Positions 1 to 64,000 of a DNA stretch of 64,000 nt are shown piece after piece (positions within the stretch are counted from its first letter, which is position 1; each line of letters begins with the position of its first letter). The notes below the pieces were generated by a model. That model did not search any database. It was not told the origin of the DNA and worked only from the letters and a program-made list of their open reading frames with translations. The translations under genes and the position numbers were made by a program. Source of the stretch: Anaerolineales bacterium (GTDB lineage Bacteria > Chloroflexota > Anaerolineae > Anaerolineales > Villigracilaceae); the NCBI GenBank assembly GCA_024710905.1, contig JANJTV010000065.1, positions 20,985-84,984 of the forward strand, written 5' to 3'.

Positions 1-792
1 GTGGGGTACGTCACCAGCCAGGGGAAAGTCCGTCTCGCATTCGATGTCGGCGATGACGCCACCTTCTTCAACAACCCGGACCTGCCCGAAACCCGCAGTG
101 CGTTGACCCTGCCGCTCAAATACGGCAATGAAGTCATCGGCGCGCTGGATGTACAAAGCACAGTGGAAAGCGCATTCACCGAAGAAGACATCGCCGTGCT
201 AACCACCCTCTCCGACCAGGTCAGCATTGCCATACACAACGCCCAACTCTTCGATGAAGCCCAGCGCGCCATCCAGCAAAGTGAGGCCACCTTCCGTCAG
301 TACATCCGCAATGAATGGTCGCGCTACATCACGACCAGCAACCAGGTAGGCTACCAGTTCAGCAACACCGAAGGCGCCGCGCCAATCGTGGAGCCCCGGG
401 TAACCCCGGAAAACCGCCAGGCCCTCCAGACGGGGGAAGAGCAGGTCCATGCAGATGACATGCAAACGCGCCTCGCTATCCCGCTCAAACTTCGCGGAGA
501 AGTGATTGGGATATTAAACGTCCAGGCGCCGGGCTCCCGAGAGCTGGATGATGACGAAAAGGACATTATCCGCGCTGTCAGCGACCGCGTTACCCTGGCC
601 ATCGAAAATGCCCGCCTCGTTGAAGACAGCCAACGCCGCGCTTCAAAAGAACAACTGATCGGTGAAATTACGTCCCGCATCGGCGCATCCATCAATATGC
701 GCAATGTGCTTCAAACCGCCGTGGAAGAGTTGGGGCGCGCACTACCCGGCTCTGAGGTGGTCATTCAATTCAGCCAGGACAAAAAGGAATAG
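1..792 (+). CDS. GAF domain-containing protein, C-terminal fragment (5' end outside window)
   Basis: The frame is open from the window edge. Two GAF-like blocks are present (LPETRSALTLPLKYGNEVIGALDVQS and LAIPLKLRGEVIGILNVQAPG), each followed by AIxNAxLF. The layout and C-terminus match the next gene. Confidence 0.75.
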   Translation: MGYVTSQGKVRLAFDVGDDATFFNNPDLPETRSALTLPLKYGNEVIGALDVQSTVESAFTEEDIAVLTTLSDQVSIAIHNAQLFDEAQRAIQQSEATFRQYIRNEWSRYITTSNQVGYQFSNTEGAAPIVEPRVTPENRQALQTGEEQVHADDMQTRLAIPLKLRGEVIGILNVQAPGSRELDDDEKDIIRAVSDRVTLAIENARLVEDSQRRASKEQLIGEITSRIGASINMRNVLQTAVEELGRALPGSEVVIQFSQDKKE

Positions 793-794
793 TT

Positions 795-2561
795 ATGCTT
801 AAGCGGATTCTGGAATTCCTTGTCCCAACACTCACTGACTTAACCGAGGCGCGTTCAAACCAAAACCTGGTACGGACGATTACCCTGATCTTAATCCTTG
901 CCGCTGGTGGAGCACTGGTGCTGGAAGGTTTTATATTCGGTAACCCAACCACCGTTAGCATTCTCACCCCGCTGCTTGTTATTCTGTTCATCATCCTGTT
1001 GCTGAATCGTCCGGCTACCAACCAGTTGGCCCGATTGCTGGTGCCTGTCGTGGTGCTTTCTGGGAGCACATCCCTGATTGCGGCCGGAGGCGGCATCCAT
1101 GACAGCATTGCCATGATTATTACTCTGCCGGTCATTGTCGCTGGGCTGGTCATGGGAACGAACGGTCAATTATTTATTGGTATCTTATCCATCATCGCCT
1201 TAGTTGGTGTGGCAAGTGCTGAAATGACCGGGATGATCACCAACAATTTCAGCGAGTCAACAGACCTAACTGACATTCCCTTGATCATTATTGCCCTTGG
1301 CACCATTGTTGCAGCCCAGCGCCTTCTTACCCGACGGTTGACAGACAACGCGGAACGAGCCAGGAAAAGCGAACAAGAGCAATTAAATACCAATGCCGAA
1401 CTTCGCAACCTGCAAATCTCGCTGGAAGACCGTATCGCCCAACGTACCGCAGAACTGGCCAAACAATCCAGCGAAGTTGAACAACAATCACAAGAATTGT
1501 TCCAGGCCAATATGCGTATTGAACGGCGCGCCGTTCAGTTACAAGCCATTTCAGTGGTTTCCGGTGCCATCCGAAAAGTTCGTAACCTGAAAGAGACGCT
1601 GCCCCAGATTGCCGACGTAATCAGCAAACAATTTGGTTACTACCACGTCGGTATTTTCCTGGTTGATGAAGCCCGCCAGTACGCCATCCTGAGCGCAAGC
1701 AACAGCCAGGGTGGCGCCAGGATGTTGAAACGTGGACACAGGCTCCGGGTGGGCCAGGTTGGCATCGTGGGTGATGTCGCCTTTACAGGCAACCCCCGTA
1801 TCGCCCTGGATACCGGAGAAGATGCTGCTTTTTTCAATAACCCAGACCTGCCAGAAACACGTTCAGAGATGGCTGTGCCGCTGATTATTGAGAACCAGAT
1901 TATCGGCGTGCTCGACATCCAAAGCACGGAACAGAATGCTTTCGGCGAAGAAGACGTGGAGGTCATCCTGACCCTGGCAGAACAGGTAAGCATTGCCATT
2001 GAAAACGCGCGACTGTTCGATGCAACGCAAAAATCGCTGGCCGAGGCCGAAACCATCTATCGACAATACCTGCGTAGCGAGTGGCAGGGTTTTACCCGAA
2101 AACAGTCGCTCAAAGGCTATCAATATTCCATCACCGGCGCAACCCCGCTGGGTGAAGACGTTGACCTGCCTGCCTTCCGCGAGGTAATGGAAGAAGGCAA
2201 GGTATACACAGATAATGGCGAAAAATCAAATACTGCCGCCATTGCCGTTCCAGTAAAACTGCGTGACGAGACCATTGGCATCCTTAACATCCGCACACCT
2301 GGCGAACGTCGCTGGTCTCAGGATGATATTGACCTGATTAGCGCTGTGGCAGAACGTGTTGCCATATCGGTTGAAAATGCCCGCCTGTTTGAAGAGACCA
2401 CCAGCCGTGCAGAACGTGAACGAGCCGTTTCTGAAATCACAGCAAAAATCCGCAGTACCAACGACCCGAATCTGATGTTGCAAATTGCCCTGGATGAGTT
2501 GAAACAAGTGTTGAACGTAAAAGATGCGCGCATCATCACCAGGGAACAAAAGAAGGCCTAA
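795..2561 (+). CDS. membrane-anchored tandem-GAF protein with no recognisable output domain
   Basis: ATG lies 2 nt after the upstream stop. The N-terminal ~190 aa is strongly hydrophobic (about 5-6 TM), followed by a coiled-coil-like Q/E-rich stretch. Two GAF blocks follow (PDLPETRSEMAVPLIIENQIIGVLDIQS and IAVPVKLRDETIGILNIRTPG). It is a paralog of the upstream fragment. Confidence 0.8.
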   Translation: MLKRILEFLVPTLTDLTEARSNQNLVRTITLILILAAGGALVLEGFIFGNPTTVSILTPLLVILFIILLLNRPATNQLARLLVPVVVLSGSTSLIAAGGGIHDSIAMIITLPVIVAGLVMGTNGQLFIGILSIIALVGVASAEMTGMITNNFSESTDLTDIPLIIIALGTIVAAQRLLTRRLTDNAERARKSEQEQLNTNAELRNLQISLEDRIAQRTAELAKQSSEVEQQSQELFQANMRIERRAVQLQAISVVSGAIRKVRNLKETLPQIADVISKQFGYYHVGIFLVDEARQYAILSASNSQGGARMLKRGHRLRVGQVGIVGDVAFTGNPRIALDTGEDAAFFNNPDLPETRSEMAVPLIIENQIIGVLDIQSTEQNAFGEEDVEVILTLAEQVSIAIENARLFDATQKSLAEAETIYRQYLRSEWQGFTRKQSLKGYQYSITGATPLGEDVDLPAFREVMEEGKVYTDNGEKSNTAAIAVPVKLRDETIGILNIRTPGERRWSQDDIDLISAVAERVAISVENARLFEETTSRAERERAVSEITAKIRSTNDPNLMLQIALDELKQVLNVKDARIITREQKKA

Positions 2562-2570
2562 GAGAAGGAA

Positions 2571-3356
2571 ATGACCATGACATCTCCAATTATTACCGCG
2601 ATCTTCTCCCAGAAGGGTGGTGTTGCCAAAACAACCACTTCCTATTCATTGGGCGCGGCGTTGGCAGAAATGGGCAAAAAAGTACTGCTGATCGATCTTG
2701 ACCCGCAGGGCAACCTGACCATTGCCAACGGAATCGAGCTGGCAGAGGTGCGTGCTGGCAGTGCCGAGGTCCTGTTAGATGGTGTCAACATGACCGGCGC
2801 AATCATGGATACAAATACCGAAAACCTGAAGATCGTACCCGCCAGCAGCAGGCTGGGCCAGGTTGAGTCTTTCCTGCCAGTACGAAATAATTACCTGTAC
2901 ACGATGAAAACCGCCCTGGCCCAGGCTGACCTCGAAGACTATGACTTTGTTGTCATGGATTGTCCCCCCGCAGCAGGCGCCATCACCATGAACGCGCTGA
3001 CCGCCACCAAGCTGCTAATCATCCCCACCCAGGCGGAATACTTCTCGGCGTATGCCCTGCGTGACATGATGACACTGGTGAGGCGCATCCGCAAGGAAAC
3101 CAACCCGGACCTCGCCTACCGTATCCTGATCACCATGCTGGACCAGCGGAACCGCGCCCACCGTTCCATCCGCGAACAGTTATTGCAGACCTTCGGCAGT
3201 GGCCTGTTTAATGCCGTGATTGAGATTGACACCCGACTGCGCGAAAGCCCAATCCTGGGGTTGCCCATTACCCAGTACAAACCCAACAGCCGCGGCTCTT
3301 TGCAATATCGTGTGCTGGCACAGGAGCTGATTGATCATGTCAAACAAGAAGCTTGA
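2571..3356 (+). CDS. ParA/Soj-family P-loop ATPase
   Basis: Deviant Walker A motif SQKGGVAKTTTSYSLGAALA, then LLIDLDPQGNLT and VVMDCPP. Size is 261 aa. A GAGAAGGAA RBS lies upstream. Confidence 0.9.
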   Translation: MTMTSPIITAIFSQKGGVAKTTTSYSLGAALAEMGKKVLLIDLDPQGNLTIANGIELAEVRAGSAEVLLDGVNMTGAIMDTNTENLKIVPASSRLGQVESFLPVRNNYLYTMKTALAQADLEDYDFVVMDCPPAAGAITMNALTATKLLIIPTQAEYFSAYALRDMMTLVRRIRKETNPDLAYRILITMLDQRNRAHRSIREQLLQTFGSGLFNAVIEIDTRLRESPILGLPITQYKPNSRGSLQYRVLAQELIDHVKQEA

Positions 3357-6300
3357 CAAGCGGCTTGGCAGCCTTTTTGAAGACATTAAGGTTGAAGGCA
3401 ACGAAACTGAGCCTGCGCCAAAGCCGCCGTCACCCCCCAAGGCCAGTCCGCCGCCTGCAAAAAAACAGCCTGTTGCGCCTCGCAGCCCAAAAGCAGAAAA
3501 GCCCACACCGGAACCCAAGGCTTCCCGTCCACGTAAAGCGGCTGCCCGGCCCGAGCCAGCATCCGAGCTGGCTGTGTATGATGAGTCCTCGACCACGCTG
3601 ACCATCCCAATCACTACAGGCGAAACATGGAGCGTCCTCGAACTGGTGGATGACAGTCGAGACGGGTGGCTGGATGAAGAAAAAGCGCTTGCCCGACAGG
3701 TGGTAGACCAGCTCACCCTGGCTCTACAAAACGCCAACCTGTTCCAACAAACCGAACGACAGAACCGCAGTCTGGCCGTGTTGAATGAAATGGGCCGCGA
3801 ACTCACCACGCAGACCACCTTGCAGGAGATCAGCGAAACCATATTTAAATATACCGGCCAGTTGATGGATGTCTCATCCTTCTTTATCGCTATCTTTAAC
3901 GAAGAGGCCGATGAGCTCAGCTTCCCTGTCGTTACCGTGGACAGTGAACGCATTTCGTTTAACCCACGCAAGATTGGGCGCGGCCTAACCGACTATATCA
4001 TCCGCAATCGCGTTCCCTTGCTGATGAACGAAAACATCCCAGATCGCATGAAAGAGCTGGGGCTGGAATTTATCGCCATCGGCAACAACAAGGCGCCGCT
4101 TTCCTGGCTGGGTGTGCCCCTGCAGGTCGGCGAGAAGATTCTCGGTGCTGTGGTTGTCCAGAGCGTGGAACATGCCTACCTGTACGATAAAGAAGAACTG
4201 GAATTGCTCTCCAGTATTGCTTACCAGGCCGCCATCGCCCTGGAAAGTGCCAACCTGTTCCAGCAGACACAGCAGCAAAACCTTGAACTCGGCATCCTGA
4301 ACGAGATGGCCAACGAACTCTCCACGCTCTCAAATATTGAGGGAGTGGCAAATATTGTTTACAAGTACACCGGCAAATTGATGAATGTGACTGATTTTTT
4401 CCTTGCCGTGTACGACCAGCATACCAACAAAATATCCTTCCCATTGGTTTACTTCGACAACGACCCAACATCCATCGAAAGTACGGATATTGGCGAGGGT
4501 TTGAGCGCCTGGGTGATTAAGAATCGCAAGACCCTGCTGCTGACGGACAATGTTGAGGAGCGGGCTGCCGAGATGGGCATCCGTACCCTGACCATTGGCG
4601 ATGACGAACCCGTACTGAGCTGGCTGGGTGTGCCAATGATTCTGGGCCAGGAAGTACTGGGCCTGATTTCTGTCCAAAGCGTAGTGGCTCCACGCCTGTA
4701 CGGTCAACGCCAGGCAGACCTGTTACAGGCCATTGCCGGCCAGGCAGCCATTGCCATCCAGAATTCCCGACTGTACGAGCAGGAACAATATCGCCGCCGT
4801 GTGGCTGACACGCTGAGTGAAATGGCGCGCATTGCCGGCGCATCACTGGATTTTGAGAACGTTACCCAGAACCTGCTCAACCAATTGCCCAAACTACTCA
4901 CCTTCCATACCGCCTCGATCCAATTTGTGGATGAACAAGGGAATCGCACCCAGGCAGGCGGAATGAGCCTGCATGAAGAACGTAAAAGTGACCTGGAGCA
5001 CCCCGAAGGGCACTTCCTGCGGCCCGTCGATGAAGACCCTCTGATACGCGAAATTGTTCGTAAGAAGAAACCGGTCATCATCCCGGATACACATAACGAT
5101 GACCGATGGGAAGTGCTTCCTGAAACCCGCCACATCCGCTCGTGGCTGGGAGCCCCGCTAATGGTCGGGAATACGGTGATCGGGATCCTGATCCTGGATG
5201 ATGAGGCACCGTTCACCTATACCGAAGAGTCAATCCCCCTGGCAGAGTCTTTCTGCGCCCAGGCGGCTGTAGCCATCCAGAATGCCCGCCTGTTTGAGGA
5301 AACCCAAACGGCAGCAGCCAACTTCAGGAACTTGATTGAGAACGCTCCGGAAGCCATCGTGGTCGTTAATGTAGAAAACGGGCTTTTTGAAGACCCGAAT
5401 GAAAATGCCGCCAGGTTGTATGGGTTGCCGGTTACAGAACTGGTCAAGGTTGGCCCTGCCCAGATGAGCCCGCCGCTCCAGCCGGATGGCCGGCCATCCG
5501 CAGAAGCTGCCATGGAAAAAATCCAGCAGGCAATTCGAGGCGAGACGCCAGTATTTGAGTGGGACCATATCAATGGGCAGGGTGAGCTAATTCCCTGTGA
5601 AGTTCACCTGTCGCAAATGCCCGGTGACCGGCCGCGCGTCCGCGCAACCGTGATCGATATTACAGAACGCAAAAAGGCCCAGGAAGCCCTACGAAAAAGT
5701 GAAGAGGCCTTGCGCCGCCAGAACGAATACCTGGCTACCGCCACCGAGGTCAGCCGCCTGGTTTCCTCCACTCTGGACCTGCCCACCCTGTTCAGCCGCG
5801 CTGTGAACCTGATCCAGACCAGTTTTGCTTACTACCATGTTGCCATCTTTACCCTTGACGAAGCCGGATACACTGCCATTGTGCGCGAGGCCACTGGTGA
5901 GGCCGGGGAAAAAATGCGCGAAAGCCGTCACTCGCTGGTGGTCGGTTCGAAATCAGTAATCGGGAATGTTACCTCCAGCGGCCAGACGGTGGTGGTAAAC
6001 AACACTGCGCTCGACCCAATGCACAAGACCAACCCATTACTGCCGGAAACCCGTGCCGAAGCGGCCATCCCACTCCGAATTGGTCAGCGGATCATCGGCG
6101 CACTGGATATCCAGTCGCGGGATGTCGGCGCTTTCCAGGCCAATGACATCACCGTACTGGAAACACTGGCAGACCAGATCTCCGTTGCAATCAACAACGC
6201 TGAACTCTATGAGATCTCCCAACAGGCCGTTGAACAGATGCGCGAAACAGACCGCATCAAGACACAATTCCTGGCCAACATGTCTCATGAACTGCGCACG

Positions 6301-7728
6301 CCGCTCAATTCGATCATTGGTTTCTCGCGAGTCATCCTGAAGGGCATCGACGGCCCGATTAACGAACAACAACAACAAGACCTGACCGCAATCTACAATT
6401 CCGGGCAGCACCTGCTCGGCCTGATCAACGACATCCTCGACCTGTCCAAGATTGAGGCCGGTAAGATGGATCTCTCCTCCGATGAGCTGAACGTGGCCGA
6501 CACCATCAACAGCGTCATGTCCACCGCTATCGGCCTGGTGAAAGATAAGCCCATCCGCCTGGAAAAGCATATCGCAGAAGATGTGGTGCACATCCGCGCA
6601 GATGCAATGCGCATTCGGCAGGTTTTGCTCAACCTGATGTCCAACGCGGCCAAATTTACCGAGGAAGGTACCATCACTGTATCAGCGGAAAACAGTACTA
6701 CACCTGATGGCCTGCGTGAGGTGCTGATTAGCGTGACAGACACCGGCCCGGGTATTTCGCCGGAAGACCAGAGCAAACTTTTCCAGGCCTTCTCGCAAGT
6801 GGACTCTTCGCCCACCCGTGCCTCCGGTGGTACAGGCCTGGGTCTTTCCATTTGCCGCCGCCTGGTGGAATTGCACGGCGGGCGGATTGGCATCCATTCG
6901 GTGGTGGGCAAGGGCAGCACCTTCTACTTCACCATCCCGGCTTTTGAGCAGCCCAACCTGCCCTCGGTTAACCCCAATGGTAAAGTGATTGCCTGTATCG
7001 ATGACGATACCCAGGTAACCGGGCTATACCAGCGTTACCTCCAACCACAGGGATACGAAGTGGTTGCCCTGACGAACCCCGCCACGGCCAAAGAAACAGT
7101 GAAACGCATCAGGCCGTATGCCGTCACCCTCGACATTATGATGCCGGGAATTGATGGTTGGAGCATCCTCGAACAACTTAAGAATGACCCGGAAACCCGC
7201 GACATCCCGGTCATTATCTGCTCCATCGTTGAAGAAGAAGAAAAAGGCTTCAGCCTCGGTGCATCGGATTACCTCGTTAAACCGATTATGGAAGAAGACA
7301 TCACCCGTTCATTGCAGCGCCTGAATGGGGATGGAAGCATCCGCCATGTGCTGGTCATTGACGACTCTCCTGACGACCTGAAATTGATGGAGAAGATCCT
7401 GAAAACCGCCGGGCGCTACGAAGTGCAGCTGGCCCAGGGCGGAAACCAGGGCTGGGAGAAACTAAGCGACACCCCGCATCCACAGGCAGTAATCCTGGAC
7501 CTGTTCATGCCAGACCTGAGTGGCTTCGAGATCCTTGAGCGCATGCGCGTCACGCCGGAAATGCGCGACATCCCGGTCATTGTCGTCAGCGGCGCAGAAC
7601 TGACTGTCGATCAGAAAAAACACCTCGAGAACCTGGGCAAACGCCTGCTGCAAAAGGCCATGCTCGGCGAAAAAGAGCTTTTCAGTGAACTGGAAAAAAC
7701 CTTGAAACGCATCGAACAGCCGGAATAA
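3337..7728 (+). CDS. hybrid sensor histidine kinase: basic/Pro-rich tail, multiple GAF, PAS, GAF, HisKA, HATPase, two REC domains
   Basis: H-box FLANMSHELRTPLNSIIGF. HATPase motifs DTGPGISPEDQSKLFQAF and GGTGLGLSICRRLVELHGG. Repeated GAF signatures LSWLGVP...G..LG...VQS. PAS-like NLIENAPEAIVVVN. Two receivers (IDDDTQV...LDIMMPGIDG and VIDDSPDD...LDLFMPDLSG). The start could be ATG 3337 or TTG 3331; either overlaps the ParA stop at 3354-3356. Confidence 0.9.
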   Translation: MSNKKLDKRLGSLFEDIKVEGNETEPAPKPPSPPKASPPPAKKQPVAPRSPKAEKPTPEPKASRPRKAAARPEPASELAVYDESSTTLTIPITTGETWSVLELVDDSRDGWLDEEKALARQVVDQLTLALQNANLFQQTERQNRSLAVLNEMGRELTTQTTLQEISETIFKYTGQLMDVSSFFIAIFNEEADELSFPVVTVDSERISFNPRKIGRGLTDYIIRNRVPLLMNENIPDRMKELGLEFIAIGNNKAPLSWLGVPLQVGEKILGAVVVQSVEHAYLYDKEELELLSSIAYQAAIALESANLFQQTQQQNLELGILNEMANELSTLSNIEGVANIVYKYTGKLMNVTDFFLAVYDQHTNKISFPLVYFDNDPTSIESTDIGEGLSAWVIKNRKTLLLTDNVEERAAEMGIRTLTIGDDEPVLSWLGVPMILGQEVLGLISVQSVVAPRLYGQRQADLLQAIAGQAAIAIQNSRLYEQEQYRRRVADTLSEMARIAGASLDFENVTQNLLNQLPKLLTFHTASIQFVDEQGNRTQAGGMSLHEERKSDLEHPEGHFLRPVDEDPLIREIVRKKKPVIIPDTHNDDRWEVLPETRHIRSWLGAPLMVGNTVIGILILDDEAPFTYTEESIPLAESFCAQAAVAIQNARLFEETQTAAANFRNLIENAPEAIVVVNVENGLFEDPNENAARLYGLPVTELVKVGPAQMSPPLQPDGRPSAEAAMEKIQQAIRGETPVFEWDHINGQGELIPCEVHLSQMPGDRPRVRATVIDITERKKAQEALRKSEEALRRQNEYLATATEVSRLVSSTLDLPTLFSRAVNLIQTSFAYYHVAIFTLDEAGYTAIVREATGEAGEKMRESRHSLVVGSKSVIGNVTSSGQTVVVNNTALDPMHKTNPLLPETRAEAAIPLRIGQRIIGALDIQSRDVGAFQANDITVLETLADQISVAINNAELYEISQQAVEQMRETDRIKTQFLANMSHELRTPLNSIIGFSRVILKGIDGPINEQQQQDLTAIYNSGQHLLGLINDILDLSKIEAGKMDLSSDELNVADTINSVMSTAIGLVKDKPIRLEKHIAEDVVHIRADAMRIRQVLLNLMSNAAKFTEEGTITVSAENSTTPDGLREVLISVTDTGPGISPEDQSKLFQAFSQVDSSPTRASGGTGLGLSICRRLVELHGGRIGIHSVVGKGSTFYFTIPAFEQPNLPSVNPNGKVIACIDDDTQVTGLYQRYLQPQGYEVVALTNPATAKETVKRIRPYAVTLDIMMPGIDGWSILEQLKNDPETRDIPVIICSIVEEEEKGFSLGASDYLVKPIMEEDITRSLQRLNGDGSIRHVLVIDDSPDDLKLMEKILKTAGRYEVQLAQGGNQGWEKLSDTPHPQAVILDLFMPDLSGFEILERMRVTPEMRDIPVIVVSGAELTVDQKKHLENLGKRLLQKAMLGEKELFSELEKTLKRIEQPE

Positions 7729-7748
7729 TCCACTTTAGGAATATCGCC

Positions 7749-9425
7749 ATGAGCAGCTTTAGTATTGTTTGCCTCGATTGCAACCATAGTACCCGTTACC
7801 ACCCGGCCGAGATCAACTGCCCGCAATGCGGCAGCCAGTGGCGCGAGGTGACTTACCCGTATAAAGAAATTGCCCCCAAACTTAAAGCCGAACTAGCCCA
7901 GCGCCCGTTTGACCTGTGGCGATTTCGCGAATTGCTGCCTGTCCACAACCCGCTGCCAACCTTGCGCATGGGTGAAGGTGGCACGCCGCTCATCCGCGCT
8001 GTTAACCTGGGCGAAATGCTCGGCTGCGAAAACATCTTCATCAAAGATGAGCGGCAGGGGCCAACCTCTTCTTTCAAAGACCGCCAGGCTGCTGTGACCA
8101 TCGCGGCACTCAAAGAAGCGGGCATCACCGAAATGGTGGCTGCCTCGACCGGCAATGTCGCCATCGCCTATTCTGCGTTTGCCGCCCGCGCTGGCATCAA
8201 GCTTTGGGCTTTTGTCACCAGCCTCGTCCCGGCAGTAAAAATGCGTGAAATCGCCCTGTACGGCAGCCAGGTCGTAAAAGTGACCGGTTCCTACGACCAG
8301 GTAAAGCAAATTGCCGCCGAATTTGCCGAAAAACGCGGCCTGTACCACGATCGCGGCGCACGAACAATTACATCGGTCGAGGGGATGAAAACAATCGCCT
8401 TTGAAACGGCCGAGCAACTGACCGACGAATTTGGTCCACTGACAGGGGCGGATGGTACACCTCGCTGGCGGACTCCCGATTGGTACATCCAGGCCATCAG
8501 CGGCGGCCTCGGCCCGGTAGGCATTGCCAAAGGGTTCCGTGAACTCCGCGAGATGGGCTTTGCCGAAGGCCACCCCAAACTGGTTGGCATCCAGGCTGAG
8601 GGCTGCGCCCCGATGGTGCATGCCTGGAAGCAAAACCTTGAAAAAGCCGAACCAGTCATGTCCCCCAAAACCCATATCGAAACCCTGGCCACAGGTACGC
8701 CGGGGCGCGCCTACGAACTCCTGCGCAAGGAAATGCTCGAGTTTGGCGGGCTATTCGAGAGCGTGACAGACGAGGAATCCTTCCGGGCCATGCACGTGCT
8801 CGCGAAAATGGAGGGCATCTCGGCTGAGCCCGCCTCCGGCGCGGCCTTTGCGGGACTCTTCAAGCTGGTGCGAGCGGGCATCATCAAGCCAACCGATGTG
8901 GTCGTCATCAACTGCACCGGCCATACCATGCCTGCCGAGCCATTGGTGCTGGGCAGCGGCTGGGCACGCAATGTCGTCCTGCCTGCTGAACAACCTGAAG
9001 CGCTACCCCAGGAAGACGGCCTGCTGGCTGCCCTGAGCCGGGTCGCGCCAGATCGCTTCCCACGCGTGGCGATTGCCGACGACACGCCGGACGCCCGGCG
9101 CCTGATTCGGCGCATCCTGCAATCTCAGGGTGACTACACGATATTCGAAGCGACCAACGGCAAGGAAGCCATTGAACTGGTCAAGCGTGAACACCCCGAC
9201 CTGCTCATTTTAGACCTGATGATGCCCGAGGTGGACGGGTTTTCGGTGCTGGACGCGCTGAAATCTGACCCGGAAACAGCACAGATTCCCGTGATTGTTT
9301 CAACAGCCAAAGAACTGACCAAGGATGAAAAGGTGCGCCTGCAAGGGCAGATTCAGTCCCTGATGCAAAAAGGTGATTTCCTAAGTGACGATTTCCTTGA
9401 AGAAGTAAAATCCATTATCCGCTAG
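7749..9425 (+). CDS. threonine synthase-like fold-type II PLP enzyme fused to a C-terminal response-regulator receiver domain
   Basis: N-terminal Zn-ribbon CLDCNH...CPQCGSQW. PLP-lysine motif GPTSSFKDRQAAV and ASTGNVAIAYSAFAA. The C-terminal ~120 aa is RVAIADDTPDARRLI...DLLILDLMMPEVDGFSVL...PVIVSTAK, a CheY-like REC domain. Confidence 0.8.
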   Translation: MSSFSIVCLDCNHSTRYHPAEINCPQCGSQWREVTYPYKEIAPKLKAELAQRPFDLWRFRELLPVHNPLPTLRMGEGGTPLIRAVNLGEMLGCENIFIKDERQGPTSSFKDRQAAVTIAALKEAGITEMVAASTGNVAIAYSAFAARAGIKLWAFVTSLVPAVKMREIALYGSQVVKVTGSYDQVKQIAAEFAEKRGLYHDRGARTITSVEGMKTIAFETAEQLTDEFGPLTGADGTPRWRTPDWYIQAISGGLGPVGIAKGFRELREMGFAEGHPKLVGIQAEGCAPMVHAWKQNLEKAEPVMSPKTHIETLATGTPGRAYELLRKEMLEFGGLFESVTDEESFRAMHVLAKMEGISAEPASGAAFAGLFKLVRAGIIKPTDVVVINCTGHTMPAEPLVLGSGWARNVVLPAEQPEALPQEDGLLAALSRVAPDRFPRVAIADDTPDARRLIRRILQSQGDYTIFEATNGKEAIELVKREHPDLLILDLMMPEVDGFSVLDALKSDPETAQIPVIVSTAKELTKDEKVRLQGQIQSLMQKGDFLSDDFLEEVKSIIR

Positions 9426-9432
9426 GAAACCT

Positions 9433-10383
9433 TTGTTCAAAACACCCCAAGCACAAACCGCTGGCATCCTGGCGGCGCTTGCCTCGGCAGTTTTCCTGGG
9501 GCTTGCGCCTGTTTTTGGGCGCTGGGCCATCCTGCTTGGGTTCAGCCCGCTTTCGGTGGTGGCCCTGCGTACCGGCCTGGCCATGCTGATGGTCTTCCTG
9601 ATCATCCTGCTATTCCAGCGCACCTTCCTGTACATCTTTCCAGTCGGCCTGATCGGCTGCCTTCTGGCAGGTGGGATTAATGGCCTCGGGTCACTATTGT
9701 ATTACATGGCGCTGGGCAAACTGCCGGCCAGCATCGGGCAACTGCTCTATTCGCTCTACCCGTTGTTTGTAGCATTATTTTCTATTTTGGATAAACAACC
9801 GATCACCCGCCTGACCATGTTCCGTGTTGGGCTGGCCAGCGTGGCCGTCTTCCTGCTTACCGGACTGGAAGAATTTAATCTTGAGCCCGCCGCAGTATTG
9901 ATGATGATTGCCGCGGCCGCCCTGTATGCCTTGCACATCCCGATCAACCAGCGCGTGCTGTATGAAATCCCCGCCCCGACTGTAACGCTGTACACCCTGC
10001 TGGCCATGACTGCCGTAACCCTGCCCGCTTACCTGCTTTTTGACCGCCAGTTACCCCCGGAAAATGCGAACTGGTGGCCGCTGGTCGGGCTGACGTTGGT
10101 AACGTTCATCTCACGACTGACGCTCTTCCTGGGGATTAAAAACATTGGCGGCGTCCAGACCGCCATCCTCGGGTTGGGGGAACTATTTATCACCCTGCTG
10201 CTCAGTTACTTGCTGCTGGGCGAAACCCTGACCTGGTTGCAGCTGCTTGGCGTGGGTATTTTGGGCTTCAGCCTGATGCTGATCATGTTGGACAAACAAG
10301 ACCCGCAGCGGCGCCGCCCGAAAGGCGGCTGGCTGGCCTGGCTACACCCGCCGGAAATCAACCCCTGGAGCTTGCAGGATTAG
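9433..10383 (+). CDS. EamA/DMT-family transporter
   Basis: 316 aa with about 10 hydrophobic segments forming two similar halves. The TTG start is uncertain. Confidence 0.7.
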   Translation: MFKTPQAQTAGILAALASAVFLGLAPVFGRWAILLGFSPLSVVALRTGLAMLMVFLIILLFQRTFLYIFPVGLIGCLLAGGINGLGSLLYYMALGKLPASIGQLLYSLYPLFVALFSILDKQPITRLTMFRVGLASVAVFLLTGLEEFNLEPAAVLMMIAAAALYALHIPINQRVLYEIPAPTVTLYTLLAMTAVTLPAYLLFDRQLPPENANWWPLVGLTLVTFISRLTLFLGIKNIGGVQTAILGLGELFITLLLSYLLLGETLTWLQLLGVGILGFSLMLIMLDKQDPQRRRPKGGWLAWLHPPEINPWSLQD

Positions 10384-10402
10384 GAAATCAATGGAAATAA
10401 TT

Positions 10403-10440
10403 AGCAGGTTGGCCACGCATGACCAACCTGCTCACTTTTT
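10403..10440. terminator. intrinsic terminator between convergent genes
   Basis: Stem agcaggttgg / ccaacctgct followed by cacttttt. Confidence 0.65.
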
Positions 10441-10457
10441 ACCCGCTTATCTATAGC

Positions 10458-11171
10458 TCACTCTTCAAACACATACCCCGTGCCACGCACACTCTGGATG
10501 CGGTCGTACAGGGTCTCAAAGGCAGTCAGCTTATGGCGCAGGCGCGACACCAACGGGCGTAGAATTTCCTGCGCTTCGCGTTGGGATACATCATAGCCTT
10601 GCACCAGCAAAACAAGCTCACGGTGTGAAAACACCTTGCCCGGGTTCTCCAAAAAGACTTTCAGTAAATGCCCTTCCGCCGGGGTCAACATTTCTTTTTT
10701 ATCACCTTGCATAACAATCCGACGCATAATATCGACCTGCACACCATCCGGGGCGGTATACATCTGGACTTCTTCCGTTTCCCCCTCTTTGTTGCGGCGG
10801 CGCAACTCGCGGCGTTCCAGTCCCTTCCGGATGCTCTCCAGGATTTGCGCGGGAGAGGCCGGTTTGAGCAGGTAATCATGGACGCGCTGGCGCAAGGCCT
10901 CCACCGCCGACTCCATCGAGCCGAAGGCCGTCAATAGGATAATCTCCGTATCCGGGGAAACCTGGCTGACCACCTGGGCAACATCCAACCCGTTCATGCC
11001 CGGCATTTTCAGGTCGAGCACCATCAGGTCAACCGAATAATTGCGCGCATGCTCCACAGCCGCCTCCCCGTTGGCAGCAGCGGTCACCTGGTACCCCTCC
11101 AGGCGCAGGATATCTGTAAGCGATTGGCGGGCCACAGGCTCATCATCAACGACCAAAATATTAGCTTTCAT
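10458..11171 (-). CDS. OmpR-type response regulator (REC plus winged-helix)
   Basis: MKANILVVDDEP...LMVLDLKMPGMNG. The C-terminus LVSRLRHKL...IQSVRGTGYVFE is typical of the Trans_reg_C domain. Confidence 0.85.
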   Translation of the reverse strand: MKANILVVDDEPVARQSLTDILRLEGYQVTAAANGEAAVEHARNYSVDLMVLDLKMPGMNGLDVAQVVSQVSPDTEIILLTAFGSMESAVEALRQRVHDYLLKPASPAQILESIRKGLERRELRRRNKEGETEEVQMYTAPDGVQVDIMRRIVMQGDKKEMLTPAEGHLLKVFLENPGKVFSHRELVLLVQGYDVSQREAQEILRPLVSRLRHKLTAFETLYDRIQSVRGTGYVFEE

Positions 11172-11177
11172 GTCCTC

Positions 11178-12743
11178 TCACTCCTTTATTGGCAATGACA
11201 CCCGGAAACAGGCCCCCGCGCCCTGGCTCCGCAATAAATCCAACCGCCCACCGTGGGCAGTTATGATATCGTAACTGACCGACAACCCCAAACCTGTGCC
11301 GCCTTCTTTCGAGCTGATGAAGGGCTCAAAAATACTTTCGCGCATCTCGTCAGGTACACCCGGCCCGCTGTCGGTGAATAGGATTTCGATCACTTTCTTT
11401 TTCTGCGTAATACTAATGGAAAGATCACCACCCTCAGGCATGGCATCAAAGGCGTTCAAAATAATGTTGATGAAAACCTGCTCCACCTGGTTACTGATCG
11501 CCATCACCGCCGGCAGGCTGGCTGGCCACGAAGTGGTCACACGAATGTCACGTTCCCGCAGCTGTTGGCCCATCAAATCCAGGACGTGCTCCACCAGATC
11601 GAGCACCTGCACCGGGCGGAACTCTGCGCTGGTGCGGTAGAAGTCAAGCATACGCTGCACAGTGGACATCAACCGATCGAGTTCCTGCTTGGTCAGATCA
11701 ATATATTTCTCGCGCATCTCATCCGAGATATCGCCGCGCGTGGCCAGGTGCAGACAGTTACGCACAGATTGCAGTGGGTTATTAATTTCATGTGCAATGG
11801 AGGCTGTCAGGCGGCCGGCGGTAGCAAGTTTTTCGGCCTGTACCAGAGCCGTCTGTGAATCTTCCAATTTTTTGATATAGCGCCGCAACTCGTCATACAG
11901 GTGGGCATTCTCATAAGCCACCGCGCACTGGCGCGCCAGCACCAGGAAAGTCTCAAAATCAGCCATCCTGAAAGGCTGCTGGTCTGCATCTCTGGCAACA
12001 TAAATCACCGGGTGGGTATTTACCAGCCCGGTTGGCACAACCATCATCGAAGCGACACCGGCCAGATCCAATGCGGAAGCGGAACCCGACTCCAGCTGGG
12101 ATTGTGGCCCGGACCATACCGGGGTGCCCCGCTCGTTCGCCAGCCGGATCGGATTTTCACCGTCCAATGAAACCAGTTTCCCACGCCCGTTGACCAGCTC
12201 TATCTCACCCTTTCGTCGCACGCGATAAATTGCCACATTCGGGCAGTTCATCTGGCGCGAAAGGACGGTTAGGATCAGGTCAATTAAAGAGGTGGGGTCT
12301 GTTTCCGAAATCAGGCTTTCAGTCAGTGCAAAAAGCGGCTGGAGGGCCTGCAGGCGGGCAACATCCTGCTTTTTCTGGTACTCGTCAATGGCGCGTTCAA
12401 CGGCATTAAGCAATGACTCGCGCTCAAAGGGTTTCAAGATAAGCCCGTCAACACCCTTGTGCAGTACCTCGATGGCGGTTTCAACGGTACCAAAACCAGT
12501 CATGACCAGCACAGCCATATCCGAATTGCTGGATTTGACCGAGTCGATCACGTCCAGGCCGCTCATGCCGGGCATGCGAATATCGACCAGCAACAGGTCA
12601 ACCTGGGCGTTCTTGAGGTACTCCAGCGCCTTGGGGGGGTCGTTAAAGGCTGCCACATCGTAACCAGCCGCAGTCAACAACCGCTCACACAGCAGCACGA
12701 TGCCGGGTTCATCGTCGATGACCAGCACATTAGGCCGCGACAT
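11178..12743 (-). CDS. hybrid REC-GAF-histidine kinase
   Basis: REC domain (NVLVIDDEP...LLLVDIRMPGMSG), a GAF-like middle region, H-box ASIAHEINNPLQSV, and HATPase DSGPGVP...GGTGLGLSVSYDII. I chose the ATG at 12743 because it gives a 14-nt overlap with the upstream stop; the tracked ORF extends to 12803. Confidence 0.85.
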   Translation of the reverse strand: MSRPNVLVIDDEPGIVLLCERLLTAAGYDVAAFNDPPKALEYLKNAQVDLLLVDIRMPGMSGLDVIDSVKSSNSDMAVLVMTGFGTVETAIEVLHKGVDGLILKPFERESLLNAVERAIDEYQKKQDVARLQALQPLFALTESLISETDPTSLIDLILTVLSRQMNCPNVAIYRVRRKGEIELVNGRGKLVSLDGENPIRLANERGTPVWSGPQSQLESGSASALDLAGVASMMVVPTGLVNTHPVIYVARDADQQPFRMADFETFLVLARQCAVAYENAHLYDELRRYIKKLEDSQTALVQAEKLATAGRLTASIAHEINNPLQSVRNCLHLATRGDISDEMREKYIDLTKQELDRLMSTVQRMLDFYRTSAEFRPVQVLDLVEHVLDLMGQQLRERDIRVTTSWPASLPAVMAISNQVEQVFINIILNAFDAMPEGGDLSISITQKKKVIEILFTDSGPGVPDEMRESIFEPFISSKEGGTGLGLSVSYDIITAHGGRLDLLRSQGAGACFRVSLPIKE

Positions 12744-13935
12744 GTTCATGCTCCAATGGCAACCAGACGGTAAACGTGGCGCCCTGATCCAGCTGGGATT
12801 CAACTTCTATCATCCCACCGTGGTCAGTGACAATGCCATATGTAACTGAAAGACCCAGGCCGGTGCCGCCCTGCGTGCTGCGGGTGGTAAAAAATGGCTC
12901 GAAGATTTTTGGCAGGTTTTCAGGGGGGATTCCCACGCCGGTGTCAGTCACCTGCACCACCACCCAGTTCCGTTCGTAGCGCGCCCGGCCAAATGTGCGC
13001 ACGGTAAGCTGCCCACCGCGTGGCATGGCATACAGGCCGTTTTGCACCAGGTTTAAGATGACCTGCTTAATCTGGTTTCGGTCCATCACGACCCAGGGCA
13101 GGTCGTTTTCAAGCTCAACAGCAGGCTGCACCTGGTTGGTGTGCATCAGGTGCTTGGTCAGGGCGAGAACATCCTCCACCAGCTCATTCAGACTGGCGCG
13201 GTTTCGGTCTGATTCACTCTGGCGTGAAAAATCGAGCAGGCGGCGCACGACACTGCGAGCACGTTTGGCTTCACGAAGGACAAGATCCAGATCGGCATAT
13301 AAGGGGGAATCCACCGGCAGGCTGTCGAGCGCCAGTTCGGTAAAACCAACCACCGTGGTCAGCGGGTTGTTCAGTTCGTGAGCCACCCCGGCAGACATCT
13401 CACCCACTGCTGCCAGTTTGGCAGCTTGCACCAGGCGCATTTCAGCATCCCGCTGGGCAGAGATGCGCGCCTGCAATTCTTGCTGGGTTTCCTGCAATTC
13501 GGTCACAACTTCCTGCAATCGACGGGTACGTTCTTCACTGTCGCCAGTCAGGTCTTCAATGGTATGCACCATGAACTTCCAGAACTGCGCTACGCCAGGA
13601 GCCAGTTTGCCATTGCTCCCAACCAGCAGAACCGCTTGCAGGGAATAAAGCGGGAAGACGGTTAATTCGCTACACGAAACACCTGGTTCGCTGATCTTCC
13701 GCGTCCGCTGCTTGTCCTTCTCAATGGAAGTCACCAACCAGTTAAAAAAATCCTTGTCTTTTAGAAGCTGTACAAGGCGGTTCATTCCGGGTTTTTCCAG
13801 CCCAGCGCTGGCGCCAATATCCAGCCCAACATCCTGGCGCAAAAGGAATGCGGCCCAGGCGACTCCGGTCTGTTCCACCGCTTCCTTGAGCATTCTCGGG
13901 CTGACAAGGCGATATGGCATATTCAAATTATACAT
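12730..13935 (-). CDS. sensor histidine kinase
   Basis: H-box SAGVAHELNNPLTTVVGF and HATPase DTGVGIPPENLPKIFEPFFTT..GGTGLGLSVTYGIV. Confidence 0.8.
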   Translation of the reverse strand: MYNLNMPYRLVSPRMLKEAVEQTGVAWAAFLLRQDVGLDIGASAGLEKPGMNRLVQLLKDKDFFNWLVTSIEKDKQRTRKISEPGVSCSELTVFPLYSLQAVLLVGSNGKLAPGVAQFWKFMVHTIEDLTGDSEERTRRLQEVVTELQETQQELQARISAQRDAEMRLVQAAKLAAVGEMSAGVAHELNNPLTTVVGFTELALDSLPVDSPLYADLDLVLREAKRARSVVRRLLDFSRQSESDRNRASLNELVEDVLALTKHLMHTNQVQPAVELENDLPWVVMDRNQIKQVILNLVQNGLYAMPRGGQLTVRTFGRARYERNWVVVQVTDTGVGIPPENLPKIFEPFFTTRSTQGGTGLGLSVTYGIVTDHGGMIEVESQLDQGATFTVWLPLEHEHVAA

Positions 13936-14029
13936 TACGGCCTATAGATATGCGAATTGTTTTGGGATTTTTCGCAATGGTACAATTGCCGAACATTTAC
14001 TGTTATAAAGGATGGAGAAGAAGTCCACC

Positions 14030-15379
14030 ATGAAAGAACTGATCGTCATCGGCGGCGGGCTGGCCGGGAGCGAAGCCGCCTGGCAGGCCGCCCAGCGCGG
14101 CATGAAGGTAAAACTCTACGAAATGCGCCCTGCCCAGCCTACAGGCGCGCACCAAACCGACCAACTGGCTGAACTGGTCTGTTCCAATTCACTTGGCTCC
14201 AACCTGCCAGACCGCGCCTCCGGCGTACTAAAAAATGAACTGCGCCGCCTGAACTCCATGCTGCTGGAGGCTGCCGAAGCCACTGCCCTGCCCGCCGGGG
14301 CTGCCCTGGCTGTTGACCGCGAAGGGTTTGCCCACGAAGTCACCCGGCGCATCGAAGCGCATCCAAACATCAAACTCATCCGGGAAGAAGTAACCGACCT
14401 CCCCGACGGTTTGGCTGTTGTCGCCTCCGGGCCATTGACCTCCAACCACCTGTCTGATTCAATCGCCCGCTTCAGCGGCGCGGAACACCTGTATTTTTTT
14501 GACGCCATCTCGCCAATCGTAGATGCCCAGTCTGTTAACATGGAAATCGCCTACCGCGCTTCACGCTGGGGAACCGGCGACCAGGACGAAGGCGATTACA
14601 TTAATTGCCCGTTCGACCGGAAAGAGGATTACCTGGCCTTTGTGGCCGCCTTGCAACAGGCCGAACGCATCAAATTGCATTCCTTTGAACTGGCCATGGA
14701 ACAGGGCGTAAAAGCCGGGCACGACCATTTTTTTGAAGGCTGCCTGCCGGTGGAGATTATCGCCCGGCGTGGCGAAAAAGCCCTGGCCTTTGGCCCGATG
14801 CGCCCGGTTGGTCTGGTCGATCCACGCGTTGGGCGGCGGCCTTATGCCGTGGTGCAACTCCGTCAGGATAACCTGGCAGGCGACCTGTACAACCTGGTCG
14901 GCTTCCAGACCAACCTGACCTTCCCCGAACAACGGCGAGTCTTTCATATGATTCCAGGACTGGAGCAGGCGGAATTTGTCCGTTACGGGCAAATGCACCG
15001 CAACACCTTCATCGCTTCACCCAGGTTGCTGCGCCCAACCCTGCAAAGCGTGGCCCGCGACAACCTGTTTTTTGCCGGGCAAATCACCGGCGTGGAAGGC
15101 TACATGGGCAACATCGCCACGGGGCTACTGGCAGGGCTGAATGCCGCCCGCTTGGCGGCAGGCAAGCCTCCCCTGAGCCTGCCCACCGATACCATGCTCG
15201 GCGCGTTGTGCCATTACGTCACCCATGCCGACATGAAAGATTTCCAGCCCATGAAAGCCAATTTTGGCATCCTGCCGCCACTGGAAAACATCGGCAAGAC
15301 CGGCAAACGTGAACGGGGCGCATTGTACGCCGGGCGCGCCAGCCTAAGCCTTGACGACTACCTGCAAATCCATGAATAA
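14030..15379 (+). CDS. trmFO: methylenetetrahydrofolate--tRNA-(uracil-5-)-methyltransferase TrmFO
   Basis: FAD-binding start [18 protein letters not shown]. Also [10 protein letters not shown] and [12 protein letters not shown]. About 450 aa. The ATG at 14030 has GGAG 9 nt upstream; the alternative ATG at 14012 has poor spacing. Confidence 0.9.
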
Positions 15380-16274
15380 AAAACTGATTCCCCTGCTGCT
15401 TGGATTGGTCCTGCTGCCCGCCGTCGGGTTGTTCGTCAGCAGCAGGATGGCCGAGCCGCCCGCTGCATTCGACGGGCAGCGTGCCTACCAGCATGTATTG
15501 CGGCAGGTGGAGATGGGGCCAAGAACGCCGGGTTCCCCCGCGCATACCGAAGTGATCGAATATATTTTATCCACGCTGGAGGGGCTGGGCTGGCAGGCGC
15601 AGGTGGTTGAAGATGTCTACGCTGGGCAGGTGGTAAAAAATATCTATGCCATCCGGCCAGGGCAATCGCCCATCATCCTGTTCGCGGCCCACTACGACAG
15701 CCGTTTTTTTGCCGATAACGACCCTGACCCGGCCAATCACAGCCTGCCAGTGACTGGCGCAAATGACGGCGCTTCGGGCGTGGCGGTCTTACTGGAACTG
15801 GCCCGTGTGTTACCCGCCGAGGGCCAGCCGGTTGGCCTGTTATTCACAGACGCGGAGGACAACGGCAATATCCCCGGGTGGGATTGGATTCTGGGCGCAA
15901 ACGCCTTTGCCAGGAGCATGACCTTTGAACCGGAAGCGGTCGTCATCCTGGATATGATTGGCGATGCCGACCTGAACATCTATCAGGAACATTTTTCAGA
16001 CGACGCGCTGACGGCCTCCATCTGGGCACAGGCGGCGGCACTGGGCTATGAACAATATTTCATCCCGGAGACCAGATTTTCCATCATCGACGACCACATC
16101 CCTTTCCTCAATCGCGGCCTGCGCGCCATTACGGTGATTGATTTTGACTATCCTTACTGGCACACGGTCGAAGACACCGCCGACAAAGTCTCCCCGGACA
16201 GCCTGCAGATTGTGGGTCACACCATGCTCGAGTGGGTCAGGAACTATCAGCCGGGGATGCTCGAACGGGAATAA
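15372..16274 (+). CDS. M28-family peptidase / glutaminyl-cyclase-like protein, secreted
   Basis: Signal-like N-terminus [18 protein letters not shown]. Metal-ligand motifs [29 protein letters not shown] and DDHIPF. ATG 15372 overlaps the trmFO stop by 8 nt. Confidence 0.75.
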
Positions 16275-16283
16275 CCAGAAAAT

Positions 16284-16979
16284 ATGACCATTCCAAAAAT
16301 CATCCATTATTGCTGGTTCGGGGGAGATATCCCGCCCCAAATGCAACAATGGATGAACACTTGGGATGTTTACCTGGCAGGTTTTGAACGCATGGAATGG
16401 AATGATAGCAATATCGTTCTCGATACCCCTTTCCTAAAAAGCGCCTACCAGCAAAAGCGCTGGAATCGCTTGAGCAATTACATACGCATGAGAGCTGTGC
16501 TTGAATTCGGCGGCGTTTACCTGGATACTGATTTTGAGTTCATTCGCCCGATTGACGACCTGATGCAATTTGATTGCTTCGTTGCTTTCCAGACAAAGGC
16601 CTGGAACAGGTACGGAAGCGTAAACAACGCCATCCTGGCCTCATGCCCTGGCCACAACCTGTGGGAAGAAAATTTGCAGGAAATGAGAAAAACTCACGAA
16701 ACATCTGGAACTCTCGAACCGGGGCCAAAAATTCTCACCAATGTACTTGAAAAGCGCGGCCTGCGGGAGGTACGCGAACAAGATCTGGGAGACATCCACC
16801 TCTTTCCCAGGGAATATTTTTACCCGTACTTCTGGGGCGAACCGTTTCATCCTGAGATTCACATCACTCCCGCCACACGTGCCATCCATCACTGGTACGG
16901 ATACAGGCCGGGTCTGCTTGGTAAAATCCGCAAAATCTATTACATCCTGAAACACAAATTGCAAAAAAAACCCGCCTGA
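16284..16979 (+). CDS. glycosyltransferase family 32-like (DXD sugar transferase)
   Basis: IPKIIHYCWFGG start and a GGVYLDTDFEF DXD motif. Confidence 0.7.
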   Translation: MTIPKIIHYCWFGGDIPPQMQQWMNTWDVYLAGFERMEWNDSNIVLDTPFLKSAYQQKRWNRLSNYIRMRAVLEFGGVYLDTDFEFIRPIDDLMQFDCFVAFQTKAWNRYGSVNNAILASCPGHNLWEENLQEMRKTHETSGTLEPGPKILTNVLEKRGLREVREQDLGDIHLFPREYFYPYFWGEPFHPEIHITPATRAIHHWYGYRPGLLGKIRKIYYILKHKLQKKPA

Positions 16980-16993
16980 TATACACTTGTACC

Positions 16994-18247
16994 ATGCCCG
17001 TTCAGGAAATCTTCCAGAAAATCGCACCCGCCGCCATCCAGCGTGCCAGCAACCGCCTGGCGCGCGGCGCAGGGGTTCGCGAGAACCTGCAACCCCTGCT
17101 GGAGAAAATGCTCGGGCGCATGGAGCAGGCCATGCTGGCCGGCGATCCTGCCTGGGTGGACCCCATCGTCACCGAATGGGCACAGGCCGGCACCCAGAGC
17201 GACCTGGAAGGAGTGGAACAATCCTTGCCGCGCATCCTGCGCGAAATCATCATTGCTATCCAGGAAACAATCACCGAAACTTTACCACCCGCCGAAGCCG
17301 TTGAGCTGGTCAACCTGCTGCAACCGGTTTTTCTGCATGCCCTCGAGAAGGCCGTCACTGCCGAGTTTGCAGGCCGCCTGGAATATGCCACCCAGGAGCG
17401 CGACAACCTGCTGGCCAAATTGGAGCGGGTCGATCGAAGCAAGTCGAATTTTATTTCGGTCGCCGGGCACGAACTAAAAACCCCGCTCACACTAATTGAA
17501 GGCTACACGGCCATGGTCGGCGAACTGGTTCCGCGTGACTCAGATCAGGTGCACCTGTTGCTGCAGGGCGTGCATAACGGCATCAAACGCCTGCGCGAGA
17601 TCGTGGACGACATGATCGATGTCTCGATGCTCGACAACGGTCTGCTCCAGTTAAATTACCAGCCCGTTTGGCTGAACCGTATGTTCACCCTGCTGGCCGC
17701 CGATTTCGTCAAAAGCCTGGGAGAGCGAAAACAAACCCTTCAAGTAAACACCTTCCCCGGCAGCGGCGAATTGATTTTTGCCGACCAGGAGCGCCTGTAC
17801 CAGGTCTTTAAGAACCTGGTCAGCAACGCCATTAAGTACACCCGCGATGGCGGAGTAATCGTCATTGACGGCCGCACCCTGCCCGGCTTTATCGAAGTGA
17901 CCATCAAGGACAATGGCATCGGCATCAACCTTGAAAACCAGGAATTAATCTTTGAAAAATTTGGCCAGCTGGGCAGCGTTGCCCTGCATTCCAGCGGCAA
18001 GACCAAATTTAAAGGCGGCGGGCCAGGCCTGGGGCTGCCCATTGCGCGTGGTATCATAGAAGCACACGGCGGCAGCATCTGGGTAGAAAGCCCCGGTTAC
18101 GATGAGAACGCCTGCCCTGGTAGTACTTTCCATGTGCTTATTCCCCTGCGTTCACAGCCCGAAGATCCGAAACTGGCCCGCCTGTTTGCAGCCGAAGAAG
18201 GCATCCTCGACAGCCTACCAGAGATTACCGAAGAAGATTTGAAATAA
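16994..18247 (+). CDS. sensor histidine kinase (cytoplasmic)
   Basis: H-box FISVAGHELKTPLTLIEGY and HATPase KDNGIGINLENQELIFEKF..GGPGLGLPIARGIIEAHGG. Confidence 0.8.
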   Translation: MPVQEIFQKIAPAAIQRASNRLARGAGVRENLQPLLEKMLGRMEQAMLAGDPAWVDPIVTEWAQAGTQSDLEGVEQSLPRILREIIIAIQETITETLPPAEAVELVNLLQPVFLHALEKAVTAEFAGRLEYATQERDNLLAKLERVDRSKSNFISVAGHELKTPLTLIEGYTAMVGELVPRDSDQVHLLLQGVHNGIKRLREIVDDMIDVSMLDNGLLQLNYQPVWLNRMFTLLAADFVKSLGERKQTLQVNTFPGSGELIFADQERLYQVFKNLVSNAIKYTRDGGVIVIDGRTLPGFIEVTIKDNGIGINLENQELIFEKFGQLGSVALHSSGKTKFKGGGPGLGLPIARGIIEAHGGSIWVESPGYDENACPGSTFHVLIPLRSQPEDPKLARLFAAEEGILDSLPEITEEDLK

Positions 18248-18251
18248 CCTG

Positions 18252-19601
18252 ATGGCAAAAAAACTACCCGAACCAACCCGCATGCCCCGCGAACGCGCTT
18301 TCCTCGTTGGGGTGGAAGTCCATAACACCAAGCACCTGCTCGGCCTGGAAGACTCCCTCGCCGAACTGTCCCTGTTGGCCGATACCGCAGGGCTGGATGT
18401 AATTGGTGAATTGACGCAAAAACTCGACCGCCCTCACCCCGATACATTTATTGGCTCCGGGAAGGTGGAAGAGTTGAAAATCCTGTCTGAAGAGATGTTG
18501 GCCCAGGTAGTGGTATTCGACTCCGAGCTGAGCCCGCGTCACCTCCGCCAGTTGGAACTGCTGCTTGGCAACAACATCCGCATTTTAGACCGTACCGCCC
18601 TGATCCTCGACATCTTCGCCCAGCACGCCCATACCAGTGAAGGCATGTTGCAGGTGGAACTGGCCCAGTATGAGTACTTCCTGCCGCGCCTGACCCGCCA
18701 GTGGACCCATCTTGCCCGCCAGGGAGGTGGCGGCGGTGGGCGGAGTGGCGGCGTTGGCGGCGTTGGCTTGCGCGGTCCCGGTGAAACCCAGCTGGAAGTA
18801 GACCGCCGCCAGATCCGCAACAAGATTATGTACCTGAAAAAAGAACTTGAAAAAGTACGCGCCCACCGCGAAAGGTACCGCGCCCAGCGCAAGCGTTCGC
18901 GCATCCCAACCGTGGCGCTGGTCGGGTATACCAATGCTGGCAAATCCACCCTGCTCAACCGGCTGGCCAAAACCGATGTCTACACCGCCAACCAGCTTTT
19001 TGCCACCCTCGATCCCACCACCCGCCGGGTGGAGCTGCCTGGCTCTTATACTGCCCTGTTGACCGACACGGTTGGTTTCATCCAAAAGTTGCCCACCAGC
19101 CTGGTGGCTGCATTTCGCGCAACACTGGAAGAAATCAGCGAAGCGGATTTGCTCCTGCATGTGGTGGATGCCTCTCACATGAATGCGCTGGCCCAGTTTG
19201 AATCCGTCCAGCAAACCCTGAAAGAGATTGGGGCCGATCACATCCCCATGATCACCGCCCTGAACAAAATTGACCGCCTGGCCGCGCCCGAGGCGGCCCG
19301 TCAGATCGTGGAACAATATCCCCGCTCGGTGGCGATCTCTGCCAAGATCGGCACGGGCCTGCCCGACCTGGTGGAATTGATCAAACGCGAGTTATACGAG
19401 AACTTCACCCCCATCAAGGTCTGGTTGCCTTACCAGCAAGGGAACCTGATTTCCATCTTCCATGACGCAGGCCATGTCGATCGCATTGAACATGGCCGAG
19501 GCGGCGTGCTGATTCATGGCGCCGTGCCGGGACGGCTGGTGGCGCAATTCCAGGAATGGCAGGCGGACAAAATGCCAGGTAAAACCGAGGAGGCAATATG
19601 A
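18252..19601 (+). CDS. hflX: GTPase HflX
   Basis: RGPGETQLEVDRR, G1 motif VGYTNAGKSTLLN, DTVGFI and LNKID. Confidence 0.9.
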   Translation: MAKKLPEPTRMPRERAFLVGVEVHNTKHLLGLEDSLAELSLLADTAGLDVIGELTQKLDRPHPDTFIGSGKVEELKILSEEMLAQVVVFDSELSPRHLRQLELLLGNNIRILDRTALILDIFAQHAHTSEGMLQVELAQYEYFLPRLTRQWTHLARQGGGGGGRSGGVGGVGLRGPGETQLEVDRRQIRNKIMYLKKELEKVRAHRERYRAQRKRSRIPTVALVGYTNAGKSTLLNRLAKTDVYTANQLFATLDPTTRRVELPGSYTALLTDTVGFIQKLPTSLVAAFRATLEEISEADLLLHVVDASHMNALAQFESVQQTLKEIGADHIPMITALNKIDRLAAPEAARQIVEQYPRSVAISAKIGTGLPDLVELIKRELYENFTPIKVWLPYQQGNLISIFHDAGHVDRIEHGRGGVLIHGAVPGRLVAQFQEWQADKMPGKTEEAI

Positions 19602-19813
19602 TCGAATGGCTTTCAAAATTGGTAGACTGGGCTTCCAATTACTTTGCCCACCGCAAAGGCTTGTTACCGCTCATTGGCGTTGGCCTGATTGCCATCAACC
19701 TGCTGATCGTTTTGTTCCTGCCGTACGATTTCCTTCTTGTGAAAAGTAACCTTTTCCTGCACATCGGTTTAATCATCGCCCTGGTTGGCATTATGCTATC
19801 CTGGGCGCTATAA
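19598..19813 (+). CDS. small two-TM membrane protein
   Basis: ATGA overlap with the hflX stop. Two hydrophobic helices. I recognise no homology. Confidence 0.45.
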   Translation: MIEWLSKLVDWASNYFAHRKGLLPLIGVGLIAINLLIVLFLPYDFLLVKSNLFLHIGLIIALVGIMLSWAL

Positions 19814-19834
19814 CATTTCAAGGAGACCCGAGCA

Positions 19835-21646
19835 ATGAGTGAGAACAAACTGCCCCACTGGGATTTGTCCAATGTCTTCCCTGGCCTTGAATCGACTGAA
19901 TTCAATGCCGCCCAGGAGAAAATGGACGCCCAAATCGCCGAGTTGGAAACCTATTTCAACGAAAAACTATCCAAACTGGATGCCCGGTCCGACCCCAAAG
20001 CGCTCAATGAAGCCGTCAGCAGCCTGATTGATCGCTACAACAGCGCTTATGAACTGGTTGCCACCATCCAGTCCTATGTCTACTCATTCATCAGCACCGA
20101 CTCGTTTAACAAGACAGCCAACAAGGTTTTCTCAGAACTGCAAATGCGCACCTTGCGCCTGGACAATGTCAACATCCAGGTGCGGGCCTGGATCGGCAAG
20201 CTGGCCCCGGCCATCAACCAGATCATTGCCCTGGGCGGCAGCGCAGCGCAACACAGCTATTTCCTCAAGCTGACTGCCGAGCAAAGCAAATACATGATGA
20301 CCGAGGCAGAGGAAAACCTGGCCGCCGAACTTGGCCTGAGCGGTATGCAAGCCTGGAGCAAACTACAGGGAACGATCACCTCCCAGTTGTCTGTTGATTT
20401 TGAACTGGATGGCGAGGTTAAAAAATTGCCATCCCCTGCCCTGGTCAACCTGCGAAACCACCCGGATGAATCTGTGCGCCGCCGCGGTTACGAAACCGAA
20501 ATGGTGGCCTGGGAAACCGTCAAGGAACCGCTGGCCGCCGCCATGAATGGCGTAAAAGGCACAGCCAACGCACTCAACCGCCGCCGTGGACGCCAGGACG
20601 CAGTTCACCAGTCAATTGACGATGCCCACATCGACCGTGAAACCCTAAATGCCATGCTCGAAGCCATGCGCGATTCCTTCCCTGTCTTCCGCCGCTACTT
20701 CAAAGCCAAAGCCCGCCACCTGGGCAAGGAAAAACTGGCCTGGTGGGACCTGTTCGCACCGCTCGGAAAAACCGCTACGGTTTATAGCTGGGGCGAGACA
20801 CGCACCTTCATCCTCGAGAATTTTGCCCAATTCGCCCCCGAACTGGAAGACTTGGCCCGCCGTGCTTTCGATCAGAATTGGATCGACGCCGAGGAACGCG
20901 CTGGGAAGCGTGGCGGTGCGTTTTGTATGGGCGTCGAGGCCGTCAAAGAGTCGCGCATCCTGACCAATTTCAACGGCTCGCCAGATGGTGTAGGCACAAT
21001 TGCCCACGAACTCGGCCACGCCTTCCATAATGATTGCGCCTACCGCGCCGGGAAGACAATCCTGCAGCAGGATACACCCATGACCCTGGCCGAAACCGCC
21101 TCCATCATGTGCGAAACGATTGTCTATCAGGCGTTGCTCAACAAAGCATCCAGCCCGGCTGAAGAACTGGCCGTGCTTGAAATGTCCCTGCAAAATGCCA
21201 GTCAGGTGATCGTGGATATTTACTCCCGTTATCTGTTCGAGAAGGAAGTCTTTGAGCGCCGCGCCACTGCCGAGCTTTCGGCAGATGATTTCTCTGAGAT
21301 CATGGAGCGCGCCCAGAAGGAAACCTATGGCGACGGGCTGGACGAACGCTACCTGATGAAATTCATGTGGACCTGGAAACCGCACTACTACCGGGCTGAA
21401 CTGTCCTTCTACAACTATCCTTATGCGTTTGGCCTGCTGTTCGGCACCGGCCTGTACGCCATATACCAGCAGCGCGGCGCGGAATTCGTCAAGGACTACC
21501 AGCATTTGCTGGCCTCCACCGGCGAAGCCCCGGCGGCCGAGCTCGCCCAACGCTTCGGCATTGACATCCGCACAAAGAAGTTCTGGGAAGACAGCATCAA
21601 GATCATCGAAAAACAGATCGAACGCTACGAAGCCATCCGCCTGTAG
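19835..21646 (+). CDS. pepF: M3-family oligoendopeptidase F
   Basis: HExxH motif IAHELGHAFH. About 600 aa. A GGAGA RBS lies upstream. Confidence 0.85.
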   Translation: MSENKLPHWDLSNVFPGLESTEFNAAQEKMDAQIAELETYFNEKLSKLDARSDPKALNEAVSSLIDRYNSAYELVATIQSYVYSFISTDSFNKTANKVFSELQMRTLRLDNVNIQVRAWIGKLAPAINQIIALGGSAAQHSYFLKLTAEQSKYMMTEAEENLAAELGLSGMQAWSKLQGTITSQLSVDFELDGEVKKLPSPALVNLRNHPDESVRRRGYETEMVAWETVKEPLAAAMNGVKGTANALNRRRGRQDAVHQSIDDAHIDRETLNAMLEAMRDSFPVFRRYFKAKARHLGKEKLAWWDLFAPLGKTATVYSWGETRTFILENFAQFAPELEDLARRAFDQNWIDAEERAGKRGGAFCMGVEAVKESRILTNFNGSPDGVGTIAHELGHAFHNDCAYRAGKTILQQDTPMTLAETASIMCETIVYQALLNKASSPAEELAVLEMSLQNASQVIVDIYSRYLFEKEVFERRATAELSADDFSEIMERAQKETYGDGLDERYLMKFMWTWKPHYYRAELSFYNYPYAFGLLFGTGLYAIYQQRGAEFVKDYQHLLASTGEAPAAELAQRFGIDIRTKKFWEDSIKIIEKQIERYEAIRL

Positions 21647-21657
21647 CTACACCTTAC

Positions 21658-21690
21658 AATCCCCGCCAATTGGGTGGGGATTGTTTTGTT
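21658..21690 (+). terminator. intrinsic terminator after pepF
   Basis: aatccccgcc / gggtggggatt hairpin followed by gttttgttt. Confidence 0.6.
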
Positions 21691-21741
21691 TAAGTCATTT
21701 CGCAAGTACAATTGGCGCAATTCACAAAGGAGAAAACAGCC

Positions 21742-22794
21742 ATGCAGTTCCCTTCGTACTCAGACCTCGCCGAGCAAATTGAAATCCAGCGGGGCAACAT
21801 TCGCGAGATACTCAACCAGTATTCGCGCCCCAACATTTCGCGCAGTGTCTGGCAAATGATCAATACCCTGGTGCCTTTCTTTGCCATGTGGGCATTGGCA
21901 GCCTACGTCTTCCAGAATTACTCCTTCTGGTGGATGCTGCCCGTCACCATGCTGGCGGCAGGTTTTATGGTGCGGGCCTTCATCATTTTCCACGACTGCT
22001 GTCATGGCTCGTACTTCCAGCGCAAGGCTGCCAATGACCTTGTCGGGCGCATCCTGGGCATCATTGTCTTCACGCCCTATGACTACTGGAAGCACGACCA
22101 CGCTGTCCACCATGCCACCGCCGGAAACCTGGACAAGCGCGGTGTTGGCGATGTGCCCACCTGGACGATCGAAGAGTACGAATCAAAACCCTGGTATGCC
22201 CGCATGGGATATCGCCTGATGCGCCACCCGGTCATCCTATTCACCTTCGTGGCTTTCTATGTCTTTGCCATCTCCCACCGCTTCTGGCTTCCCGGGGTTG
22301 GTCGTCGTGAAAAAGAAAGTGTCATATTCACCAACCTGGGCATTGCGGCCGTGTTGGGTGTGTTAACCTGGCTGCTTGGCTGGCAAACTGTGCTGGCAGT
22401 ACAACTACCCGTTCTGATGATGGCTGCGGTTGGCGGGCTGTGGCTGTTCTATGTGCAGCACAATTTTGAAGATACCTATTGGGAACGCCAGGAAAACTGG
22501 GATTTCTACAAGGCCGGGCTGCTGGGCAGTTCCTATTACCAATTGCCTGCCATCCTGAACTGGTTCACCGGCAACATCGGATTTCATCACATTCACCACC
22601 TGAGCCCGAAGATCCCCAACTACAACCTGCCAAAGGTCCACAGGCAGCATGAAATTTTTCAGCAAGTGAAACCATTGACCATGTGGCGCAGCCTGAAATC
22701 ACTGACGTATCGTCTGTGGGATGAAGAAAAACAGGCCATGGTCGGATTCAATGTCCTTCGCAATCGGCGCAACACACAGCAAGGCGGCGCCTAA
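21742..22794 (+). CDS. membrane fatty-acid desaturase
   Basis: Three His boxes: HDCCHGS, HDHAVHH and HHIHHL. ATG 21742 is preceded by AAAGGAGAAAA; the tracked TTG at 21712 is less likely. Confidence 0.85.
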   Translation: MQFPSYSDLAEQIEIQRGNIREILNQYSRPNISRSVWQMINTLVPFFAMWALAAYVFQNYSFWWMLPVTMLAAGFMVRAFIIFHDCCHGSYFQRKAANDLVGRILGIIVFTPYDYWKHDHAVHHATAGNLDKRGVGDVPTWTIEEYESKPWYARMGYRLMRHPVILFTFVAFYVFAISHRFWLPGVGRREKESVIFTNLGIAAVLGVLTWLLGWQTVLAVQLPVLMMAAVGGLWLFYVQHNFEDTYWERQENWDFYKAGLLGSSYYQLPAILNWFTGNIGFHHIHHLSPKIPNYNLPKVHRQHEIFQQVKPLTMWRSLKSLTYRLWDEEKQAMVGFNVLRNRRNTQQGGA

Positions 22795-22798
22795 CTGC

Positions 22799-22828
22799 AA
22801 CGGGTCGGGAGAAATCTCCCGACCCGTT
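22799..22828. terminator. bidirectional intrinsic terminator (desaturase / pckA)
   Basis: Perfect hairpin aacgggtcgggag-aaat-ctcccgacccgtt, with T/A tracts on both sides. Confidence 0.7.
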
Positions 22829-22834
22829 CTTATT

Positions 22835-24481
22835 TTACACTTTTGGCCCGGCGTCTGATACTTCCTGCGGAGTGCCGTCTGTGAATTTGGCAAAATTCTG
22901 GATAAACCGCATGGCCAGGTCTTTATAGCGCCGGTCATATTCCTCCCGGCTGGGCCAGCTCGACCAGGGCTTTAGTACCTCCTCCGGCACTTCGGGACAG
23001 GTTTGTGGCACCTCAAACCCAAAGACCGGGTCTTTGTAGCAGGCAACATCAGCCAGTTTCCCACTCAGGGCAGCATTGAGCAAGGCACGGGTGTGCCGGA
23101 TGCTGATGCGCTTCCCCACTCCGTAGGGGCCGCCCACCCAGCCGGTATTCACCAACCAGCAGGTCACCCCATAACGTTCCATCTTGTTCTTCAACAATTC
23201 AGCGTATTTATATGGGTGATGCACCATGAACGGCCCGCCAAAACAGGCGCTAAAGGTGATTTCCGGCTCTTTCCCCAGGCCCACCTCTGTACCACCCACC
23301 TTGGAGGTGTAGCCAGAAATAAACTGGTACAGGGCCTGGTTGGGAGTCAGACGGGCAATCGGCGGCATGACACCGCTGGCATCACAGGTCAACAGGATGA
23401 TGTTCTTCGGGTGGCCTGCCTTTTTCTCAGGCACGGCGTTGGCAATAAATTCCAACGGATACGAAGCGCGCGTATTCTCTGTGACCGTATCGTCATTCAG
23501 GTCAATCAGGCGGGTGATCGGGTCGTGAGGAACATTTTCGAGCACGGTCCCAAAGCGCTTGGTCGTGGCAAAGATTTCCGGCTCAGCCGATTCGGACAGG
23601 CCAATCACCTTGGCATAGCAGCCACCTTCAAAGTTGAACACGCCATCGTCGCTCCAGCCATGCTCATCGTCACCAATCAGGCTGCGGGTGGGGTCTGCCG
23701 AGAGGGTCGTTTTGCCGGTGCCGCTCAAGCCAAAGAACAGGGCCACGTCATTGGAATCCACCGGGTTGACATTCGCCGAGCAATGCATGGGCAGCACGCC
23801 CTGCAAAGGCAGCAGGTAGTTCAGGATGGTAAAGACAGATTTCTTGATCTCACCCGCATAGGCCGTGTTGCCGACGATGGCCAGTTTCTTCTCAAACGAC
23901 AGGCAGATGAAGGTTTCACTGTTGGTATTGTCAACTGCCGGGGTGGCTTTGAAATTAGGCAGCGAAAAGATCGTAAACTCGGGCACAAAGCGTTTGTATT
24001 CTTCCAGCGATTGTGGCAGGATGAACATGTTACGCACAAAGTGGCTGTGCCAGGCCAACTCGGTGACGATACGTACCGGCAGACGGTAGTTTTCATCAGC
24101 ACCGCCATACACATCCTGCACAAAAACATCCTTGCCCTGCAAGAAGCCCAGCATGCGATTGTACAGGCCTTCAAATTTGGTCGCTTCCATCGGGCGGTTA
24201 TAGACGCCCCACCAGACATTATTCTCCGAATCCACGTGCCGGACAACAAATTTATCATTGGCCGAGCGGGCCGTGTGCTTGCCGGTGAAGGCCACAAACG
24301 GGCCGCCTTGCACAGTGGTCCCTTCACTGCGGAATATAGCTTCCTCGTAAAGGGCTTCGGTGGTCAGGTTCCAGTAGGCCAGGCGCAGGTTGCCCACGCC
24401 CTGGTTGCCCAGGTGATATTCCGCTTTACGGGTCTGGGCAATGGCTTCGGCGGGGGTTTTGATGTTCAAAATGTTATTCAT
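22835..24481 (-). CDS. pckA: phosphoenolpyruvate carboxykinase (ATP)
   Basis: Kinase-1a motif FFGLSGTGKTTLS, plus IGDDEHGW and NTGW. Confidence 0.95.
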   Translation of the reverse strand: MNNILNIKTPAEAIAQTRKAEYHLGNQGVGNLRLAYWNLTTEALYEEAIFRSEGTTVQGGPFVAFTGKHTARSANDKFVVRHVDSENNVWWGVYNRPMEATKFEGLYNRMLGFLQGKDVFVQDVYGGADENYRLPVRIVTELAWHSHFVRNMFILPQSLEEYKRFVPEFTIFSLPNFKATPAVDNTNSETFICLSFEKKLAIVGNTAYAGEIKKSVFTILNYLLPLQGVLPMHCSANVNPVDSNDVALFFGLSGTGKTTLSADPTRSLIGDDEHGWSDDGVFNFEGGCYAKVIGLSESAEPEIFATTKRFGTVLENVPHDPITRLIDLNDDTVTENTRASYPLEFIANAVPEKKAGHPKNIILLTCDASGVMPPIARLTPNQALYQFISGYTSKVGGTEVGLGKEPEITFSACFGGPFMVHHPYKYAELLKNKMERYGVTCWLVNTGWVGGPYGVGKRISIRHTRALLNAALSGKLADVACYKDPVFGFEVPQTCPEVPEEVLKPWSSWPSREEYDRRYKDLAMRFIQNFAKFTDGTPQEVSDAGPKV

Positions 24482-24490
24482 GGCAGGCTC

Positions 24491-25708
24491 CTACATCCAA
24501 TCCCGAATCATCTTTTTGTCACCAATGTAAATCTCGTTCGGGCTGGTCGGGTCGAGCGCCCATTTGATGCGCGCAATCCCTTCGGTCACGTCCTTGACCG
24601 TCCCGGAGATGGACAGGCGGATATGCCCTTCCATGCCGAACTCCTTGCCCGGCACGGTCACCACCATCGCCTTGCGCAGCAGGAAGCGGGAGACTTCCAC
24701 TGAATTGCCGTTGAAAGCCCGCAGATCGGGCAGGGCATAAAACGTACCATCCGGCTCGATCAGCCGTGCGCCATTAAACGTGCGCATCTCTTGCAGGAGG
24801 ACATCACGATTGTTCTGGATTTGCAGGCGAATCGCTTCCACCACATTTTGCAGGCCATTCAGCGCTCCTTCTGCAGCCGCCTGGCTGACCGGCGAAACGC
24901 CGGACGTGGTCTGAGCGGTGACATTGGTCATCACCCGCACCAACTGGCGTGGCGCAACCACCCAGCCCACCCGGAAGCCGGTCATGCCATAGACCTTGGC
25001 GACGCCATTAACAACAATGATGTGTGAGTCTTCAATATCTTTTTTACTAAACCCGTAAGCCGGGGCAGCTACTTTCCCGTCAAACACCAGCTTATGATAA
25101 ATATCATCGCAAACCATGAAGATGCCCTTCTTTTCGCACATCTCCACAATTTTACCGATCAGTTCGGCCGGGTAGATCACACCAGAAGGATTGTTGGGGC
25201 TATTGACAATGATGGCGCGGGTATTGCTCGTCACCGCTTTCTCAATATCCTCAAAACGCGGCGTAAAGGTGCCATCTTCCGGGGTCACAATTACCGGCTT
25301 GCCATAGCACATGCGGATGATTTCCGGGTAGGAAACCCAGTACGGAGCCAGCACAATCACTTCATCCTGCGGGTTCAGGATGCTGTAGAAAATATTAAAC
25401 AGTGACTGCTTGGCGCCATTGGTAATAATCACATTCTCGGGGGCAACCAGCCGGTTGTAATTCTCTTCGGTGTAACGGATGACCGCTTTCTTGAGCGACA
25501 ACATCCCATCAGCAGGGGTGTATTTCACCTCCCCGCTCGTCAGCCGCGCCGCAGAAGCAAGGATGGCCGCGATCGGGGTCTTGTTTTTCGGCTCTCCAAT
25601 GCCAAGGTGAATAATCGCTTCACCTCGCTCACGTAACTGGCGCGCCTCTTCATTGAGCGCCAGGGTTGGCGACTCAACGATTTCTTGGGCAAGAGTGCTG
25701 AGTTTCAT
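24491..25708 (-). CDS. class I/II (aspartate-type) aminotransferase
   Basis: PLP-lysine context NGVAKVYGMTGFRVGW, NSPNNPSG and GEPKNKTP. It ends 9 nt upstream of pckA, so the two probably form an operon. Confidence 0.9.
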   Translation of the reverse strand: MKLSTLAQEIVESPTLALNEEARQLRERGEAIIHLGIGEPKNKTPIAAILASAARLTSGEVKYTPADGMLSLKKAVIRYTEENYNRLVAPENVIITNGAKQSLFNIFYSILNPQDEVIVLAPYWVSYPEIIRMCYGKPVIVTPEDGTFTPRFEDIEKAVTSNTRAIIVNSPNNPSGVIYPAELIGKIVEMCEKKGIFMVCDDIYHKLVFDGKVAAPAYGFSKKDIEDSHIIVVNGVAKVYGMTGFRVGWVVAPRQLVRVMTNVTAQTTSGVSPVSQAAAEGALNGLQNVVEAIRLQIQNNRDVLLQEMRTFNGARLIEPDGTFYALPDLRAFNGNSVEVSRFLLRKAMVVTVPGKEFGMEGHIRLSISGTVKDVTEGIARIKWALDPTSPNEIYIGDKKMIRDWM

Positions 25709-25818
25709 CTATCCTCCACAAGGGAAATTAAAGTACCTGCCGTCAGACGACAGGTACAATTTGGCCACCGCCAGAAGGCGCTGACAAACCAGTTGTCAGA
25801 CAGGGCTTTCATATTGTG

Positions 25819-25846
25819 ATTATACCCCGCCCAATTGGATTGTCCC
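25819..25846 (-). promoter_or_regulatory. candidate sigma-70 promoter for the aminotransferase-pckA operon
   Basis: On the minus strand: GGGACA, 16 nt, TATAAT. Confidence 0.4.
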
Positions 25847-25899
25847 TGTGAATAATGTCATGATTTCCTCCCTATCCACCCTGACAATCAACACCGGGT

Positions 25900-26841
25900 T
25901 TACACCAGGGCATCGAAATCTTGTGGATTGCCCAACGGGTAGGTCTCAACACCCTCAAGAATTCGCTTGACCAGGCCGGCCAGGACCGCGCCGGTCCCCG
26001 TTTCGACAAATGTGTTCACGCCCTGTGAGTTCATCCACTGCGCGGATTCGACCCAGCGCACCCGCGACTGCATCTGCGCGCGAATATCAGCTTTCAGATC
26101 AGCAGCTGCCACCAAAGGCCGGGCAGTAACATTCCCCACCACCGGAATGCTGGCATCTATAAATTTCGCCGCTTCAACGGCGGCATCCCACTCCGCCTGG
26201 ATCGAATCCATCAGCGGGGAGTGTGCGGCAATGCTCACCGCGAGCGGGATGGCCCGCTTGGCCCCGGCAGCCTTGGCCCCTTCCATGGCACGCTCGAGGG
26301 CCGGTTTATGCCCCGAAATGACCACCTGGCCGGGGCTGTTATCATTGGCAACCTGCACCAACTCCCCGGGCTGGCTGGCTGCAGCGCAGACTTTTTCCAG
26401 TGTCGGGATGTCCAGGCCAAGCACAGCCGCCATGCCGCCGGGGTTCAACTCCCCGGCGCGCTTCATCAACTCACCACGCTTGCGGACCAGCTGCAGGCCG
26501 TCTTCAAATGTCAATGCCCCGGCAGCGGCAATGGCAGAGATCTCTCCCAGCGAGTGGCCTGCCACAAAAACGGGAACACGTCCCGGGTGAGCCTGACGGA
26601 AGGCTTCCCAGGAGGCCAGCGAGTGGATAAATAATGCAGGCTGCGTGTTAAGCGTATCATTTAAGTCCGTATCCGGCCCATCCCACATGATGGCAGAAAA
26701 AGCAAAGCCCAACAAGGCATCGGCCTGCTCGAATAACTGGCGGGCGGCTGGATGGCTGGCAGCCAGCTCCCGGCCCATGCCCACAGCCTGGCTGCCCTGG
26801 CCGGGGAAAACAAAAGCGGTTTTGGCAAAATCAATCGTCAT
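25900..26841 (-). CDS. fabD: malonyl CoA-ACP transacylase
   Basis: FVFPGQGSQAVGMG and the active-site motif GHSLGE. Confidence 0.92.
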   Translation of the reverse strand: MTIDFAKTAFVFPGQGSQAVGMGRELAASHPAARQLFEQADALLGFAFSAIMWDGPDTDLNDTLNTQPALFIHSLASWEAFRQAHPGRVPVFVAGHSLGEISAIAAAGALTFEDGLQLVRKRGELMKRAGELNPGGMAAVLGLDIPTLEKVCAAASQPGELVQVANDNSPGQVVISGHKPALERAMEGAKAAGAKRAIPLAVSIAAHSPLMDSIQAEWDAAVEAAKFIDASIPVVGNVTARPLVAAADLKADIRAQMQSRVRWVESAQWMNSQGVNTFVETGTGAVLAGLVKRILEGVETYPLGNPQDFDALV

Positions 26842-26860
26842 GGGTCACCTCACGGCTTAA

Positions 26861-26893
26861 AACACAAACGCGCCGCATTGGCTACGGCGCGTT
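26861..26893 (-). terminator. intrinsic terminator after rpmF
   Basis: On the minus strand: aacgcgccg-loop-cggcgcgtt followed by tgtgtttt. Confidence 0.6.
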
Positions 26894-26905
26894 GATGGTT
26901 GCAAA

Positions 26906-27100
26906 CTAGGCCTTCTTGTCTTTTTCAACTTCGACGACTTCGCGACCCTTGTACTGCCCGCAGTTGGGGCAAACAGTGTGCGGAAGGCGCATCTGGCCGC
27001 AGTTGGGGCAAGTGGTCAGGTTGGCAGCCTGCAGGTTGTCGTGGGTGCGACGGCGGTCGCGGCGACCCTTGGAATGTTTACGCTTAGGATGTGGGGGCAT
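26906..27100 (-). CDS. rpmF: 50S ribosomal protein L32
   Basis: MPPHPKRKHSKGRRDRRRTH with two CxxC pairs (CPNCG...CPNCG). The ATG at 27100 has a GGAG RBS. The tracked 95-aa ORF is an upstream over-extension. Confidence 0.9.
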   Translation of the reverse strand: MPPHPKRKHSKGRRDRRRTHDNLQAANLTTCPNCGQMRLPHTVCPNCGQYKGREVVEVEKDKKA

Positions 27101-27164
27101 TTCGTACTCCTTTATATAATTCCCATTATTTGAAAGCCGGGTTGCTCCCGACTTAAGCCCGCTG

Positions 27165-27193
27165 ATTATAGCGGGGTTACCTGCAGGCGTCAA
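27165..27193 (-). promoter_or_regulatory. candidate sigma-70 promoter for rpmF
   Basis: On the minus strand: TTGACG, 17 nt, TATAAT. Confidence 0.55.
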
Positions 27194-27206
27194 GCTAGTA
27201 GGAGAT

Positions 27207-28290
27207 TCAATTTCTCTGGCGCAGGAAGGCGTCCATAAAGCTGTTCAGGTTGCCTTCCAGCACGCCCTGCGCATTGCCGACCTCATGATCGGTGCGGTGG
27301 TCTTTGACCAGCTGGTAAGGATGCAGTACATACGAGCGGATCTGGCTGCCCCACTCTGCCTTGGTGTAATCACCGCGCAGTACGGCGATCTCTTCGTCTC
27401 GTTTGGTCTGCCGAATCTCCAACAGGCGCGCCCGCAATACACGCATGGCGCTCTCCCGGTTTTGCATCTGGCTGCGTTCGTTCTGGCAGGTGACAACGAT
27501 CCCGCTTGGCAAGTGACGAATGCGCACAGCGGTGGAATTCTTTTGCACGTTTTGGCCGCCTGCACCTGCCGAGCGATAGACCTCTATTTCTATATCTTTC
27601 GGGTCAATGTGCAATTCATCATCCCCCGCATCCACCTGGGGGAGGACTTCCACCAGTGCAAAGGAAGTGTGACGGCGGTGGGCAGCGTCATAGGGCGACA
27701 GGCGAACCAGGCGGTGCACCCCTTTTTCAGAACGCAGGTATCCATAGGCAAAGCGGCCATTGACAGACATTGTCACGGTTTTAATACCCGCCTCTTCGCC
27801 TTCGGTCGTATCGAGGATTTCGGTTTCGTAGCCCTGTTCTTCCGCCCAGCGCAGGTACATCCGCTCCAGCATGGCAGCCCAGTCCTGGCTGTCGGTGCCG
27901 CCTGCCCCGGCATGGATGGCCAGGATGGCGTTTTCGCTGTCATACGGGCCGGAAAGCATGGCCGCCAATGACCGTTTTTCCAGGTCGGCTTCAATGGCCG
28001 TCACCTCGGCCTCCAGTTCGGCGCGCAGGGAGTCATCCCGCAACCCGGCCAACTCCAGCGAATCGTGAATGCGCCGCTCAAACCCGCGCCACTCTGCCAC
28101 ATCCTGGCGCAACCCGGCGGCCTGCTTGCTGATACGCTGGGCTGTTGAGGGATCATTCCAGAAGTCCGGCGCTTCTATTTGTTTTTCGAGTTCTGCTAGC
28201 TGGGATTCTTTGCCAGCGAGGTCAAAGACGCTCCAAAAGCTGGCGGGTGATTTCGGCAGCCTGTTGTAAACGGTCGATTAAGTCCTGCAT
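27207..28290 (-). CDS. prfB: peptide chain release factor 2, made by a programmed +1 frameshift
   Basis: ORF0 is ATG 28290 MQDLIDRLQQAAEITRQLLERL, then TGA. The +1 frame continues DLAGKESQLAELEKQIEAPDFWND... into the tracked ORF. The GGQ motif (GAGGQNVQK) and SPY/RRHTSF are present. Confidence 0.92.
28221..28236 (-). promoter_or_regulatory. prfB +1 frameshift site
   Basis: The minus strand reads TTGGAGCGTCTTTGAC. This contains the canonical CTT TGA C slippery/stop motif with an SD-like GGAG 3 nt upstream. Confidence 0.9.
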
Positions 28291-28305
28291 GGCGTCCTCC
28301 GAAAA

Positions 28306-29211
28306 TTAAGCAAGAATACTGTCAACAAATGCGTCCGGGTCAAACGGGGTTAAATCTTCGGGCTTCTCCCCCAGGCCTGCATACAGCACCGGCAGGTTTA
28401 ACTCACGCTGGATGGCGAATGCCATGCCCCCGCGCGCGGATGAATCTAGTTTGGATAAAATAATGCCGCTAACGGCCACCGCTTCCTTGAAGGCGCGGGC
28501 CTGGTGCAGGGCATTCTGGCCAGTGGTTGCATCCAGCACCAGCCAGACGTGCTGTGGCGCGCCGGGCAGGGCTTTGCCGATTACCCGATGGACCTTTTTT
28601 AGTTCTTCCATTAGGTTAAAGCGGGTATGCAAACGCCCGGCCGTATCCACCAGCACAATATCGGTCTGGTGGGAGAGCGCGGACTGGACGGCGTTAAACG
28701 CCACAGCGCCGGGATCCGATTCGGGGGCGCCTGCTACAACAGGGATTTCCAGCCGGTCACCCCATTCGATTAGTTGTTCCACTGCCGCCGCGCGGAAAGT
28801 ATCCGCTGCGCCAAATAGCACACTTTTCCCTTCACGTAAATAGCGCTGACCGAGCTTGGCGGTGGTGGTCGTTTTGCCAGAACCATTCACACCGACCATC
28901 ATAATGACGGTCGGCTTACCAGAAAGGTCGATCAACGGCGGCATCACCAGCCGGTTGCGCAACTCCACCTTGAGCACCGCCTGGAGTTCCGAAGCCCGGG
29001 TAAGACCCTGCCGCCTGACAGCATCTTTCAGGGCGGAAAGGATATCCAGCGAGGTCTCCACACCCAGGTCAGCCTGCACAAGCAGGGCTTCCAGTTCATC
29101 CCAGGTCTCTGCAGTGATCTCGGTTGCGCCAAATAGCCCGGCCATGCGGCCAAAAGCGGCCTTGCTGGTGCGCGAAAGGCCTTCACGCCATTTGTTTAGA
29201 AAATCTGCCAT
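28306..29211 (-). CDS. ftsY: signal recognition particle receptor FtsY (NG domain only)
   Basis: VGVNGSGKTTTTAKL, DTAGRL and LSKLD. Confidence 0.9.
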   Translation of the reverse strand: MADFLNKWREGLSRTSKAAFGRMAGLFGATEITAETWDELEALLVQADLGVETSLDILSALKDAVRRQGLTRASELQAVLKVELRNRLVMPPLIDLSGKPTVIMMVGVNGSGKTTTTAKLGQRYLREGKSVLFGAADTFRAAAVEQLIEWGDRLEIPVVAGAPESDPGAVAFNAVQSALSHQTDIVLVDTAGRLHTRFNLMEELKKVHRVIGKALPGAPQHVWLVLDATTGQNALHQARAFKEAVAVSGIILSKLDSSARGGMAFAIQRELNLPVLYAGLGEKPEDLTPFDPDAFVDSILA

Positions 29212-29253
29212 AGCCCGCCGATTATATCACGCCAGCCTGGCCCGTTCCTTTTG

Positions 29254-29262
29254 TGATATACT
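29254..29262 (+). promoter_or_regulatory. candidate extended -10 promoter for osmC-like gene
   Basis: TGATATACT fits TGnTATACT and sits 25 nt upstream of the ATG. The TAGGAG RBS lies between them. Confidence 0.35.
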
Positions 29263-29286
29263 GCGCGGGGCAATTTTAGGAGTAGC

Positions 29287-29739
29287 ATGAGCGAAGAAAA
29301 ACCGACTTTCAAATGGAAAGAATTAACCACCACCTGGGATGGTGAAGATGGATATCTTTCCGAAAACCAATACGGCGCAACCATGCTGATTGGCAAGGAT
29401 AAGAACGGCAACCTCGGTATTGGGCCGATGGACGCCCTGCTCGCCGGTCTGGCAGGCTGCACCATGTATGATATTGTAGACATCCTGCGCAAGAAACGCC
29501 AGCTGCCTGTAGACTTCAAAGTGCGGGTGCGCGGCAAGCAGCGCCTGACGGAATATCCGTACAAATATACTGAGTTTGAAGTAGAGTACCTGCTGTGGGG
29601 GGACAACCTGGTGGAGAAGGATGTGCGCCAGGCCGTTGAACTATCAGAAAAAAAATACTGCTCGGTCGGCGGGACATTGGAAATGGCCGGACCACTTCAC
29701 TCCACATTCCGCATTCTCAAGCCGGGCGAAACCGAATAA
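29287..29739 (+). CDS. OsmC/Ohr-family protein
   Basis: 150 aa with LLAGLAGCTMYDIV and KYCSV motifs. Confidence 0.8.
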   Translation: MSEEKPTFKWKELTTTWDGEDGYLSENQYGATMLIGKDKNGNLGIGPMDALLAGLAGCTMYDIVDILRKKRQLPVDFKVRVRGKQRLTEYPYKYTEFEVEYLLWGDNLVEKDVRQAVELSEKKYCSVGGTLEMAGPLHSTFRILKPGETE

Positions 29740-29775
29740 AATACTGTTATTGTTATTTCATCAAGGAGAACCTAC

Positions 29776-30117
29776 ATGAACGAACCGATTCACGTAACCG
29801 ACGCGGCTTTTGAAAAGACCGTTTTGCAGTCCGCAACCCCGGTGGTGGTGGATTTCTGGGCCCCCTGGTGCGGGCCCTGCAAAGCCGTGGCGCCCATCCT
29901 CGACAAGCTGGCCAATGAATACGGTGAAAAGCTGGTCATTGCCAAAGTCAATACGGATGAAAATCCCGAGTGGGCCCAGAAATACGGCGTGCAGGGCATC
30001 CCGACCATGTTGTTTATTGCCAATGGCAAGGTCATCCACCGTCAGGTGGGCGCCTTGCCCGAGCGTATGCTCCGCGACACGGTCACACAGTTCCTTGAAG
30101 TAGCCAGCCAGAACTAA
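29776..30117 (+). CDS. trxA: thioredoxin
   Basis: VDFWAPWCGPCK and GIPTMLF. Confidence 0.92.
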   Translation: MNEPIHVTDAAFEKTVLQSATPVVVDFWAPWCGPCKAVAPILDKLANEYGEKLVIAKVNTDENPEWAQKYGVQGIPTMLFIANGKVIHRQVGALPERMLRDTVTQFLEVASQN

Positions 30118-30127
30118 GCCAGTCAAC

Positions 30128-30156
30128 AAAAACCCCGCGGCTTGCGGGGTTTTTGT
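30128..30156 (+). terminator. intrinsic terminator after trxA
   Basis: aaaaccccgc-ggctt-gcggggttttt. Confidence 0.75.
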
Positions 30157-30172
30157 TCCAGGAAGGATATTA

Positions 30173-30745
30173 ATGAAAAAACTGACCTTGCTCACCCTTG
30201 CCTTTGTTTTCCTGTTTACAGCCTGCGCCCCGGCCACCCCCACCCCAGAACCAATTGACGTGGAAGCCACCATTGCAGCAGCCGCCCAGGCCATGCTGGA
30301 AGGAACGCTGACAGCCATGCCAACGGCTACCCTGCCGCCAACAGAAACCCCAACACCAACGTTTACCCCGGAACCGAGCCAGACCCCGACAGCGACCTTT
30401 ACCGCCACGGCAACGATTACGAACACCCCCGAACCGTTCACCGGATCGCTTAGCTCCGGCGACTTGAGCAACCTGCCACACGGGGATATCCTGATCTTGA
30501 ACGAGACAGAAGATGCTGCCATTATCACCTTCCAGGGCGTCACCAGCCCCGGCGAGCGGGCGGTGTATTACTCCTGGCGGGTGGAAAAAGGCCAGCGTTT
30601 TGTGACCCGGATTCCATGGGGCAGCTACGACATTTTCGTCAACATCAGCGACAAGAAGATTCACACCAGCCGGGTGCGAATTTACAACTACGACAAGACT
30701 ACCTTCGTCATCCGCATGGACAAGTTCCTCGTCCAGGGTCCTTAA
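30173..30745 (+). CDS. lipoprotein with Pro/Thr-rich linker
   Basis: Lipobox LFTAC after a hydrophobic signal. TPTPEP...TETPTPTFTPEPSQTPTATFTATAT linker. The C-terminal domain is unknown. Confidence 0.6.
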   Translation: MKKLTLLTLAFVFLFTACAPATPTPEPIDVEATIAAAAQAMLEGTLTAMPTATLPPTETPTPTFTPEPSQTPTATFTATATITNTPEPFTGSLSSGDLSNLPHGDILILNETEDAAIITFQGVTSPGERAVYYSWRVEKGQRFVTRIPWGSYDIFVNISDKKIHTSRVRIYNYDKTTFVIRMDKFLVQGP

Positions 30746-30786
30746 CAAAAAACTGGCGCACAATTCCCTGTGCGCCAGTTTTTTGT
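30746..30786. terminator. bidirectional intrinsic terminator (lipoprotein / murA)
   Basis: aaaaaactggcgcac-loop-gtgcgccagtttttt. Confidence 0.7.
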
Positions 30787-30791
30787 TATAT

Positions 30792-32075
30792 TTATTGTTC
30801 CCGCATTCGTTCAATCCGCGCTCCCAGGGCGCGGAGTTTTTCATCCACCAGGGCATAACCCCTGTCAATCTGCCCGACATTCCGGATGGTGGAGGTGCCA
30901 TCGGCGGCCAGGGCCGCCAGCACCAGGGTCATCCCGGCGCGGATATCCGGGCTTTCCACCTTCTCACCATATAAACGGGTAGGACCGGTGACAATACAGC
31001 GGTGCGGGTCGCACAGCACAATCTGTGCACCCATGCTCACCAGTTTGTCGGTAAAAAACATGCGGCTGGGGTACATCCAATCATGAAACAAAACACTCCC
31101 GCGCGCCTGGGTGGCCACCGCAATAGCGATGCTCATCAGGTCGGTCGGGAAGGCCGGCCAGATATTGGTCTTAATTTCAGGGATGGCATTGCCCAAATCA
31201 GGCTCAATTTGCAGCCGCTGCTCGGCCGGGACAAAAATATCCTCGCCATCCTCCTGCCAGTCCACGCCAAGACGGTTGAACACAATACGGATCATGCGCA
31301 GGTATTGCGATCCGGCATTGCGGATGCGCACCGCCCCGCGGGTCACCGCCGCTGCACCAACAAAACTGATCACTTCCAGGTAATCCGAACCAATCGTAAA
31401 TTCGCCGCCATGCAGCGTCTCGACGCCATGGATCACCAGCGTGTTCGATCCAATCCCATCAATCTGCGCCCCCAATACAGTTAACATACGGCACAACTCT
31501 TGAACGTGCGGTTCAGAAGCGGCATTATGCAGGGTGGTGACACCTTTTGCCAGTACCGCCGCCATGATAGCGTTTTCGGTGCCGGTCACCGAGGCTTCGT
31601 CCAATAGGATATCTGCCCCGCGCAGGCCACTGGCCTTGAATTCAAAACTACGTTCATAATTCACTTCCGCGCCGAGCGCGCGTAACGCCAGGATGTGCGT
31701 ATCCACCCGGCGACGGCCTATCACATCCCCGCCTGGCGGAGGCAGCTTCAGCCCGCCCCAGCGCGCTGTGACCGGCCCCGCCAGCAGGATCGACGCCCGG
31801 ATGCGGCGACACAGGTCCGGGTCCAGGTCCGCCGGGCGCACCTGCTTGGCAGTCACCTGCCAGGTATCCGGCCCCAGATCTGCCACCTCCACGCCCAGGC
31901 TCTCTATCAACAGACGCATGTCCTTCACATCACGAATCTGCGGCACATTCCTCAACACAACCGGCTGATCGGTCAGCAGGCAGGCCACCAATATCGGCAG
32001 TGCCGCGTTCTTGTTCCCGCCGGGCGTCACTTCCCCTTTCAGCGGAACTCCGCCCTGGATGATAAATTTTTCCAT
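30792..32075 (-). CDS. murA: UDP-N-acetylglucosamine 1-carboxyvinyltransferase (Asp variant at the catalytic Cys position)
   Basis: GNKNAALPIL start, 427 aa. Loop LPPPGGDVIGRRRVDTH where E. coli has LPGGCTIGARPVDLH. Confidence 0.93.
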   Translation of the reverse strand: MEKFIIQGGVPLKGEVTPGGNKNAALPILVACLLTDQPVVLRNVPQIRDVKDMRLLIESLGVEVADLGPDTWQVTAKQVRPADLDPDLCRRIRASILLAGPVTARWGGLKLPPPGGDVIGRRRVDTHILALRALGAEVNYERSFEFKASGLRGADILLDEASVTGTENAIMAAVLAKGVTTLHNAASEPHVQELCRMLTVLGAQIDGIGSNTLVIHGVETLHGGEFTIGSDYLEVISFVGAAAVTRGAVRIRNAGSQYLRMIRIVFNRLGVDWQEDGEDIFVPAEQRLQIEPDLGNAIPEIKTNIWPAFPTDLMSIAIAVATQARGSVLFHDWMYPSRMFFTDKLVSMGAQIVLCDPHRCIVTGPTRLYGEKVESPDIRAGMTLVLAALAADGTSTIRNVGQIDRGYALVDEKLRALGARIERMREQ

Positions 32076-32199
32076 GACACCTCCATGAAATCGCGTTCAT
32101 TGTAAGGCATAACAGGCTGTTGGGCAAATCGCAGGCCAATTAGGCTACACGCTAGAGCACCTTACACTTTTTTAATGAAGTCACCTGTCTACTCATCCT

Positions 32200-32208
32200 T
32201 GTTATAAT
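32200..32208 (+). promoter_or_regulatory. extended -10 promoter (TGTTATAAT) placing +1 on the ATG of the prepilin peptidase gene
   Basis: The TATAAT hexamer is at 32203-32208. The ATG begins at 32215, exactly 7 nt after the hexamer. There is no SD between them. Confidence 0.45.
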
Positions 32209-32214
32209 GAAATT

Positions 32215-33003
32215 ATGGATTATTTTGTGCCTGTTGCAGCAGCCATAGGCTTGCTGGGTGGGGTCGTGATTAACCACCTGGCCGATGTCCTGCCGCACGA
32301 CAAGCCATTGCGCGCGCCGGTCTGCCAGAACAAGGATTGCCTGGATGTTTACACCTGGCAGCAATTTTTGCTGATGAAACCCTGCCCACATTGCGCCACC
32401 CGCCGCAGCGCCCGGAGCTGGCTCACCCCGCTCGTGCTGGCGGTTTTCGCCGTTTATCTCTGGCTAAAAGCGGATTCCGCACTTGTCTTTGGCATCGACA
32501 TGGTCCTGAGCCTCTACCTGGTCCTGGTCGCGTTAATCGACCTCGAGCACCGCCTGGTCTTGCGCGTGCTCAGCATCCCGGGCCTGTTCCTGTGCGTCGC
32601 AGCCGGAATCTGGGCGCACGGCTGGCAGGCCAGCCTGCTGGGCGGATTGGGCGGTTTTGGCATCATGATGGCATTTTACCTGCTGGGCGTACTGTTCACC
32701 AAAATCCGCGCCCGGCGTCTGGGCAGCGAGAACGACGATGGCGAGGAAGCCCTGGGCTCAGGGGATGTTACCCTGGCGACGTTGCTTGGCCTGCTGCTGG
32801 GTTGGCCGCTGATCTGGTTCAACCTGCTGATGGGCATCCTGTTCGCGGGCGTGGTTAGCTTGCTGATTATTGGCATACTTTTACTACAACGCAAATACCT
32901 CCAGCAGGCCATGATGGTCTTTATCCCGTTTGGGCCATTTTTCATTGCCAGCGCATTCCTGTTGCTGCACTTCCCCGGCTGGATCAAGGCTGTCTTGTCT
33001 TGA
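32215..33003 (+). CDS. A24-family prepilin (type IV / Flp) peptidase
   Basis: Polytopic membrane protein with a Cys-rich loop CQNKDC...CPHCATRRS. Two Asp motifs are present: LIDLEHRLV and ALGSGDVTLATLLG. Confidence 0.8.
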   Translation: MDYFVPVAAAIGLLGGVVINHLADVLPHDKPLRAPVCQNKDCLDVYTWQQFLLMKPCPHCATRRSARSWLTPLVLAVFAVYLWLKADSALVFGIDMVLSLYLVLVALIDLEHRLVLRVLSIPGLFLCVAAGIWAHGWQASLLGGLGGFGIMMAFYLLGVLFTKIRARRLGSENDDGEEALGSGDVTLATLLGLLLGWPLIWFNLLMGILFAGVVSLLIIGILLLQRKYLQQAMMVFIPFGPFFIASAFLLLHFPGWIKAVLS

Positions 33004-33082
33004 TGTAGGAATGTTGTGGGATTAATATTTTAAGAAAAGCATTCTATACTTATAATCGTTTCATTATTTTCGGGAGTGACTT

Positions 33083-34483
33083 ATGTTTTTGGAAAACAAG
33101 GATAAAAAGCAGGGAGGCCAATCGGCGGTTGAGTTCGCACTCATCCTGCCTGTTTTGCTGCTGCTCATCTATGGCCTGCTCGAAATGGGACGCCTGGTCT
33201 TTATTTTCAGCATCGTCACCACCGCCAGCCGCGAAGGCGCGCGCTATGGCGCCGCCACGGGCCTGAATGTGGCCGGCGGCATCCCTCGCTACCAGGACTG
33301 CGCGGGCATCATGGCCGCCATCGAGAACGTGGACTTTATCAACGTGATCGACCCGGCAGATGTAACCATTTCGTACGACACCGGACCGGATGCCGCCAGT
33401 GACTTCTCCGCCTGCCCGCCGACCAACATCAATACCGGGGACCGCATCAAAATTACAATTTCTTCCCCGTTTGCCCCGATTGTGCCGCTGGTCCCGCTGG
33501 CGGCCTTTGATATTGAATCGACCACCAATCGCACGCTGCTCTCCACCATCGTGATTCCCGAAGGATCTGCCGTCGCGCCAGCCACCGCCCTGCCCACGAC
33601 CACCCCGACGGCCTCCATCACCCCGACAGCAACTGAAACCTCGCTGTATTCACCGACCCCCAGCGACACGCCGACCATCACAACGACACCAACCATCACC
33701 GCCACGCCCACCACGACCTCCACCCCCACCCCCACCGGGACCGCCACCGCCACCGCCACCCCGACCGGTACGCCGTTCTCCTGCAGCATCACCCACAATG
33801 GCAGCCTGGCAAACGGCAGTTCGGCCACCTGGACGATGTACAACAGCCACCCATTCAACATCGACGCATCCTACTTTTCCTTTGACTGGAATGGCAACGA
33901 TGTATTAACCAACCTGACACTGAATGGAAGTCAAATCTACGACCGCAATTCAGCGGCGGTACTGATTACCAAGAACACCCTCTATAACGGCCCCTGGACC
34001 CTCAGCCCCGGTGCAAATACCCTGACCATCACCTGGAACGGAAGCGTCAGCAGCCCTGAAGCGGAGGCCTTCTTTAATTACCTCTCCTGCACCTTTACCC
34101 TGTCCTCAGGCAACTCCGGGCAGGCTCGTACACCCACTCCAGGGGCAGCAACTGCGACCAACACACCATCCGGGCCAACAGCCACCTTCACACCGACGCA
34201 CACTCCTGGTGGCGCGACGAATACCCCCACGGCCACCGCCTGTACTATTGGCCTGAGCGGTTCGCGCACCGGCAGCAATGTCAACCTGAACTGGACCAGC
34301 GCCGCCGGCGCAACCAGTTACCAGGTCTGGCGCTCGATTGATGCAGGCGCCTTCAACCTGCTCAAGACCGTGACCGGTACAAACACCACAGACACAATCC
34401 CGAGCAATACCACCCACCAGTATTACATTGTTCCGGTCGGTGGGACGTGTACCCAGAGCAATACGATCGTGATCATTCGTTAA
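33083..34483 (+). CDS. TadE-like pseudopilin with a ~330-aa C-terminal extension
   Basis: The N-terminus KKQGGQSAVEFALILPVLLLLIYGLLEMGRLVF is a TadE-type class-III signal. Two Pro/Thr-rich linkers flank beta-rich modules. The last module (NLNWTSAAGATSYQVWRS) is Fn3-like. Confidence 0.7.
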   Translation: MFLENKDKKQGGQSAVEFALILPVLLLLIYGLLEMGRLVFIFSIVTTASREGARYGAATGLNVAGGIPRYQDCAGIMAAIENVDFINVIDPADVTISYDTGPDAASDFSACPPTNINTGDRIKITISSPFAPIVPLVPLAAFDIESTTNRTLLSTIVIPEGSAVAPATALPTTTPTASITPTATETSLYSPTPSDTPTITTTPTITATPTTTSTPTPTGTATATATPTGTPFSCSITHNGSLANGSSATWTMYNSHPFNIDASYFSFDWNGNDVLTNLTLNGSQIYDRNSAAVLITKNTLYNGPWTLSPGANTLTITWNGSVSSPEAEAFFNYLSCTFTLSSGNSGQARTPTPGAATATNTPSGPTATFTPTHTPGGATNTPTATACTIGLSGSRTGSNVNLNWTSAAGATSYQVWRSIDAGAFNLLKTVTGTNTTDTIPSNTTHQYYIVPVGGTCTQSNTIVIIR

Positions 34484-34495
34484 GGATGCCAGGAT

Positions 34496-34927
34496 ATGGT
34501 ATTGAATAAGAACAAGTCAAACAAACAAAAAGGACAGAGCCTGGTCGAAATGGCCATCATGCTGCCGATCATGCTGATCTTGCTGGCAGGGTTGATCGAC
34601 TTCGGCCTGGCGTTCTTCTCATTCATTTCCCTGCGCGACGCTGCATCCGAAGGCACGACCTATGGCGCCATTGACGCCAGCAACACAGCCGGGATCATCC
34701 AGCGCGTGAGAACCTCTTCGACTGCGCCGGTGGACCTCTCCGACACGACCAACGTCACGGTGACCGTCACCACGGATGGCACTCCCTGCGCCGGGGAAGC
34801 CATCACCGTCACCATCGTTTACGACTACCCGATCATCACCCCCATGATTGGTGCGTTCATTGGTGGACAGACCATCCCCATTACCGCCAGTGTTACGGGC
34901 ACAGTCCTAACTCCCGCTTGCCCCTAA
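34496..34927 (+). CDS. TadE-like pseudopilin
   Basis: KQKGQSLVEMAIMLPIMLILLAGLIDFGLAFF; 143 aa. Confidence 0.75.
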   Translation: MVLNKNKSNKQKGQSLVEMAIMLPIMLILLAGLIDFGLAFFSFISLRDAASEGTTYGAIDASNTAGIIQRVRTSSTAPVDLSDTTNVTVTVTTDGTPCAGEAITVTIVYDYPIITPMIGAFIGGQTIPITASVTGTVLTPACP

Positions 34928-34944
34928 GGAGGCAGAGAAAGACC

Positions 34945-36195
34945 ATGAAACACTTTTTTTCACAAAAACAACGCGGTCAGGCGCTTGTCCTGATTACCCT
35001 GACCATCATAGGTACGCTGGGGCTGGCTGCCCTGGCACTGGATGGCGGGAATGCCTTCTCGCGCCGCCGCCATGCCCAGGGCTCTGCCGACCAGGCCGCC
35101 CTCGCCGCCGCCCTGGCTCGTGTAAAAGGTTTCGATTGGCAGGGTGCAGCCTATGAGCGCGCCAACGATAACGGGTTTCCTTCCACGATGGTCACCCTGC
35201 ACAACCCACCCATCAGCGGGCCTTATGCCGGGAACAATGAGTACATCCAGGTCTTTATTGACGAAACCATCGAAACCTGGTTTGCACCCATCCTGGGCGT
35301 GGAAACAGTCGACTACCGGGTGGAGTCAGTAGCCCGCGGACGTCCATCCTATATCACCCCCTTTTACGACGGCAATGCCATGGTGGCCTTGAATCCATCG
35401 GCCTGTAAAGCATTCGAATTTTCCGGCAGCGGGACAACCTATCTGGTCGATGAAAATGGCATTCCCTTTTCGGGCATCTTTGTAAACTCCAATTGCGCCA
35501 ACGCCATCGGCAACCCGCAGCAAGCCTTTTACCAGGGCGGCAACAGTGAAGTGACCGCCGAGCACATCCGTGTGGTGGGCGGCGCTTATTTTGACATCCT
35601 TGACCTGAACCTTACCGATGGGCTGGCGACGGGAGTGCCCCCGTATGATGACATCCAGAGCCTGTATGAACTGCCGGATATCAATAACTGCGGTTCTGCC
35701 GGGTATGTTGACCCGGTGGACAACACCATTGCCTGGCCTGGCCGCTACGACAGCTCCTTCCCACCCAACGGGGTGGAAACCCTCATGCCGGGGATTTACT
35801 GCCTGACCGACGGCATGGACATCCAGCAAGACATAACCGGTACGGATGTCGTCTTCCAGATCGTTTCCGGTGGTGTCACAATGAACGGTAATGCCGACAT
35901 CAGCCTGACCGGTCGCCAGATTGCCGGGCATGTTGGTAGATTGTTGATCTACCTGGCGCCTCCCAACGGCGACACGGTTCGCATCAACGGTTCTAGCGAC
36001 TCCAGCTTCACTGGAACAGTATTGGCGCCAAAAGCGCACTGCCAGTTGAACGGTACCGGCAATGGGGACGGCTTTAACTCTCAGATTATCTGTGACACCA
36101 TCGACGTCACAGGCACAGCCGATCTTGAATTGACTTATGATGCCAGCGAAAACTACCAGCCATTGGTGCCTGCCACCGTGGAGTTGACCCAGTAA
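34945..36195 (+). CDS. TadG-like (Tad_N) pilus-associated protein
   Basis: ATG 34945 follows an AAGGAGG RBS. The N-terminus QKQRGQALVLITLTIIGTLGLAALALDGGNAF...AQGSADQAALAAA matches the Tad_N type. Confidence 0.7.
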   Translation: MKHFFSQKQRGQALVLITLTIIGTLGLAALALDGGNAFSRRRHAQGSADQAALAAALARVKGFDWQGAAYERANDNGFPSTMVTLHNPPISGPYAGNNEYIQVFIDETIETWFAPILGVETVDYRVESVARGRPSYITPFYDGNAMVALNPSACKAFEFSGSGTTYLVDENGIPFSGIFVNSNCANAIGNPQQAFYQGGNSEVTAEHIRVVGGAYFDILDLNLTDGLATGVPPYDDIQSLYELPDINNCGSAGYVDPVDNTIAWPGRYDSSFPPNGVETLMPGIYCLTDGMDIQQDITGTDVVFQIVSGGVTMNGNADISLTGRQIAGHVGRLLIYLAPPNGDTVRINGSSDSSFTGTVLAPKAHCQLNGTGNGDGFNSQIICDTIDVTGTADLELTYDASENYQPLVPATVELTQ

Positions 36196-36217
36196 AAAAC
36201 CAAGGTTATGTGATACA

Positions 36218-36251
36218 AGAGCCAGCGGGTTTGCAAACCCGCTGGCTCTTT
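36218..36251 (+). terminator. intrinsic terminator after the TadG-like gene
   Basis: 13-bp stem agagccagcgggt-ttgcaa-acccgctggctct followed by tt. Confidence 0.7.
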
Positions 36252-36327
36252 CGCTGCTCAAATTGGCGGTATAATTCGGCCACTTGCCAAATATAAGGAG
36301 GTGCAACGACAACTTCGTTCCAGGGAA

Positions 36328-36520
36328 AGCAGCGCATGGCCCTGCTGGCTTGATCGCAGGGTGACGAGGAAGAGGGTTCCCGGTCGCAAGGCCGGGTAAA
36401 ATCGACAGATCAGCGGAAGCCCTCCGGGCGCGCACTCGCCCGACATCTTTCCCTCCAGGTCACAATCCCAACACAAGGCTGGCTGGTGACAGCACAGACA
36501 AAATTTGGGAATGGCGCAAT
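36328..36520 (+). ncRNA. glmS ribozyme: probable glmS ribozyme (GlcN6P-responsive), boundaries approximate
   Basis: Lies in the 398-nt gap 5' of glmS. AGCGC is followed by a P1 hairpin CCCUGC...GCAGGG. Then come UGACGAGGAAGAGGGUU, AUCGA, and CAGCGGAAGCCCUCCGGG (compare the CGGCGGAUGCCUCCCGG core in Bacillus/Thermoanaerobacter). Downstream is AAGGCUGGCUGGUGAC. Judged from memory of the consensus only. Confidence 0.65.
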
Positions 36521-36593
36521 AGAAAGCGGCTGGCTGCCCGGCAAAAGACCGGGGCGGCCTGCTCCGCACCCTTAACTTCTGGAGGAACCCAAC

Positions 36594-38435
36594 ATGTGTG
36601 GAATTGTAGGATACATTGGCCCGCGTGATGCGACGCCAATCATATTGAACGGCCTGAAACGGCTGGAATATCGCGGCTACGACTCAGCCGGGGTGGCCGT
36701 GTTGCAGGACGGCAGGATCGAAGTCCGGCGGGATGCCGGGAAATTGCAGAACCTGGCCGACCTTGTGAATCGCGAGCCAATCAACGGCGCGCCTGGCATC
36801 GGGCACACCCGCTGGGCCACCCACGGCGCACCCAGCGCCCGGAATGCCCATCCGCACCTCGGTACCACCGGGGAAGTCGTGGTGGTGCACAACGGCATTG
36901 TCGAAAACTACCTCGACATCAAAGATGAACTGAGTGCCGAGGGAATTGAATTCAAATCGGATACTGATACAGAAACGATCGTCCACCTGGTGGAACGGCA
37001 CCAATCCACCGGGCTGGACCTGACCGAGGCTGCCCGCAAGACCTTCCAGCAAATCCAGGGGGCGCACGGGATTGTGCTCATTTCGGCCCACGAACCAGAC
37101 AAAATGGTTTGCGCCCGCATCGGCAATGCCGGGGGCGTGGTCATCGGCCTGGGAGATGGTGAAAATTTCATCGCCAGCGACATCCCGGCCATCCTAGAAC
37201 ATACCCGCCGGGTGATTTTCCTTGAATCACACCAGATGGCCATCATCACAAAAGACAAGGTCGTCGTGCAAACCCTGGACGGGAAAGCCCTGCAGCCAGA
37301 GATTCACACCGTTTCGTGGGACCCGGTGGCGGCTGAGAAGGGTGAATTCCGCCACTTCATGCAGAAGGAGATCCACGAGCAGGTGCGCGCGCTGACCGAC
37401 ACCCTGGCTGGCCGTATCGATTTTGAAAATGGCCGCATCCGCCTGCCGGAGCTCAACCTGACCCCTGAGCTGGCAAAACGCATTCAGAAAATTTATATCA
37501 CCGCCTGTGGCACAGCCGCCTATGCCGGGATGGTGGGAAAATACCTGATTGAAAAAATTGCCCGCGTGCCGGTCGAGGTGGTGATTGGCTCTGAGTTCCG
37601 TTACAGTGACCCGATCGTCGACGAAAACACGGTGGTACTGGCCATCAGCCAGTCCGGTGAAACAGCTGATACCTTGGCCGCAATGGAAGAAGGCCGTCGT
37701 AAAGGCGCAGTGATCTGGAGCATTGTGAATGCGATTGGTTCACAGGGCATGCGCGTGGCGGATGGGTACATCTCGATGCAGACCGGGCCGGAAATTGGCG
37801 TGGCTTCGACCAAGGCCTTCACCGCCCCGTTGGTGAACCAGTATATGCTGGCCGTGCTGCTGGCCGATATGCGCGGCGTAATCGATGAGAAAACCCGCAA
37901 GCAGTTGGTGGCAGACCTGCGCCTGGTACCCGACCTGGCCAGCCAGGCCCTGAACACCGAACCGGAGGTCGAAAAGATCGCCATGTCGTTGAAGGACATC
38001 CGCGACTGCCTGTACCTGGGGCGCGGGATTAACATGCCGATTGCCTATGAAGGCGCGCTGAAACTCAAGGAAATTTCATATATCCACGCCGAGGGATACC
38101 CGGCCGGGGAAATGAAACATGGCCCGATTGCCCTGATCGACGAAAACATGCCGGTCATTTGCCTGGCGCCAAAAGACCCATGGCACGAGAAGATGATCAG
38201 CCAGATCCAGCAGGCCAAGGCACGAGGCGGGACAGTGGTAGCAATTGCCACTGAAGGTGACGAGCTGGTGAACGGCATGGCCGATCACATTATCCGCGTG
38301 CCGCAATGCCCATGGATGCTCAGCCCGATTGTCACGGTCATCCCGTTGCAAATGCTGGCCTATCATATTGCCGCCCTGCGCGGCCTGGATGTCGACCAGC
38401 CCAGGAATCTGGCTAAGAGCGTCACAGTAGAGTAG
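36594..38435 (+). CDS. glmS: glutamine--fructose-6-phosphate aminotransferase
   Basis: MCGIVGYIG N-terminal nucleophile, SQSGETADT, and a C-terminus ending SVTVE. Confidence 0.97.
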   Translation: MCGIVGYIGPRDATPIILNGLKRLEYRGYDSAGVAVLQDGRIEVRRDAGKLQNLADLVNREPINGAPGIGHTRWATHGAPSARNAHPHLGTTGEVVVVHNGIVENYLDIKDELSAEGIEFKSDTDTETIVHLVERHQSTGLDLTEAARKTFQQIQGAHGIVLISAHEPDKMVCARIGNAGGVVIGLGDGENFIASDIPAILEHTRRVIFLESHQMAIITKDKVVVQTLDGKALQPEIHTVSWDPVAAEKGEFRHFMQKEIHEQVRALTDTLAGRIDFENGRIRLPELNLTPELAKRIQKIYITACGTAAYAGMVGKYLIEKIARVPVEVVIGSEFRYSDPIVDENTVVLAISQSGETADTLAAMEEGRRKGAVIWSIVNAIGSQGMRVADGYISMQTGPEIGVASTKAFTAPLVNQYMLAVLLADMRGVIDEKTRKQLVADLRLVPDLASQALNTEPEVEKIAMSLKDIRDCLYLGRGINMPIAYEGALKLKEISYIHAEGYPAGEMKHGPIALIDENMPVICLAPKDPWHEKMISQIQQAKARGGTVVAIATEGDELVNGMADHIIRVPQCPWMLSPIVTVIPLQMLAYHIAALRGLDVDQPRNLAKSVTVE

Positions 38436-38453
38436 TAACAATAATATTAAAAC

Positions 38454-38488
38454 AGAGGGTCTCCTCCGAGTTCAAGAGGAGACCCTCT
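38454..38488 (+). terminator. intrinsic terminator after glmS
   Basis: 13-bp stem agagggtctcctc-loop-gaggagaccctct. Confidence 0.65.
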
Positions 38489-38659
38489 TGATTCAGGGCG
38501 CACAATTGCCGTAGCCCTGACCCATCGGGAGAAGCAACAGGGATTTGCATAACAAAATTGCAAGCAGCCTAGTCAAGTTTTCCCGATATGCGAATAAAAC
38601 CCTCCTTTGTAGAATGAAAACATCTTATTTGTTTTCCTTTTCATGCAAAGGAGTCATTT

Positions 38660-39901
38660 ATGTTTCAGAAAAAGCAAAAAGGACAGGCCCTGATCCTGAT
38701 TACACTATCCATTGTCGGCGTCGTCGGCCTGGCCGCGCTGGCCATTGACGGCGGGAACGCCTTCATGGTTCGCCGTGATGCCCAAGGCGCAGCAGATGCG
38801 GCTGCCCTGGCCGGAGCGTTAGCCAAACACAGGGGGGAAACAATCAGCACGGTTGCGCAGGCCCGTGCAACTTCAAACGGGTTTACCAACAATGGCACCA
38901 CCAACACAGTGGTCGTCAATAACCCGCCGGGGAATAGCTGTGATGGAACGCCAGGCCCGTATTTTGGTGACTCGGAATATGTCCAGGTGCTCATCACCAC
39001 CACCACAGAAACCTTCTTCGCAACAATCGTTGGCATTGCCGAAACCGAATCGTGCGTGGAGGCTGTTGCCCGCGCAAAAACCGGCGGCACGGCCGCGCCA
39101 TTCTTTGGGAATGCGGTCGTGGGCCTAAACCCCAACGGGTATGGGTTTGATGCCTGGGGCAACTCAGACTGGATCATTGAAGGCGGCGGTGTTTTCACCA
39201 ATGACGACGCGATCAAGAAGAATAACAAAGACAATGTAACGTTCGTAGATGGACATTGTGTCACCTCGGTAGGCGTCGCACAATACTTTACCGATTGCAC
39301 CCCCAGCCAGAACAATTCTGGCATGGCCCTGGCCTACCCGGACGATATCTACGCCTTGTTGCCACCCACCCCGCCCTGTGACGGGGTGGCCTACCGCGGG
39401 GGCGATGGTCGGTTATATGAGCAGGTTGGGTACGAAGGTCGCGGCAGCATCGTGGACCATTTTGAAGATGACTATGCCCCCGGCCTGTATTGCATCACCA
39501 ACGCCAATGGCAATATGCACGGCACGACTTCAGGCACAGGGGTTACATTCTATATCATGGATCCTGACTTTACCCTGCGCTTCAACGGCGGCGGAGGCTT
39601 TGCCGTCTCCGCCCCGACCAGCGGCACCTACAAAGGCATCCTGATGTTCTCCGGCATCACCGCCAGCCCGTGCACCCAGGACCTTGAATATCGCGGCAAT
39701 GGCACCAGCGATAACGTTGGCACCATCTTCCTGCCCTCGGCCTGCATCGACGTGCGCGGCAACGGCAGCAGCAGCGAAACCAATTCCCAGATCATCGGGT
39801 ATACGGTCAGTTCCAACGGTACAGGTGATGTTTACATCAATTATAACGACGATGACAACTACCAGATTTACACCCCGGCCACCATCGAACTAACCCAGTA
39901 A
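38660..39901 (+). CDS. TadG-like (Tad_N) protein, paralog of 34945-36195
   Basis: QKKQKGQALILITLSIVGVVGLAALAIDGGNAF..AQGAADAAALAGA. It shares internal blocks (EYVQVLI..TETFFA) and the C-terminus PATIELTQ, against PATVELTQ in the paralog. Confidence 0.7.
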   Translation: MFQKKQKGQALILITLSIVGVVGLAALAIDGGNAFMVRRDAQGAADAAALAGALAKHRGETISTVAQARATSNGFTNNGTTNTVVVNNPPGNSCDGTPGPYFGDSEYVQVLITTTTETFFATIVGIAETESCVEAVARAKTGGTAAPFFGNAVVGLNPNGYGFDAWGNSDWIIEGGGVFTNDDAIKKNNKDNVTFVDGHCVTSVGVAQYFTDCTPSQNNSGMALAYPDDIYALLPPTPPCDGVAYRGGDGRLYEQVGYEGRGSIVDHFEDDYAPGLYCITNANGNMHGTTSGTGVTFYIMDPDFTLRFNGGGGFAVSAPTSGTYKGILMFSGITASPCTQDLEYRGNGTSDNVGTIFLPSACIDVRGNGSSSETNSQIIGYTVSSNGTGDVYINYNDDDNYQIYTPATIELTQ

Positions 39902-39908
39902 AGTCGAC

Positions 39909-39949
39909 AAAAAAAGATGCTCGAGGGAATTCTCTTGAGCATCTTTTTG
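39909..39949. terminator. bidirectional intrinsic terminator
   Basis: aaaaagatgctcgag-loop-ctcttgagcatcttttt. Confidence 0.7.
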
Positions 39950-39972
39950 ATTTAATGGGCATCTTAAGCAGG

Positions 39973-41223
39973 CTACCCCATGGAGACTGCCATGACATCG
40001 TAATAGGTTCCGGCCCCAAAGCCGTCGAACAAGACGTGATCACCGGGTTTAATCTGCTGTAACTGGCGCAGGAAGGCAATCGCACATGAAGCCGCGCTGA
40101 CATTGCCAAAATCGGGCAGCAGCCACGGCGCCGGGAACTGGATGCCTTCCTTGAGCAGGTTCTTGGCCTTAAGCAGGTTAATCTTATAGTTGGCATGGTG
40201 CGCAATCGCCACATCGATTAATCGCCCCGGCTGGCCCATTTCAACCATCTTATGCTGGTAATCCTGATAGACGTCCAGCACCACTTCCACACCGGTTCGA
40301 ACAAACAACTTGACCATGCCCATCAGCCCGGCCATGACGATCGGCAGGCCGTCCACCGGTTCATGCATCATCCCTGCCACACAGATGGAACTGGCATCTG
40401 GGCGGGAGACTTCCACCAGCGACTTGCCTGGGTGGATTTCACGCGAATGCGGGTAATACATGCGAACCTGCAGCAGGCCCTCTTCATCATAGTTTTCATG
40501 GCTGCGGCCAGCCAGCAGGTTGATGTTCTCGCCGGGCACAATGCCAATCGCGCCCATCCCATTGCCAAATAACTGCAGCGCATTTTTATCCCGTGCGTGG
40601 CTGGTAAAACGGCTCAGGCCTTCAATGCCGCCAAACAGGACGCGCTTGCCCTGTAATTCCTCGGCAATATTTATGCCGCCGGTTTCACCCAATTGTGGAT
40701 TAATCGCCAGGTTAAGCGAACCCATCGACCCATCGCAGGCCTTGTGTACGGTAACTTTTAATGCATCTTCCCCAATGCCCGCCCGGCGGGAAATTTCGGC
40801 CAGGAAGTCATTCGAAACCGGACAACTGGTGCCCACCAAGACACCCTGCACGTCGCCGGGCTCCCAACCGCTGGTTTCAGCGGCAGCCTTAAGCAGGTGC
40901 GCGCCAACCTCCAACTCCAATTCAAGGTGGTCCGCTTCGTTCAGGTCGGGGATGTGGTGGCGGTGATGGAAGCCAAGTTCCGAGAGGTTCAAGATGTCTG
41001 TGGGGGCCAACTCTTCGCCAAGGCGGTTGCCAACGAAACCGGGAAGGGTATCGTTGCTATAGCTGTGCCCCCAGGCGCCATACGCGCCGCCAATGCCTAA
41101 CGCGCTGTTGAACACCCGCTCAATCCCATACGGAACACCCTCACCATAAGGCAGCTGGCCGATTTCAATCCCTGGGCGCTCATAAAAGGATGGTACTGTT
41201 TCAGGGGTGGTATTCTCTGTCAT
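39973..41223 (-). CDS. KAS III (FabH)-like / thiolase-fold condensing enzyme, divergent
   Basis: Cys-His-Asn triad contexts HKACDGSMGSL, IAHHANYKI and FGNVSAASCAI. At 416 aa it is larger than canonical FabH. Confidence 0.7.
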   Translation of the reverse strand: MTENTTPETVPSFYERPGIEIGQLPYGEGVPYGIERVFNSALGIGGAYGAWGHSYSNDTLPGFVGNRLGEELAPTDILNLSELGFHHRHHIPDLNEADHLELELEVGAHLLKAAAETSGWEPGDVQGVLVGTSCPVSNDFLAEISRRAGIGEDALKVTVHKACDGSMGSLNLAINPQLGETGGINIAEELQGKRVLFGGIEGLSRFTSHARDKNALQLFGNGMGAIGIVPGENINLLAGRSHENYDEEGLLQVRMYYPHSREIHPGKSLVEVSRPDASSICVAGMMHEPVDGLPIVMAGLMGMVKLFVRTGVEVVLDVYQDYQHKMVEMGQPGRLIDVAIAHHANYKINLLKAKNLLKEGIQFPAPWLLPDFGNVSAASCAIAFLRQLQQIKPGDHVLFDGFGAGTYYDVMAVSMG

Positions 41224-41346
41224 GGTTGCATTCTCCTAATAGTAGATCTATTTGGAGAATATAACCCCATCCAGCGCAAGAGGCTACTCTTTTGGCCGGC
41301 AAAAACGATATAATCCAGCATATTCCCCGACTGGAGAATTGCCCGT

Positions 41347-41781
41347 ATGCGCCCTGATTGGGATAGTTACTTTCTCAAGATCGCTTATGCCGTTTCCGAA
41401 CGTTCCACCTGCGACCGTGCCTTTGTCGGTTGTGTCCTGGTGCGCGAAAAACGCATCCTGACCACTGGTTTCAACGGTTCGCCCGCCGGGCAGGATCACT
41501 GTGACGAAGCGGGCCACCTGATGGTGGAGGGTCATTGCGTACGCACCATCCATGCTGAAACAAATGCCATTATCCAGGCCGCCCTGCACGGGGTTTCCAC
41601 CAAGGGTGCAACCTGCTACGTCACCCACCTGCCCTGCATCAACTGCACCAAGGCGCTCATTAACGCCGGCGTCACCCGGATTGTCTATAACGTTTCCTAT
41701 CGCACCGATGAAAATGCCATGACTTTCCTGCAGGCGGCTTCCATCGAGGTGGCCCAGAAACAACTGGCAAACGAGGCTTGA
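41347..41781 (+). CDS. dCMP (deoxycytidylate) deaminase
   Basis: Zinc motifs HAETNAI and PCINCTKALINAG. Confidence 0.85.
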   Translation: MRPDWDSYFLKIAYAVSERSTCDRAFVGCVLVREKRILTTGFNGSPAGQDHCDEAGHLMVEGHCVRTIHAETNAIIQAALHGVSTKGATCYVTHLPCINCTKALINAGVTRIVYNVSYRTDENAMTFLQAASIEVAQKQLANEA

Positions 41782-42407
41782 TGGATACACGCATATTATT
41801 GGAGGCGGTTGGCTACCTTGGCTCCATCCTGGTCGCCATCTCGCTGATGATGAAATCCCTTTTACGCCTGCGACTGATCAACCTGGTCGGGGCCAGCGTT
41901 TTCACCCTGTACGGCATCCTGATCGGCGCCGTCCCGGTCGTCCTGCTCAACGGGCTGATCGTGGGAATTGACATTTATTACCTGTACCAAATGTGGCGGC
42001 AAAAGGATTACTTCTCACTGCTGGAAGTCAATCCCGAAGGCGCCTACCTTCAACAATTCCTGACCTATTACGCCGCCGACATCAACCAGTTCCTGCCCGG
42101 CTTTAATCACAACCCCACCCAGAAAGACACCGCCCTGTTCATCCTGCGCAACATGGTTCCTGCAGGCCTGCTATTGTTTACCACCGAAGGCGAAACCGCC
42201 ACCGTACGCCTCGATTTTGTTATCCCCGGCTACCGCGATTTCAAAATCGGCAATTTCCTTTACGAAGAAAATGCGGTTTTTTTCGCCAATCGCGACATCC
42301 GGCAAGTTGTCTCCTCGCCGGGTAATGCGGTCCACCAAACCTACCTGCGGCGTATGGGTTTCATTCAGCAAGAAAATGGGCTGTTTACCCGATCTATCCG
42401 CGCCTGA
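41778..42407 (+). CDS. membrane protein (3-TM YgjV-like N-terminus) with an unknown soluble C-terminal domain
   Basis: ATGA overlap with the upstream stop. The N-terminal 75 aa is hydrophobic. Confidence 0.5.
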   Translation: MMDTRILLEAVGYLGSILVAISLMMKSLLRLRLINLVGASVFTLYGILIGAVPVVLLNGLIVGIDIYYLYQMWRQKDYFSLLEVNPEGAYLQQFLTYYAADINQFLPGFNHNPTQKDTALFILRNMVPAGLLLFTTEGETATVRLDFVIPGYRDFKIGNFLYEENAVFFANRDIRQVVSSPGNAVHQTYLRRMGFIQQENGLFTRSIRA

Positions 42408-43011
42408 AAACACAATGCGCATTGCCGCGCTCGTCCTGCTCCAGTTTCGCAACCTGCTCGACAGTTTCGCCCAGCAGGGCGCGCAACAAGGCCGCATCCA
42501 TCCGGCATAACCCCGGTTGATTCCCGATGACACGCCAGTACGGGCAATTCCCCAGCACCACCTGCGGCCCCCCGGCGTGCGCCTCCCAGCGGGCATCATA
42601 TTGCAGGTGATTTAGATGTTCTACGGCCAGCCCCAGCCGCCGCACAGGGTTTTTCTCAGCTACGGCCTGGTTCCCCGCCGCCAACCGGGAAGCAAGCTCC
42701 CCCCAGCCCTGCTCCAGTTGCTCTGGCGTTTTCCCGGCCAGGAGCGCCTCCACCAACCCGGCCAGCCCATCCCCGGCACTCATCCGCCGCAGGCGAAATT
42801 GCTTCTGAGGTCGGCCCCTGCCGCCCAACGGCATACGCACGCCGGAAACCTCCAGCAACCCATCGGCAACCATCCCCGCCAGGTGATGGCGCGCATCCGC
42901 CCCGCCAACCTGCAAGGCCCGCGCGGCATCCGCTGAGGTCACCGATCCCTGCCGCCTCACCAGGGCGAGGATTTTTTGCCTAACACTGCTCCGGGTCATG
43001 ACATTCATCAT
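42394..43011 (-). CDS. winged-helix (ArsR/MarR-like) transcriptional regulator
   Basis: N-terminal VRQKILALVRRQGSVTSADAARALQVGGADARHHLAGMVADGLL. The exact start codon is uncertain. Confidence 0.55.
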   Translation of the reverse strand: MMNVMTRSSVRQKILALVRRQGSVTSADAARALQVGGADARHHLAGMVADGLLEVSGVRMPLGGRGRPQKQFRLRRMSAGDGLAGLVEALLAGKTPEQLEQGWGELASRLAAGNQAVAEKNPVRRLGLAVEHLNHLQYDARWEAHAGGPQVVLGNCPYWRVIGNQPGLCRMDAALLRALLGETVEQVAKLEQDERGNAHCVFRRG

Positions 43012-43058
43012 CCTTTTGTCATATCTTATTTATGCAAACGTATTTTAGCATAAATAAG

Positions 43059-43087
43059 TTGCGTAATATTTCACATCCAACTATAAT
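43059..43087 (+). promoter_or_regulatory. candidate promoter TTGCGT-17-TATAAT placing +1 on the GTG of the IscX-like gene
   Basis: The -10 hexamer is at 43082-43087. The GTG starts at 43094, 7 nt after the hexamer. There is no SD. Confidence 0.45.
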
Positions 43088-43093
43088 CCAGTC

Positions 43094-43297
43094 GTGAGTT
43101 TGAACTGGGAAGCGACCTATGCCATCGCCCTGGCCCTGAAGGGAAAGTACCCCGAGGCGGACCTGCAAGACGTTTCTCTCCAACAAATCTACCAGTGGAC
43201 GATTGCACTGGATGAGTTCGAAGACGACCCGGCCCTGGCCAACGATGACATCCTGGCCCGGATTTACCAAGATTGGTTTGAGGAGACCCTTTCATGA
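43094..43297 (+). CDS. iscX: IscX (YfhJ)-like Fe-S assembly accessory protein
   Basis: The 67-aa product [64 protein letters not shown] aligns end to end with E. coli IscX as recalled from memory ([64 protein letters not shown]). GTG start. The stop overlaps the nuoB ATG (ATGA). Confidence 0.75.
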
Positions 43298-43941
43298 GCA
43301 ATTTAGAACTCAACTCCCCCGGCTACAGCATTCCACCAGAAATGGAACACACTGTCGCCATCACCACCCTCGATAAAATTTACAATTTTGGTCGGCGCTC
43401 CTCCATCTGGCCGTTGATGTTCGGCCTGGCCTGCTGCGCCATCGAGATGATCGCCGCACAGGCCGCCCGTTATGATCTGGCCCGCTTTGGCATGGAAGTC
43501 ATGCGCCCCAGCCCGCGCCAGGCTGACCTGATGATCGTCTCCGGCACTGTCACCAAGAAGATGGTCCCCGCCATTGTGCGCCTTTACAACCAGATGCCCG
43601 AGCCGAAATATGTCGTGGCTATGGGTGCCTGCGCTTCCGGTGGCGGCCCTTTCAAGGAAGGCTACAACGTGGTGGCGGGCATCGATAAATTCATCCCCGT
43701 AGATGTTTACATCCCCGGCTGCCCGCCCACCCCGCAGGCGCTGGTCTATGGCCTGATCAAGTTACAGGAAAAAATTGACCGGCAGTCCCTTAAAGAAGTG
43801 CGCTGGTACAAGAAGGGCGAAGACAGTGTTTCCATCCCAATTCCTTACCTCGGGCCTGACCTGATCGACCCGCGCCGCATCCCTGAGATCAAGAGCAAAG
43901 CCGCTGAGTTGGCCAACACACCCGCCAAGCCACAGGCATAG
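43294..43941 (+). CDS. nuoB: NADH-quinone oxidoreductase subunit B
   Basis: [20 protein letters not shown] and PGCPP (N2 cluster ligands). Confidence 0.93.
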
Positions 43942-43950
43942 GAGAGAGCC

Positions 43951-45693
43951 ATGACCACACCCGCAATTGAAACCCTCGACCTTGCCGCAAAATTCCCCGA
44001 TGTCGTGACTGCCGATACCCGCCCCGGCTATTCCGGCTGGCTGGTGCAGGCCGCAAACCTGACCGAGTTTGCCACCTTCGTGCGCGACGAGCTGGGCTAC
44101 GATTTATTGTCCTCCGTTACCGGCGTGGATTACCTGGCTGAAAACCTGTTCGAAGTCGTGTATCACGCCTACAAAACCACGGGGGGGCCTGCCCTGGTCT
44201 TCAAGGTGCAGATCCCCCGCCAGGACCCGGCCGAAATCGATTCGGTCACGCCCATCTGGCCCGGCGCAGACTTCCAGGAACGCGAGATCTGGGACCTGTT
44301 TGGGATTAACTTCAAGGGACACCCTGACCTGCGTCGCATCCTGATGTGGGAGGGTTTCCAGGGTCACCCGATGCGCAAGGATTGGAAGGAAGCCTTCTAC
44401 GAAGAAGAAGCCAAGCCGTTCAAGAGCCGCTGGCCGGACGGAAACCATGTCTATTCCGAAAACAAGAACCCGTTCAGCGACAACATCATGTTTGAGGCCG
44501 GGTTCGACCCCGAAAAGTGGACCCCGACCGACCCGGAAGAAGCGCTGTACAAATCGCTCAAAAACTATAAGACCGAGATCAATGACGGCATTAAGACCGA
44601 TCATATTGTGATTAACATGGGCCCGCATCACCCGTCCACGCACGGCGTGTTCCGAGCGGTGGTGGTGGTCAACGGCGAAGAAGTGGTCAGCCTGAAACCT
44701 GTCATGGGGTACCTGCACCGCAATCACGAAAAAATTGGCGAACGCAACACCTACCTTCAGAATATCCCGTATACCGACCGGTTGGATTATTTCAACAGCA
44801 TGTCCAACAACTGGGCCTATGCCCTGGCGGTAGAAAAACTGATGGGCATCCAGGTTGCCGAGCGCGCGGATTATATCCGCGTGATCATGGCCGAACTGAG
44901 CCGCATCCAGAACCACCTGATTCTGTTTGGCATGCTGTGGAACGACCTGGGCGCGTACTTTACGCCCGCCCTGTATGTCTTCCAGGAACGTGAACTGATT
45001 CTCGATATCTTCGAGGCAGTGTCAGGCGCGCGCATGATGTGCAACTACTACCGCTTTGGCGGGGTTGTGCGCGACATCCCTGAAGACGCGATGAAGAAAA
45101 TCAAAGACCTGGTCTTTGACCGCCTGCCCAAGAAGATGGAAGAGTTCGAACGCCTGATGAGCGAGAACGAAATCTTTATCTCGCGCATGAAGGGTATTGG
45201 CACGCTGAGCGCCGAGGATGCGATCGCCACCTCGATGACCGGACCGATGTTACGCGCTTCGGGCGTACCCTACGACATCCGCCGGGCGGACCCGTACGGC
45301 ATTTATGATCGCTTTGATTTCAAAGTGGCGGTACGCCACAATGGCGACCTGATGGATCGTTACCTCATCCGCCTGGATGAAATCCAGGAATCGCTCAAAA
45401 TCCTGCAACAGGCCATTCAGCAAATCCCCGAAGGACCGATTAATAGCCAGAAACCCACCTACCAGGTGCGCGTCCCGGCCGGCGAAGCCTACGGGCGCAT
45501 CGAAGGCCCCAAAGGCGAGCTCGGGTTCTATGTGCTTTCAAACGGCAAAGCCAACCCGGCCCGTTATCACGTCCGTTCGCCTTCCTTCATCAACCTGACC
45601 TCGCTGGAAATGACCTGTGTCGGCACCAAGATCGCAGACTTTGTGACCATCCTGGGCGCGGTGGATATCGTGCTCGGTGAACTTGACCGCTAG
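43951..45693 (+). CDS. nuoCD: fused NADH-quinone oxidoreductase subunits C and D
   Basis: NuoC motif [26 protein letters not shown]. NuoD motifs [14 protein letters not shown] and VRSPSFINL...DIVLGELDR. Confidence 0.93.
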
Positions 45694-45704
45694 GAGTGTG
45701 AAAC

Positions 45705-46307
45705 ATGTATGGTAAAGGCTTAATCAAAGGCTTGGGCGTCACCGCCAAACGTTTCTTCGACTCCTATGTGGAGGACATCCGCTGGTTCTTCCGGCGGTAC
45801 GACCGGGTGGAATTCCGCTCTGGCAAGGACCAACGCGGCACATTCACCATTGAATACCCTGAACAGCGGGTTGCCGAGACGGAAGAATTCCGCTACATCC
45901 CCTTCCTCGTCTATGATGAAAAACCGGACGGAGAAAAGGAAGTGCGCTGCACCTCCTGTGGCATTTGCGCCAAGGTCTGCCCGCCGCAATGCATCTGGAT
46001 CGTGCGCACCAACGACCCGGCCACCGGCCGCCCGGTACCTGTACCGGCTGAATTCTTCATTGACGCCGATGTGTGCATGAACTGCGGCTTTTGCGCCGAG
46101 TACTGCCCGTTTGATGCGATCAAGATGGATCACGATTTTGAGATTGCCGGGCCAAACCGCAACCTGCTCAACAAGGAAGCCCTGCTCAAATCGGCCAACT
46201 ACTACCAGTCCATTCGCCCGCTCAATTACGCCCGCGAAGAGGAAGCGCGGCGCGCCAAGGAAGCTGCCAAGGCCGCCAAGGCCGCTGAAAATACAGCCGC
46301 CGCATAG
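45705..46307 (+). CDS. nuoI: NADH-quinone oxidoreductase subunit I (2x[4Fe-4S])
   Basis: CTSCGICAKVCP and CMNCGFCAEYCP. There is a Lys/Ala-rich C-terminal tail. Confidence 0.9.
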   Translation: MYGKGLIKGLGVTAKRFFDSYVEDIRWFFRRYDRVEFRSGKDQRGTFTIEYPEQRVAETEEFRYIPFLVYDEKPDGEKEVRCTSCGICAKVCPPQCIWIVRTNDPATGRPVPVPAEFFIDADVCMNCGFCAEYCPFDAIKMDHDFEIAGPNRNLLNKEALLKSANYYQSIRPLNYAREEEARRAKEAAKAAKAAENTAAA

Positions 46308-46317
46308 CACGATCAAA

Positions 46318-46362
46318 ACAGCCAGCAGGTTGAAAGTGGTATACTTTCAACCTGCTGGCTGT
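46318..46362 (+). terminator. long hairpin / terminator directly after nuoI
   Basis: 20-bp perfect stem acagccagcaggttgaaagt-ggtat-actttcaacctgctggctgt. Confidence 0.6.
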
Positions 46363-46396
46363 TTAAGCGCAGACATCTTTTATTGATAGGAAAACC

Positions 46397-47467
46397 ATGA
46401 CACAGATTACCTACGAAACCATCATGGCCGCCCTGGGAACCGTGCAAGACCCCGATTTACACCAAGATCTGGTTATCCTGGGCATGGTGCGTGATGTAAA
46501 AATTGACGGCAGTTAAGTCTCGTTCCCTGTCATGCTGACCACCCCGGCCTGCCCCCTGAAAGGCAAGATTGAAAAAGACGCCCGCGATGCAGTACTGGCG
46601 ACTGGCGCGGGTAAGGTGAACATCAAAATGGATTCGGATGTGCCGCATGACGGCCGCAACCGCGGTATTGTCACCACGCCCATTCGCAATGCCATTGCAG
46701 TGGCTTCCGGCAAGGGTGGCGTGGGCAAAAGCACCGTCTCGGTTAACCTGGCGGTTGCCCTGGCGCAGAGCGGCGCGCGCGTTGGCCTGATGGATGCCGA
46801 TATTTACGGCCCGAACCTCCCCACCATGCTCGGCGCGCCGCGCATGCCCACCCCCAAGGAAAACCGCCTGATGCCTGCAGAGGCGCATGGCGTAAAACTG
46901 ATGTCCATGGGCTACCTGGTCAAACCCGGCCAGCCGCTCATCTGGCGCGGCCCAATGCTCAACAGCGCCATTCGCCAGTTCTTGAGCGATGTGGAATGGG
47001 GCGAACTGGATTACCTGATCATTGACCTGCCGCCCGGCACGGGCGATGCGCCGCTCTCGCTGGCCCAGGCCCTGCCGCTTTCCGGTGTGGTAATCGTTAC
47101 CCTGCCCCAGCAGGTCTCACTGGAAGATGCCAGCCGCGGCCTGGAAATGTTCCGCACATTGAATGTGCCCATCCTCGGCGTGATCGAAAACATGAGCTAT
47201 CTGACCCTGCCCGACGGCACGAAGATGGATGTTTTTGGCCAGGGTGGTGGTGAAGCCATGGCCAACCACTACGAGGTACCCTTCCTCGGCGCAATACCAA
47301 TGAACCCCAGCGTACGGATTGGCGGCGATAACGGAACCCCGATTGTGGTGAGCCAGCCCGAAAGTGATGCCGCGAAGGCCATGCTTGTGCTGGCCGAAAC
47401 GGTTGCCGCGCGCGTCAGCATTGCAGCCCTGAGCGGCAGCAATGAAATCCCCATATCGATTGAATAA
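46397..47467 (+). pseudogene. mrp: Mrp/ApbC/NUBPL-type Fe-S cluster carrier ATPase interrupted by an in-frame TAA at 46514-46516
   Basis: ATG 46397 gives MTQITYETIMAALGTVQDPDLHQDLVILGMVRDVKIDGS, then TAA. The same frame continues VSFPVMLTTPACPLKGKIE (DUF59/MIP18 domain), then the P-loop ASGKGGVGKSTVSVNLA and CPxC-less DLPPGTGD. The tracked ORF starts only at ATG 46532. Confidence 0.75.
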
Positions 47468-47483
47468 CCTGACTGGTACCCTT

Positions 47484-48431
47484 ATGCAACCCAATATATA
47501 TGGCATCCGCTTTACCAAGGTAGGGAAGATTTATCATTTTGACGCCAGCCATGTTGACGACCTGAAAGTTGGCGAGCATGTGATCGTGGAAACCAGCCGC
47601 GGACGACAAATTGGCGAGGTGATCCAAAAGCTGGAAACCCTGCCAGCCCCGCCGCCGGACGGCACCTGGAAGAGTGTTGAACGCCGCGCCACCCCGGCAG
47701 ACCTGGTGCTGCGCCAGAGCTGGAATCAGAAACAGATCGAAGCCATGGTCAACTGCCGTGAACGTGCTTCCCAGCTTCATTTGCAGGATGTGAAAATTAT
47801 CGCAGCCGAATATACCTTTGACGGCGCGCGCCTGGCCTTCCTGTTCAGCTCGGAGAAGGAAGACAAGGTTGACCTGAAATCGCTGCGCAAGGATATGCAG
47901 AAACTCTATCCGGAGACCCAGGTGGAGATGCGCCAGATCGGCCCGCGTGACGTGGCCAAGATGCTGGGCGGCATGGGCGCCTGCGGCCTGGAGACACGCT
48001 GCTGCTCGAAATTCCTGACCGATTTCAGCCCGATCTCGATCAAAATGGCCAAAGAACAGGGTATTTCGCTCACGCCCAACGAAATCACCGGCATGTGCGG
48101 ACGCCTGCGCTGCTGCCTGATTTACGAATATGAGCAGTATGTGGCCGCCCGCAAGGAATTGCCCAAGCGCAACAAGCGTGTGGTGACCCCGGACGGCGAA
48201 GGCAAGGTGCTGGATGTTTACCCCCTGCGCAACGTACTGCTGGTGGAACTGGAACCCAAAGGCACACAGGGAGACCGACCCGAGCGCCCCGTCCGTAAGG
48301 AATTTCACCGCGACGTACTGGAGCCTTGGGACGAACTAGAAGCCCTGCGCCGCAAAGCCGAAGCCCCCTGTGACCGCCATGAAGGCGGCGGCTGCGATTG
48401 CGGCAAGGATAAAAAAGCCAAACAAAACTAA
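47484..48431 (+). CDS. PSP1-domain protein (RicT/YaaT-like)
   Basis: RFTKVGKIYHFDA N-terminus and the Cys-rich PSP1 C-terminus GACGLETRCCSKFL...GMCGRLRCCLIYE. ATG 47484 lies after the mrp stop. Confidence 0.8.
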   Translation: MQPNIYGIRFTKVGKIYHFDASHVDDLKVGEHVIVETSRGRQIGEVIQKLETLPAPPPDGTWKSVERRATPADLVLRQSWNQKQIEAMVNCRERASQLHLQDVKIIAAEYTFDGARLAFLFSSEKEDKVDLKSLRKDMQKLYPETQVEMRQIGPRDVAKMLGGMGACGLETRCCSKFLTDFSPISIKMAKEQGISLTPNEITGMCGRLRCCLIYEYEQYVAARKELPKRNKRVVTPDGEGKVLDVYPLRNVLLVELEPKGTQGDRPERPVRKEFHRDVLEPWDELEALRRKAEAPCDRHEGGGCDCGKDKKAKQN

Positions 48432-48432
48432 C

Positions 48433-49167
48433 ATGACCGAAAACGAACTGCAGCCCGGTGTGTGGCAAGAACAACGAAAAATCCTGGTCATCCTGGCCCA
48501 TCCGGATGACCCGGAATTTTTTTGCGGCGCAACCCTGGCGCGCTGGGCGCAGGCCGGTCATGAGATTACTTACCTGCTGCTGACTTGCGGCGACAAGGGC
48601 CGCAATGACCACAACCAGCACATCCCCGGCACAGAACTGTGCGCCCTGCGCCACAAGGAACAACGCGCCGCCGCAGCCGTGATTGGCGCACGCGAGGTAC
48701 ACTTCCTCGATTACCCGGACGGCTACCTGATCCCAGACCTGGCACTGCGCCGTGACATCACCCGCGCCATCCGACGCTTCAAGCCGGATATCCTCGTCAG
48801 CTGCGACCCGCAAACATTGTTCGCCACCTACGGCATCAACCACCCGGATCACCGCGCAGCCGGGCAAGCTGTGCTGGACGCCGTCTTCCCGGCTGCCGGG
48901 AATGAACTGTACTTCCCCGAATTGCTGGAGGAAGGCCTGCCCCCGCACATGCCTGCCGAAGTCTGGGCTTCGCTGACCAACCAGGCCAACGTACACATGG
49001 ACGTGAGCGACCTGTGGGAATTAAAAATCCGCGCCGTGCTGGAGCACAAAAGCCAGGTCGGCGACCCGGAAAAACTCAAGGAACGCCTGCGTTCCCGTCA
49101 CACCGAAGACTCGACGCCGGAAGCGCCGCGCTATGAAGAACGCTTCAGGCGGGTGGTGTACAAATGA
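48433..49167 (+). CDS. PIG-L/LmbE-family deacetylase
   Basis: ILAHPDDPEFFCG and HPDHRAAG motifs. ATG 48433 is 1 nt after the upstream stop. Confidence 0.8.
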   Translation: MTENELQPGVWQEQRKILVILAHPDDPEFFCGATLARWAQAGHEITYLLLTCGDKGRNDHNQHIPGTELCALRHKEQRAAAAVIGAREVHFLDYPDGYLIPDLALRRDITRAIRRFKPDILVSCDPQTLFATYGINHPDHRAAGQAVLDAVFPAAGNELYFPELLEEGLPPHMPAEVWASLTNQANVHMDVSDLWELKIRAVLEHKSQVGDPEKLKERLRSRHTEDSTPEAPRYEERFRRVVYK

Positions 49168-50057
49168 ACCGTACCGCTCCAGCCTTCCTCGAGCCGCCCC
49201 GCCGGGTGGTTTCGCTGGTGCCTTCCTTCACCGAAAGCCTGTTCGACCTCGGCTTTGGGCAGGCCGTGGTCGGCGTGACCGATTTCTGCCTGCATCCCAC
49301 TGAAAAACTAAAGGACCTGCCTCGCCTGGGCGGCACCAAAAATGCCCGCCCGGCAGATATCCAGGCCCTGCAGCCCGACCTGGTGGTTGCCAACCAGGAG
49401 GAAAACACCCCGCAGGGGATACGTGCGCTGGAGCAAGCCGGGCTGACCGTCTGGCTGACCTTCCCACAAAGCGTGGCCGAGGCCCTGCTAGACCTGCGCA
49501 CCCTCTCGGATATGTTCCAGAGCCGCAACGCCTACATCGCCATCGACATGCTCGAACGCAGCCTGGATTTCGCCCGCGCCGCGCGCGAAGACCTGCCGCC
49601 CATCCGTTATTTTTGCCCGATCTGGCAGGGACAGTCTGGTGCAGAAAACTGGTATATGACCTTTAATCACCAGACCTACATGCACGATTTGCTGGCCTAT
49701 TTTGGCGGCCAGAACTGCTTCGCAGATCGCGTGCGGCGACACCCGCTGGAGGCAGACCTCGGGCTGGCCCCGCCTCAACCTGCTCCCGAAACGGAAGTGG
49801 ATACCCGCTACCCGCGAGTCTCGTTAAGCGAGATTCGGGCCGCTGACCCGGAAATCATCCTGCTGCCAAGCGAGCCGTTTGAATTTAATGAAACCCATCG
49901 CCAGCAATTGCTCGAAACGCTTGCAGGGACAAGCGCCGTAAAAAACAACTGCATCCACCTGCTGGATGGTTCGCTGCTCACCTGGCACGGCACACGGATT
50001 GGCAAGGCCCTGCCCGTGCTGGAGGAACTCTTTACGAGTGATTACCCAGCGGAATAA
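49164..50057 (+). CDS. BtuF/TroA-like (cluster A) periplasmic-binding-protein-fold protein with no obvious signal peptide
   Basis: VVSLVPSFTESLFDLG..VVGVTDFC and PDLVVAN motifs. ATGA overlap with the upstream gene. Confidence 0.6.
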   Translation: MNRTAPAFLEPPRRVVSLVPSFTESLFDLGFGQAVVGVTDFCLHPTEKLKDLPRLGGTKNARPADIQALQPDLVVANQEENTPQGIRALEQAGLTVWLTFPQSVAEALLDLRTLSDMFQSRNAYIAIDMLERSLDFARAAREDLPPIRYFCPIWQGQSGAENWYMTFNHQTYMHDLLAYFGGQNCFADRVRRHPLEADLGLAPPQPAPETEVDTRYPRVSLSEIRAADPEIILLPSEPFEFNETHRQQLLETLAGTSAVKNNCIHLLDGSLLTWHGTRIGKALPVLEELFTSDYPAE

Positions 50058-50076
50058 GACCCGCAAAGGAGAAAAA

Positions 50077-51255
50077 ATGGACCTGTTGGCTGAAGCACAA
50101 AAATTATTCCCTTACACCCAGGCCATGCGTCGGGACTTCCACCTGCACCCCGAACTGGGCTTTCAGGAATTTCGCACGGCAGGCATTGTAGCCAAGGAGT
50201 TGCAAGACCTGGGCCTGGAAGTAACCACCGGCGTGGGGAAGACCGGCGTGGTGGCAATGATTGAGGGCGGCAAGCCCGGCCCGGTGCTGATGCTGCGCGC
50301 CGACATGGACGCGCTGCCCATCCTTGAAGATACTGGCGCGGAATATGCCTCGCAAAACCCGGGGGTGATGCATGCCTGCGGGCATGACGGCCATACCGCC
50401 ATCCTGCTGACCGTGGCCAAACTGCTGAACGGGATGAAAGACGAACTGCCCGGCTCGATCAAACTGGTCTTCCAGCCTGCCGAGGAAGGCATGGGTGGCG
50501 CGGAAGGCATGATCAAAGACGGCGTAATGGATGGTCCCAAAGTGGATTATGTGCTTGGCCTGCACCTGTGGAACGAGAAACCACTCGGCTGGCTGGGCGT
50601 GGCCGCCGGGCCGTATATGGCCGGTGCAGACGAGTTCAAAATGCAGATCACCGGCAAAGGCGGGCACGGCGCGCAGCCGCACACCACCTTTGACCCGATT
50701 GTGGCCGGGGCGCAGATTGTCACCGCCCTGCAAAGTATCGTTGGCCGCAATGTGCCACCGGTTGAAACGGCAGTGGTCTCGGTGACCACCTTCCATGGCG
50801 GCGATGCGTTTAATGTCATCCCCCAGCGCGCCGAGCTGACCGGCACCATCCGTACTTTCAAGCCCGAAGTTCGCGAGATGGTGCTGCGCCGCTTTGAAGA
50901 AACCGCCAAAGGCGTCGGCGCAGCCATGAATTGCCAGGTGGAAGTGCAGTTCTTCCACACCGCCCCGGCCACCATCAACGACGCCGGGATTACCGAAATT
51001 GTCCAGCAGACCGCCCGGCGGGTGCTGCCCGAAAGCCATGTAGATGAAGGCAACATGATCACCATGGGCTCGGAGGACTACGCCTTCTTCCTGGACAAAG
51101 CCCGCGGCATGTACTTCTTTGTCGGCTCGGCCAATGCCGAACGCAACTTGATCTACAGCCACCACCATCCCAAGTTTGACTTCGACGAAGCAGCGCTGCC
51201 ACGCGCCGCCGCGCTGCTGGCCTCGGCTGCTGTGGATGTCTTGCAACAGGCCTAA
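50077..51255 (+). CDS. M20-family amidohydrolase (N-acyl-amino-acid / hippurate hydrolase type)
   Basis: RRDFHLHPELGFQEFRT, MHACGHDGH and FQPAEEG. The AAAGGAG RBS supports ATG 50077. Confidence 0.88.
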   Translation: MDLLAEAQKLFPYTQAMRRDFHLHPELGFQEFRTAGIVAKELQDLGLEVTTGVGKTGVVAMIEGGKPGPVLMLRADMDALPILEDTGAEYASQNPGVMHACGHDGHTAILLTVAKLLNGMKDELPGSIKLVFQPAEEGMGGAEGMIKDGVMDGPKVDYVLGLHLWNEKPLGWLGVAAGPYMAGADEFKMQITGKGGHGAQPHTTFDPIVAGAQIVTALQSIVGRNVPPVETAVVSVTTFHGGDAFNVIPQRAELTGTIRTFKPEVREMVLRRFEETAKGVGAAMNCQVEVQFFHTAPATINDAGITEIVQQTARRVLPESHVDEGNMITMGSEDYAFFLDKARGMYFFVGSANAERNLIYSHHHPKFDFDEAALPRAAALLASAAVDVLQQA

Positions 51256-51282
51256 AAATCATTACAATAGCAATATCACTTA

Positions 51283-51316
51283 ACAGGGTGACCATCAACG
51301 TCATCCTGTTTTTATT
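51283..51316 (+). terminator. intrinsic terminator after the M20 hydrolase gene
   Basis: acagggtgac-loop-gtcatcctgt (one mismatch) followed by ttttatttc. Confidence 0.5.
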
Positions 51317-51340
51317 TCTATCAAGAATGCGGTAAAAAAT

Positions 51341-51838
51341 ATGAACAAAACCGATCTGCAAACCCTGCTTTCGTACAGCGCATGGGCCACCAACAAACTG
51401 CTGGCAGCCTGCGAGGGCATCACGCACGAGGAATTCTTTCGCCCATTAGCGCCCAACCCCGGCTGGCAAACCCTGTGGGCCACCCTGGCGCATATGCTGG
51501 ACGCAGAATACGGCTGGCGTTGCGCCTTGCAATCACAAGACTCAAGCAACATCCTGACGGGCGACGACTTCCCGAATCTGCCTGCCCTGCAACACCGCTG
51601 GCAGGAGGAGCATGCTGCCTGGGCCAGGTACCTCGCCAGCCTGCCCGAAACAAATATTCACAAAGGCTACGGCGCAGAACCCGAATCCACGATGCTGGTC
51701 TGGCAGGTGGTTGTGCATGTCGTCAACCATGCCACCCAGCATCGCAGCGAAGTTGCCGCGTTCTTAACTGGCCTGGGCCACTCGCCCGGCGAACTGGATT
51801 TTGACCTTTACCTTCAAGGGAGCCCTAGCAAACTATGA
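51341..51838 (+). CDS. DinB-family protein
   Basis: Four-helix pattern with His motifs LAHMLDAE and HVVNHATQHRSE. Confidence 0.8.
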   Translation: MNKTDLQTLLSYSAWATNKLLAACEGITHEEFFRPLAPNPGWQTLWATLAHMLDAEYGWRCALQSQDSSNILTGDDFPNLPALQHRWQEEHAAWARYLASLPETNIHKGYGAEPESTMLVWQVVVHVVNHATQHRSEVAAFLTGLGHSPGELDFDLYLQGSPSKL

Positions 51839-52194
51839 AACGCATCCTTCTTGTCACCCTGACCTTTTTGTTCCTCACCGCCTGCGCCACACCTGTCGAA
51901 GAGGCCGCCGCGCCGGAATTCGACATCCGCGGCAAGTGGACGTATACCATGACCGCCAGCGATGGCAACACCTATGACGAAGGCACCATCACCTTCAGCG
52001 GCCAGCCCCAGGCCGGGACCTACCAGCAGGTTAATTTCTATCAGATTACCTACGAAGGTACCTATACGGTCAATGGGAACTCTCTGCAACTCTCCGGCCA
52101 TGAAACCTGGCAGGGCACCATCAGTGATGCCAATACCATCAGAGGGCCCTGGGAACGAGACGGCGCGAGTGGGTTTTTCACCGCCAACCGTTAA
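51835..52194 (+). CDS. small lipoprotein
   Basis: MKRILLVTLTFLFLTAC lipobox. ATGA overlap with dinB. Confidence 0.55.
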   Translation: MKRILLVTLTFLFLTACATPVEEAAAPEFDIRGKWTYTMTASDGNTYDEGTITFSGQPQAGTYQQVNFYQITYEGTYTVNGNSLQLSGHETWQGTISDANTIRGPWERDGASGFFTANR

Positions 52195-52266
52195 ACGATC
52201 TTAAGTCCGCCGCCTAAACGCTCAAACCTAAACTAAAGTCTAACATCTAAGGTCTAAAGTCTACCC

Positions 52267-53616
52267 ATGCTCACCGACCCCAACTGGAATTGCCACCTGC
52301 GCGCCTTGCTGCTCGACGACTCGGGTCGCATCCTACTAACTGAAACTGAACAGGGCTGGGACCTGCCCGCTGCCAGCCTGCCACAATACATTTCACCCAT
52401 GGGCAACCCACTCATTGCCCAAACCTTCAATGCCAGCATCAACGGCCAATTCCACCCGCTCTATTGCGCCTGGTTCAAAACCAACGTCGATGAAAAATGG
52501 GGTCGCCGCATCTACCGGCTTGAGGTGCTCACCCCCGGATGGAACCCGCCCGACCATTGCCGCTGGTTCCACCTCGAAGAACTGGCATCCCTGTCGCTGG
52601 CCGACCCCGAACTACCCGACACCCTGCACACACACCTGGCCGCCCGTACTTCCCCCAAAACAGCCCCGTGGGCCAGACCGGGCTGGTATGGCGAAACACT
52701 AAACTGGATACACGAAAATCTCGAAAATCAAAACCGACCACTATCCGGCCCGCCCGAACTGGTTAAAACCTGGGCGCTTTCCATTGTGCTACGCCTGCCC
52801 ACCCAAAGCGGTCTGGCCTATTTCAAAGCCGCCTGCTTCTCGCCGCTCTTCGGCAACGAAGCCGCCAGCACCCAATTCCTGGCCCAACGCTTCCCCGGGC
52901 AGGTGCCCGCTCCGCTGGCAGTGGACATCCCCAACAACTGGCTGCTGCTGGAGGATTTCGGCAAGGCGCTATACGAAAACAAGACTCCTGAAATCCGCGT
53001 CGAAGCCCAGCGTCGCTATGCCCAACTCCAGATTCAGTCCATTCCGCATCTCGATTCGTTGCTGCAAAATGGCTGCCTCGACCGGCGGCTGGCGTGGATG
53101 CAGGAGAAGATTCCCTATGTCCTGCAAGCGGAGGAAATCGCCCGCGTGCTGGCGCCCGATGACCTGGCCATCCTTAAACAGGCCGCACCCTGGCTGGAGG
53201 CGCGCCTCCGCGCACTTTCAGACATGGGCATCCCAGCCACGTTGGTACACGGCGACCTGCACGAGGGCAACATGGCCGCGCCAAACGGCCAGCCGCTCTA
53301 TTTTGACTGGACAGATGCCTGCATTTCACACCCGTTCATGGACCTGCTGGCCCTGCTCTGGGAGGAAGACGAAACTGCCCGCGAATCCCTGCTGGCCGCC
53401 TACCTGCAGCCCTGGCAGGAACACCTCAGCCTGAGCCAGGAAACCCTGCGCCAGGCCTGGGAACTGGCCAAACCGATCACTGCCTTCAACCAGATCATTT
53501 CTTACATCAGCCTGGAGCGTCACCAGAACGACGGCCTGCCGGTAAATGTACTCTTTGGGGCGGAAGAAGACCCGTTCATGAATATTTTGCTGGAAGCCAT
53601 CAGGAGCAAAACATGA
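52267..53616 (+). CDS. APH/choline-kinase-family phosphotransferase with an N-terminal extra domain
   Basis: Brenner-type motif LVHGDLHEGNM and DWTDA. Confidence 0.7.
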   Translation: MLTDPNWNCHLRALLLDDSGRILLTETEQGWDLPAASLPQYISPMGNPLIAQTFNASINGQFHPLYCAWFKTNVDEKWGRRIYRLEVLTPGWNPPDHCRWFHLEELASLSLADPELPDTLHTHLAARTSPKTAPWARPGWYGETLNWIHENLENQNRPLSGPPELVKTWALSIVLRLPTQSGLAYFKAACFSPLFGNEAASTQFLAQRFPGQVPAPLAVDIPNNWLLLEDFGKALYENKTPEIRVEAQRRYAQLQIQSIPHLDSLLQNGCLDRRLAWMQEKIPYVLQAEEIARVLAPDDLAILKQAAPWLEARLRALSDMGIPATLVHGDLHEGNMAAPNGQPLYFDWTDACISHPFMDLLALLWEEDETARESLLAAYLQPWQEHLSLSQETLRQAWELAKPITAFNQIISYISLERHQNDGLPVNVLFGAEEDPFMNILLEAIRSKT

Positions 53617-54074
53617 CCATCACCATCCGCGCTGTTTCACCAGACCTGCCCGAGGCAACCGCCCTGCTGGCCGAACTGGATGCCCACCTGATGGCGCACC
53701 CCTATCCGCAGGAAAGCCGCCATGCCTTCAACATCGAACGCCTGCTGCGCGAGAACGTGGCCTTCTTCGTGGCCAAGGTGGACGGCCAGCCCGCCGGGTG
53801 TGGCGGCATCAAGTTGTTTGGCCAGGAATACGGCGAAATCAAACGCATGTATGTCCGCCCGGCCTTTCGCGGGCGCGGGTTGGGAAAGGCCATGCTGGCT
53901 CAACTGACTCAATTCGCCAGCCAACACGGTATTGCCTTGCTGCGCCTGGAAACCGGTATTTACGAGACGGAAGCGATTGGGATGTATGAATCCTTTGGCT
54001 TCCGGCGCTGCCCGCCGTTTGGGGACTATCACGAAGACCCGAACAGTATCTATTTTGAAAAAGCCACATCATAG
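53613..54074 (+). CDS. GNAT N-acetyltransferase
   Basis: RMYVRPAFRGRGLGKAML acetyl-CoA motif. ATGA overlap with the upstream gene. Confidence 0.85.
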   Translation: MTITIRAVSPDLPEATALLAELDAHLMAHPYPQESRHAFNIERLLRENVAFFVAKVDGQPAGCGGIKLFGQEYGEIKRMYVRPAFRGRGLGKAMLAQLTQFASQHGIALLRLETGIYETEAIGMYESFGFRRCPPFGDYHEDPNSIYFEKATS

Positions 54075-54165
54075 TTTCGCCACTGGCAAAGTTGGGGATT
54101 GAATTAATCCGCCGGATCTCTTACGATTCTTTTACCAGCAGTGTCTTGTTGACAAGGAGAAAAAG

Positions 54166-54456
54166 ATGAACGCATGTCCAGAATGTGGCTCAACCGAGAT
54201 TATCCCCAACCTGCTTGTTTTCGCGGACGAAGCTTTGCTCGGGCAACGCCCTCCCTATGTTAAATTGATTGAACCAAAGCCCGAAAAGCCGCCCTTCATC
54301 TGGAGTCCCAGGTCTGTTGCCACGGGCTTCCGGGCAGCCATCTGTGGCGCCTGCGGATACACGCGGTTTTACACGGAGCACTATGCAAAACTGCTCGAAG
54401 CACACAGGCAGGGATACACCAGCCAGCAAGATGAATTAAAAATCGTACCAATTTAA
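54166..54456 (+). CDS. zinc-ribbon protein
   Basis: CPECGS...CGACGY pairs. AAGGAG RBS. Confidence 0.5.
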   Translation: MNACPECGSTEIIPNLLVFADEALLGQRPPYVKLIEPKPEKPPFIWSPRSVATGFRAAICGACGYTRFYTEHYAKLLEAHRQGYTSQQDELKIVPI

Positions 54457-55709
54457 TGAACATCCTCATCTCCACCCTGGGTTCACGCGGAGACACACAA
54501 CCCTACCTGGCGCTGGCTGTCACACTCAAACGCGCCGGGCATCACGTCACCATCACCGCCCCGGCCAGTTTTACAACGTGGATACAGTCCTACGGCATCA
54601 GCGCCCACCCGGTGCAATTCAACCCTCACGAGGTGATGGTATCTCTTTCCAAAAGCAGGAATCCCCTCCAGGCCATGCGTACCATGCAGGAAGTCATGAA
54701 CACCGGTGTCATGCAAGCCTTGGATGAATGCTGGCAGGCCGCGCAGGAGTCGGATTTCCTGATCCAGACCGGCACCGGCAGCGGCGCGCTGGAAATTGCC
54801 GGCACGCGCGGCATCCCGGTGGCGTTTGCCTACCTGGTGCCCATGCCACCAACCCGGGCCTTCCCCTCGTTCATGCTGCCGTTCCGGTTTTCGCTGGGGG
54901 GCAGATACAACCACCTGACCCATACCCTCGTCCGGCAAATGCTGTGGCGCGGCATGGGCGGGCCAACCCTCAATCGCTGGCGCACGCGGCTGAACCTGCC
55001 CGCCTGGCGTTCAGAAGAACAAATGCTCGGCTTTGCCCGGCAGGTCGGTGCGCCTTCGCTCTACGGATTCAGCCAACATGTGATTCCCAGGCCAGCTGAT
55101 TGGGGAGAAGAACATCACATCACCGGCTACTGGTTCCTGGATGAACCGCCCGGCTGGCAGCCACCCGAAGACCTGCTTCGTTTCCTGGAGGATGGCCCAC
55201 CGCCTGTCTACATCGGCTTTGGCAGCATGAATCACCACAACCCGAAGCAGCAAACCCAGCTGGCCTTAAAGGCCCTGGAAATCAGCGGACAGCGCGGTGT
55301 GCTGGCCACAGGCTGGGGCGGACTGGATCGCCTGCCTGCCGCCAAAAACACCTTTTTTGTGGAGGATGTGCCGCATGCCTGGCTGTTCCCGCGCATGGCG
55401 GCCGTCGTGCATCACGGCGGCGCAGGCACAACCGCCGCCGGGCTGAGGGCGGGGATCCCCAACATCATTGCGCCATTTGGCGGCGATCAGACCGCCTGGG
55501 GAGATTGGGTAGCAAAGCTGGGCGTCGGAGTGCAGCCTGCCACCGGGCAGCAACTGAAAGCCGGGAAGCTGGCGGAGGCAATTCATACCGCCATCAGCGA
55601 CCAGGCCCTGCGCACCCGCGCCGCCGCACTGGGAGAGAAAATCCGCGCTGAGCATGGGGTTGCCCGGGCCGTGGAAGTGCTGGAACAGCACGCCAGGGCG
55701 ACGCAATAG
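54456..55709 (+). CDS. GT1-family UDP-glycosyltransferase (MGT/sterol glucosyltransferase-like)
   Basis: MNILISTLGSRGDTQPYLALA N-terminus and the C-terminal donor motif VVHHGGAGTTAAGLRAGIPNIIAPFGGDQ. Confidence 0.85.
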   Translation: MNILISTLGSRGDTQPYLALAVTLKRAGHHVTITAPASFTTWIQSYGISAHPVQFNPHEVMVSLSKSRNPLQAMRTMQEVMNTGVMQALDECWQAAQESDFLIQTGTGSGALEIAGTRGIPVAFAYLVPMPPTRAFPSFMLPFRFSLGGRYNHLTHTLVRQMLWRGMGGPTLNRWRTRLNLPAWRSEEQMLGFARQVGAPSLYGFSQHVIPRPADWGEEHHITGYWFLDEPPGWQPPEDLLRFLEDGPPPVYIGFGSMNHHNPKQQTQLALKALEISGQRGVLATGWGGLDRLPAAKNTFFVEDVPHAWLFPRMAAVVHHGGAGTTAAGLRAGIPNIIAPFGGDQTAWGDWVAKLGVGVQPATGQQLKAGKLAEAIHTAISDQALRTRAAALGEKIRAEHGVARAVEVLEQHARATQ

Positions 55710-55812
55710 TTGCCCGCCAGGGAAATTTTCTGTATAGTTATAGCTATCCAATGGCGCGTTCGGGCATCCTCCGCCATGAAAGCCCCATCTAATCTTAAAT
55801 AAGGAAGTCGCC

Positions 55813-56526
55813 ATGCCTGCTCAATTGTTCAACTGTCCTTCCTGCGGCGCGCCGGTCATCCCACGCGGCAAGGCTGCCGTTTTAAATTGCCCGTATTGCC
55901 ATGCATCGGTGGTCGTGCCAGAGGAACTGCGCCGCGCCACGGGAAGCGCCAACTGGGGCACGCTGGTATACGATGGCTTTGTCTCCAACCACAACGACTG
56001 GCTGGTCGGGGAGCATAGCAGCGAGTATTTCGCGCCGGTGACCCAGGCCATCATAAACGGGCGCTATCGCTGGGAAGCCAGGGTGAACAAAGCCAGCAGT
56101 ATTGTCACCTCCTGGCTGACAGGTTACCCGGTTACAGATTTTCACCTGCTGGCAAATTGCAAACACATCCGGGGCAGCCGAGCCGAGAGCAGCTGGGGCG
56201 TAATCTACCGGATTCAAGACCGGCATAATTTCTGTTACTTTCGTATCACCGACAACCGTCTGTTTTCTGTGACCGTGCAGCAAAATGGTGAATGGAAGCC
56301 GCTGGTTGATTGGACGAACAGCAACGCAATCAAGCCCGACGGTGTCAACCAGCTGGAAGTGATTGCCCAAGGCAAGCGACTTGCCTTCCTGATTAACGGA
56401 CAGGTGGTCAACGAATTGGACGATTCGCACTTTGATGGCGGTCTGGTCGGGCTGGCCGTGGAGGGTTATAAGGTTGGTGAGGAAATCACTTACGACTTTT
56501 TGGACATCCTGTTACGCGCGCCATGA
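55813..56526 (+). CDS. zinc-ribbon protein with a C-terminal concanavalin/DUF1080-like beta-sandwich
   Basis: CPSCGAP...CPYCHAS, then LAFLINGQVVNELDD...GGLVGLAV. Confidence 0.5.
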   Translation: MPAQLFNCPSCGAPVIPRGKAAVLNCPYCHASVVVPEELRRATGSANWGTLVYDGFVSNHNDWLVGEHSSEYFAPVTQAIINGRYRWEARVNKASSIVTSWLTGYPVTDFHLLANCKHIRGSRAESSWGVIYRIQDRHNFCYFRITDNRLFSVTVQQNGEWKPLVDWTNSNAIKPDGVNQLEVIAQGKRLAFLINGQVVNELDDSHFDGGLVGLAVEGYKVGEEITYDFLDILLRAP

Positions 56527-56576
56527 TGCAAGAAGGGTCAAAGTGACGTTACCATTAAAGATGAAGGGAGATCTAA

Positions 56577-56993
56577 ATGGCTGAAAACAAAACCAAACCC
56601 ACCACGGCGTCTGTGGAGGACTTCATTGCCAACATTGAACATCCCCGCCGCCGCAGCGACGCATTGACCGCCCTGAAAATGTACAGGGAAATCACCGGGC
56701 TGAATCCGGTCTTGTGGGGGCCTTCGATTATTGGCTTTGGTTCACTACATTATATGTATGAGACTGGGCGCGAGGGAGACATGCCCGCTGCCGCTTTTTC
56801 GCCGCGCAAAGGGTACATGACCTTTTATGTCGGCGACGAATTCGAAGGCGCAAGCCAGCTCTATGCCAGGCTCGGCAAACACAAAAAATCGGTGGCCTGC
56901 CTGTACATCAACAAACTGGATGATGTTAATCTTGACGTGTTGCGTGAAATCATCACCCGCCAATACCGCAAGGATACGAAATTAAATGAATAA
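56577..56993 (+). CDS. DUF1801 (YdhG-like) domain protein
   Basis: TKPTTASVEDFIANIEHPRRRSDALTALKMY. Confidence 0.7.
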   Translation: MAENKTKPTTASVEDFIANIEHPRRRSDALTALKMYREITGLNPVLWGPSIIGFGSLHYMYETGREGDMPAAAFSPRKGYMTFYVGDEFEGASQLYARLGKHKKSVACLYINKLDDVNLDVLREIITRQYRKDTKLNE

Positions 56994-57405
56994 AAACAAA
57001 CCAGACGCCGCAGGCAAGACCTGGACGAACATCGGATGGGGGTTGGCGATTCTGTTCGTGGGCAGCATCCTTTGGTCGATGTGGGAGGAGACCCTACTAC
57101 CATTGATTCGGTCCGGCAACACCCGCTCCCTGTGGCTGCACCTGGTCGGCATGCCAATCATCCTGCTCGGGACGGGTATCTTTGTGTACGGGGGAATTGT
57201 GTTTGTACGCGCCACCTTTGCAGCCCTGGCAGATTCTGGATTAATCGAGAATATGCGCGTGATCAAAGGCGAACTGGCGGGGGATAAAAGGAAGGCACAA
57301 TGGGCCAATGCCGGCCTGCTGGTGCAATCCTGGCTGCCCGGCCTGGGCTGGCTGGGGTTTGGTTTTGCGCTGATTGCGCTGGGGGGATTTTTGATCAACC
57401 TGTGA
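56986..57405 (+). CDS. four-TM membrane protein; its 3' end is copy 1 of the island-flanking repeat
   Basis: Hydrophobic segments throughout. It ends ...LPGLGWLGFGFALIALGGFLINL. Confidence 0.55.
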   Translation: MNKNKPDAAGKTWTNIGWGLAILFVGSILWSMWEETLLPLIRSGNTRSLWLHLVGMPIILLGTGIFVYGGIVFVRATFAALADSGLIENMRVIKGELAGDKRKAQWANAGLLVQSWLPGLGWLGFGFALIALGGFLINL

Positions 57406-57411
57406 AACGGA
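57334..57411 (+). repeat. direct repeat copy 1 (78 bp, 5 mismatches versus 63521-63598)
   Basis: ctgcccggcctgggctggctggggtttggttttgcgctgattgcgctggggggatttttgatcaacctgtgaaacgga. Confidence 0.9.
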
Positions 57412-57496
57412 ATAAACCGAAAAGGTATTGTAAAAACATCCCATTAAGGGTATAGTGAAATAAAGCACGAACGGCTTTCAAACCAAGGGGTCGGGG

Positions 57497-57679
57497 ATGG
57501 GCCATAAAAAACTGCTCGGTGCAATTGTCCTGAGTACCTGCCCTGTCGTAGCAGGTTGCTCAACAGTTGCGGAACCCACCTTCCCTGAGCCAGCCAGGCT
57601 CAAAACCATATATCTATCCCCACTGCTTCATCCATCCAAAAATCCTGGCTTCACCATAGCGTCAGTCATCCAGTGCTGA
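57497..57679 (+). CDS. possible small lipoprotein
   Basis: The VVAGC lipobox follows a hydrophobic N-terminus. The RBS is weak and coding evidence is thin. Confidence 0.3.
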   Translation: MGHKKLLGAIVLSTCPVVAGCSTVAEPTFPEPARLKTIYLSPLLHPSKNPGFTIASVIQC

Positions 57680-57742
57680 GGCGCGTATCGTGTTGCCTGC
57701 GCCGGGTCAAACCCTGTAGGACATCTCGGGAAGGAGATGGAA

Positions 57743-58300
57743 ATGAAAATTTTCATCGAAGGTGGGTACGAAAACAAACCAGCACTTTCTACATTAAGCA
57801 ATGAACTGTACGGCCGGATGTATGCCTCGCGGGGCATCCGGGATTTTTACTATGGTTTCACAGCCTTTGGGACGGGGTACGAAAAGAACTTCTCACAGAT
57901 TTCCTTTGATGGGAAGTCCACCCAGGCCCTGACGGAGTTCATCAAAATCGTCAGCAGCCGATTCAAGATCTTCCGCGTGGAAGCGGAAGATGAAGAACTG
58001 GAGCAGGAGGCCGTCGCAGCGTGGGAGAAAGACCACACTCAAAACCCAATTCCCAAAAAAGTGGCGTTACCGTTGGTCATACTCAGGCTACCCGCGGAGG
58101 CCGACACGTTCGAAATTTTCGGCAAGAATTATCGATTTAAATCCAGGGACGGCAAGGAACGGCTGATCGTGACCAACAAATATACCCCCGAAGGGTTGGC
58201 GGATGCCAAATCACGTTTCCATCTTGTCAACAGGGACGAGTACAAAACCATCCATGACGAGTTTGGGGCGCCAGAAGAACCAGAAGCGGCGGTTGAGTAA
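57743..58300 (+). CDS. hypothetical protein (island gene 1)
   Basis: GGAAGGAG RBS 6 nt upstream of ATG 57743; an alternative ATG is at 57737. I recognise no motif. Confidence 0.55.
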   Translation: MKIFIEGGYENKPALSTLSNELYGRMYASRGIRDFYYGFTAFGTGYEKNFSQISFDGKSTQALTEFIKIVSSRFKIFRVEAEDEELEQEAVAAWEKDHTQNPIPKKVALPLVILRLPAEADTFEIFGKNYRFKSRDGKERLIVTNKYTPEGLADAKSRFHLVNRDEYKTIHDEFGAPEEPEAAVE

Positions 58301-58318
58301 CCGGAAGGAGAACCCAGC

Positions 58319-58462
58319 ATGGGACGCATTGCACAACTACAGGTGATATGCAAACATTGTGGCAAGACAACCAATGTATTTGTCGAAGAAAGCAACGCAG
58401 CCAGCGCCGTGGTCAAGTGTGAACATTGCAGAAACATCTTTGAGTTTGGCCCTGGCACGTAA
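58319..58462 (+). CDS. 47-aa zinc-ribbon protein (below the ORF-track size cutoff)
   Basis: MGRIAQLQVICKHCGKTTNVFVEESNAASAVVKCEHCRNIFEFGPGT carries two CxxC pairs. GGAAGGAG RBS at 58303-58310. Confidence 0.5.
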   Translation: MGRIAQLQVICKHCGKTTNVFVEESNAASAVVKCEHCRNIFEFGPGT

Positions 58463-58524
58463 TACAAACCCATTGGGTATGTTTCAGGAATACCGCAATG
58501 GGCGATCATAGAAAAGGAGAATCA

Positions 58525-59616
58525 ATGAAAGATGCCCGCGCCGATTTCTTCCGAACAAACTTAAAGGTTCTCTTACTATGCGCCGCCCTGGTTCTCGCTG
58601 GCTGTGCACCGGTCATCTCTACCGAAAACGCGGAGGATTTGGCCTGGCTGAAGACCTACCCGATCGCAGCGAAAAAGTCCTGGGGCGATACAGCCTGGCA
58701 GCACAACAACGACGGGAAATTTTTCGTTTCAGGTTTCGTCCAGAATCTAGATGGGACGATTTCGGGATTCGCCTACGAGTGGGATGTTCGTAACGAAAAT
58801 GGCACGAAATATGACTGGTTGTCAATGGATGGGCAATATTTTCCGGGTACGCCAATCACCTGTCTGGCCGTCTCACCGGATGAAAAGCGCATTGCCCTGG
58901 GCACGCTGGTTGGACCAGTCATCCTGTGGGATGTCAATGCGTCAAACAGCGCCGAGGATGTTTACTACCTCGAAGGACATACCGAGGCCGTCAAGGCTGT
59001 TGCCTGGTCGCCGGACGGCAAGTTGATTGCATCTGGCGGATACGACAACACCGTCCGCGTATGGAACGTGAGCCAGGAGGTTCACTCTGGCGTTGAGCCT
59101 TTGCAGGAGACCTTGCGGCTGGACACAAACTACAAGGTTCAAAGTATCTCGTTTGCGCCAGAGGGGGAGATTCTCATCTTCGGGACGGAGGGCGGCGTCG
59201 CAGCCATTGACCTGGCGACAAACGAGGTCATCCTGGATGTCTCCGGTAAACCACTTGCGCAGCTGGGGCATAGCCTGACATGGTCGCCGGATAAAACGAC
59301 AATGGCAGCCGGGTCATTCGACGGCAAAGTGTTCTTCTTCACGTTCGAGGAGGGCAGGTTCAGTCAAAATGTGGATTTGATCGAAGTCAGCAAGAGTGGA
59401 TCGATCCTTGCCCTGGATTACTCACCCGATGCCACGATGCTGGTTCTTGCTTACCCGAATATGATCCACGTTTGGGATCTGGAAACAGCGAAAACAATCA
59501 AAAGATTCAGCGCAGGGGAAGACCTGTTCTTTAGCAGTGTTTCATGGTCCCCAGATGGCCGCTATATCGCCGTCACCTACAGCGATGGAACGCTGCGCAT
59601 CATTGGGATTGAGTAA
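58525..59616 (+). CDS. WD40 beta-propeller lipoprotein
   Basis: Signal plus lipobox LVLAGC. WD repeats GHTEAVKAVAWSPDGKLIASGGYDNTVRVWNV, ILWDV, IHVWDL and SWSPDGRYIAV..DGTLRI. Confidence 0.8.
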   Translation: MKDARADFFRTNLKVLLLCAALVLAGCAPVISTENAEDLAWLKTYPIAAKKSWGDTAWQHNNDGKFFVSGFVQNLDGTISGFAYEWDVRNENGTKYDWLSMDGQYFPGTPITCLAVSPDEKRIALGTLVGPVILWDVNASNSAEDVYYLEGHTEAVKAVAWSPDGKLIASGGYDNTVRVWNVSQEVHSGVEPLQETLRLDTNYKVQSISFAPEGEILIFGTEGGVAAIDLATNEVILDVSGKPLAQLGHSLTWSPDKTTMAAGSFDGKVFFFTFEEGRFSQNVDLIEVSKSGSILALDYSPDATMLVLAYPNMIHVWDLETAKTIKRFSAGEDLFFSSVSWSPDGRYIAVTYSDGTLRIIGIE

Positions 59617-59680
59617 GTAATGGCTGGCCTGTCGGCATGGCACAAACCAGACGGATAATTCAGAACAACAGGAGGAAGCG

Positions 59681-60190
59681 ATGACAACCACAATTAATGA
59701 TTTAACAATCGCACTACACCAGGCGATTCAGGCAAATGACGCAAAGATGGTGCTGGAAGCACTGGAACATGGCGCAGATGCGAATAGCCGTAATGGCTAC
59801 GGAATCGCTGCCCTAAAGTATGCGATGACTTTTGGCAACGTGGATGTAGCAAAGGCGCTACTCGACCATGGGGCAAAGGTGAAAGACGAGGATATCCTGC
59901 CAGAGCTGGCTGCTTACGGCCGCGGCGGGGCTGAAATGGCCAAGCTGCTGCTGGAGGCGGGCGCCGATGTGAATGAAAGAACCCCGGGAGGGTACACGCC
60001 CCTGATTATTGCAGCTGGTAGGGGCTATACGGATATCGTCAAAGTCCTGCTGGAAGCTGGCGCTGATGTGCATGCAGTAGGCGAAAGTAACCGGAAGGCG
60101 AAAAGCCTGGCATATGAACGCGGCTACCTTGAAACTGCTCGCTTGATTGAAAAATGGGAATCCAGCATGAACAAAAGCAGGAAAGGATAA
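59681..60190 (+). CDS. ankyrin-repeat protein
   Basis: GADANSRNGYGIAALKYAM..VDVAKALLDHGA and GADVNERTPGGYTPLIIAAGRGYTDIVKVLLEAGADV. Confidence 0.85.
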   Translation: MTTTINDLTIALHQAIQANDAKMVLEALEHGADANSRNGYGIAALKYAMTFGNVDVAKALLDHGAKVKDEDILPELAAYGRGGAEMAKLLLEAGADVNERTPGGYTPLIIAAGRGYTDIVKVLLEAGADVHAVGESNRKAKSLAYERGYLETARLIEKWESSMNKSRKG

Positions 60191-60196
60191 TCAAAG

Positions 60197-60577
60197 ATGA
60201 ATAAACTTTTGCTTGATCTTCCTGTTATCAGGGAAGAAAATATCTCAAATTACAGACAGACCATTGTTCGCGCCGAATCACATCCATCCATGTTCGTGGG
60301 TTCGACCGAAGAAACGACAGAATTTGTTGCCAAAATGTCAGAAGAAACCGAGAAATTTATTCTCTCATGTCCAGGAATTGATCGGGTTGAGAAACGGTTT
60401 CTAATGAACGAATATCGCGTTGGAGAAAAAATCCTTGAGATTCAGTATCAACAATTCTGGAAGAATGGAACATCTTCAATCTATTGCGAACACGTAATGC
60501 GGATTGGCGAGGATAAATTTGAAGTATTCGGAAGTGAATCGAGTGCCAAAAGAATGATGGCCTTTCATGCTGGATAA
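60197..60577 (+). CDS. hypothetical protein (island gene)
   Basis: Tight 6-nt spacing after the ankyrin gene. AT-rich codon use matches its neighbours. Confidence 0.5.
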   Translation: MNKLLLDLPVIREENISNYRQTIVRAESHPSMFVGSTEETTEFVAKMSEETEKFILSCPGIDRVEKRFLMNEYRVGEKILEIQYQQFWKNGTSSIYCEHVMRIGEDKFEVFGSESSAKRMMAFHAG

Positions 60578-60716
60578 AAATCATCGCTTTTCCAAATCCA
60601 AGCGAAGATTAATCTCGACGCTGGCGAACGGAAATATCAACGGGTGGGCATCCGCAACCTGGAGGAAACAAACCTGTGAGATTGCCCGGATCTTGTGGAC
60701 ATGAAAGGAGAGAACA

Positions 60717-61712
60717 ATGAATCTGCTAAAAAGTTTGTTTGGACAGGCACAATTAATCACTAAAATCCCTGGGGTTTCAGTCGAGGGATGCTGTTTTATT
60801 CCCAGTGGCAACATTTTCGCTGTCAGCCTTGCCGGAGGGGAAATTCGACTCATTGATATCACGCAGGGCACAATCATAAAAACGCTGGATGGCAAAGTGC
60901 CGGAGCCGGGAAGAATTACAGCGACCATGAATGGCTCACACCTGGCGGTCATCGACTGTGCCCGTGACGGAACAGGGGATGGAGAAAAAGCCGAGATCTG
61001 GGATATTAATACTGGACAGTGCATTCTTGCAACCGAATTAAACGAAAAATCAACATCAATAGCGCTTTCAACAGATTGCACCATTTTGGCTGTGGGACGC
61101 AGGTACGACACGGTTATTGATCTGTATGCCATACCCACTGGTGAGTTAATAAAAACACTCAGTGGACATGGCACCACGCTGGTGCAATCACCACTATTTC
61201 GTGGAAGTGGTACGGTACAAGATTTGGCTTTTTTTGCGCTTGGACCTTATTTGGTTTCAGGGGCGGATGATGGCCAGGCCATACTGTGGAACATCGAAAC
61301 CGGCAAGGGATTTGTCGTAGCAAAACATGACTATATCGTAAAAAGCGTCTGTGTCAGCCCGTTTTCTGACAAGGTGGCAACGGGCGGGTCAGAAAGCTGG
61401 CTGGCAGAGGGACGACCGAACCTGGTTAATGTGGCGGAAGTGCGGATAGAAGGAACAATCAAAACCCTTCTCGACCACTTCGGCATCAAGGCAGAAGATC
61501 CGGTCAAGGCTTTGTCTTTTGACAAACACGGAGCGCTTATCCTAGCGGCGTGTGATGATGACACCTTATGGCTATGGCCGGGCAAGGGTGATGCAAAGCC
61601 CATCAAGCACAACTTCGGGAAGATACTGGCACTTTCGAAGGATGCAACAAAGATTGCTGCAGAAAGAGATGAAACTCTGGCTATATGGGACATCAGTCCC
61701 CTCGTTAAATAG
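60717..61712 (+). CDS. WD40-like beta-propeller protein (cytoplasmic)
   Basis: Repeats ending IRLIDI, AEIWDI, QAILWNI, TLWLWP and LAIWDI. AAAGGAGAG RBS. Confidence 0.75.
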   Translation: MNLLKSLFGQAQLITKIPGVSVEGCCFIPSGNIFAVSLAGGEIRLIDITQGTIIKTLDGKVPEPGRITATMNGSHLAVIDCARDGTGDGEKAEIWDINTGQCILATELNEKSTSIALSTDCTILAVGRRYDTVIDLYAIPTGELIKTLSGHGTTLVQSPLFRGSGTVQDLAFFALGPYLVSGADDGQAILWNIETGKGFVVAKHDYIVKSVCVSPFSDKVATGGSESWLAEGRPNLVNVAEVRIEGTIKTLLDHFGIKAEDPVKALSFDKHGALILAACDDDTLWLWPGKGDAKPIKHNFGKILALSKDATKIAAERDETLAIWDISPLVK

Positions 61713-61798
61713 CGTGGATTCGGTCGATATTGAAATATCAACAGATATATAGCGCTCTATCTAATTAATAGTTGGGTGGCTCATTGAAAGGAGTGTCA

Positions 61799-62743
61799 AT
61801 GGACTTGATTTTCGGTGTTCTTACGCTGGTTTTCGGAGTCTATGCACTCATCAAAGGACGACTCCGGTTAAGTAAGAAATATGTCTTGGAAGGTAATTCA
61901 GCAAAATATGCTGGGTTTTTGCTTGTGATAGCCCCAATAATTGGTGGGATTCTTACTTTAAATGGGCAGATAGATTCAGCCCTATTTGGTTGTTCATGTT
62001 ATAGCATAATCGGCGTATTGGCTTTTGCCGTTTTTCAGATGTGGAACTCCAGAGGGTCAGCGCAGGTGAAAACACAGATGAAAAATGAGCCTGCCATATC
62101 AGAAAAAAGGGAGCCTGCCCAATCGCATGTGACACAGATACAACCAACCACATCAAGTGAGAGTCACAAACAAAGATTGCCAGATGCCAATGTCAATACC
62201 CAAACTGATCAAAAAGAATTGCATCCGAAAGATCTGATAGATCCGCAATCAACATCCATTTGCCCGAAATGTGGAAATATTGGATTGCCTAACGATAAGT
62301 TTTGTCGAAAGTGTGGAAATGCAATAAAATCAGAAATTCGATGTGAAAAATGCGGCAATATCGTTCAGCCTAAAGACTTATTTTGCGTAAAATGCGGCTC
62401 TCGTCTAAGTAGGAAAAATGAGCACGAAGCAACCTTCGAGTGTCTCGTTGCAGAATTAATCGAGATTGGGAAAAACACAAAATCGTTCAACGAAGGAGAT
62501 ACCTACTATTATCGACGCAAGGGGGAAGGCATTGGATTAGGTGAAGATTGGGATGCTCGAACGAGAGAAATTGGCGACGAACTTTATAGAATGGGAGCAA
62601 ACAAAATCCAGTTGATGCAGGAAGCGCATAATAGTGTTGTGAAAGTGCTCGGCTCGATTGCAGGGCGTTGCCTGGGGGCACATTGGCATGAAATTGGTAA
62701 GGAGCAATGGAAACAGGGAAAGGGTGAGTGCTGGCTTTTTTGA
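61799..62743 (+). CDS. membrane protein with a double zinc-ribbon and a C-terminal unknown domain
   Basis: Three N-terminal TM segments. CPKCGN..CRKCGN..CEKCGN..CVKCGS. AAAGGAG RBS 5 nt before ATG 61799. Confidence 0.65.
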   Translation: MDLIFGVLTLVFGVYALIKGRLRLSKKYVLEGNSAKYAGFLLVIAPIIGGILTLNGQIDSALFGCSCYSIIGVLAFAVFQMWNSRGSAQVKTQMKNEPAISEKREPAQSHVTQIQPTTSSESHKQRLPDANVNTQTDQKELHPKDLIDPQSTSICPKCGNIGLPNDKFCRKCGNAIKSEIRCEKCGNIVQPKDLFCVKCGSRLSRKNEHEATFECLVAELIEIGKNTKSFNEGDTYYYRRKGEGIGLGEDWDARTREIGDELYRMGANKIQLMQEAHNSVVKVLGSIAGRCLGAHWHEIGKEQWKQGKGECWLF

Positions 62744-62952
62744 GTGTTGGTTTTACCAACCAAAAAATGATTTAATTTCACGCGCCGCCGAACCAAAGGT
62801 TAAATGAAACATAACCTCGAAGGCTAGCCAAGAAAACCCTTGTACCAACTCTTTGACAATGGCCCAGATGGAGAGAAAGGGACTCGCTGATTGATTAATA
62901 CGCTACAAAAACCTCCACCATCTTGATCGCCAATCTCTGGAAAGGAGAGACC

Positions 62953-63456
62953 ATGAAACACACCAAAGGGTATGTTTTCTTGATTGGGGTGTTATTGAGC
63001 AGTATCCTTTTAGTTTCTTGTGACCCTGGGAAATCTTCGTCGTCTTCCACAACTGGAACGATAACGGGAATAGTTCTTGATGATCATGGGAAACCGCTGG
63101 GAAATATCCACGACAATGAAGTGTTGGTGGTGGCTCTGTACTGCCTCGATGAAAATTCAACTATCGAATGCCTTCACAAAGACTTCTGGGATATTGATCT
63201 GGACGTTCTTCTGGATTCCATTTGTGAAATTAATGACTCCCGAGACGATTGTTTACTCCACCTGGGAAAAAGCGCTGCTTCTGTAGAAATAGATGGAAGT
63301 TACACGATCACGGATGTCCCGCCGGGAGAGTATGGGCTTGTGTTGATCTATAAGGGGACTGGCTTTATGGGAACAAGCCTTAAACGTGATGTTGACCCCG
63401 TGCAGGCTAGCAGAGTGATCAAGTGCGATATCGAGACGGAGCTCATTCGAAAGTAA
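62953..63456 (+). CDS. lipoprotein with a carboxypeptidase-regulatory-like beta-sandwich
   Basis: LLVSC lipobox. GTITGIVLDDHGKPLGN and DGSYTITDVPPGEYGL motifs. AAAGGAGAG RBS. Confidence 0.55.
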   Translation: MKHTKGYVFLIGVLLSSILLVSCDPGKSSSSSTTGTITGIVLDDHGKPLGNIHDNEVLVVALYCLDENSTIECLHKDFWDIDLDVLLDSICEINDSRDDCLLHLGKSAASVEIDGSYTITDVPPGEYGLVLIYKGTGFMGTSLKRDVDPVQASRVIKCDIETELIRK

Positions 63457-63520
63457 GTTTTTCGATTTTGATAAAGAGTATTAGACTCGATAGACTGCTG
63501 GCCTGCGACTACGAGCCTGT

Positions 63521-63598
63521 CTGCCCGACTTGGGCTGGCTGGGGTTTGGTTTTGCGCTGATTGCGCTCGGGGGATTTTTGATTAACCTGTGAAGCGGA
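63521..63598 (+). repeat. direct repeat copy 2
   Basis: ctgcccgacttgggctggctggggtttggttttgcgctgattgcgctcgggggatttttgattaacctgtgaagcgga. It would encode the same C-terminal peptide, LGWLGFGFALIALGGFLINL followed by a stop. Confidence 0.9.
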
Positions 63599-63673
63599 GG
63601 AAAGACCTGCCCTGCATCTTTGCATTAAAGCCAGGCCGGTATTAATTCTGCCTGAGAACATGACATTCATCCA

Positions 63674-63702
63674 TTGACCCCCCACGGGCGGGATGCTATA
63701 AT
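63674..63702 (+). promoter_or_regulatory. sigma-70 promoter TTGACC-17-TATAAT for the GntR-family gene
   Basis: Near-consensus hexamers with 17-nt spacing, 39 nt upstream of the ATG. Confidence 0.6.
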
Positions 63703-63711
63703 CGCGGCAAC

Positions 63712-63728
63712 GATTAATCTGATTAATC
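63712..63728 (+). promoter_or_regulatory. tandem palindromic boxes GATTAATC-t-GATTAATC (candidate operator)
   Basis: Two perfect 8-bp palindromes lie between the -10 element and the start codon. Confidence 0.45.
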
Positions 63729-63740
63729 ACACTTTTGACG

Positions 63741-64000
63741 ATGTTACGCGAACGCACCGCCCCTGAGAGTCTTTCGGAATTCCTTCGTTACCTGGCCAGC
63801 CACCCACAGGCCGAGAACGAAGCCTTGCCCTCGTTAAATACCCTGAGCGCCGAGTTAGGCATCAGCGTGGCCGGGTTGCGCGAACAATTGGAAGTGGCCC
63901 GCGCCCTCGGCCTGGTGGAGGTGCGCCCGCGCACCGGCATCCGCCGCCAGCCATACTCCTTCCTCCCGGCGGTGCGCCAGAGCGTGGGCTATGCCATGGC
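63741..64000 (+). CDS. GntR/FadR-family transcriptional regulator, N-terminal fragment (runs off the window)
   Basis: Winged-helix LPSLNTLSAELGISVAGLREQLEVARALGLVEVRPRTGIRR. Confidence 0.8.
   Translation, partial: MLRERTAPESLSEFLRYLASHPQAENEALPSLNTLSAELGISVAGLREQLEVARALGLVEVRPRTGIRRQPYSFLPAVRQSVGYAM

Follow-up and report, generated by a model that had tools for sequence, protein, structure and literature searches.

The window, by which we mean the whole 64-kb stretch of DNA that was analysed, carries a ParA/Soj-type ATPase gene that runs into the start of a gene for a soluble hybrid sensor histidine kinase (Table 1). The pair had been described in the first-pass annotation as a ParA/Soj-type gene with the deviant Walker A motif KGGVAKTT overlapping a 1463-aa hybrid kinase by 20 nt, and the coordinates of the two genes bear this out. 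An overlap of this length suggests that translation of ParA and kinase is coupled; in orthologous loci the start-stop overlap ranges from 8 to 44 nt. Transcription runs across the ParA-kinase junction: sediment metatranscriptome contigs, of low depth and possibly including DNA, cover 3265..3488, which spans the junction, and 3391..3618. An antisense ORF (3180..3971, minus strand) and other overlapping ORFs were assumed to be spurious, mere reflections of the genes on the coding strand.

Table 1. Features at the ParA-kinase locus, with coordinates in the window
Feature	Coordinates	Strand	Description
End of another upstream GAF paralogue	1..792	+	Cut ORF (partial)
Multi-TM, coiled-coil protein with two GAF domains	795..2561	+	No output domain; Pfam GAF; hydrophobic segments at residues 24-179
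ParA/Soj-type ATPase (orphan)	2571..3356	+	261 aa; Pfam and structure matches
Shine-Dalgarno-like AGGAG	3322..3326	+	10 nt before the kinase ATG, within the ParA coding region; read from the sequence
Overlap of ParA 3′ end with kinase start	3337..3356	+	20 nt; ParA stop TGA at 3354-3356, kinase ATG at 3337
Hybrid sensor histidine kinase, soluble	3337..7728	+	1463 aa; tag, tether, GAF array plus one PAS, HisKA, HATPase_c, two REC
Conserved N-terminal peptide MSNKKLDKRLGSLFEDIK	3337..3390	+	Kinase residues 1-18; conservation, AF2 helix; proposed ParA-docking/activating tag
Disordered tether, Pro/Lys/Ala-rich	3391..3594	+	Kinase residues about 19-86; non-conserved; composition and AF2
Threonine-synthase-like PLP enzyme (PLP-REC)	7749..9425	+	N-terminal Cys4 motif, C-terminal receiver; PALP and Response_reg
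EamA/DMT-family transporter	9433..10383	+	Follows the PLP-REC gene, 51 loci
OmpR-type response regulator	10458..11171	-	Convergent two-component genes (group 10458..13935), conserved
REC-HisKA-HATPase kinase	11178..12803	-	Same group
Histidine kinase	12730..13935	-	Same group

The surroundings of the pair recur in related genomes. The membrane GAF protein encoded at 795..2561 is one of two to five tandem paralogues that lie upstream of ParA, a position kept in 66 loci. The PLP-REC gene is found directly downstream of the kinase in 58 loci, where its products score 860-1000 bits; the product in the window resembles ThrC at 254 bits, which is below the cut-off. This receiver-bearing enzyme is a likely phosphotransfer target of the kinase. 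No che, MCP or CheW domain was found among the neighbours scanned from 795 to 34480.

An orphan ParA paralogue

The ParA protein matches Pfam AAA_31 (1.6e-46), and also CbiA, ParA and MipZ. Its best solved relatives are the ParA/Soj structures 8RAY, 4PFS and 1WCV (E about 1e-38 to 1e-39; about 1e-38 for 1WCV, Thermus Soj), and the structure matches overall, 6IUB included, have E from 1e-34 to 1e-39. The Walker A motif (residues 15-22), D42 and D44 (in DLDPQ) and the Walker B residue D130 (in DCPP) are invariant across 28 aligned orthologues. The segment TRLRESP retains a basic residue aligned with the Arg of the RLSE motif of canonical Soj/ParA: [R/K]222 aligns with the Arg of nvRLSE in 8RAY, and R224 is invariant in the orthologue alignment. 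The Arg of the RLSE motif (R189 in Soj) we take to have a role in DNA binding. No hydrophobic segment or C-terminal membrane helix was found in ParA; its C-terminus (...ELIDHVKQEA) is polar, and the tails of its orthologues are rich in Q, K, D and S. Because a basic residue stands at the RLSE-Arg position and there is no C-terminal membrane-targeting helix, the sequence features fit the ParA type, whose matrix is the nucleoid, rather than the MinD type, whose matrix is the membrane.

We searched the surroundings for the usual partners of a ParA. With a ParB profile and an E cut-off of 10, neither the 64-kb window nor any of 70 loci with a ParA orthologue (flanks of up to 10 kb on each side) gave a match; as a control the profile scored 390-449 bits in nine outgroup loci. 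No parS site (TGTTNCACGTGNAACA, at most one mismatch) turned up in the window or at the Anaerolineae ParA loci, against 17 in the nine outgroup soj-spo0J loci. Domain scans that took in ParA, the kinase and the genes between 795 and 34480 returned a single DNA-binding domain, that of the OmpR-type regulator on the opposite strand. The first-pass annotation, which had seen neither a ParB nor an HTH partner gene, is upheld by these searches.

Canonical Soj-ParB operons, with Soj directly upstream of ParB, are present elsewhere, in Anaerolineae-labelled genomes, and Anaerolineae have both a ParB, with the N-peptide RRGLGKGLGALIP, and at least one perfect parS. The Soj of these operons, sampled from different MAGs than the kinase-linked ParAs, is 35-38% identical to the ParA of the window. 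Median identity to canonical Soj of Anaerolineae or Chloroflexota is 36%, and those Soj are themselves about 50% identical to the Soj of other phyla. The kinase-linked ParAs (n=70) form a separate monophyletic clade, apart from canonical Soj and restricted to Anaerolineae/Chloroflexota. Given this clade of its own, the canonical Soj-ParB elsewhere in the class and the absence of ParB and parS within 10 kb, the kinase-linked ParA is, as judged from sequence, an extra, orphan paralogue, as had been supposed. We also considered that it might serve as the only chromosomal Soj in a lineage devoid of ParB, and rejected this in view of the canonical operons in Anaerolineae-labelled genomes.

The kinase and its N-terminal peptide

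Pfam identifies in the kinase four GAF stretches, a PAS, HisKA (975-1042, with the H-box MSHELRTPLN), HATPase_c (1089-1202) and two REC domains, the first at 1218-1326; NCBIfam adds partial BarA/TorS-like matches, and the AF2 model has an additional GAF-like fold at about residues 86-300. Complete orthologues have an identical architecture. Transmembrane anchoring of the kinase was rejected, the only two marginal hydrophobic windows (426-444 and 602-620) both lying within the GAF array.

Kinase orthologues begin MS..KKIRNRLDKLFTDIK, and residues 4-17 are conserved among them: F14 in 63/63, R9 in 60/63 (the other three have K) and K4 in 57/63, together with K/R5, L10, L13, D/E16 and I17. The conserved residues are encoded by two to five synonymous codons across orthologues, which argues for selection on the peptide at the protein level. 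The consensus carries a net charge of +2 to +3 (residues 5-18), and its hydrophobic moment of 0.56-0.67 falls around the 90-96th percentile of shuffles. In the AF2 model residues 3-18 are helical, residues 17-82 are unstructured (pLDDT below 50), and a folded domain starts at residue 86. The peptide is predicted to be a basic amphipathic helix of about 17-18 residues.

The tether behind it is 28% Pro and 91% disorder-promoting over residues 22-86 in the window, which, with the low pLDDT, agrees with an earlier description of about 70 Lys/Pro-rich, probably disordered residues. In orthologues the tether spans 30-77 aa, with a median of 78% disorder-promoting residues, and its alignment columns have entropy above 3 bits and many gaps. 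We rejected the idea of a conserved basic DNA-binding tail, the net charge of the tether being positive in 38 orthologues and negative in 22. By sequence and model, the kinase N-terminus looks like that of an ATPase-activating partner (AAP): its gene is adjacent to that of the ATPase, the N-terminus is basic, and a flexible separator follows it.

Of the 70 Anaerolineae genomes that have a ParA orthologue, 66 have a peptide-bearing multi-GAF hybrid kinase whose gene overlaps the ParA stop, a recurrence at orthologous loci that puts the pairing far beyond chance. The peptide is exclusive as well as conserved. The first-pass annotation had proposed testing whether it is conserved in orthologues, kept in kinases next to ParA and absent from others, and the outcome is positive; besides the conservation described above, we found it on 62/62 kinase ORFs that partner ParA and on 0/327 other GAF or kinase ORFs of the same loci. 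A reverse scan of all GTDB genomes used a degenerate DNA pattern for the peptide, which was too loose, and 120 of its matches were sampled. All 17 sampled N-terminal matches in long ORFs lie directly behind a ParA orthologue, nine of them in new species; the remaining 103 have no ParA, are chance matches in unrelated taxa, and were used as negative controls. Among the Chloroflexota matches of this genome-wide scan, the peptide was never the N-terminal tag of a long ORF that had no ParA upstream. A protein-database search with the kinase N-terminus as query returned 34 matches, mostly fragmentary and too few for a deep alignment, and all eight homologues retrieved from metagenomes begin with the peptide; in seven of these the match extends over at least 81% of the query. 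Four of the 70 ParA orthologues (L023, L025, L027 and L042) have no adjacent kinase, so ParA can persist without this neighbour; in L027 the entire GAF cluster is missing too, and in L023 and L042 the upstream sequence is too short to judge.

The peptide had also been likened to the ParB N-terminal motif LGRGLxALL/LGKGINALF, and here the general type stands, but a likeness to the specific motif could not be demonstrated statistically. Against an HMM of ParB N-peptides, no kinase peptide scored above 3.7 bits (E 42 or more; ranks 6, 26 and 33 among 9044 ORFs), and in the reverse search a small HMM of kinase peptides ranked one ParB third, at 2.9 bits. Neither direction was significant, and we therefore claim a likeness of type only. 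The 'LG' is peculiar to the window, the family consensus at that position being D, N or E. The two share no more than the core L-[DE]-x-L-[FIL]-x-[DE] and a basic residue before it. The type in common is an N-terminal basic cluster that leads into an amphipathic helix of the form L-[DE]-x-L-F; with a single gap, MSSKKRLGKGLEALIPD can be aligned by eye with MSSKRIQKR-LDQLFTDI. The likeness to Soj/ParA-Spo0J/ParB-parS extends to a Soj-like ATPase, to a partner gene whose start, like that of parB, lies within the end of the ParA gene and to the basic N-terminal peptide of the partner with its L-[DE]-x-L-[FIL] core. Unlike that system, the present one has no ParB domain, HTH or parS, its peptide has no GxGxG signature, and its ParA clade is separate from canonical Soj.

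A candidate positioning module and its place among known systems

ParA/MinD ATPases are the main known bacterial means of placing large cargos, among them chromosomes, plasmids, the divisome, flagella, chemoreceptor arrays, carboxysomes and conjugation machinery, and many ParAs are 'orphans' whose partners are unknown (PMC10241942, PMC11407121). Here a class-wide orphan ParA clade gains a concrete candidate partner, a two-component sensor kinase with its own N-terminal tag. The near-constant pairing with the tagged kinase suggests that the kinase itself is what the orphan ParA binds and positions. We propose, at a probability of roughly 0.58, that the two genes encode a ParA/MinD-type positioning module whose cargo, the kinase, would bear its own ParA-docking/activating tag; binding, ATPase activation, nucleoid binding and positioning are steps that we infer. 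Literature searches for ParA in Anaerolineae, or for a GAF protein or histidine kinase as its cargo, turned up no earlier account. If the proposal is confirmed, ordinary signalling kinases would join the actively positioned cargos, filamentous Anaerolineae, abundant but little studied, would offer a first handle on their subcellular organisation, and a compact natural tag and ATPase pair would be at hand for the synthetic positioning systems now sought.

The module might work as follows. The extra, divergent ParA paralogue, beside a canonical Soj-ParB-parS encoded elsewhere in Anaerolineae, would presumably, like other ParA-type ATPases, form ATP-bound dimers that attach to the nucleoid without sequence specificity. 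The coupled downstream hybrid kinase would present its basic amphipathic helix (K4, R9, L10, L13, F14, D/E16, I17) on a disordered tether of 30-77 residues, and by analogy with ParB, MinE, PomX, McdB and TlpT this peptide would dock on the ParA-ATP dimer and stimulate ATP hydrolysis. The nucleoid would hold kinase assemblies at intervals along its length, so that they are passed on to daughter cells in long multicellular filaments, and the assemblies may act with the membrane multi-GAF proteins encoded upstream. The kinase would signal to its presumed partners, the receiver-fused threonine-synthase-like enzyme, the EamA exporter and the OmpR-type regulator. In a more elaborate version, which we think unlikely, ParA would position a large receptor-kinase array, a non-chemotaxis analogue of chemoreceptor arrays built of two to five membrane-anchored, output-less multi-GAF proteins and the giant kinase, whose output, a receiver-controlled threonine-synthase-like enzyme and the EamA exporter, would produce a signal derived from an amino acid and send it out along the multicellular filament.

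Several other explanations of the pair were weighed. Being one large soluble protein, the kinase is not an obvious mesoscale body of the carboxysome sort, and ParA proteins can have regulatory roles, as when Soj regulates DnaA. ParA might on these grounds be a regulatory switch rather than a positioning device, binding the tag in an ATP-dependent manner to gate the kinase, or having its own cycle controlled by the kinase, so that nucleoid, ATP or cell-cycle state would be coupled to signalling without spatial patterning. The evidence from pairing and peptide is identical under this explanation and the positioning model. A long flexible tether ending in a short tag is nevertheless the typical anatomy of cargo adaptors (PMC7993993), and ParA retains the basic residue aligned with the Arg of the Soj RLSE motif; we regard a switch as unlikely.

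A further explanation would dispense with an interaction altogether. The N-terminal helix, being amphipathic with the hydrophobic moment given above, might bind membrane, serve as an oligomerisation or degradation signal, or dock onto the upstream membrane GAF proteins, whose genes are in conserved synteny, with ParA simply co-transcribed; the four ParA orthologues that have no kinase would accord with this. It is, however, difficult to reconcile with the conserved acidic residues D11 and D/E16 on the polar face of the helix, and with the confinement of the peptide to the ORF that overlaps the ParA stop: the 327 paralogues and the upstream GAF proteins do not have it, nor did the Chloroflexota matches include a tagged long ORF without ParA upstream. 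We consider it distinctly unlikely that the helix is not a ParA ligand. Least probable is that ParA is a chromosome-segregation Soj acting with a distant ParB-parS, its place beside the kinase being incidental synteny. Its fold and motifs are Soj-like, and Anaerolineae do have ParB and parS; but the canonical Soj of Anaerolineae-labelled genomes sits upstream of ParB and belongs to a separate clade at about 36% identity, no ParB or parS lies near any of the 70 loci, and the overlap between the ParA stop and the start of the tagged kinase is kept class-wide.

The positioning module that we favour has counterparts among characterised systems. One is PpfA-TlpT of Rhodobacter sphaeroides, which positions a cluster of cytoplasmic chemoreceptors and where the proposed activator is a cargo component with a positively charged N-terminal extension (PMC7993993). 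Both systems would pair an orphan ParA-like ATPase with a cytoplasmic signalling assembly as cargo, but in the present case a multi-GAF hybrid histidine kinase takes the place of the chemoreceptor, no che gene or MCP domain was found in the cluster, and the ParA belongs to a different clade. ParC of Vibrio is likewise a ParA-like ATPase dedicated to placing a kinase-containing array, that of chemotaxis (PMC10241942, PMC11407121), and we propose a kinase-containing signalling cargo here also; the separate adaptor ParP and polar landmark of Vibrio, and its che operon, have no equivalent at this locus.

In anatomy the kinase resembles PomX of Myxococcus xanthus, a partner of PomZ in division-site positioning. 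PomX has a conserved basic N-terminal peptide of 22 residues, sufficient to activate the ATPase, then an Ala/Pro-rich and probably unstructured region, and lastly a scaffold domain (PMC7993993). This three-part layout recurs in the kinase, but its body is a sensor kinase instead of a coiled-coil scaffold, and it has no sequence similarity to PomX and no link to FtsZ. In carboxysome positioning by McdA-McdB, the disordered, charged N-terminus of McdB contacts the ATPase McdA and the remainder binds the cargo (PMC10241942). That system too consists of a ParA-type ATPase and an adjacent partner; here the partner is the enzyme itself rather than a small adaptor, and microcompartment genes are absent. 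The McdA structures 6NON and 6NOO are distant sequence relatives of the ParA described here (E about 1e-15).

The ParA-type gene and its kinase partner

The stop codon of the ParA-type gene (3354-3356) lies beyond the kinase ATG at 3337, which gives the genes a 20-nt overlap; AGGAG stands 10 nt upstream of the kinase ATG. Open reading frames, Pfam domains and structure matches bear out the coordinates and features that the first-pass annotation had given for this pair, and the overlap can be read from the sequence. For the ATPase, the NCBIfam models for ParA partition, BcsQ and MinD match below their cut-offs, and the nearest solved structures are 8RAY, 4PFS, Thermus Soj (1WCV/2BEK) and Helicobacter Soj (6IUB), with E values of 1e-34 to 1e-39. 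At its N-terminus the kinase reads MSNKKLDKRLGSLFEDIK, after which comes a region rich in Pro, Lys and Ala; a search of the kinase for a convincing transmembrane segment found none. The ParA-kinase junction appears to be transcribed: metatranscriptome contigs from sediment, at low depth, match the window identically at 3265..3488 (ParA end and kinase start) and 3391..3618.

Features of the window and of compared loci (L-handles, loci from genome scans)
Feature	Position	Strand	Remarks
Multi-TM, coiled-coil proteins with 2x GAF	1..792 and 795..2561	+	directly upstream of ParA
ParA-type ORF	2571..3356	+	261 aa; deviant Walker A KGGVAKTT; Pfam AAA_31, CbiA, ParA, MipZ
Kinase ORF	ATG 3337	+	1463 aa; four GAF stretches, PAS, HisKA, HATPase_c, two receiver domains (Pfam)
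PLP-REC (threonine-synthase-like PLP enzyme)	7749..9425	+	after kinase; N-terminal Cys4 zinc-ribbon-like motif, C-terminal receiver
EamA/DMT transporter	9433..10383	+	after PLP-REC gene
OmpR-type regulator	10458..11171	-	beside cluster
Two histidine-kinase genes	11178..12803 and 12730..13935	-	~70-nt overlap, depending on start codon
soj-spo0J operons, Anaerolineae-labelled	L336, L340-L343, L375: match ~4001-4860
Perfect parS, intergenic	L239: 4946..4961		at least one such site in Anaerolineae-labelled genomes
L027 stretches cited for ParA without adjoining kinase	L027: 5557..6624 and 9953..10768

The window ParA has many homologues at 56-91% identity, those with names coming from Anaerolineae (Chloroflexota). 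A GTDB scan with one genome per species gave 70 Anaerolineae/Chloroflexota loci with a ParA orthologue, and 9 outgroup loci with an ordinary Soj beside ParB. In 66/70 loci the peptide opens a gene overlapping the ParA stop, with the consensus M-S-(S/N)-(N)-K-(K/R)-I-x-(K/N)-R-L-(D/N/E)-x-(L/I)-F-x-(D/E)-I. Complete partner proteins share a multi-GAF, HisKA and HATPase_c architecture, usually with two REC, and are therefore orthologues of the window kinase; the sole exception, at L002, has 1082 aa and three GAF without kinase domains. Four of the 70 loci (L023, L025, L027 and L042) keep ParA with the kinase not next after it. The PLP-REC and EamA genes are also absent from L023, L027 and L042, and at L025 the PLP-REC gene is upstream of ParA; L027 lacks the GAF cluster too and has a tyrosine-integrase-like gene 3.4 kb upstream of ParA. 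In these four genomes either the kinase has been relocated or the window-type ParA has a further role.

Several long-read MFD assemblies (L020, L026, L029, L052, L070) have the kinase ORF split soon after the peptide or elsewhere, as in L052 (a 105-aa piece, then a 908-aa piece). These splits are most likely assembly frameshift errors, not true truncations.

The N-terminal peptide and its tether

Residues 4-17 are conserved in an alignment of 63 kinase N-termini: K4 (57/63), I/L6, R9 (60/63, the other three K), L10, L/I13, F14 (63/63), D/E16 and I/L17. Synonymous codons vary at conserved residues (Arg 5, Leu 5, Ile 3, Phe 2), and the constraint is therefore on the protein, not on DNA or the ParA reading frame. 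Residues 22-86 of the same alignment have column entropy above 3 bits and many gaps, with conservation returning at about residue 88. This linker spans 30-77 residues (median 59), 78% of them disorder-promoting, and its net charge is not conserved. AlphaFold2 modelling of kinase residues 1-315, for which the alignment was shallow (9 sequences), predicts a helix at residues 3-18 (pLDDT 52-60), no structure at 17-82 (pLDDT <50) and a confident GAF-type fold from residue 86. The modelled helix is amphipathic; its hydrophobic moment (0.56-0.67) is close to that of ParB N-peptides (0.52-0.59). Judged by its conservation, the peptide is a real, selected protein feature.

The first-pass annotation had proposed testing whether kinases beside ParA keep the peptide and others lack it, and they do: it is present in 62/62 partner ORFs versus 0/327 other GAF/kinase-domain ORFs (at least 250 aa, same loci). 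A permissive regular expression run over six frames of ~1.3 Mb of loci turned up no N-terminus with it beyond those of the partners. In the reverse direction, all GTDB genomes were scanned with the peptide written as a degenerate DNA pattern, and 120 matches were sampled. Seventeen sit 3-4 codons after a Met, 16 of them opening ORFs of at least 586 aa (the L149 ORF is cut by the tile end); all 17 have a ParA orthologue directly upstream and are from Anaerolineales or Chloroflexota, and nine represent species new relative to the ParA search. The remaining 103 are internal or in short ORFs, from unrelated taxa and without ParA. The peptide also starts 8/8 retrieved metagenome homologues; query coverage is 81% or more in seven of them.

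The first-pass annotation noted a resemblance to the ParB motif. A one-gap alignment by eye of MSSKKRLGKGLEALIPD (ParB) with MSSKRIQKR-LDQLFTDI (kinase) shows the start, a basic residue and an L-[DE]-x-L-[FIL]-x-D core in common. Cross-searches with small profiles between the ParB and kinase peptides were not significant (at most 3.7 bits; ranks 6, 26 and 33 of 9044 ORFs), and the window's 'RLG' is unusual in its Gly, where the family carries D, N or E. The likeness to ParB is therefore taken as one of type.

Orphan ParA and proposed mechanism

The window ParA is very improbable as the chromosomal Soj: ParB and parS are missing from its loci, and canonical Soj stands apart from the kinase-linked ParAs, which form their own clade. 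A profile made from nine outgroup ParBs had no match in the 64-kb window or any Anaerolineae ParA locus, in agreement with the earlier claim that a ParB partner is lacking; canonical parS numbered 0 in the window and these loci versus 17 in outgroup loci. ParB itself is present in the class. A parS scan matched two places, one in the Anaerolineae MAG L239 and one a locus in Limnocylindria that carries Soj-ParB. The ParB from the parS-scan locus, used as query, found the canonical operon in six genomes labelled Anaerolineae, Anaerolineales, Anaerolineaceae or Brevefilum and in several other Chloroflexota, with Soj (KGGVGKTT) directly upstream of a ParB beginning RRGLGKGLGALIP. The 4-kb flanks of the Anaerolineae ParB loci hold no perfect parS; L336, L338 and L339 have one-mismatch near-matches. 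Canonical Soj shares ~50% identity with Soj from other phyla but only ~36% with kinase-linked ParAs; the latter make up a monophyletic group of 70 whose median mutual identity is 63%. By these comparisons the window ParA is an orphan paralogue, the two ParA types having been sampled from different MAGs, not from one and the same genome.

The evidence best supports a module of the ParA/MinD type whose kinase would be both activator and cargo. Nucleoid-bound ParA-ATP dimers would capture the tethered N-terminal helix of the kinase, which would in turn stimulate ParA hydrolysis; the ParA gradient so produced could spread kinase assemblies along the nucleoid of filament cells. ParA might instead regulate the kinase in an ATP-dependent manner without positioning it, which we consider unlikely. 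Still more doubtful is that the helix serves some other role (membrane binding or oligomerisation, for instance), with ParA merely co-transcribed.

For the module with the kinase as cargo, the nearest analogue is PpfA-TlpT, where the signalling protein itself is the tagged partner; an ATPase with a partner carrying an N-terminal tag is a well-known principle. Full-text literature searches turned up no account of a histidine kinase that has a ParA-type ATPase as partner, nor any of the Anaerolineae cluster, and recent surveys of ParA/MinD cargos list no such kinase. New here are the ParA clade and the partner class, in a large, little-studied lineage; their interest is clear, though not paradigm-changing.

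Gene neighborhood and in situ expression

The ParA-kinase pair lies within a conserved gene cluster. Upstream are 2-5 tandem paralogous genes whose products have ~5-6 transmembrane segments at the N-terminus, then a long coiled coil and two GAF domains, but no output domain; these genes are always on the ParA strand and just upstream (2-10 kb in L002-L070). This raises the question of whether these receptor-like proteins signal through the tagged kinase. In 50-58 genomes the PLP-REC and EamA pair is conserved directly behind the kinase (860-1000 bits). That an amino-acid-type enzyme under receiver control lies beside an exporter hints at a small exported metabolite as the pathway output. We also infer phosphotransfer downstream of the kinase. 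The OmpR-type regulator and two convergent histidine-kinase genes adjoin the cluster in most genomes.

Sediment and wetland metagenomes contain 81-99% of sampled words from window 2400..10500, and three metatranscriptomes (sediment, rhizosphere) contain this region patchily. The organism is thus active in transcription in situ, and RNA contigs represent the cluster, starting at the upstream GAF genes and reaching to the PLP-REC gene.

Annotation of the window reached to ~34.5 kb, with ordinary chromosomal housekeeping genes at 14012..34480. At 32215..34483 (+) lie genes for a TadE-like protein of 466 aa and a prepilin peptidase (Peptidase_A24), which suggest that further along the window there is a pilus locus of the Tad/Flp type.

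Follow-up and report, generated by a model that had tools for sequence, protein, structure and literature searches.

A threonine synthase-like PLP enzyme fused to a receiver domain in Chloroflexota: a probable enzyme-type response regulator

Why should an enzyme that resembles threonine synthase (ThrC) carry the receiver domain of a two-component system, and what could that receiver control? The question is raised by an open reading frame at positions 7749–9425 of the window (the whole stretch of 64,000 nucleotides analysed here), on the forward strand like all the genes and protein features located below, which we refer to as ThrC~REC. The gene, as defined by the ORF, its Pfam matches and full-length homologues, encodes 558 amino acids and starts at an ATG that has an AGGA motif 9 nt on its 5′ side and lies 20 nt past the stop codon (TAA, 7726–7728) of a hybrid histidine kinase. 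A previous sequence-only reading had proposed that a ThrC-type PLP domain and a receiver are joined in one gene beginning 20 nt after the kinase stop. The coordinates agree, and both domains were significant in Pfam, with a PALP match at residues 73–390 (E = 6.8e-67) and a Response_reg match at residues 440–541 (E = 1.3e-20; 74.1 bits against a gathering cut-off of 30.2). The same reading had named Thr_synth_N as a third family to look for, and this one was absent from ThrC~REC in the Pfam search.

The N-terminus corresponds to the Zn-ribbon of PRK08197-type ThrC. Its four cysteines (C8, C11, C24 and C27; 7770–7829, codons checked) are well conserved in the 62 family members compared, C11, C24 and C27 being invariant and C8 at least 90% conserved. 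It is followed by the PALP domain (7965–8918), of fold-type II and supported by Pfam, invariant columns, an AlphaFold2 (AF2) model and Foldseek. Within it, the PLP lysine K110 of the SFKDR motif (residues 108–112; lysine codon at 8076–8078), the STGN loop (residues 133–136; 8145–8156) and the SGGLGP phosphate loop (8499–8516) were located from invariant columns. That is, K110, S133-T-G-N136, S251-G-G-x-G255, E360-P-A and T390-G-H-T do not vary among 62 homologues drawn from both of the large clades described below, and the Zn-ribbon, SFKDR and STGN sit where the sequence-only reading had placed them.

The AF2 model, built on a 62-sequence alignment, reached a mean pLDDT of 84.8 and a pTM of 0.70. 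Both the PLP domain and the receiver were modelled confidently, and residues 439–557 showed the alternating strand-helix pattern of a receiver. The two parts are connected by a flexible linker (residues 398–423; 8940–9017) that is disordered in the model, with pLDDT below 50, and the receiver is therefore not confidently placed on the enzyme. Beyond the linker, the model shows a short, conserved helix (residues 425–430, GLLAAL), and G424, L425, A428 and L429 are invariant in the 62 sequences. When the model was compared with the PDB using Foldseek, the top match was the cysteate synthase CapA2 (9K3C; E = 7.5e-25, TM 0.75 on the target), and ThrC structures were also among the best matches (E ~1e-24).

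The receiver itself (residues 439–557; 9063–9419) was delimited from the Pfam match, from alignment to Thermotoga RR468 (PDB 3DGE chain C) and 4JA2, and from invariance, and its functional residues were mapped by the alignment to 3DGE chain C. The acidic pair is D444/D445 (9078–9083), the phospho-acceptor position is D489 (9213–9215), the conserved threonine is T519, with A520 next to it (9303–9305 for T519), and the conserved lysine is K541 in LMQKG (9369–9371). We take their counterparts in RR468 to be D9, D10, D53, T83 and K105, in the order D444, D445, D489, T519 and K541. Across 62 homologues of 46–89% identity, each of the five is either invariant or conserved in at least 90%. The sequence-only reading had described a complete receiver and had also considered that key residues might prove missing on proper alignment; the quintet is fully present, and the acidic pair, acceptor and threonine are those it had named. 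Its choice of lysine, however, has to be corrected: the K of VSTAKELT is K521, which aligns with a non-catalytic lysine of RR468, whereas the catalytic lysine is K541. The receiver is closest to the two receivers of the upstream kinase itself, and it has in common with the second of these an unusual QK(G/A) where KP is typical. Unlike in most response regulators, the receiver of ThrC~REC is C-terminal. In one sublineage (P0125) it is degenerate.

The gene is part of a longer arrangement, of which the sequence-only reading had noticed only the kinase. At its head stand two GAF-GAF proteins recognized by Pfam (1–792, cut by the window edge, and 795–2561, the latter a membrane protein), whose homologues also head the module in related genomes. 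They are followed by a ParA-like ATPase (AAA_31/CbiA in Pfam; 2571–3356) that overlaps the start of the hybrid kinase. The kinase (3331–7728; 1465 aa; identified by Pfam, NCBIfam and conserved adjacency) has four GAF domains, a PAS domain, HisKA, HATPase_c and two receivers according to Pfam, and no HPt domain was found in it with Pfam or NCBIfam. As the kinase has two receivers of its own and an HPt domain was not found, the phosphoryl route is ambiguous. Downstream, an EamA/DMT-family transporter of 316 aa with two Pfam EamA matches (9433–10383) starts 7 nt past the ThrC~REC stop, and in several relatives it overlaps that stop by 4 nt. Its product weakly matches TIGR00950, a model for carboxylate, amino acid and amine transporters. 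A terminator scan revealed no terminator-like site on the + strand in the two short gaps separating kinase, ThrC~REC and EamA. The same scan detected a perfect 13-bp hairpin (10403–10432) where the EamA gene and an OmpR-type gene converge; it is likely a bidirectional terminator that ends the operon. Beyond this hairpin lies a convergent three-gene phosphorelay. A promoter-like site at 7702–7729 was discarded, such sites being no commoner than in shuffled sequence.

This gene order is widely conserved. A kinase homologous to that of the window was found directly upstream, on the same strand, in 20 of 20 genomes across families and classes. Among 80 Anaerolineales loci, counting for each gene only those with enough flank, the kinase is directly upstream of ThrC~REC in 69 of 73, as the sequence-only reading had observed for the window, the EamA gene is directly downstream in 73 of 76, and a ParA gene lies upstream in 57 of 61. 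Moreover, the complete order GAF-GAF, ParA, kinase, ThrC~REC, EamA is kept across the family, across the order and in one family of another class. Rare copies (L029, L088, L095 and L175) have neither the kinase nor the transporter. Judged by gene order, the EamA and the GAF and ParA genes thus belong with ThrC~REC to one conserved module, and the hybrid kinase of the window is presumed to be the cognate kinase.

Variants of the module occur outside the window's clade (clade A). In most of the loci examined from other clades a kinase is upstream as well. In clade B, a second large clade that is 45–50% identical and includes the cultured Herpetosiphon giganteus, ThrC~REC follows the kinase and precedes a single-domain receiver, after which there is often a thrC of the PRK08197 type, the only one of that type in the genome. 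Forms with two receivers, of about 700 aa, also exist; the genes that come after them encode a GNAT acetyltransferase and either one single receiver or two. For both clade B and the two-receiver forms a canonical thrC is found just downstream. The idea that the thrC after the clade-B genes is a resistant second copy was not borne out, as five genomes have no other PRK08197-type thrC above cut-off.

The conserved pairing with a kinase, together with a receiver and PLP machinery that are both intact, leads us to propose, with a probability of roughly 60%, that ThrC~REC is an enzyme-type response regulator in which D489 is phosphorylated by the upstream kinase and thereby gates an amino-acid reaction. 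That this kinase is the phosphate donor, that catalysis is gated and what the substrate is are the points that we infer here. The effector is predicted to be a catalytically competent PLP enzyme of threonine synthase descent with a rebuilt substrate pocket. The GAF/PAS-rich hybrid kinase, which is accompanied by a ParA-like ATPase and GAF proteins of its own, would phosphorylate D489 of the receiver, which is tethered to the PLP domain by the flexible linker of about 25 residues. Phosphorylation would then alter either the activity of the PLP domain, which is normally dimeric, or its oligomeric state. The reaction switched in this way would be a beta- or gamma-elimination or replacement. Its amino-acid substrate would have an anionic side chain and probably belong, or be related, to the intermediates of the aspartate family. 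Transport of the substrate or the product across the membrane would fall, in the window's clade, to the co-transcribed EamA permease. Of the alternatives offered in the sequence-only reading, metabolism gated by phosphorylation and a sensing function of the PLP domain are still the right pair.

The second of these options is that the PLP domain serves as a ligand sensor and not as an enzyme. An amino acid bound as an external aldimine would tune the gain or loss of phosphate by the receiver, and ThrC~REC, as a phosphate sink or partner under metabolite control, would shape the signalling of the adjacent kinase. We consider this doubtful, if worth keeping in mind. The receiver of ThrC~REC has no other output domain, the extra single-domain receivers in the operons of other clades could be the real output, and one of the two receivers of the window kinase is of the same unusual QK(G/A) subtype. 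Furthermore, the conserved PLP- and carboxylate-binding residues would serve ligand binding as well as catalysis. However, every residue needed for full PLP chemistry, including the lysine and T390, the partner of the pyridine nitrogen, is invariant over a wide divergence, and in clade A the close association with a permease is easier to reconcile with a flux of substrate or product than with pure sensing. The literature searched also yielded no earlier example of a fold-type II PLP domain that acts as a sensor. MocR/GabR regulators, in which a PLP aminotransferase-like domain of fold-type I is fused to a DNA-binding HTH, would be the model for such a sensor. They resemble ThrC~REC in that a domain of PLP fold is permanently joined to one for signal transduction, but ThrC~REC combines a fold-type II domain with a two-component receiver.

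If ThrC~REC is an enzyme, the nearest candidate activity is that of threonine synthase itself. That is, ThrC~REC could be a ThrC isozyme, tuned by phosphorylation, that converts O-phosphohomoserine into threonine, the EamA protein being a threonine/homoserine exporter like E. coli RhtA. The best family matches of ThrC~REC are indeed ThrC models, and ThrC is among its best structural matches. Likewise, canonical thrC and aspartate kinase genes occur in related contexts, and EamA is a member of the transporter family that contains RhtA. Nevertheless, ThrC~REC falls below the cut-off of every curated ThrC model, that is, NF006050 (254.6 against 303), TIGR00260 (148.6 against 167.1) and NF004170 (179.3 against 421), and also below that of the cysteate synthase model TIGR03844 (109.1 against 324.9). 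No named curated family was found in NCBIfam for its PLP domain or for the stand-alone relatives of that domain.

A housekeeping role is also at odds with the gene content of the genome, which holds three further ThrC-family genes. The canonical gene that the sequence-only reading had suggested looking for is a thrC of the PRK08197 type (contig C143; 394 aa, 585.9 bits), whose product is 33% identical to ThrC~REC. There is also a partial thrC of the short type at the end of contig C63 and a further ThrC-like gene on contig C115. The notion that ThrC~REC is the housekeeping thrC was rejected in view of the C143 and C63 genes. Small-genome relatives, moreover, retain only the canonical thrC and lack ThrC~REC. 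A degenerate ThrC-like gene beside a kinase on contig C71 was considered as a second conserved link between ThrC and a kinase and set aside; no orthologue of it was found in 40 genomes of the family, and it is therefore probably a decaying duplicate.

A maximum-likelihood tree of the PLP parts of ThrC~REC and its relatives gave a consistent picture. All the receiver-fused proteins form one clade (support 100/98), so that the fusion arose once. This clade nests within a ThrC-like super-clade (100/99) together with a few stand-alone proteins, apart from both kinds of true ThrC, the short type and the PRK08197 type. Even a search that started from a stand-alone sister found mainly receiver-fused proteins among its nearest relatives. 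By this phylogeny, the super-clade that holds ThrC~REC is an uncharacterised ThrC-like subfamily.

Differences in the active site point in the same direction. ThrC~REC was compared by alignment with the ThrC of Aquifex (2ZSJ) and of B. subtilis (6CGQ). In the ThrC~REC family KDRG of ThrC has become KDRQ. STGNT has become STGNV in ThrC~REC, with V137 at the position of the second threonine, and the GNAGN loop (TGGGTG in the PRK08197 type) has become SGGLGP. The arginine of the R-x-E-G-x-K-T motif aligns with S209, and the neighbouring V210 is non-basic in the window's clade. The substrate-phosphate site of ThrC we take to be formed by Thr88, Asn154, Ser155, Arg160 and Asn188, in the numbering of the Thermus complex with a substrate analogue. 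In the alignments to 2ZSJ and 6CGQ these positions are occupied in ThrC~REC by V137, R202, G203, S209 and a glycine of SGGLGP; hence, on this view of the ThrC site, the substrate-phosphate residues are not retained, and residues that are invariant within the clade stand in their place. With the sub-cut-off scores and the separate clade, these replacements make a threonine synthase isozyme improbable, and they do not sustain the view that the enzyme, which the sequence-only reading called amino-acid-biosynthesis-type, is a threonine synthase of that kind.

The pocket nonetheless does not look like that of a decayed pseudoenzyme, since a number of its positions are fixed within each clade and different between the clades. 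Position 103 is Q in clade A and Y/H in clade B, position 137 V and A, position 210 V/I and R/K, position 317 T and D, and position 320 R and mostly K, respectively; position 205 is R/K in clade A and variable in clade B. This indicates, from the aligned residues, selection for defined and different ligands. The fixed basic residues in the pocket suggest that the substrate of ThrC~REC has an anionic side chain. The recurrence in the neighbourhood of thrC, of aspartate kinase and of a permease whose family includes threonine/homoserine exporters points loosely to aspartate-family intermediates as the possible substrate class.

All of this presupposes that the fusion is genuine, and its distribution confirms that ThrC~REC is a real single-gene fusion. 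In a search of 400 Chloroflexota genomes, a full-length, co-linear ThrC~REC was present in all 24 sampled genomes of the same family, and full-length copies were also found in two other families of the order and in five genomes from other families of the class, as well as in two families of other Chloroflexota classes at 45–57% identity. This is the survey of the spread of the fusion that the sequence-only reading had called for. Both Pfam domains are present in all of more than 120 protein clusters at 73–89% identity, and a pattern scan of species-representative genomes gave 587 stretches that match the ThrC~REC pattern; the best 80 of these 587 are nearly all labelled Anaerolineales or Anaerolineaceae. 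That a frameshift or mis-assembly around nt 9000–9060 joined a ThrC-like gene to a separate receiver gene, as the sequence-only reading had cautioned and as the draft state of the assembly (154 contigs, 6.84% estimated contamination) might invite one to suppose, is not credible, because the error would have to recur in hundreds of independent assemblies that have the same uninterrupted architecture, single-contig genomes and cultured Herpetosiphon included, and with a linker that is co-linear among homologues and carries a conserved motif. Judged by this spread, the fusion lies well outside what chance would produce and is a large, old family and not a one-off, a point that the sequence-only reading had missed. 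In public records its members are named 'threonine synthase' or 'pyridoxal-phosphate dependent enzyme'.

How, then, does ThrC~REC relate to known systems? With Zn-ribbon ThrC (NF006050/PRK08197) and short-type ThrC (TIGR00260; 2ZSJ, 6CGQ/6NMX, 1UIM/1V7C and 2D1F) it shares the fold-type II PLP fold at ~30–33% identity. The features that make it ThrC-like are the N-terminal Zn-ribbon, the SFKDR lysine, the S-T-G-N carboxylate loop and the C-terminal TGxG motif, whereas the sub-cut-off scores, the separate clade, the extra C-terminal receiver, SGGLGP, KDRQ and the loss of the R-x-E-G-x-K-T arginine set it apart. Cysteate synthase (TIGR03844), exemplified by CapA2 of Alistipes finegoldii, the best structural match, is a ThrC-derived enzyme with a changed substrate; it is 23% identical to ThrC~REC and has no receiver. 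On the signalling side, the closest parallels are the methylesterase CheB, the diguanylate cyclases PleD and WspR and the phosphodiesterase RpfG, which like ThrC~REC combine a receiver that has the complete phospho-acceptor quintet with an enzyme beside a histidine kinase, and in which phosphorylation acts on catalysis and not on DNA binding. In these proteins, however, the receiver is N-terminal and the output acts on signalling molecules or chemoreceptors, whereas ThrC~REC has a PLP amino-acid enzyme as its output, and a disordered linker leads from this to a C-terminal receiver. In the full texts searched, no published description turned up of a receiver joined to an enzyme of the PLP or ThrC-like kind, and we rate ThrC~REC as a response regulator with a new output class.

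On the usual view, the output of a two-component system is nearly always the control of transcription, second-messenger turnover or motility. In the ThrC~REC family, by comparison of its loci, an amino-acid reaction is probably the direct target of a signalling pathway; a sensor kinase appears to be wired to a PLP enzyme and a permease in hundreds of species of Chloroflexota. If this is true, it would represent a new class of two-component output and a new mode of post-translational control for amino-acid chemistry, and also a new reaction in the threonine synthase superfamily, from which cysteate synthase has already emerged. Since the family has cultured Herpetosiphon members and the protein should express easily, the proposal that ThrC~REC is a kinase-controlled enzyme is directly testable.

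A more speculative extension of this proposal, which we regard as rather unlikely, is that the module is a signal-gated factory, in which a cue perceived by the kinase would lead to the synthesis of a non-proteinogenic amino acid, serving as a signal or an antimetabolite, and to its export by EamA. Among sister clades the partner gene is of one of three kinds, a permease (EamA), a GNAT acetyltransferase or a neighbouring thrC, which would be in keeping with self-protection, or with competition at the branch point of O-phosphohomoserine. Such a module would be a two-component system with a secreted, amino-acid-derived output in filamentous Chloroflexota. The contexts of the stand-alone sisters were rejected as a guide to function, being inconsistent: one of these genes sits between cysH and an aspartate kinase gene, and another adjoins CapK-like ligases and a Mur ligase.

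The hybrid kinase encoded at window positions 3331-7728 carries, in its second receiver (residues about 1335-1465), a motif that is also found in the receiver of ThrC~REC, the ThrC-like PLP enzyme with a C-terminal receiver encoded immediately downstream (7749-9425, + strand). That is, both domains share the pattern A-x-E-L-T-x-D-x-K ... L-(L/M)-Q-K-(A/G), and in neither is the conserved lysine followed by a proline. Judging from these motifs, the two receivers look like a distinct subtype that has been used twice in one operon. Further downstream, at 10403-10432, the convergent EamA and OmpR-type genes are separated by a hairpin with a perfect 13-bp stem and a loop of 4 nt. This hairpin is likely to be a two-way terminator, since it is flanked by a T-rich sequence on one side and an A-rich sequence on the other.

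Within clade A, the ThrC~REC group that includes the window protein, two copies were identified in a single MAG (assembly JAFGSI01; loci L029 and L093), each sharing about 73% identity with the window protein. One of them has the usual upstream kinase and downstream EamA gene, while the other is flanked by a CGGC-domain gene and a peptide deformylase gene, with no kinase or transporter. A clade-A sublineage represented by P0125, the representative of a 50% cluster, has a divergent receiver with the motifs AHSDD, LLLDFFH and LMTRS, in which the conserved Lys is missing; in addition, its phosphate loop reads SIG where the family has SGG. This sublineage may be a member of the family that is no longer under phosphorylation control. 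Locus L147 (JADJSY010000060.1), on a contig labelled Lewinellaceae (Bacteroidota), also carries a ThrC~REC gene, with 70% identity to the window protein. Mis-binning of an Anaerolineales contig is the most likely explanation here, ahead of gene transfer.

ThrC-like proteins without a receiver were encountered as well. One stand-alone protein that is sister to the fused clade, encoded at locus L169, is flanked by genes for phosphoadenylyl-sulfate reductase, the product of which is sulfite, and aspartate kinase. This context, a single case, is a hint of sulfur chemistry in which an aspartate-family intermediate would be the substrate. A further stand-alone paralogue (422-458 aa) is encoded at loci L176, L177, L179 and L180 (genomes G298, G193, G330 and G166), with the motifs TASFKDRAS and TASTGNAGA and a Thr at the position of the conserved Arg of ThrC. 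It is followed at these loci by two same-strand genes of matching sizes, which at L176, the only annotated locus of the four, encode an AI-2E-family transporter and a family-2 glycosyltransferase. Such loci would be a second ThrC-like enzyme and small-molecule transporter pairing in these bacteria.

Outside the window, contig C71 of the window's own genome (G000) contains a 319-aa open frame (25293-26249; locus L181:5294-6253) corresponding to a degenerate PRK08197-type (canonical Zn-ribbon) thrC copy. The Zn-ribbon is retained, SFKAR is replaced by DLEER so that the PLP lysine is gone, a deletion has removed the AGN loop, and the glycine loop has disappeared; the frame overlaps the start of a GAF-PAS-HisKA kinase gene by 14 nt. 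Because a search of 40 genomes from the same family yielded no orthologue, this copy looks like a decaying duplicate. Finally, contig C37 of G000 harbors two PALP genes in opposite orientation (8927-9820, - strand, and 66937-67830, + strand) that score identically (E 1.4e-42, 146.3 bits); the pair stems from a large inverted duplication or else from a repeat in the assembly.

Follow-up and report, generated by a model that had tools for sequence, protein, structure and literature searches.

Genomic islands that lack an integrase and lie between a tRNA gene and a second copy of its 3′ end, for example in Prochlorococcus, are interpreted as remnants of phage or element integration. Protein-coding genes serve as targets as well, and the streptococcal elements ICESt1 and ICESt3 target the 3′ end of fda. 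In Escherichia coli, icd extends into the prophage e14, with a C-terminal pseudogene, icdC, at the element's far end; the icd and icdC end copies differ by few, mostly synonymous changes, and e14 has an integrase gene of its own and can still excise upon SOS induction (PMC13626634). Decayed elements that keep attL and attR without integration genes form a recognised class, the CIMEs (PMC5704250).

Here we describe a locus of comparable anatomy in a 64,000-nt stretch of Chloroflexota DNA (the window). An intact membrane-protein gene, TM139, ends within a direct repeat, the second copy of which lies beyond a compositionally foreign island, in front of the promoter of a regulator gene. The island is probably an old, fixed remnant of an e14/icd-type site-specific integration, resembling a CIME, whose integrase has since been lost. 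The features on which this reading draws are the following.

56986..57405, + strand: target gene TM139, membrane protein; intact, 139 aa, three predicted hydrophobic helices
57309..57416, + strand: left direct repeat (attL-like); the target gene's last 32 codons, stop codon and 11 nt
57344..57406, + strand: high-identity repeat core; 2 mismatches in 63 nt, both synonymous; contains the perfect 37-nt block
57417..63495, + strand: foreign island body; ~6.1 kb, nine ORFs all on the + strand, no mobility gene
63496..63603, + strand: right direct repeat (attR-like); orphan 3′ fragment of the target gene, with an in-frame TAG before it
63674..63702, + strand: sigma-70-like promoter of the GntR gene (native flank); 11/12 match, extended -10
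63741..64000, + strand: 5′ part of a GntR/FCD-family regulator gene (native flank); Pfam GntR, runs off the window

The start of TM139 overlaps the stop codon of an upstream DUF1801 gene, and its GC3 of 0.70 lies in the native range. It has no Pfam family; its homologues (n=38) come from Chloroflexota-type metagenome bins, with the nearest non-self sequences at 57-62% identity, and in an end-to-end alignment with 26 family members the C-terminus is the best-conserved part. On the far side of the island, the window holds 400 bp to the right of the right repeat. Here the initial annotation had pointed to a well-formed GntR promoter at 63674, which is indeed present (TTGACC-17-TATAAT, 11/12) and is followed by a GntR-family ORF from 63741. 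The GntR fragment has a GC3 of 0.79 in its corrected frame and shares 70% amino acid identity with an FCD regulator that adjoins a membrane-gene homologue in loci L002/L003. At five of five other loci with a TM139 homologue, both an integrase beside the gene and a duplicated gene end are absent, and TM139 therefore does not emerge as a recurrent integration target.

The repeats had originally been described as 78 bp long, with positions 57334-57411 and 63521-63598 aligning without gaps and with five mismatches; this alignment is correct, and the mismatches fall at 57341, 57343, 57381, 57396 and 57407. The homology is, however, longer than that and covers 108 nt (57309-57416 and 63496-63603) with 15 mismatches, or 86% identity. 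Both edges are sharp, in-register identity beyond the 108 nt being only 5-11/30, and within the repeat lies a mismatch-free block of 37 nt (57344-57380 and 63531-63567). A 36-nt probe from this perfect block, allowing up to 3 mismatches, finds two sites that are exactly the two repeats, where 0.00 are expected from 100 shuffles, and even a weaker third copy is absent from the 64-kb window, island included. The duplication of the 3′ end of the membrane-protein gene likewise stands as first proposed: both copies encode the same C-terminal peptide, LGWLGFGFALIALGGFLINL, followed by TGA, and while the left copy closes the intact 139-aa ORF, the right copy is an orphan fragment of 32 codons (TAGLRLRACLPDLGWLGFGFALIALGGFLINL and stop) that is preceded by an in-frame TAG at 63491 and comes ~80 bp before the GntR promoter.

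The two copies do not differ evenly along their length. Mismatches step from 10/35 at 57309-57343 to 2/63 at 57344-57406 (Fisher p=0.0005), and the 63-nt core delimited in this way is the putative crossover region. In the divergent arm, the left copy matches the right copy at 18/30 positions, which is no closer than its match to orthologues of ~57% amino acid identity over the same arm (16-17/30); in the core, identity is 68/72 between the two copies versus 51-56/72 between orthologues. Moreover, where the resident gene has QSW, the arm of the right copy has 'RA' and thus agrees with the RAW of the family consensus; the right arm therefore derives from a different orthologue and not from a decayed left copy. 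The base composition changes across both repeats: over the left copy, GC drops from 0.53 in the 60 nt upstream to 0.38 in the 60 nt downstream, and over the right copy it rises from 0.35 in the 60 nt upstream to 0.48 downstream. Since the flanks switch in opposite directions, each copy is a native/foreign hybrid, like attL and attR. Perfect inverted arms of at least 5 nt, which often flank the overlap region of tyrosine recombinases, are absent from the repeat unit.

The DNA between the repeats is foreign in composition. Its GC content is 0.48 against 0.565 for the window, and the GC3 of its genes is 0.37-0.63 compared with 0.69-0.74 in the larger native genes up to TM139; tetranucleotide distances reach z=3 at 57-60 kb and z=7-15 at 59-64 kb. 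Two compositional strata can be told apart, a left one with GC3 of 0.49-0.63 and a right one with 0.37-0.49. These strata bring to mind two elements accreted in tandem, a reading that was rejected, there being no internal att copy. Non-coding gaps add up to less than 1 kb, the remainder being taken up by the following ORFs.

57497..57679, + strand: 60-aa ORF, doubtful gene; lipoprotein-like signal (VVAGC), no family match
57737..58300, + strand: unk187, 187 aa; very small family, N-terminal ferredoxin-like fold in the model
58319..58462, + strand: zinc-ribbon ORF, 47 aa; weak Zn_ribbon_4 match
58498..59616, + strand: WD40 beta-propeller protein, 372 aa; Pfam WD40 E=5e-34, lipoprotein-type signal (LAGC)
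59681..60190, + strand: ankyrin-repeat protein, 169 aa; Pfam Ank, E=1e-23
60197..60577, + strand: unk126; stand-alone domain that in other proteins is joined to HEAT repeats or a zinc ribbon; GC3 0.37
60717..61712, + strand: second WD40 beta-propeller protein, 331 aa; Pfam WD40, E=2e-17
61772..62743, + strand: membrane protein, 323 aa; double zinc ribbon (Pfam DZR, Zn_Ribbon_1), C-terminal domain of unknown function
62923..63456, + strand: lipo177, lipoprotein-like; true start likely a Met giving 167 aa

The relatives of these genes are scattered. unk187 has only five, in unrelated contexts and one of them in a prophage-like region; its AlphaFold model (pLDDT 74) has no PDB match at E<0.02 and, as far as the predicted fold goes, the protein is no recognisable recombinase. 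The predicted fold of unk126 (pLDDT 95) has no structural match in PDB or BFVD, and a metagenome scan for this protein gave no match. Relatives of lipo177 with 82% nucleotide identity are found in contigs of GC 0.47, with the homology limited to 62915-63488 and unrelated neighbours. On the evidence of these matches the cargo is a gene-by-gene mosaic, with relatives in unrelated contexts. Two small protein families of the cargo are without annotation, and one of them, unk126, with its confident fold prediction, may merit separate attention.

None of this cargo points to a means of mobility. The initial annotation saw no integrase or transposase, and a search of the island with Pfam on both strands, and with NCBIfam, PADLOC and PHROGs on the + strand ORFs, bears this out: no such domain occurs in any island ORF on either strand, no relevant domain is found in the antisense ORFs of at least 75 aa or in the small zinc-ribbon ORF, and the island holds no relic of an integrase pseudogene. 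Integrases and transposases are likewise absent from the longer ORFs in the preceding 27 kb and from the Pfam marks on the matching genes of assembly L007. That no tRNA lies in or beside the segment also holds, and for the window as a whole; RNA genes and tRNA fragments are absent, with one chance-level Rfam match (E=0.31). An origin as a prophage or plasmid was rejected, as the DNA has no match among 72,556 plasmid or 50,697 phage records and four of the cargo proteins are without viral-contig relatives.

Sister strains also have the island. The independent assemblies L007 and L008 show the same left junction at 99.1-99.2% identity, and the right junction is seen in the source contig alone. 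At 90% clustering, TM139 comprises the source and two Logan contigs, and the site is filled in all three; an exact look-up of the membrane protein gave no match. A scan of the genome collection returned a sole TM139 homologue, 59% identical and in a different context, and other homologues (46-57% amino acid identity) sit in unrelated contexts. An empty site is not on record in the searched collections, where no close relative lacks the island, and neither a circular junction nor a second insertion was found; the 37-nt core, which would mark an attP, an empty site or a second insertion, has no exact match in JGI metagenome contigs. Compared with the sister assemblies, the island diverges by ~0.7%, in line with a flank background of ~0.5%, and a tract of 2.5% divergence (56541-58187) crosses the left junction. 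Since this tract spans the junction, a more distant lineage also carries the island at the same site. The sister strains have substitutions in the left repeat at 57359, inside the perfect block, and at 57336, which suggest drift rather than maintenance of the left core.

These observations are best accommodated by the following scenario. A circular foreign element with an attP mimicking the last ~100 bp of a TM139-type gene would have entered by conservative site-specific recombination at a point in the final ~20 codons of the host gene, through a recombinase that was most probably of the tyrosine type. By supplying a replacement end that was nearly identical, the element would have kept the host gene intact; this end would now form the left repeat from the crossover onwards, and the displaced native end, orphaned before the GntR promoter, would now be the right repeat. 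Later, the recombinase would have been lost together with any transfer genes, and the cargo reshuffled gene by gene. What is left would be a 6.1-kb island, fixed, vertically inherited and now immobile, with WD40, ankyrin, zinc-ribbon, lipoprotein and unknown genes. The repeats would accordingly correspond to once functional att sites, and the end of TM139 is likely to be the attachment site of an integrative element. Three independent lines of sequence evidence, namely composition bounded by the repeats, the step in identity and the opposite switches of the flanks, support the part of this scenario that had been proposed at the outset, an insertion into the 3′ end of the gene by an element bringing a replacement end. 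It is important to point out that, as an empty site, a circular junction and a second insertion are all lacking, we infer the past site-specific recombination from the anatomy of the locus only.

Other routes to the same anatomy need to be weighed. A circular DNA with ~100 bp of homology to the gene end could have integrated by a single RecA-dependent crossover of the Campbell type, which would leave an identical footprint of hybrid direct repeats and an intact gene, would need no element-encoded recombinase where none is present, and would suit a repeat without inverted core-type arms. Why foreign DNA should carry exactly the terminal ~100 bp of the gene and end ~10 bp past the stop codon is, however, left unexplained unless that sequence was already an attP. 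For efficient RecA crossover, the ~63 near-perfect nucleotides available here within 108 nt at 86% identity are also rather little homology, and we consider this route unlikely. An origin in situ, in which the right fragment is what remains of a tandem paralogue or of a partial duplication and the intervening genes came from unrelated insertions, would be in keeping with a mosaic cargo of two compositional strata and with single-gene relatives that stand in unrelated contexts and share homology confined to the gene itself. A decaying duplicate should nevertheless diverge evenly, and the mismatches are strongly clustered (p=0.0005), with nearly identical synonymous sites in the core next to an arm diverged to the level of orthologues (~57% amino acid identity). 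The composition switches inside the repeats, and the other family members examined have neither a tandem paralogue nor a duplicated end, all of which renders an in situ origin improbable. A mis-join at a short shared sequence is conceivable for a metagenome-derived contig (98,555 bp) with a right junction seen in one assembly. Such an artefact is very improbable: two independent assemblies, built from other runs, have the same left junction, the perfect block common to both repeats measures only 37 nt and would have had to prompt two chimeric joins at the same sequence, and homologues of the GntR and membrane-protein genes are also neighbours in another genus.

The site-specific integration that we favour leaves a choice between a decayed element and one that still moves. 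The island could be a mobile, non-autonomous element of the CIME or satellite kind, with functional att sites and dependent on a recombinase from another part of the genome or from an incoming related element. Such a class exists (CIMEs, PMC5704250), the repeats are well preserved, with two mismatches in the 63-nt core and a perfect 37-nt block, and the integrase search covered the island and 27 kb upstream. We nonetheless regard continued mobility as rather unlikely: the sister-strain substitutions suggest drift, all three TM139 contigs on record are filled, the divergent recombination tract runs across the filled junction, JGI metagenome contigs contain no exact copy of the core, and the cargo is without relatives in the same arrangement elsewhere. 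Of the three fates initially offered for the element, decay is thus the favoured one, on account of the mosaic cargo devoid of mobility relics, the drifted left core, the tract across the junction and the filled sites (3/3); mobilisation in trans found no positive support, and a mechanism not encoded by recognisable genes is unsupported.

Several further classes of element were considered and rejected. An IS element or transposon does not fit, as terminal inverted repeats are lacking (end alignment score 8 against a shuffle mean of 8.3), the duplication of ~100 nt is long and imperfect, and no transposase domain is present. An IMEX integrated by host XerCD at dif was set aside because neither repeat copy has inverted arms of at least 5 nt with a spacer of up to 12 nt; that the repeat consists of the target gene's coding sequence was likewise counted against a dif-type site. 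The same-strand ORF array and the gene-sized mosaicism had brought an integron to mind. A coarse scan without an attC model found no recurrent attC-like inverted repeats in the intergenic gaps, which speaks against an integron cassette array or CALIN.

A duplicated gene end around foreign DNA is the usual scar of an integrating element, and the locus is an ordinary kind of genomic island. Its import hardly goes beyond annotation, in that it points out an accessory island gained by horizontal transfer in an uncultured lineage of Chloroflexota. The family-level relatives of the host lineage are Promineifilaceae and Ardenticatenaceae. Should an integrase of matching specificity turn up in the same genome or community, its att site could be read straight from the 63-nt core. 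If the island were mobile in trans after all, it would be an element of the CIME or satellite type in Chloroflexota, a phylum in which, to our knowledge, such elements have not been described.

How, then, does the island compare with described systems? With CIMEs of the ICESt1/ICESt3 type it shares a target at the 3′ end of a protein-coding gene, and it keeps attL/attR-like repeats in the absence of mobility genes. CIMEs are, however, recognised by their relatedness to known ICEs or IMEs and by tandem accretion, whereas for this island neither a parent element nor relics of conjugation genes or modules that would tie it to an ICE or IME were found; the CIMEs compared are those of Streptococcus, and the host here belongs to Chloroflexota. 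The tRNA islands of the Prochlorococcus type resemble it in their atypical composition, accessory genes and duplicated gene 3′ end, often without an integrase, and differ in that the target here is a protein-coding membrane gene and not a tRNA. Unlike e14, the island has no integrase gene or other recombinase within it and no phage genes, measures 6 kb compared with 15 kb, and shows no sign of excision. With e14, and with phage 21, in icd of E. coli K-12 it nevertheless has the essential anatomy in common: direct repeats of a gene end, an intact gene alongside an orphan end and foreign composition bounded by the repeats, corresponding to a 3′-end target, a replacement end brought in by the element and a displaced native end that has been kept.

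The initial annotation described two stretches, 57334–57411 and 63521–63598, that align without gaps and with only five mismatches, and an alignment of both bears this out. The full repeat is longer than first noted: 57309–57416 and 63496–63603 pair over 108 nt with 15 mismatches, and its edges are sharp, with in-register identity beyond both limits of only 5–11/30. Probing the 64 kb with 36 nt of the perfect block finds two sites at ≤3 mismatches, namely the two repeat copies (shuffles expect zero), and short-word BLAST of the window yields no third, weaker copy. The left copy is the terminus of an intact 139-aa ORF encoding a membrane protein, TM139 (56986–57405, + strand); its start and the stop of a DUF1801 gene overlap. 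TM139 has no family in Pfam or NCBIfam; it has 38 homologues, the closest non-self ones at 57–62% identity and the named ones from Ardenticatenaceae and from Chloroflexota, with a Promineifilaceae MAG as the sole genome match. The repeat encodes its C-terminal helix, the best-conserved region of the family. The right copy is an orphan fragment, TAGLRLRACLPDLGWLGFGFALIALGGFLINL and a stop codon, preceded by an in-frame TAG; its peptide matches the last 32 residues of TM139 at 78%.

Mismatches are laid out unevenly along the repeat, with 10 in the first 35 nt, two in the next 63 nt and three in the last 10 nt (p=0.0005 for first 35 versus next 63 nt, Fisher's test). The 63-nt core extends through the stop codon, and both its mismatches are synonymous. 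Across the divergent arm, the left copy agrees with the right copy at 18/30 positions and with orthologues of ~57% protein identity at 16–17/30; across the core, the two copies are identical at 68/72 positions and orthologues among themselves at just 51–56/72. This pattern is the expectation for two hybrid copies that each have their joint inside the 63-nt core: the left one would combine the native gene with an element-borne end, and the right copy an element-borne mimic of the gene end with the native end and downstream DNA. There are no terminal inverted repeats of the IS or transposon kind at the island ends, nor arms of a dif-like site within the repeat.

The DNA between the copies is foreign, as the GC and tetranucleotide analysis proposed in the initial annotation confirms. 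GC3 is mostly 0.69–0.74 in the native genes from nuoB to the target gene (0.70 in the latter), 0.49–0.63 in the left half of the island, 0.37–0.49 in the right half and 0.79 in the GntR fragment (corrected frame). Tetranucleotide distance, with the first 55 kb of the window as reference, climbs from background to z=3 at 57–60 kb and z=7–15 at 59–64 kb. GC falls from 0.53 to 0.38 across the left copy and rises from 0.35 to 0.48 across the right; composition therefore switches inside each copy, in opposite directions. Nine ORFs, every one on the + strand, occupy nearly all of the 6.1 kb.

Features of the island, in order, and of its right flank
+ strand, 60-aa lipoprotein-like ORF, a doubtful gene
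57737–58300, + strand, unk187, 187 aa, no annotated family
58319–58462, + strand, zinc ribbon ORF, 47 aa, CxxC...CxxC, between unk187 and the WD40 gene
+ strand, WD40 lipoprotein
+ strand, ankyrin-repeat protein
60197–60577, + strand, unk126, 126 aa, no annotated family
+ strand, second WD40 protein
+ strand, membrane protein with double zinc ribbon
62923–63456, + strand, lipo177, 177 aa, lipoprotein-like
start at 63741, GntR-family gene in the native flank, downstream of the promoter at 63674–63702

The 47-aa zinc-ribbon ORF lies under the ORF-length cut-off; a sister-strain contig (L008) has a 69-aa gene with the same start.

Judged by its relatives, the cargo is a mosaic. Five relatives of unk187 exist among 5.8 billion proteins. 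One, 55% identical, lies at 10001–10579 of contig L009 (GC 0.35) in a prophage-like region, flanked by phage-like replication and repressor genes and an LlaJI-type restriction-modification system, a context that hints at a mobile-element accessory gene; the others are single, each in an unrelated context. Relatives of lipo177 with 82% nucleotide identity occur on contigs of GC 0.47 from two other metagenomes (L013, 760–1334; L015, 408–981). Their homology is confined to 62915–63488, that is, the gene and ~10–30 bp on each side, stops 8 bp short of the right repeat and is set among different neighbours; this makes lipo177 a mosaic unit one gene in size, at which no recombination site is recognisable. 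The unk126 gene, 6 bp after the ankyrin-repeat gene, encodes, as a stand-alone copy, a domain that 26 cluster representatives carry in fusion with HEAT repeats or a zinc ribbon; its AlphaFold model is very confident (pLDDT 95, pTM 0.87; alpha+beta, five-strand sheet), and its structural matches are not significant (best PDB E=0.3, best BFVD E=0.07). Phage and plasmid records give no match to any stretch of the island, and viral contigs no relative of four cargo proteins. The same-strand, gene-sized units prompted a search for an integron cassette array; inverted repeats resembling attC are absent from the gaps.

That no integrase, transposase or tRNA lies inside or beside the island holds across domain searches of the island, the longer ORFs of 27 kb upstream and the 400 bp of the window right of the right copy. 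Searches of the island's + strand ORFs against Pfam, NCBIfam, PADLOC and PHROGs give no match to an integrase, transposase, relaxase or phage function, and its antisense ORFs of at least 75 aa have zero Pfam matches. The products of the longer upstream ORFs are housekeeping and accessory enzymes, with no recombinase among them (partly via Pfam marks on matching genes of sister-strain contig L007). The window contains no tRNA, and no Rfam family matches at the island borders.

The 90% cluster of the target protein comprises the source and one variant, the latter on two Logan contigs of sister strains, L007 and L008 (identity to the window 99.2% and 99.1%). Each of them begins in or before the gene and continues into the island, so the left junction is independently assembled, and filled. 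Divergence in the island (~0.7%) resembles that in the flank (~0.5%). A tract spanning the left junction (56541–58187; DUF1801, TM139, left repeat, unk187) is ~2.5% divergent, with 41 substitutions in 1.65 kb, about 5x the density of the surrounding 10 kb, and differs mostly synonymously in DUF1801 and TM139 (16/24 differing codons). The simplest reading is that it was imported by homologous recombination from a more distant lineage already carrying the island here.

More distant target-gene homologues have unrelated neighbourhoods, with neither an adjoining integrase nor a duplicated end at the loci inspected; searches found no empty site, attP or second insertion, and the perfect 37-nt core has zero exact matches in JGI metagenome contigs. 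On contig L016 (10001–14813), a membrane-gene homologue precedes a 186-aa unannotated gene and a CHAT-NB-ARC-TPR protein of 1203 aa in convergent orientation, a layout suggesting that other lineages, too, vary in the region 3′ of this gene. A Promineifilaceae MAG (L006, JBGTCV010000032.1) repeats a palindromic motif of the form GGAAACGGCCGTTTCC in intergenic regions like a dispersed REP-type repeat (for example 7375–7402, 8070–8100, 9803–9830 and 12194–12224; families D6, D8, D10). In the window, the GntR promoter claimed at 63674 proves near-consensus (63674–63702), ~80 bp beyond the right copy. In one other genus, the membrane-gene homologue has a GntR/FCD homologue (70% identity) ~5 kb upstream, which loosely supports both flanks as native neighbours. 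In that genus (L002, 4433–10429; L003, 1308–7304), the genes from the GntR/FCD regulator to the membrane-gene homologue are two of pyruvate:ferredoxin-oxidoreductase type, an MFS transporter and an RF-1-domain protein; the two island-flanking genes are thus loosely linked, in reversed order relative to the window.

Repeat anatomy, composition and comparisons lend indirect support to the integration scar envisaged initially. The best-supported reading is that an element whose attP would have mimicked the gene end once integrated, by conservative site-specific recombination, within the final ~20 codons of the membrane gene; the recombinase module would then have been lost and the cargo turned over. 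The hybrid copies could instead stem from RecA-mediated Campbell insertion of a circle bearing a gene-end fragment, which we consider improbable, if slightly less so than the other alternatives. Almost equally improbable is an element still mobile and served in trans: the sister strains carry two further substitutions in the left copy (57336 and 57359), and the latter, within a perfect 37-nt block, suggests drift rather than upkeep of a working att site. Duplication in situ with piecemeal gene gain is less probable again; the divergent arm of the right copy encodes RA, like the family consensus (RAW; QSW in the resident gene), and therefore derives from another orthologue rather than a decayed left copy. 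A chimeric right junction is very unlikely. The more exotic options of the initial annotation found no support.

The integration-scar reading invites comparison with two classes, site-specifically integrated elements at gene 3′ ends (e14/icd type) and cis-mobilizable elements (CIMEs); membership is incomplete in either, as the island holds no integrase and shows no descent from a known ICE or IME. The island is a fresh example, in a poorly studied phylum, of a well-known feature: a genomic island that has no integrase and lies between a gene end and its duplicate. In E. coli, icd runs into the e14 prophage and the C-terminal pseudogene icdC lies at the other end (PMC13626634); the island is alike in having an intact gene that reaches into the element and a gene-end fragment on the far side.
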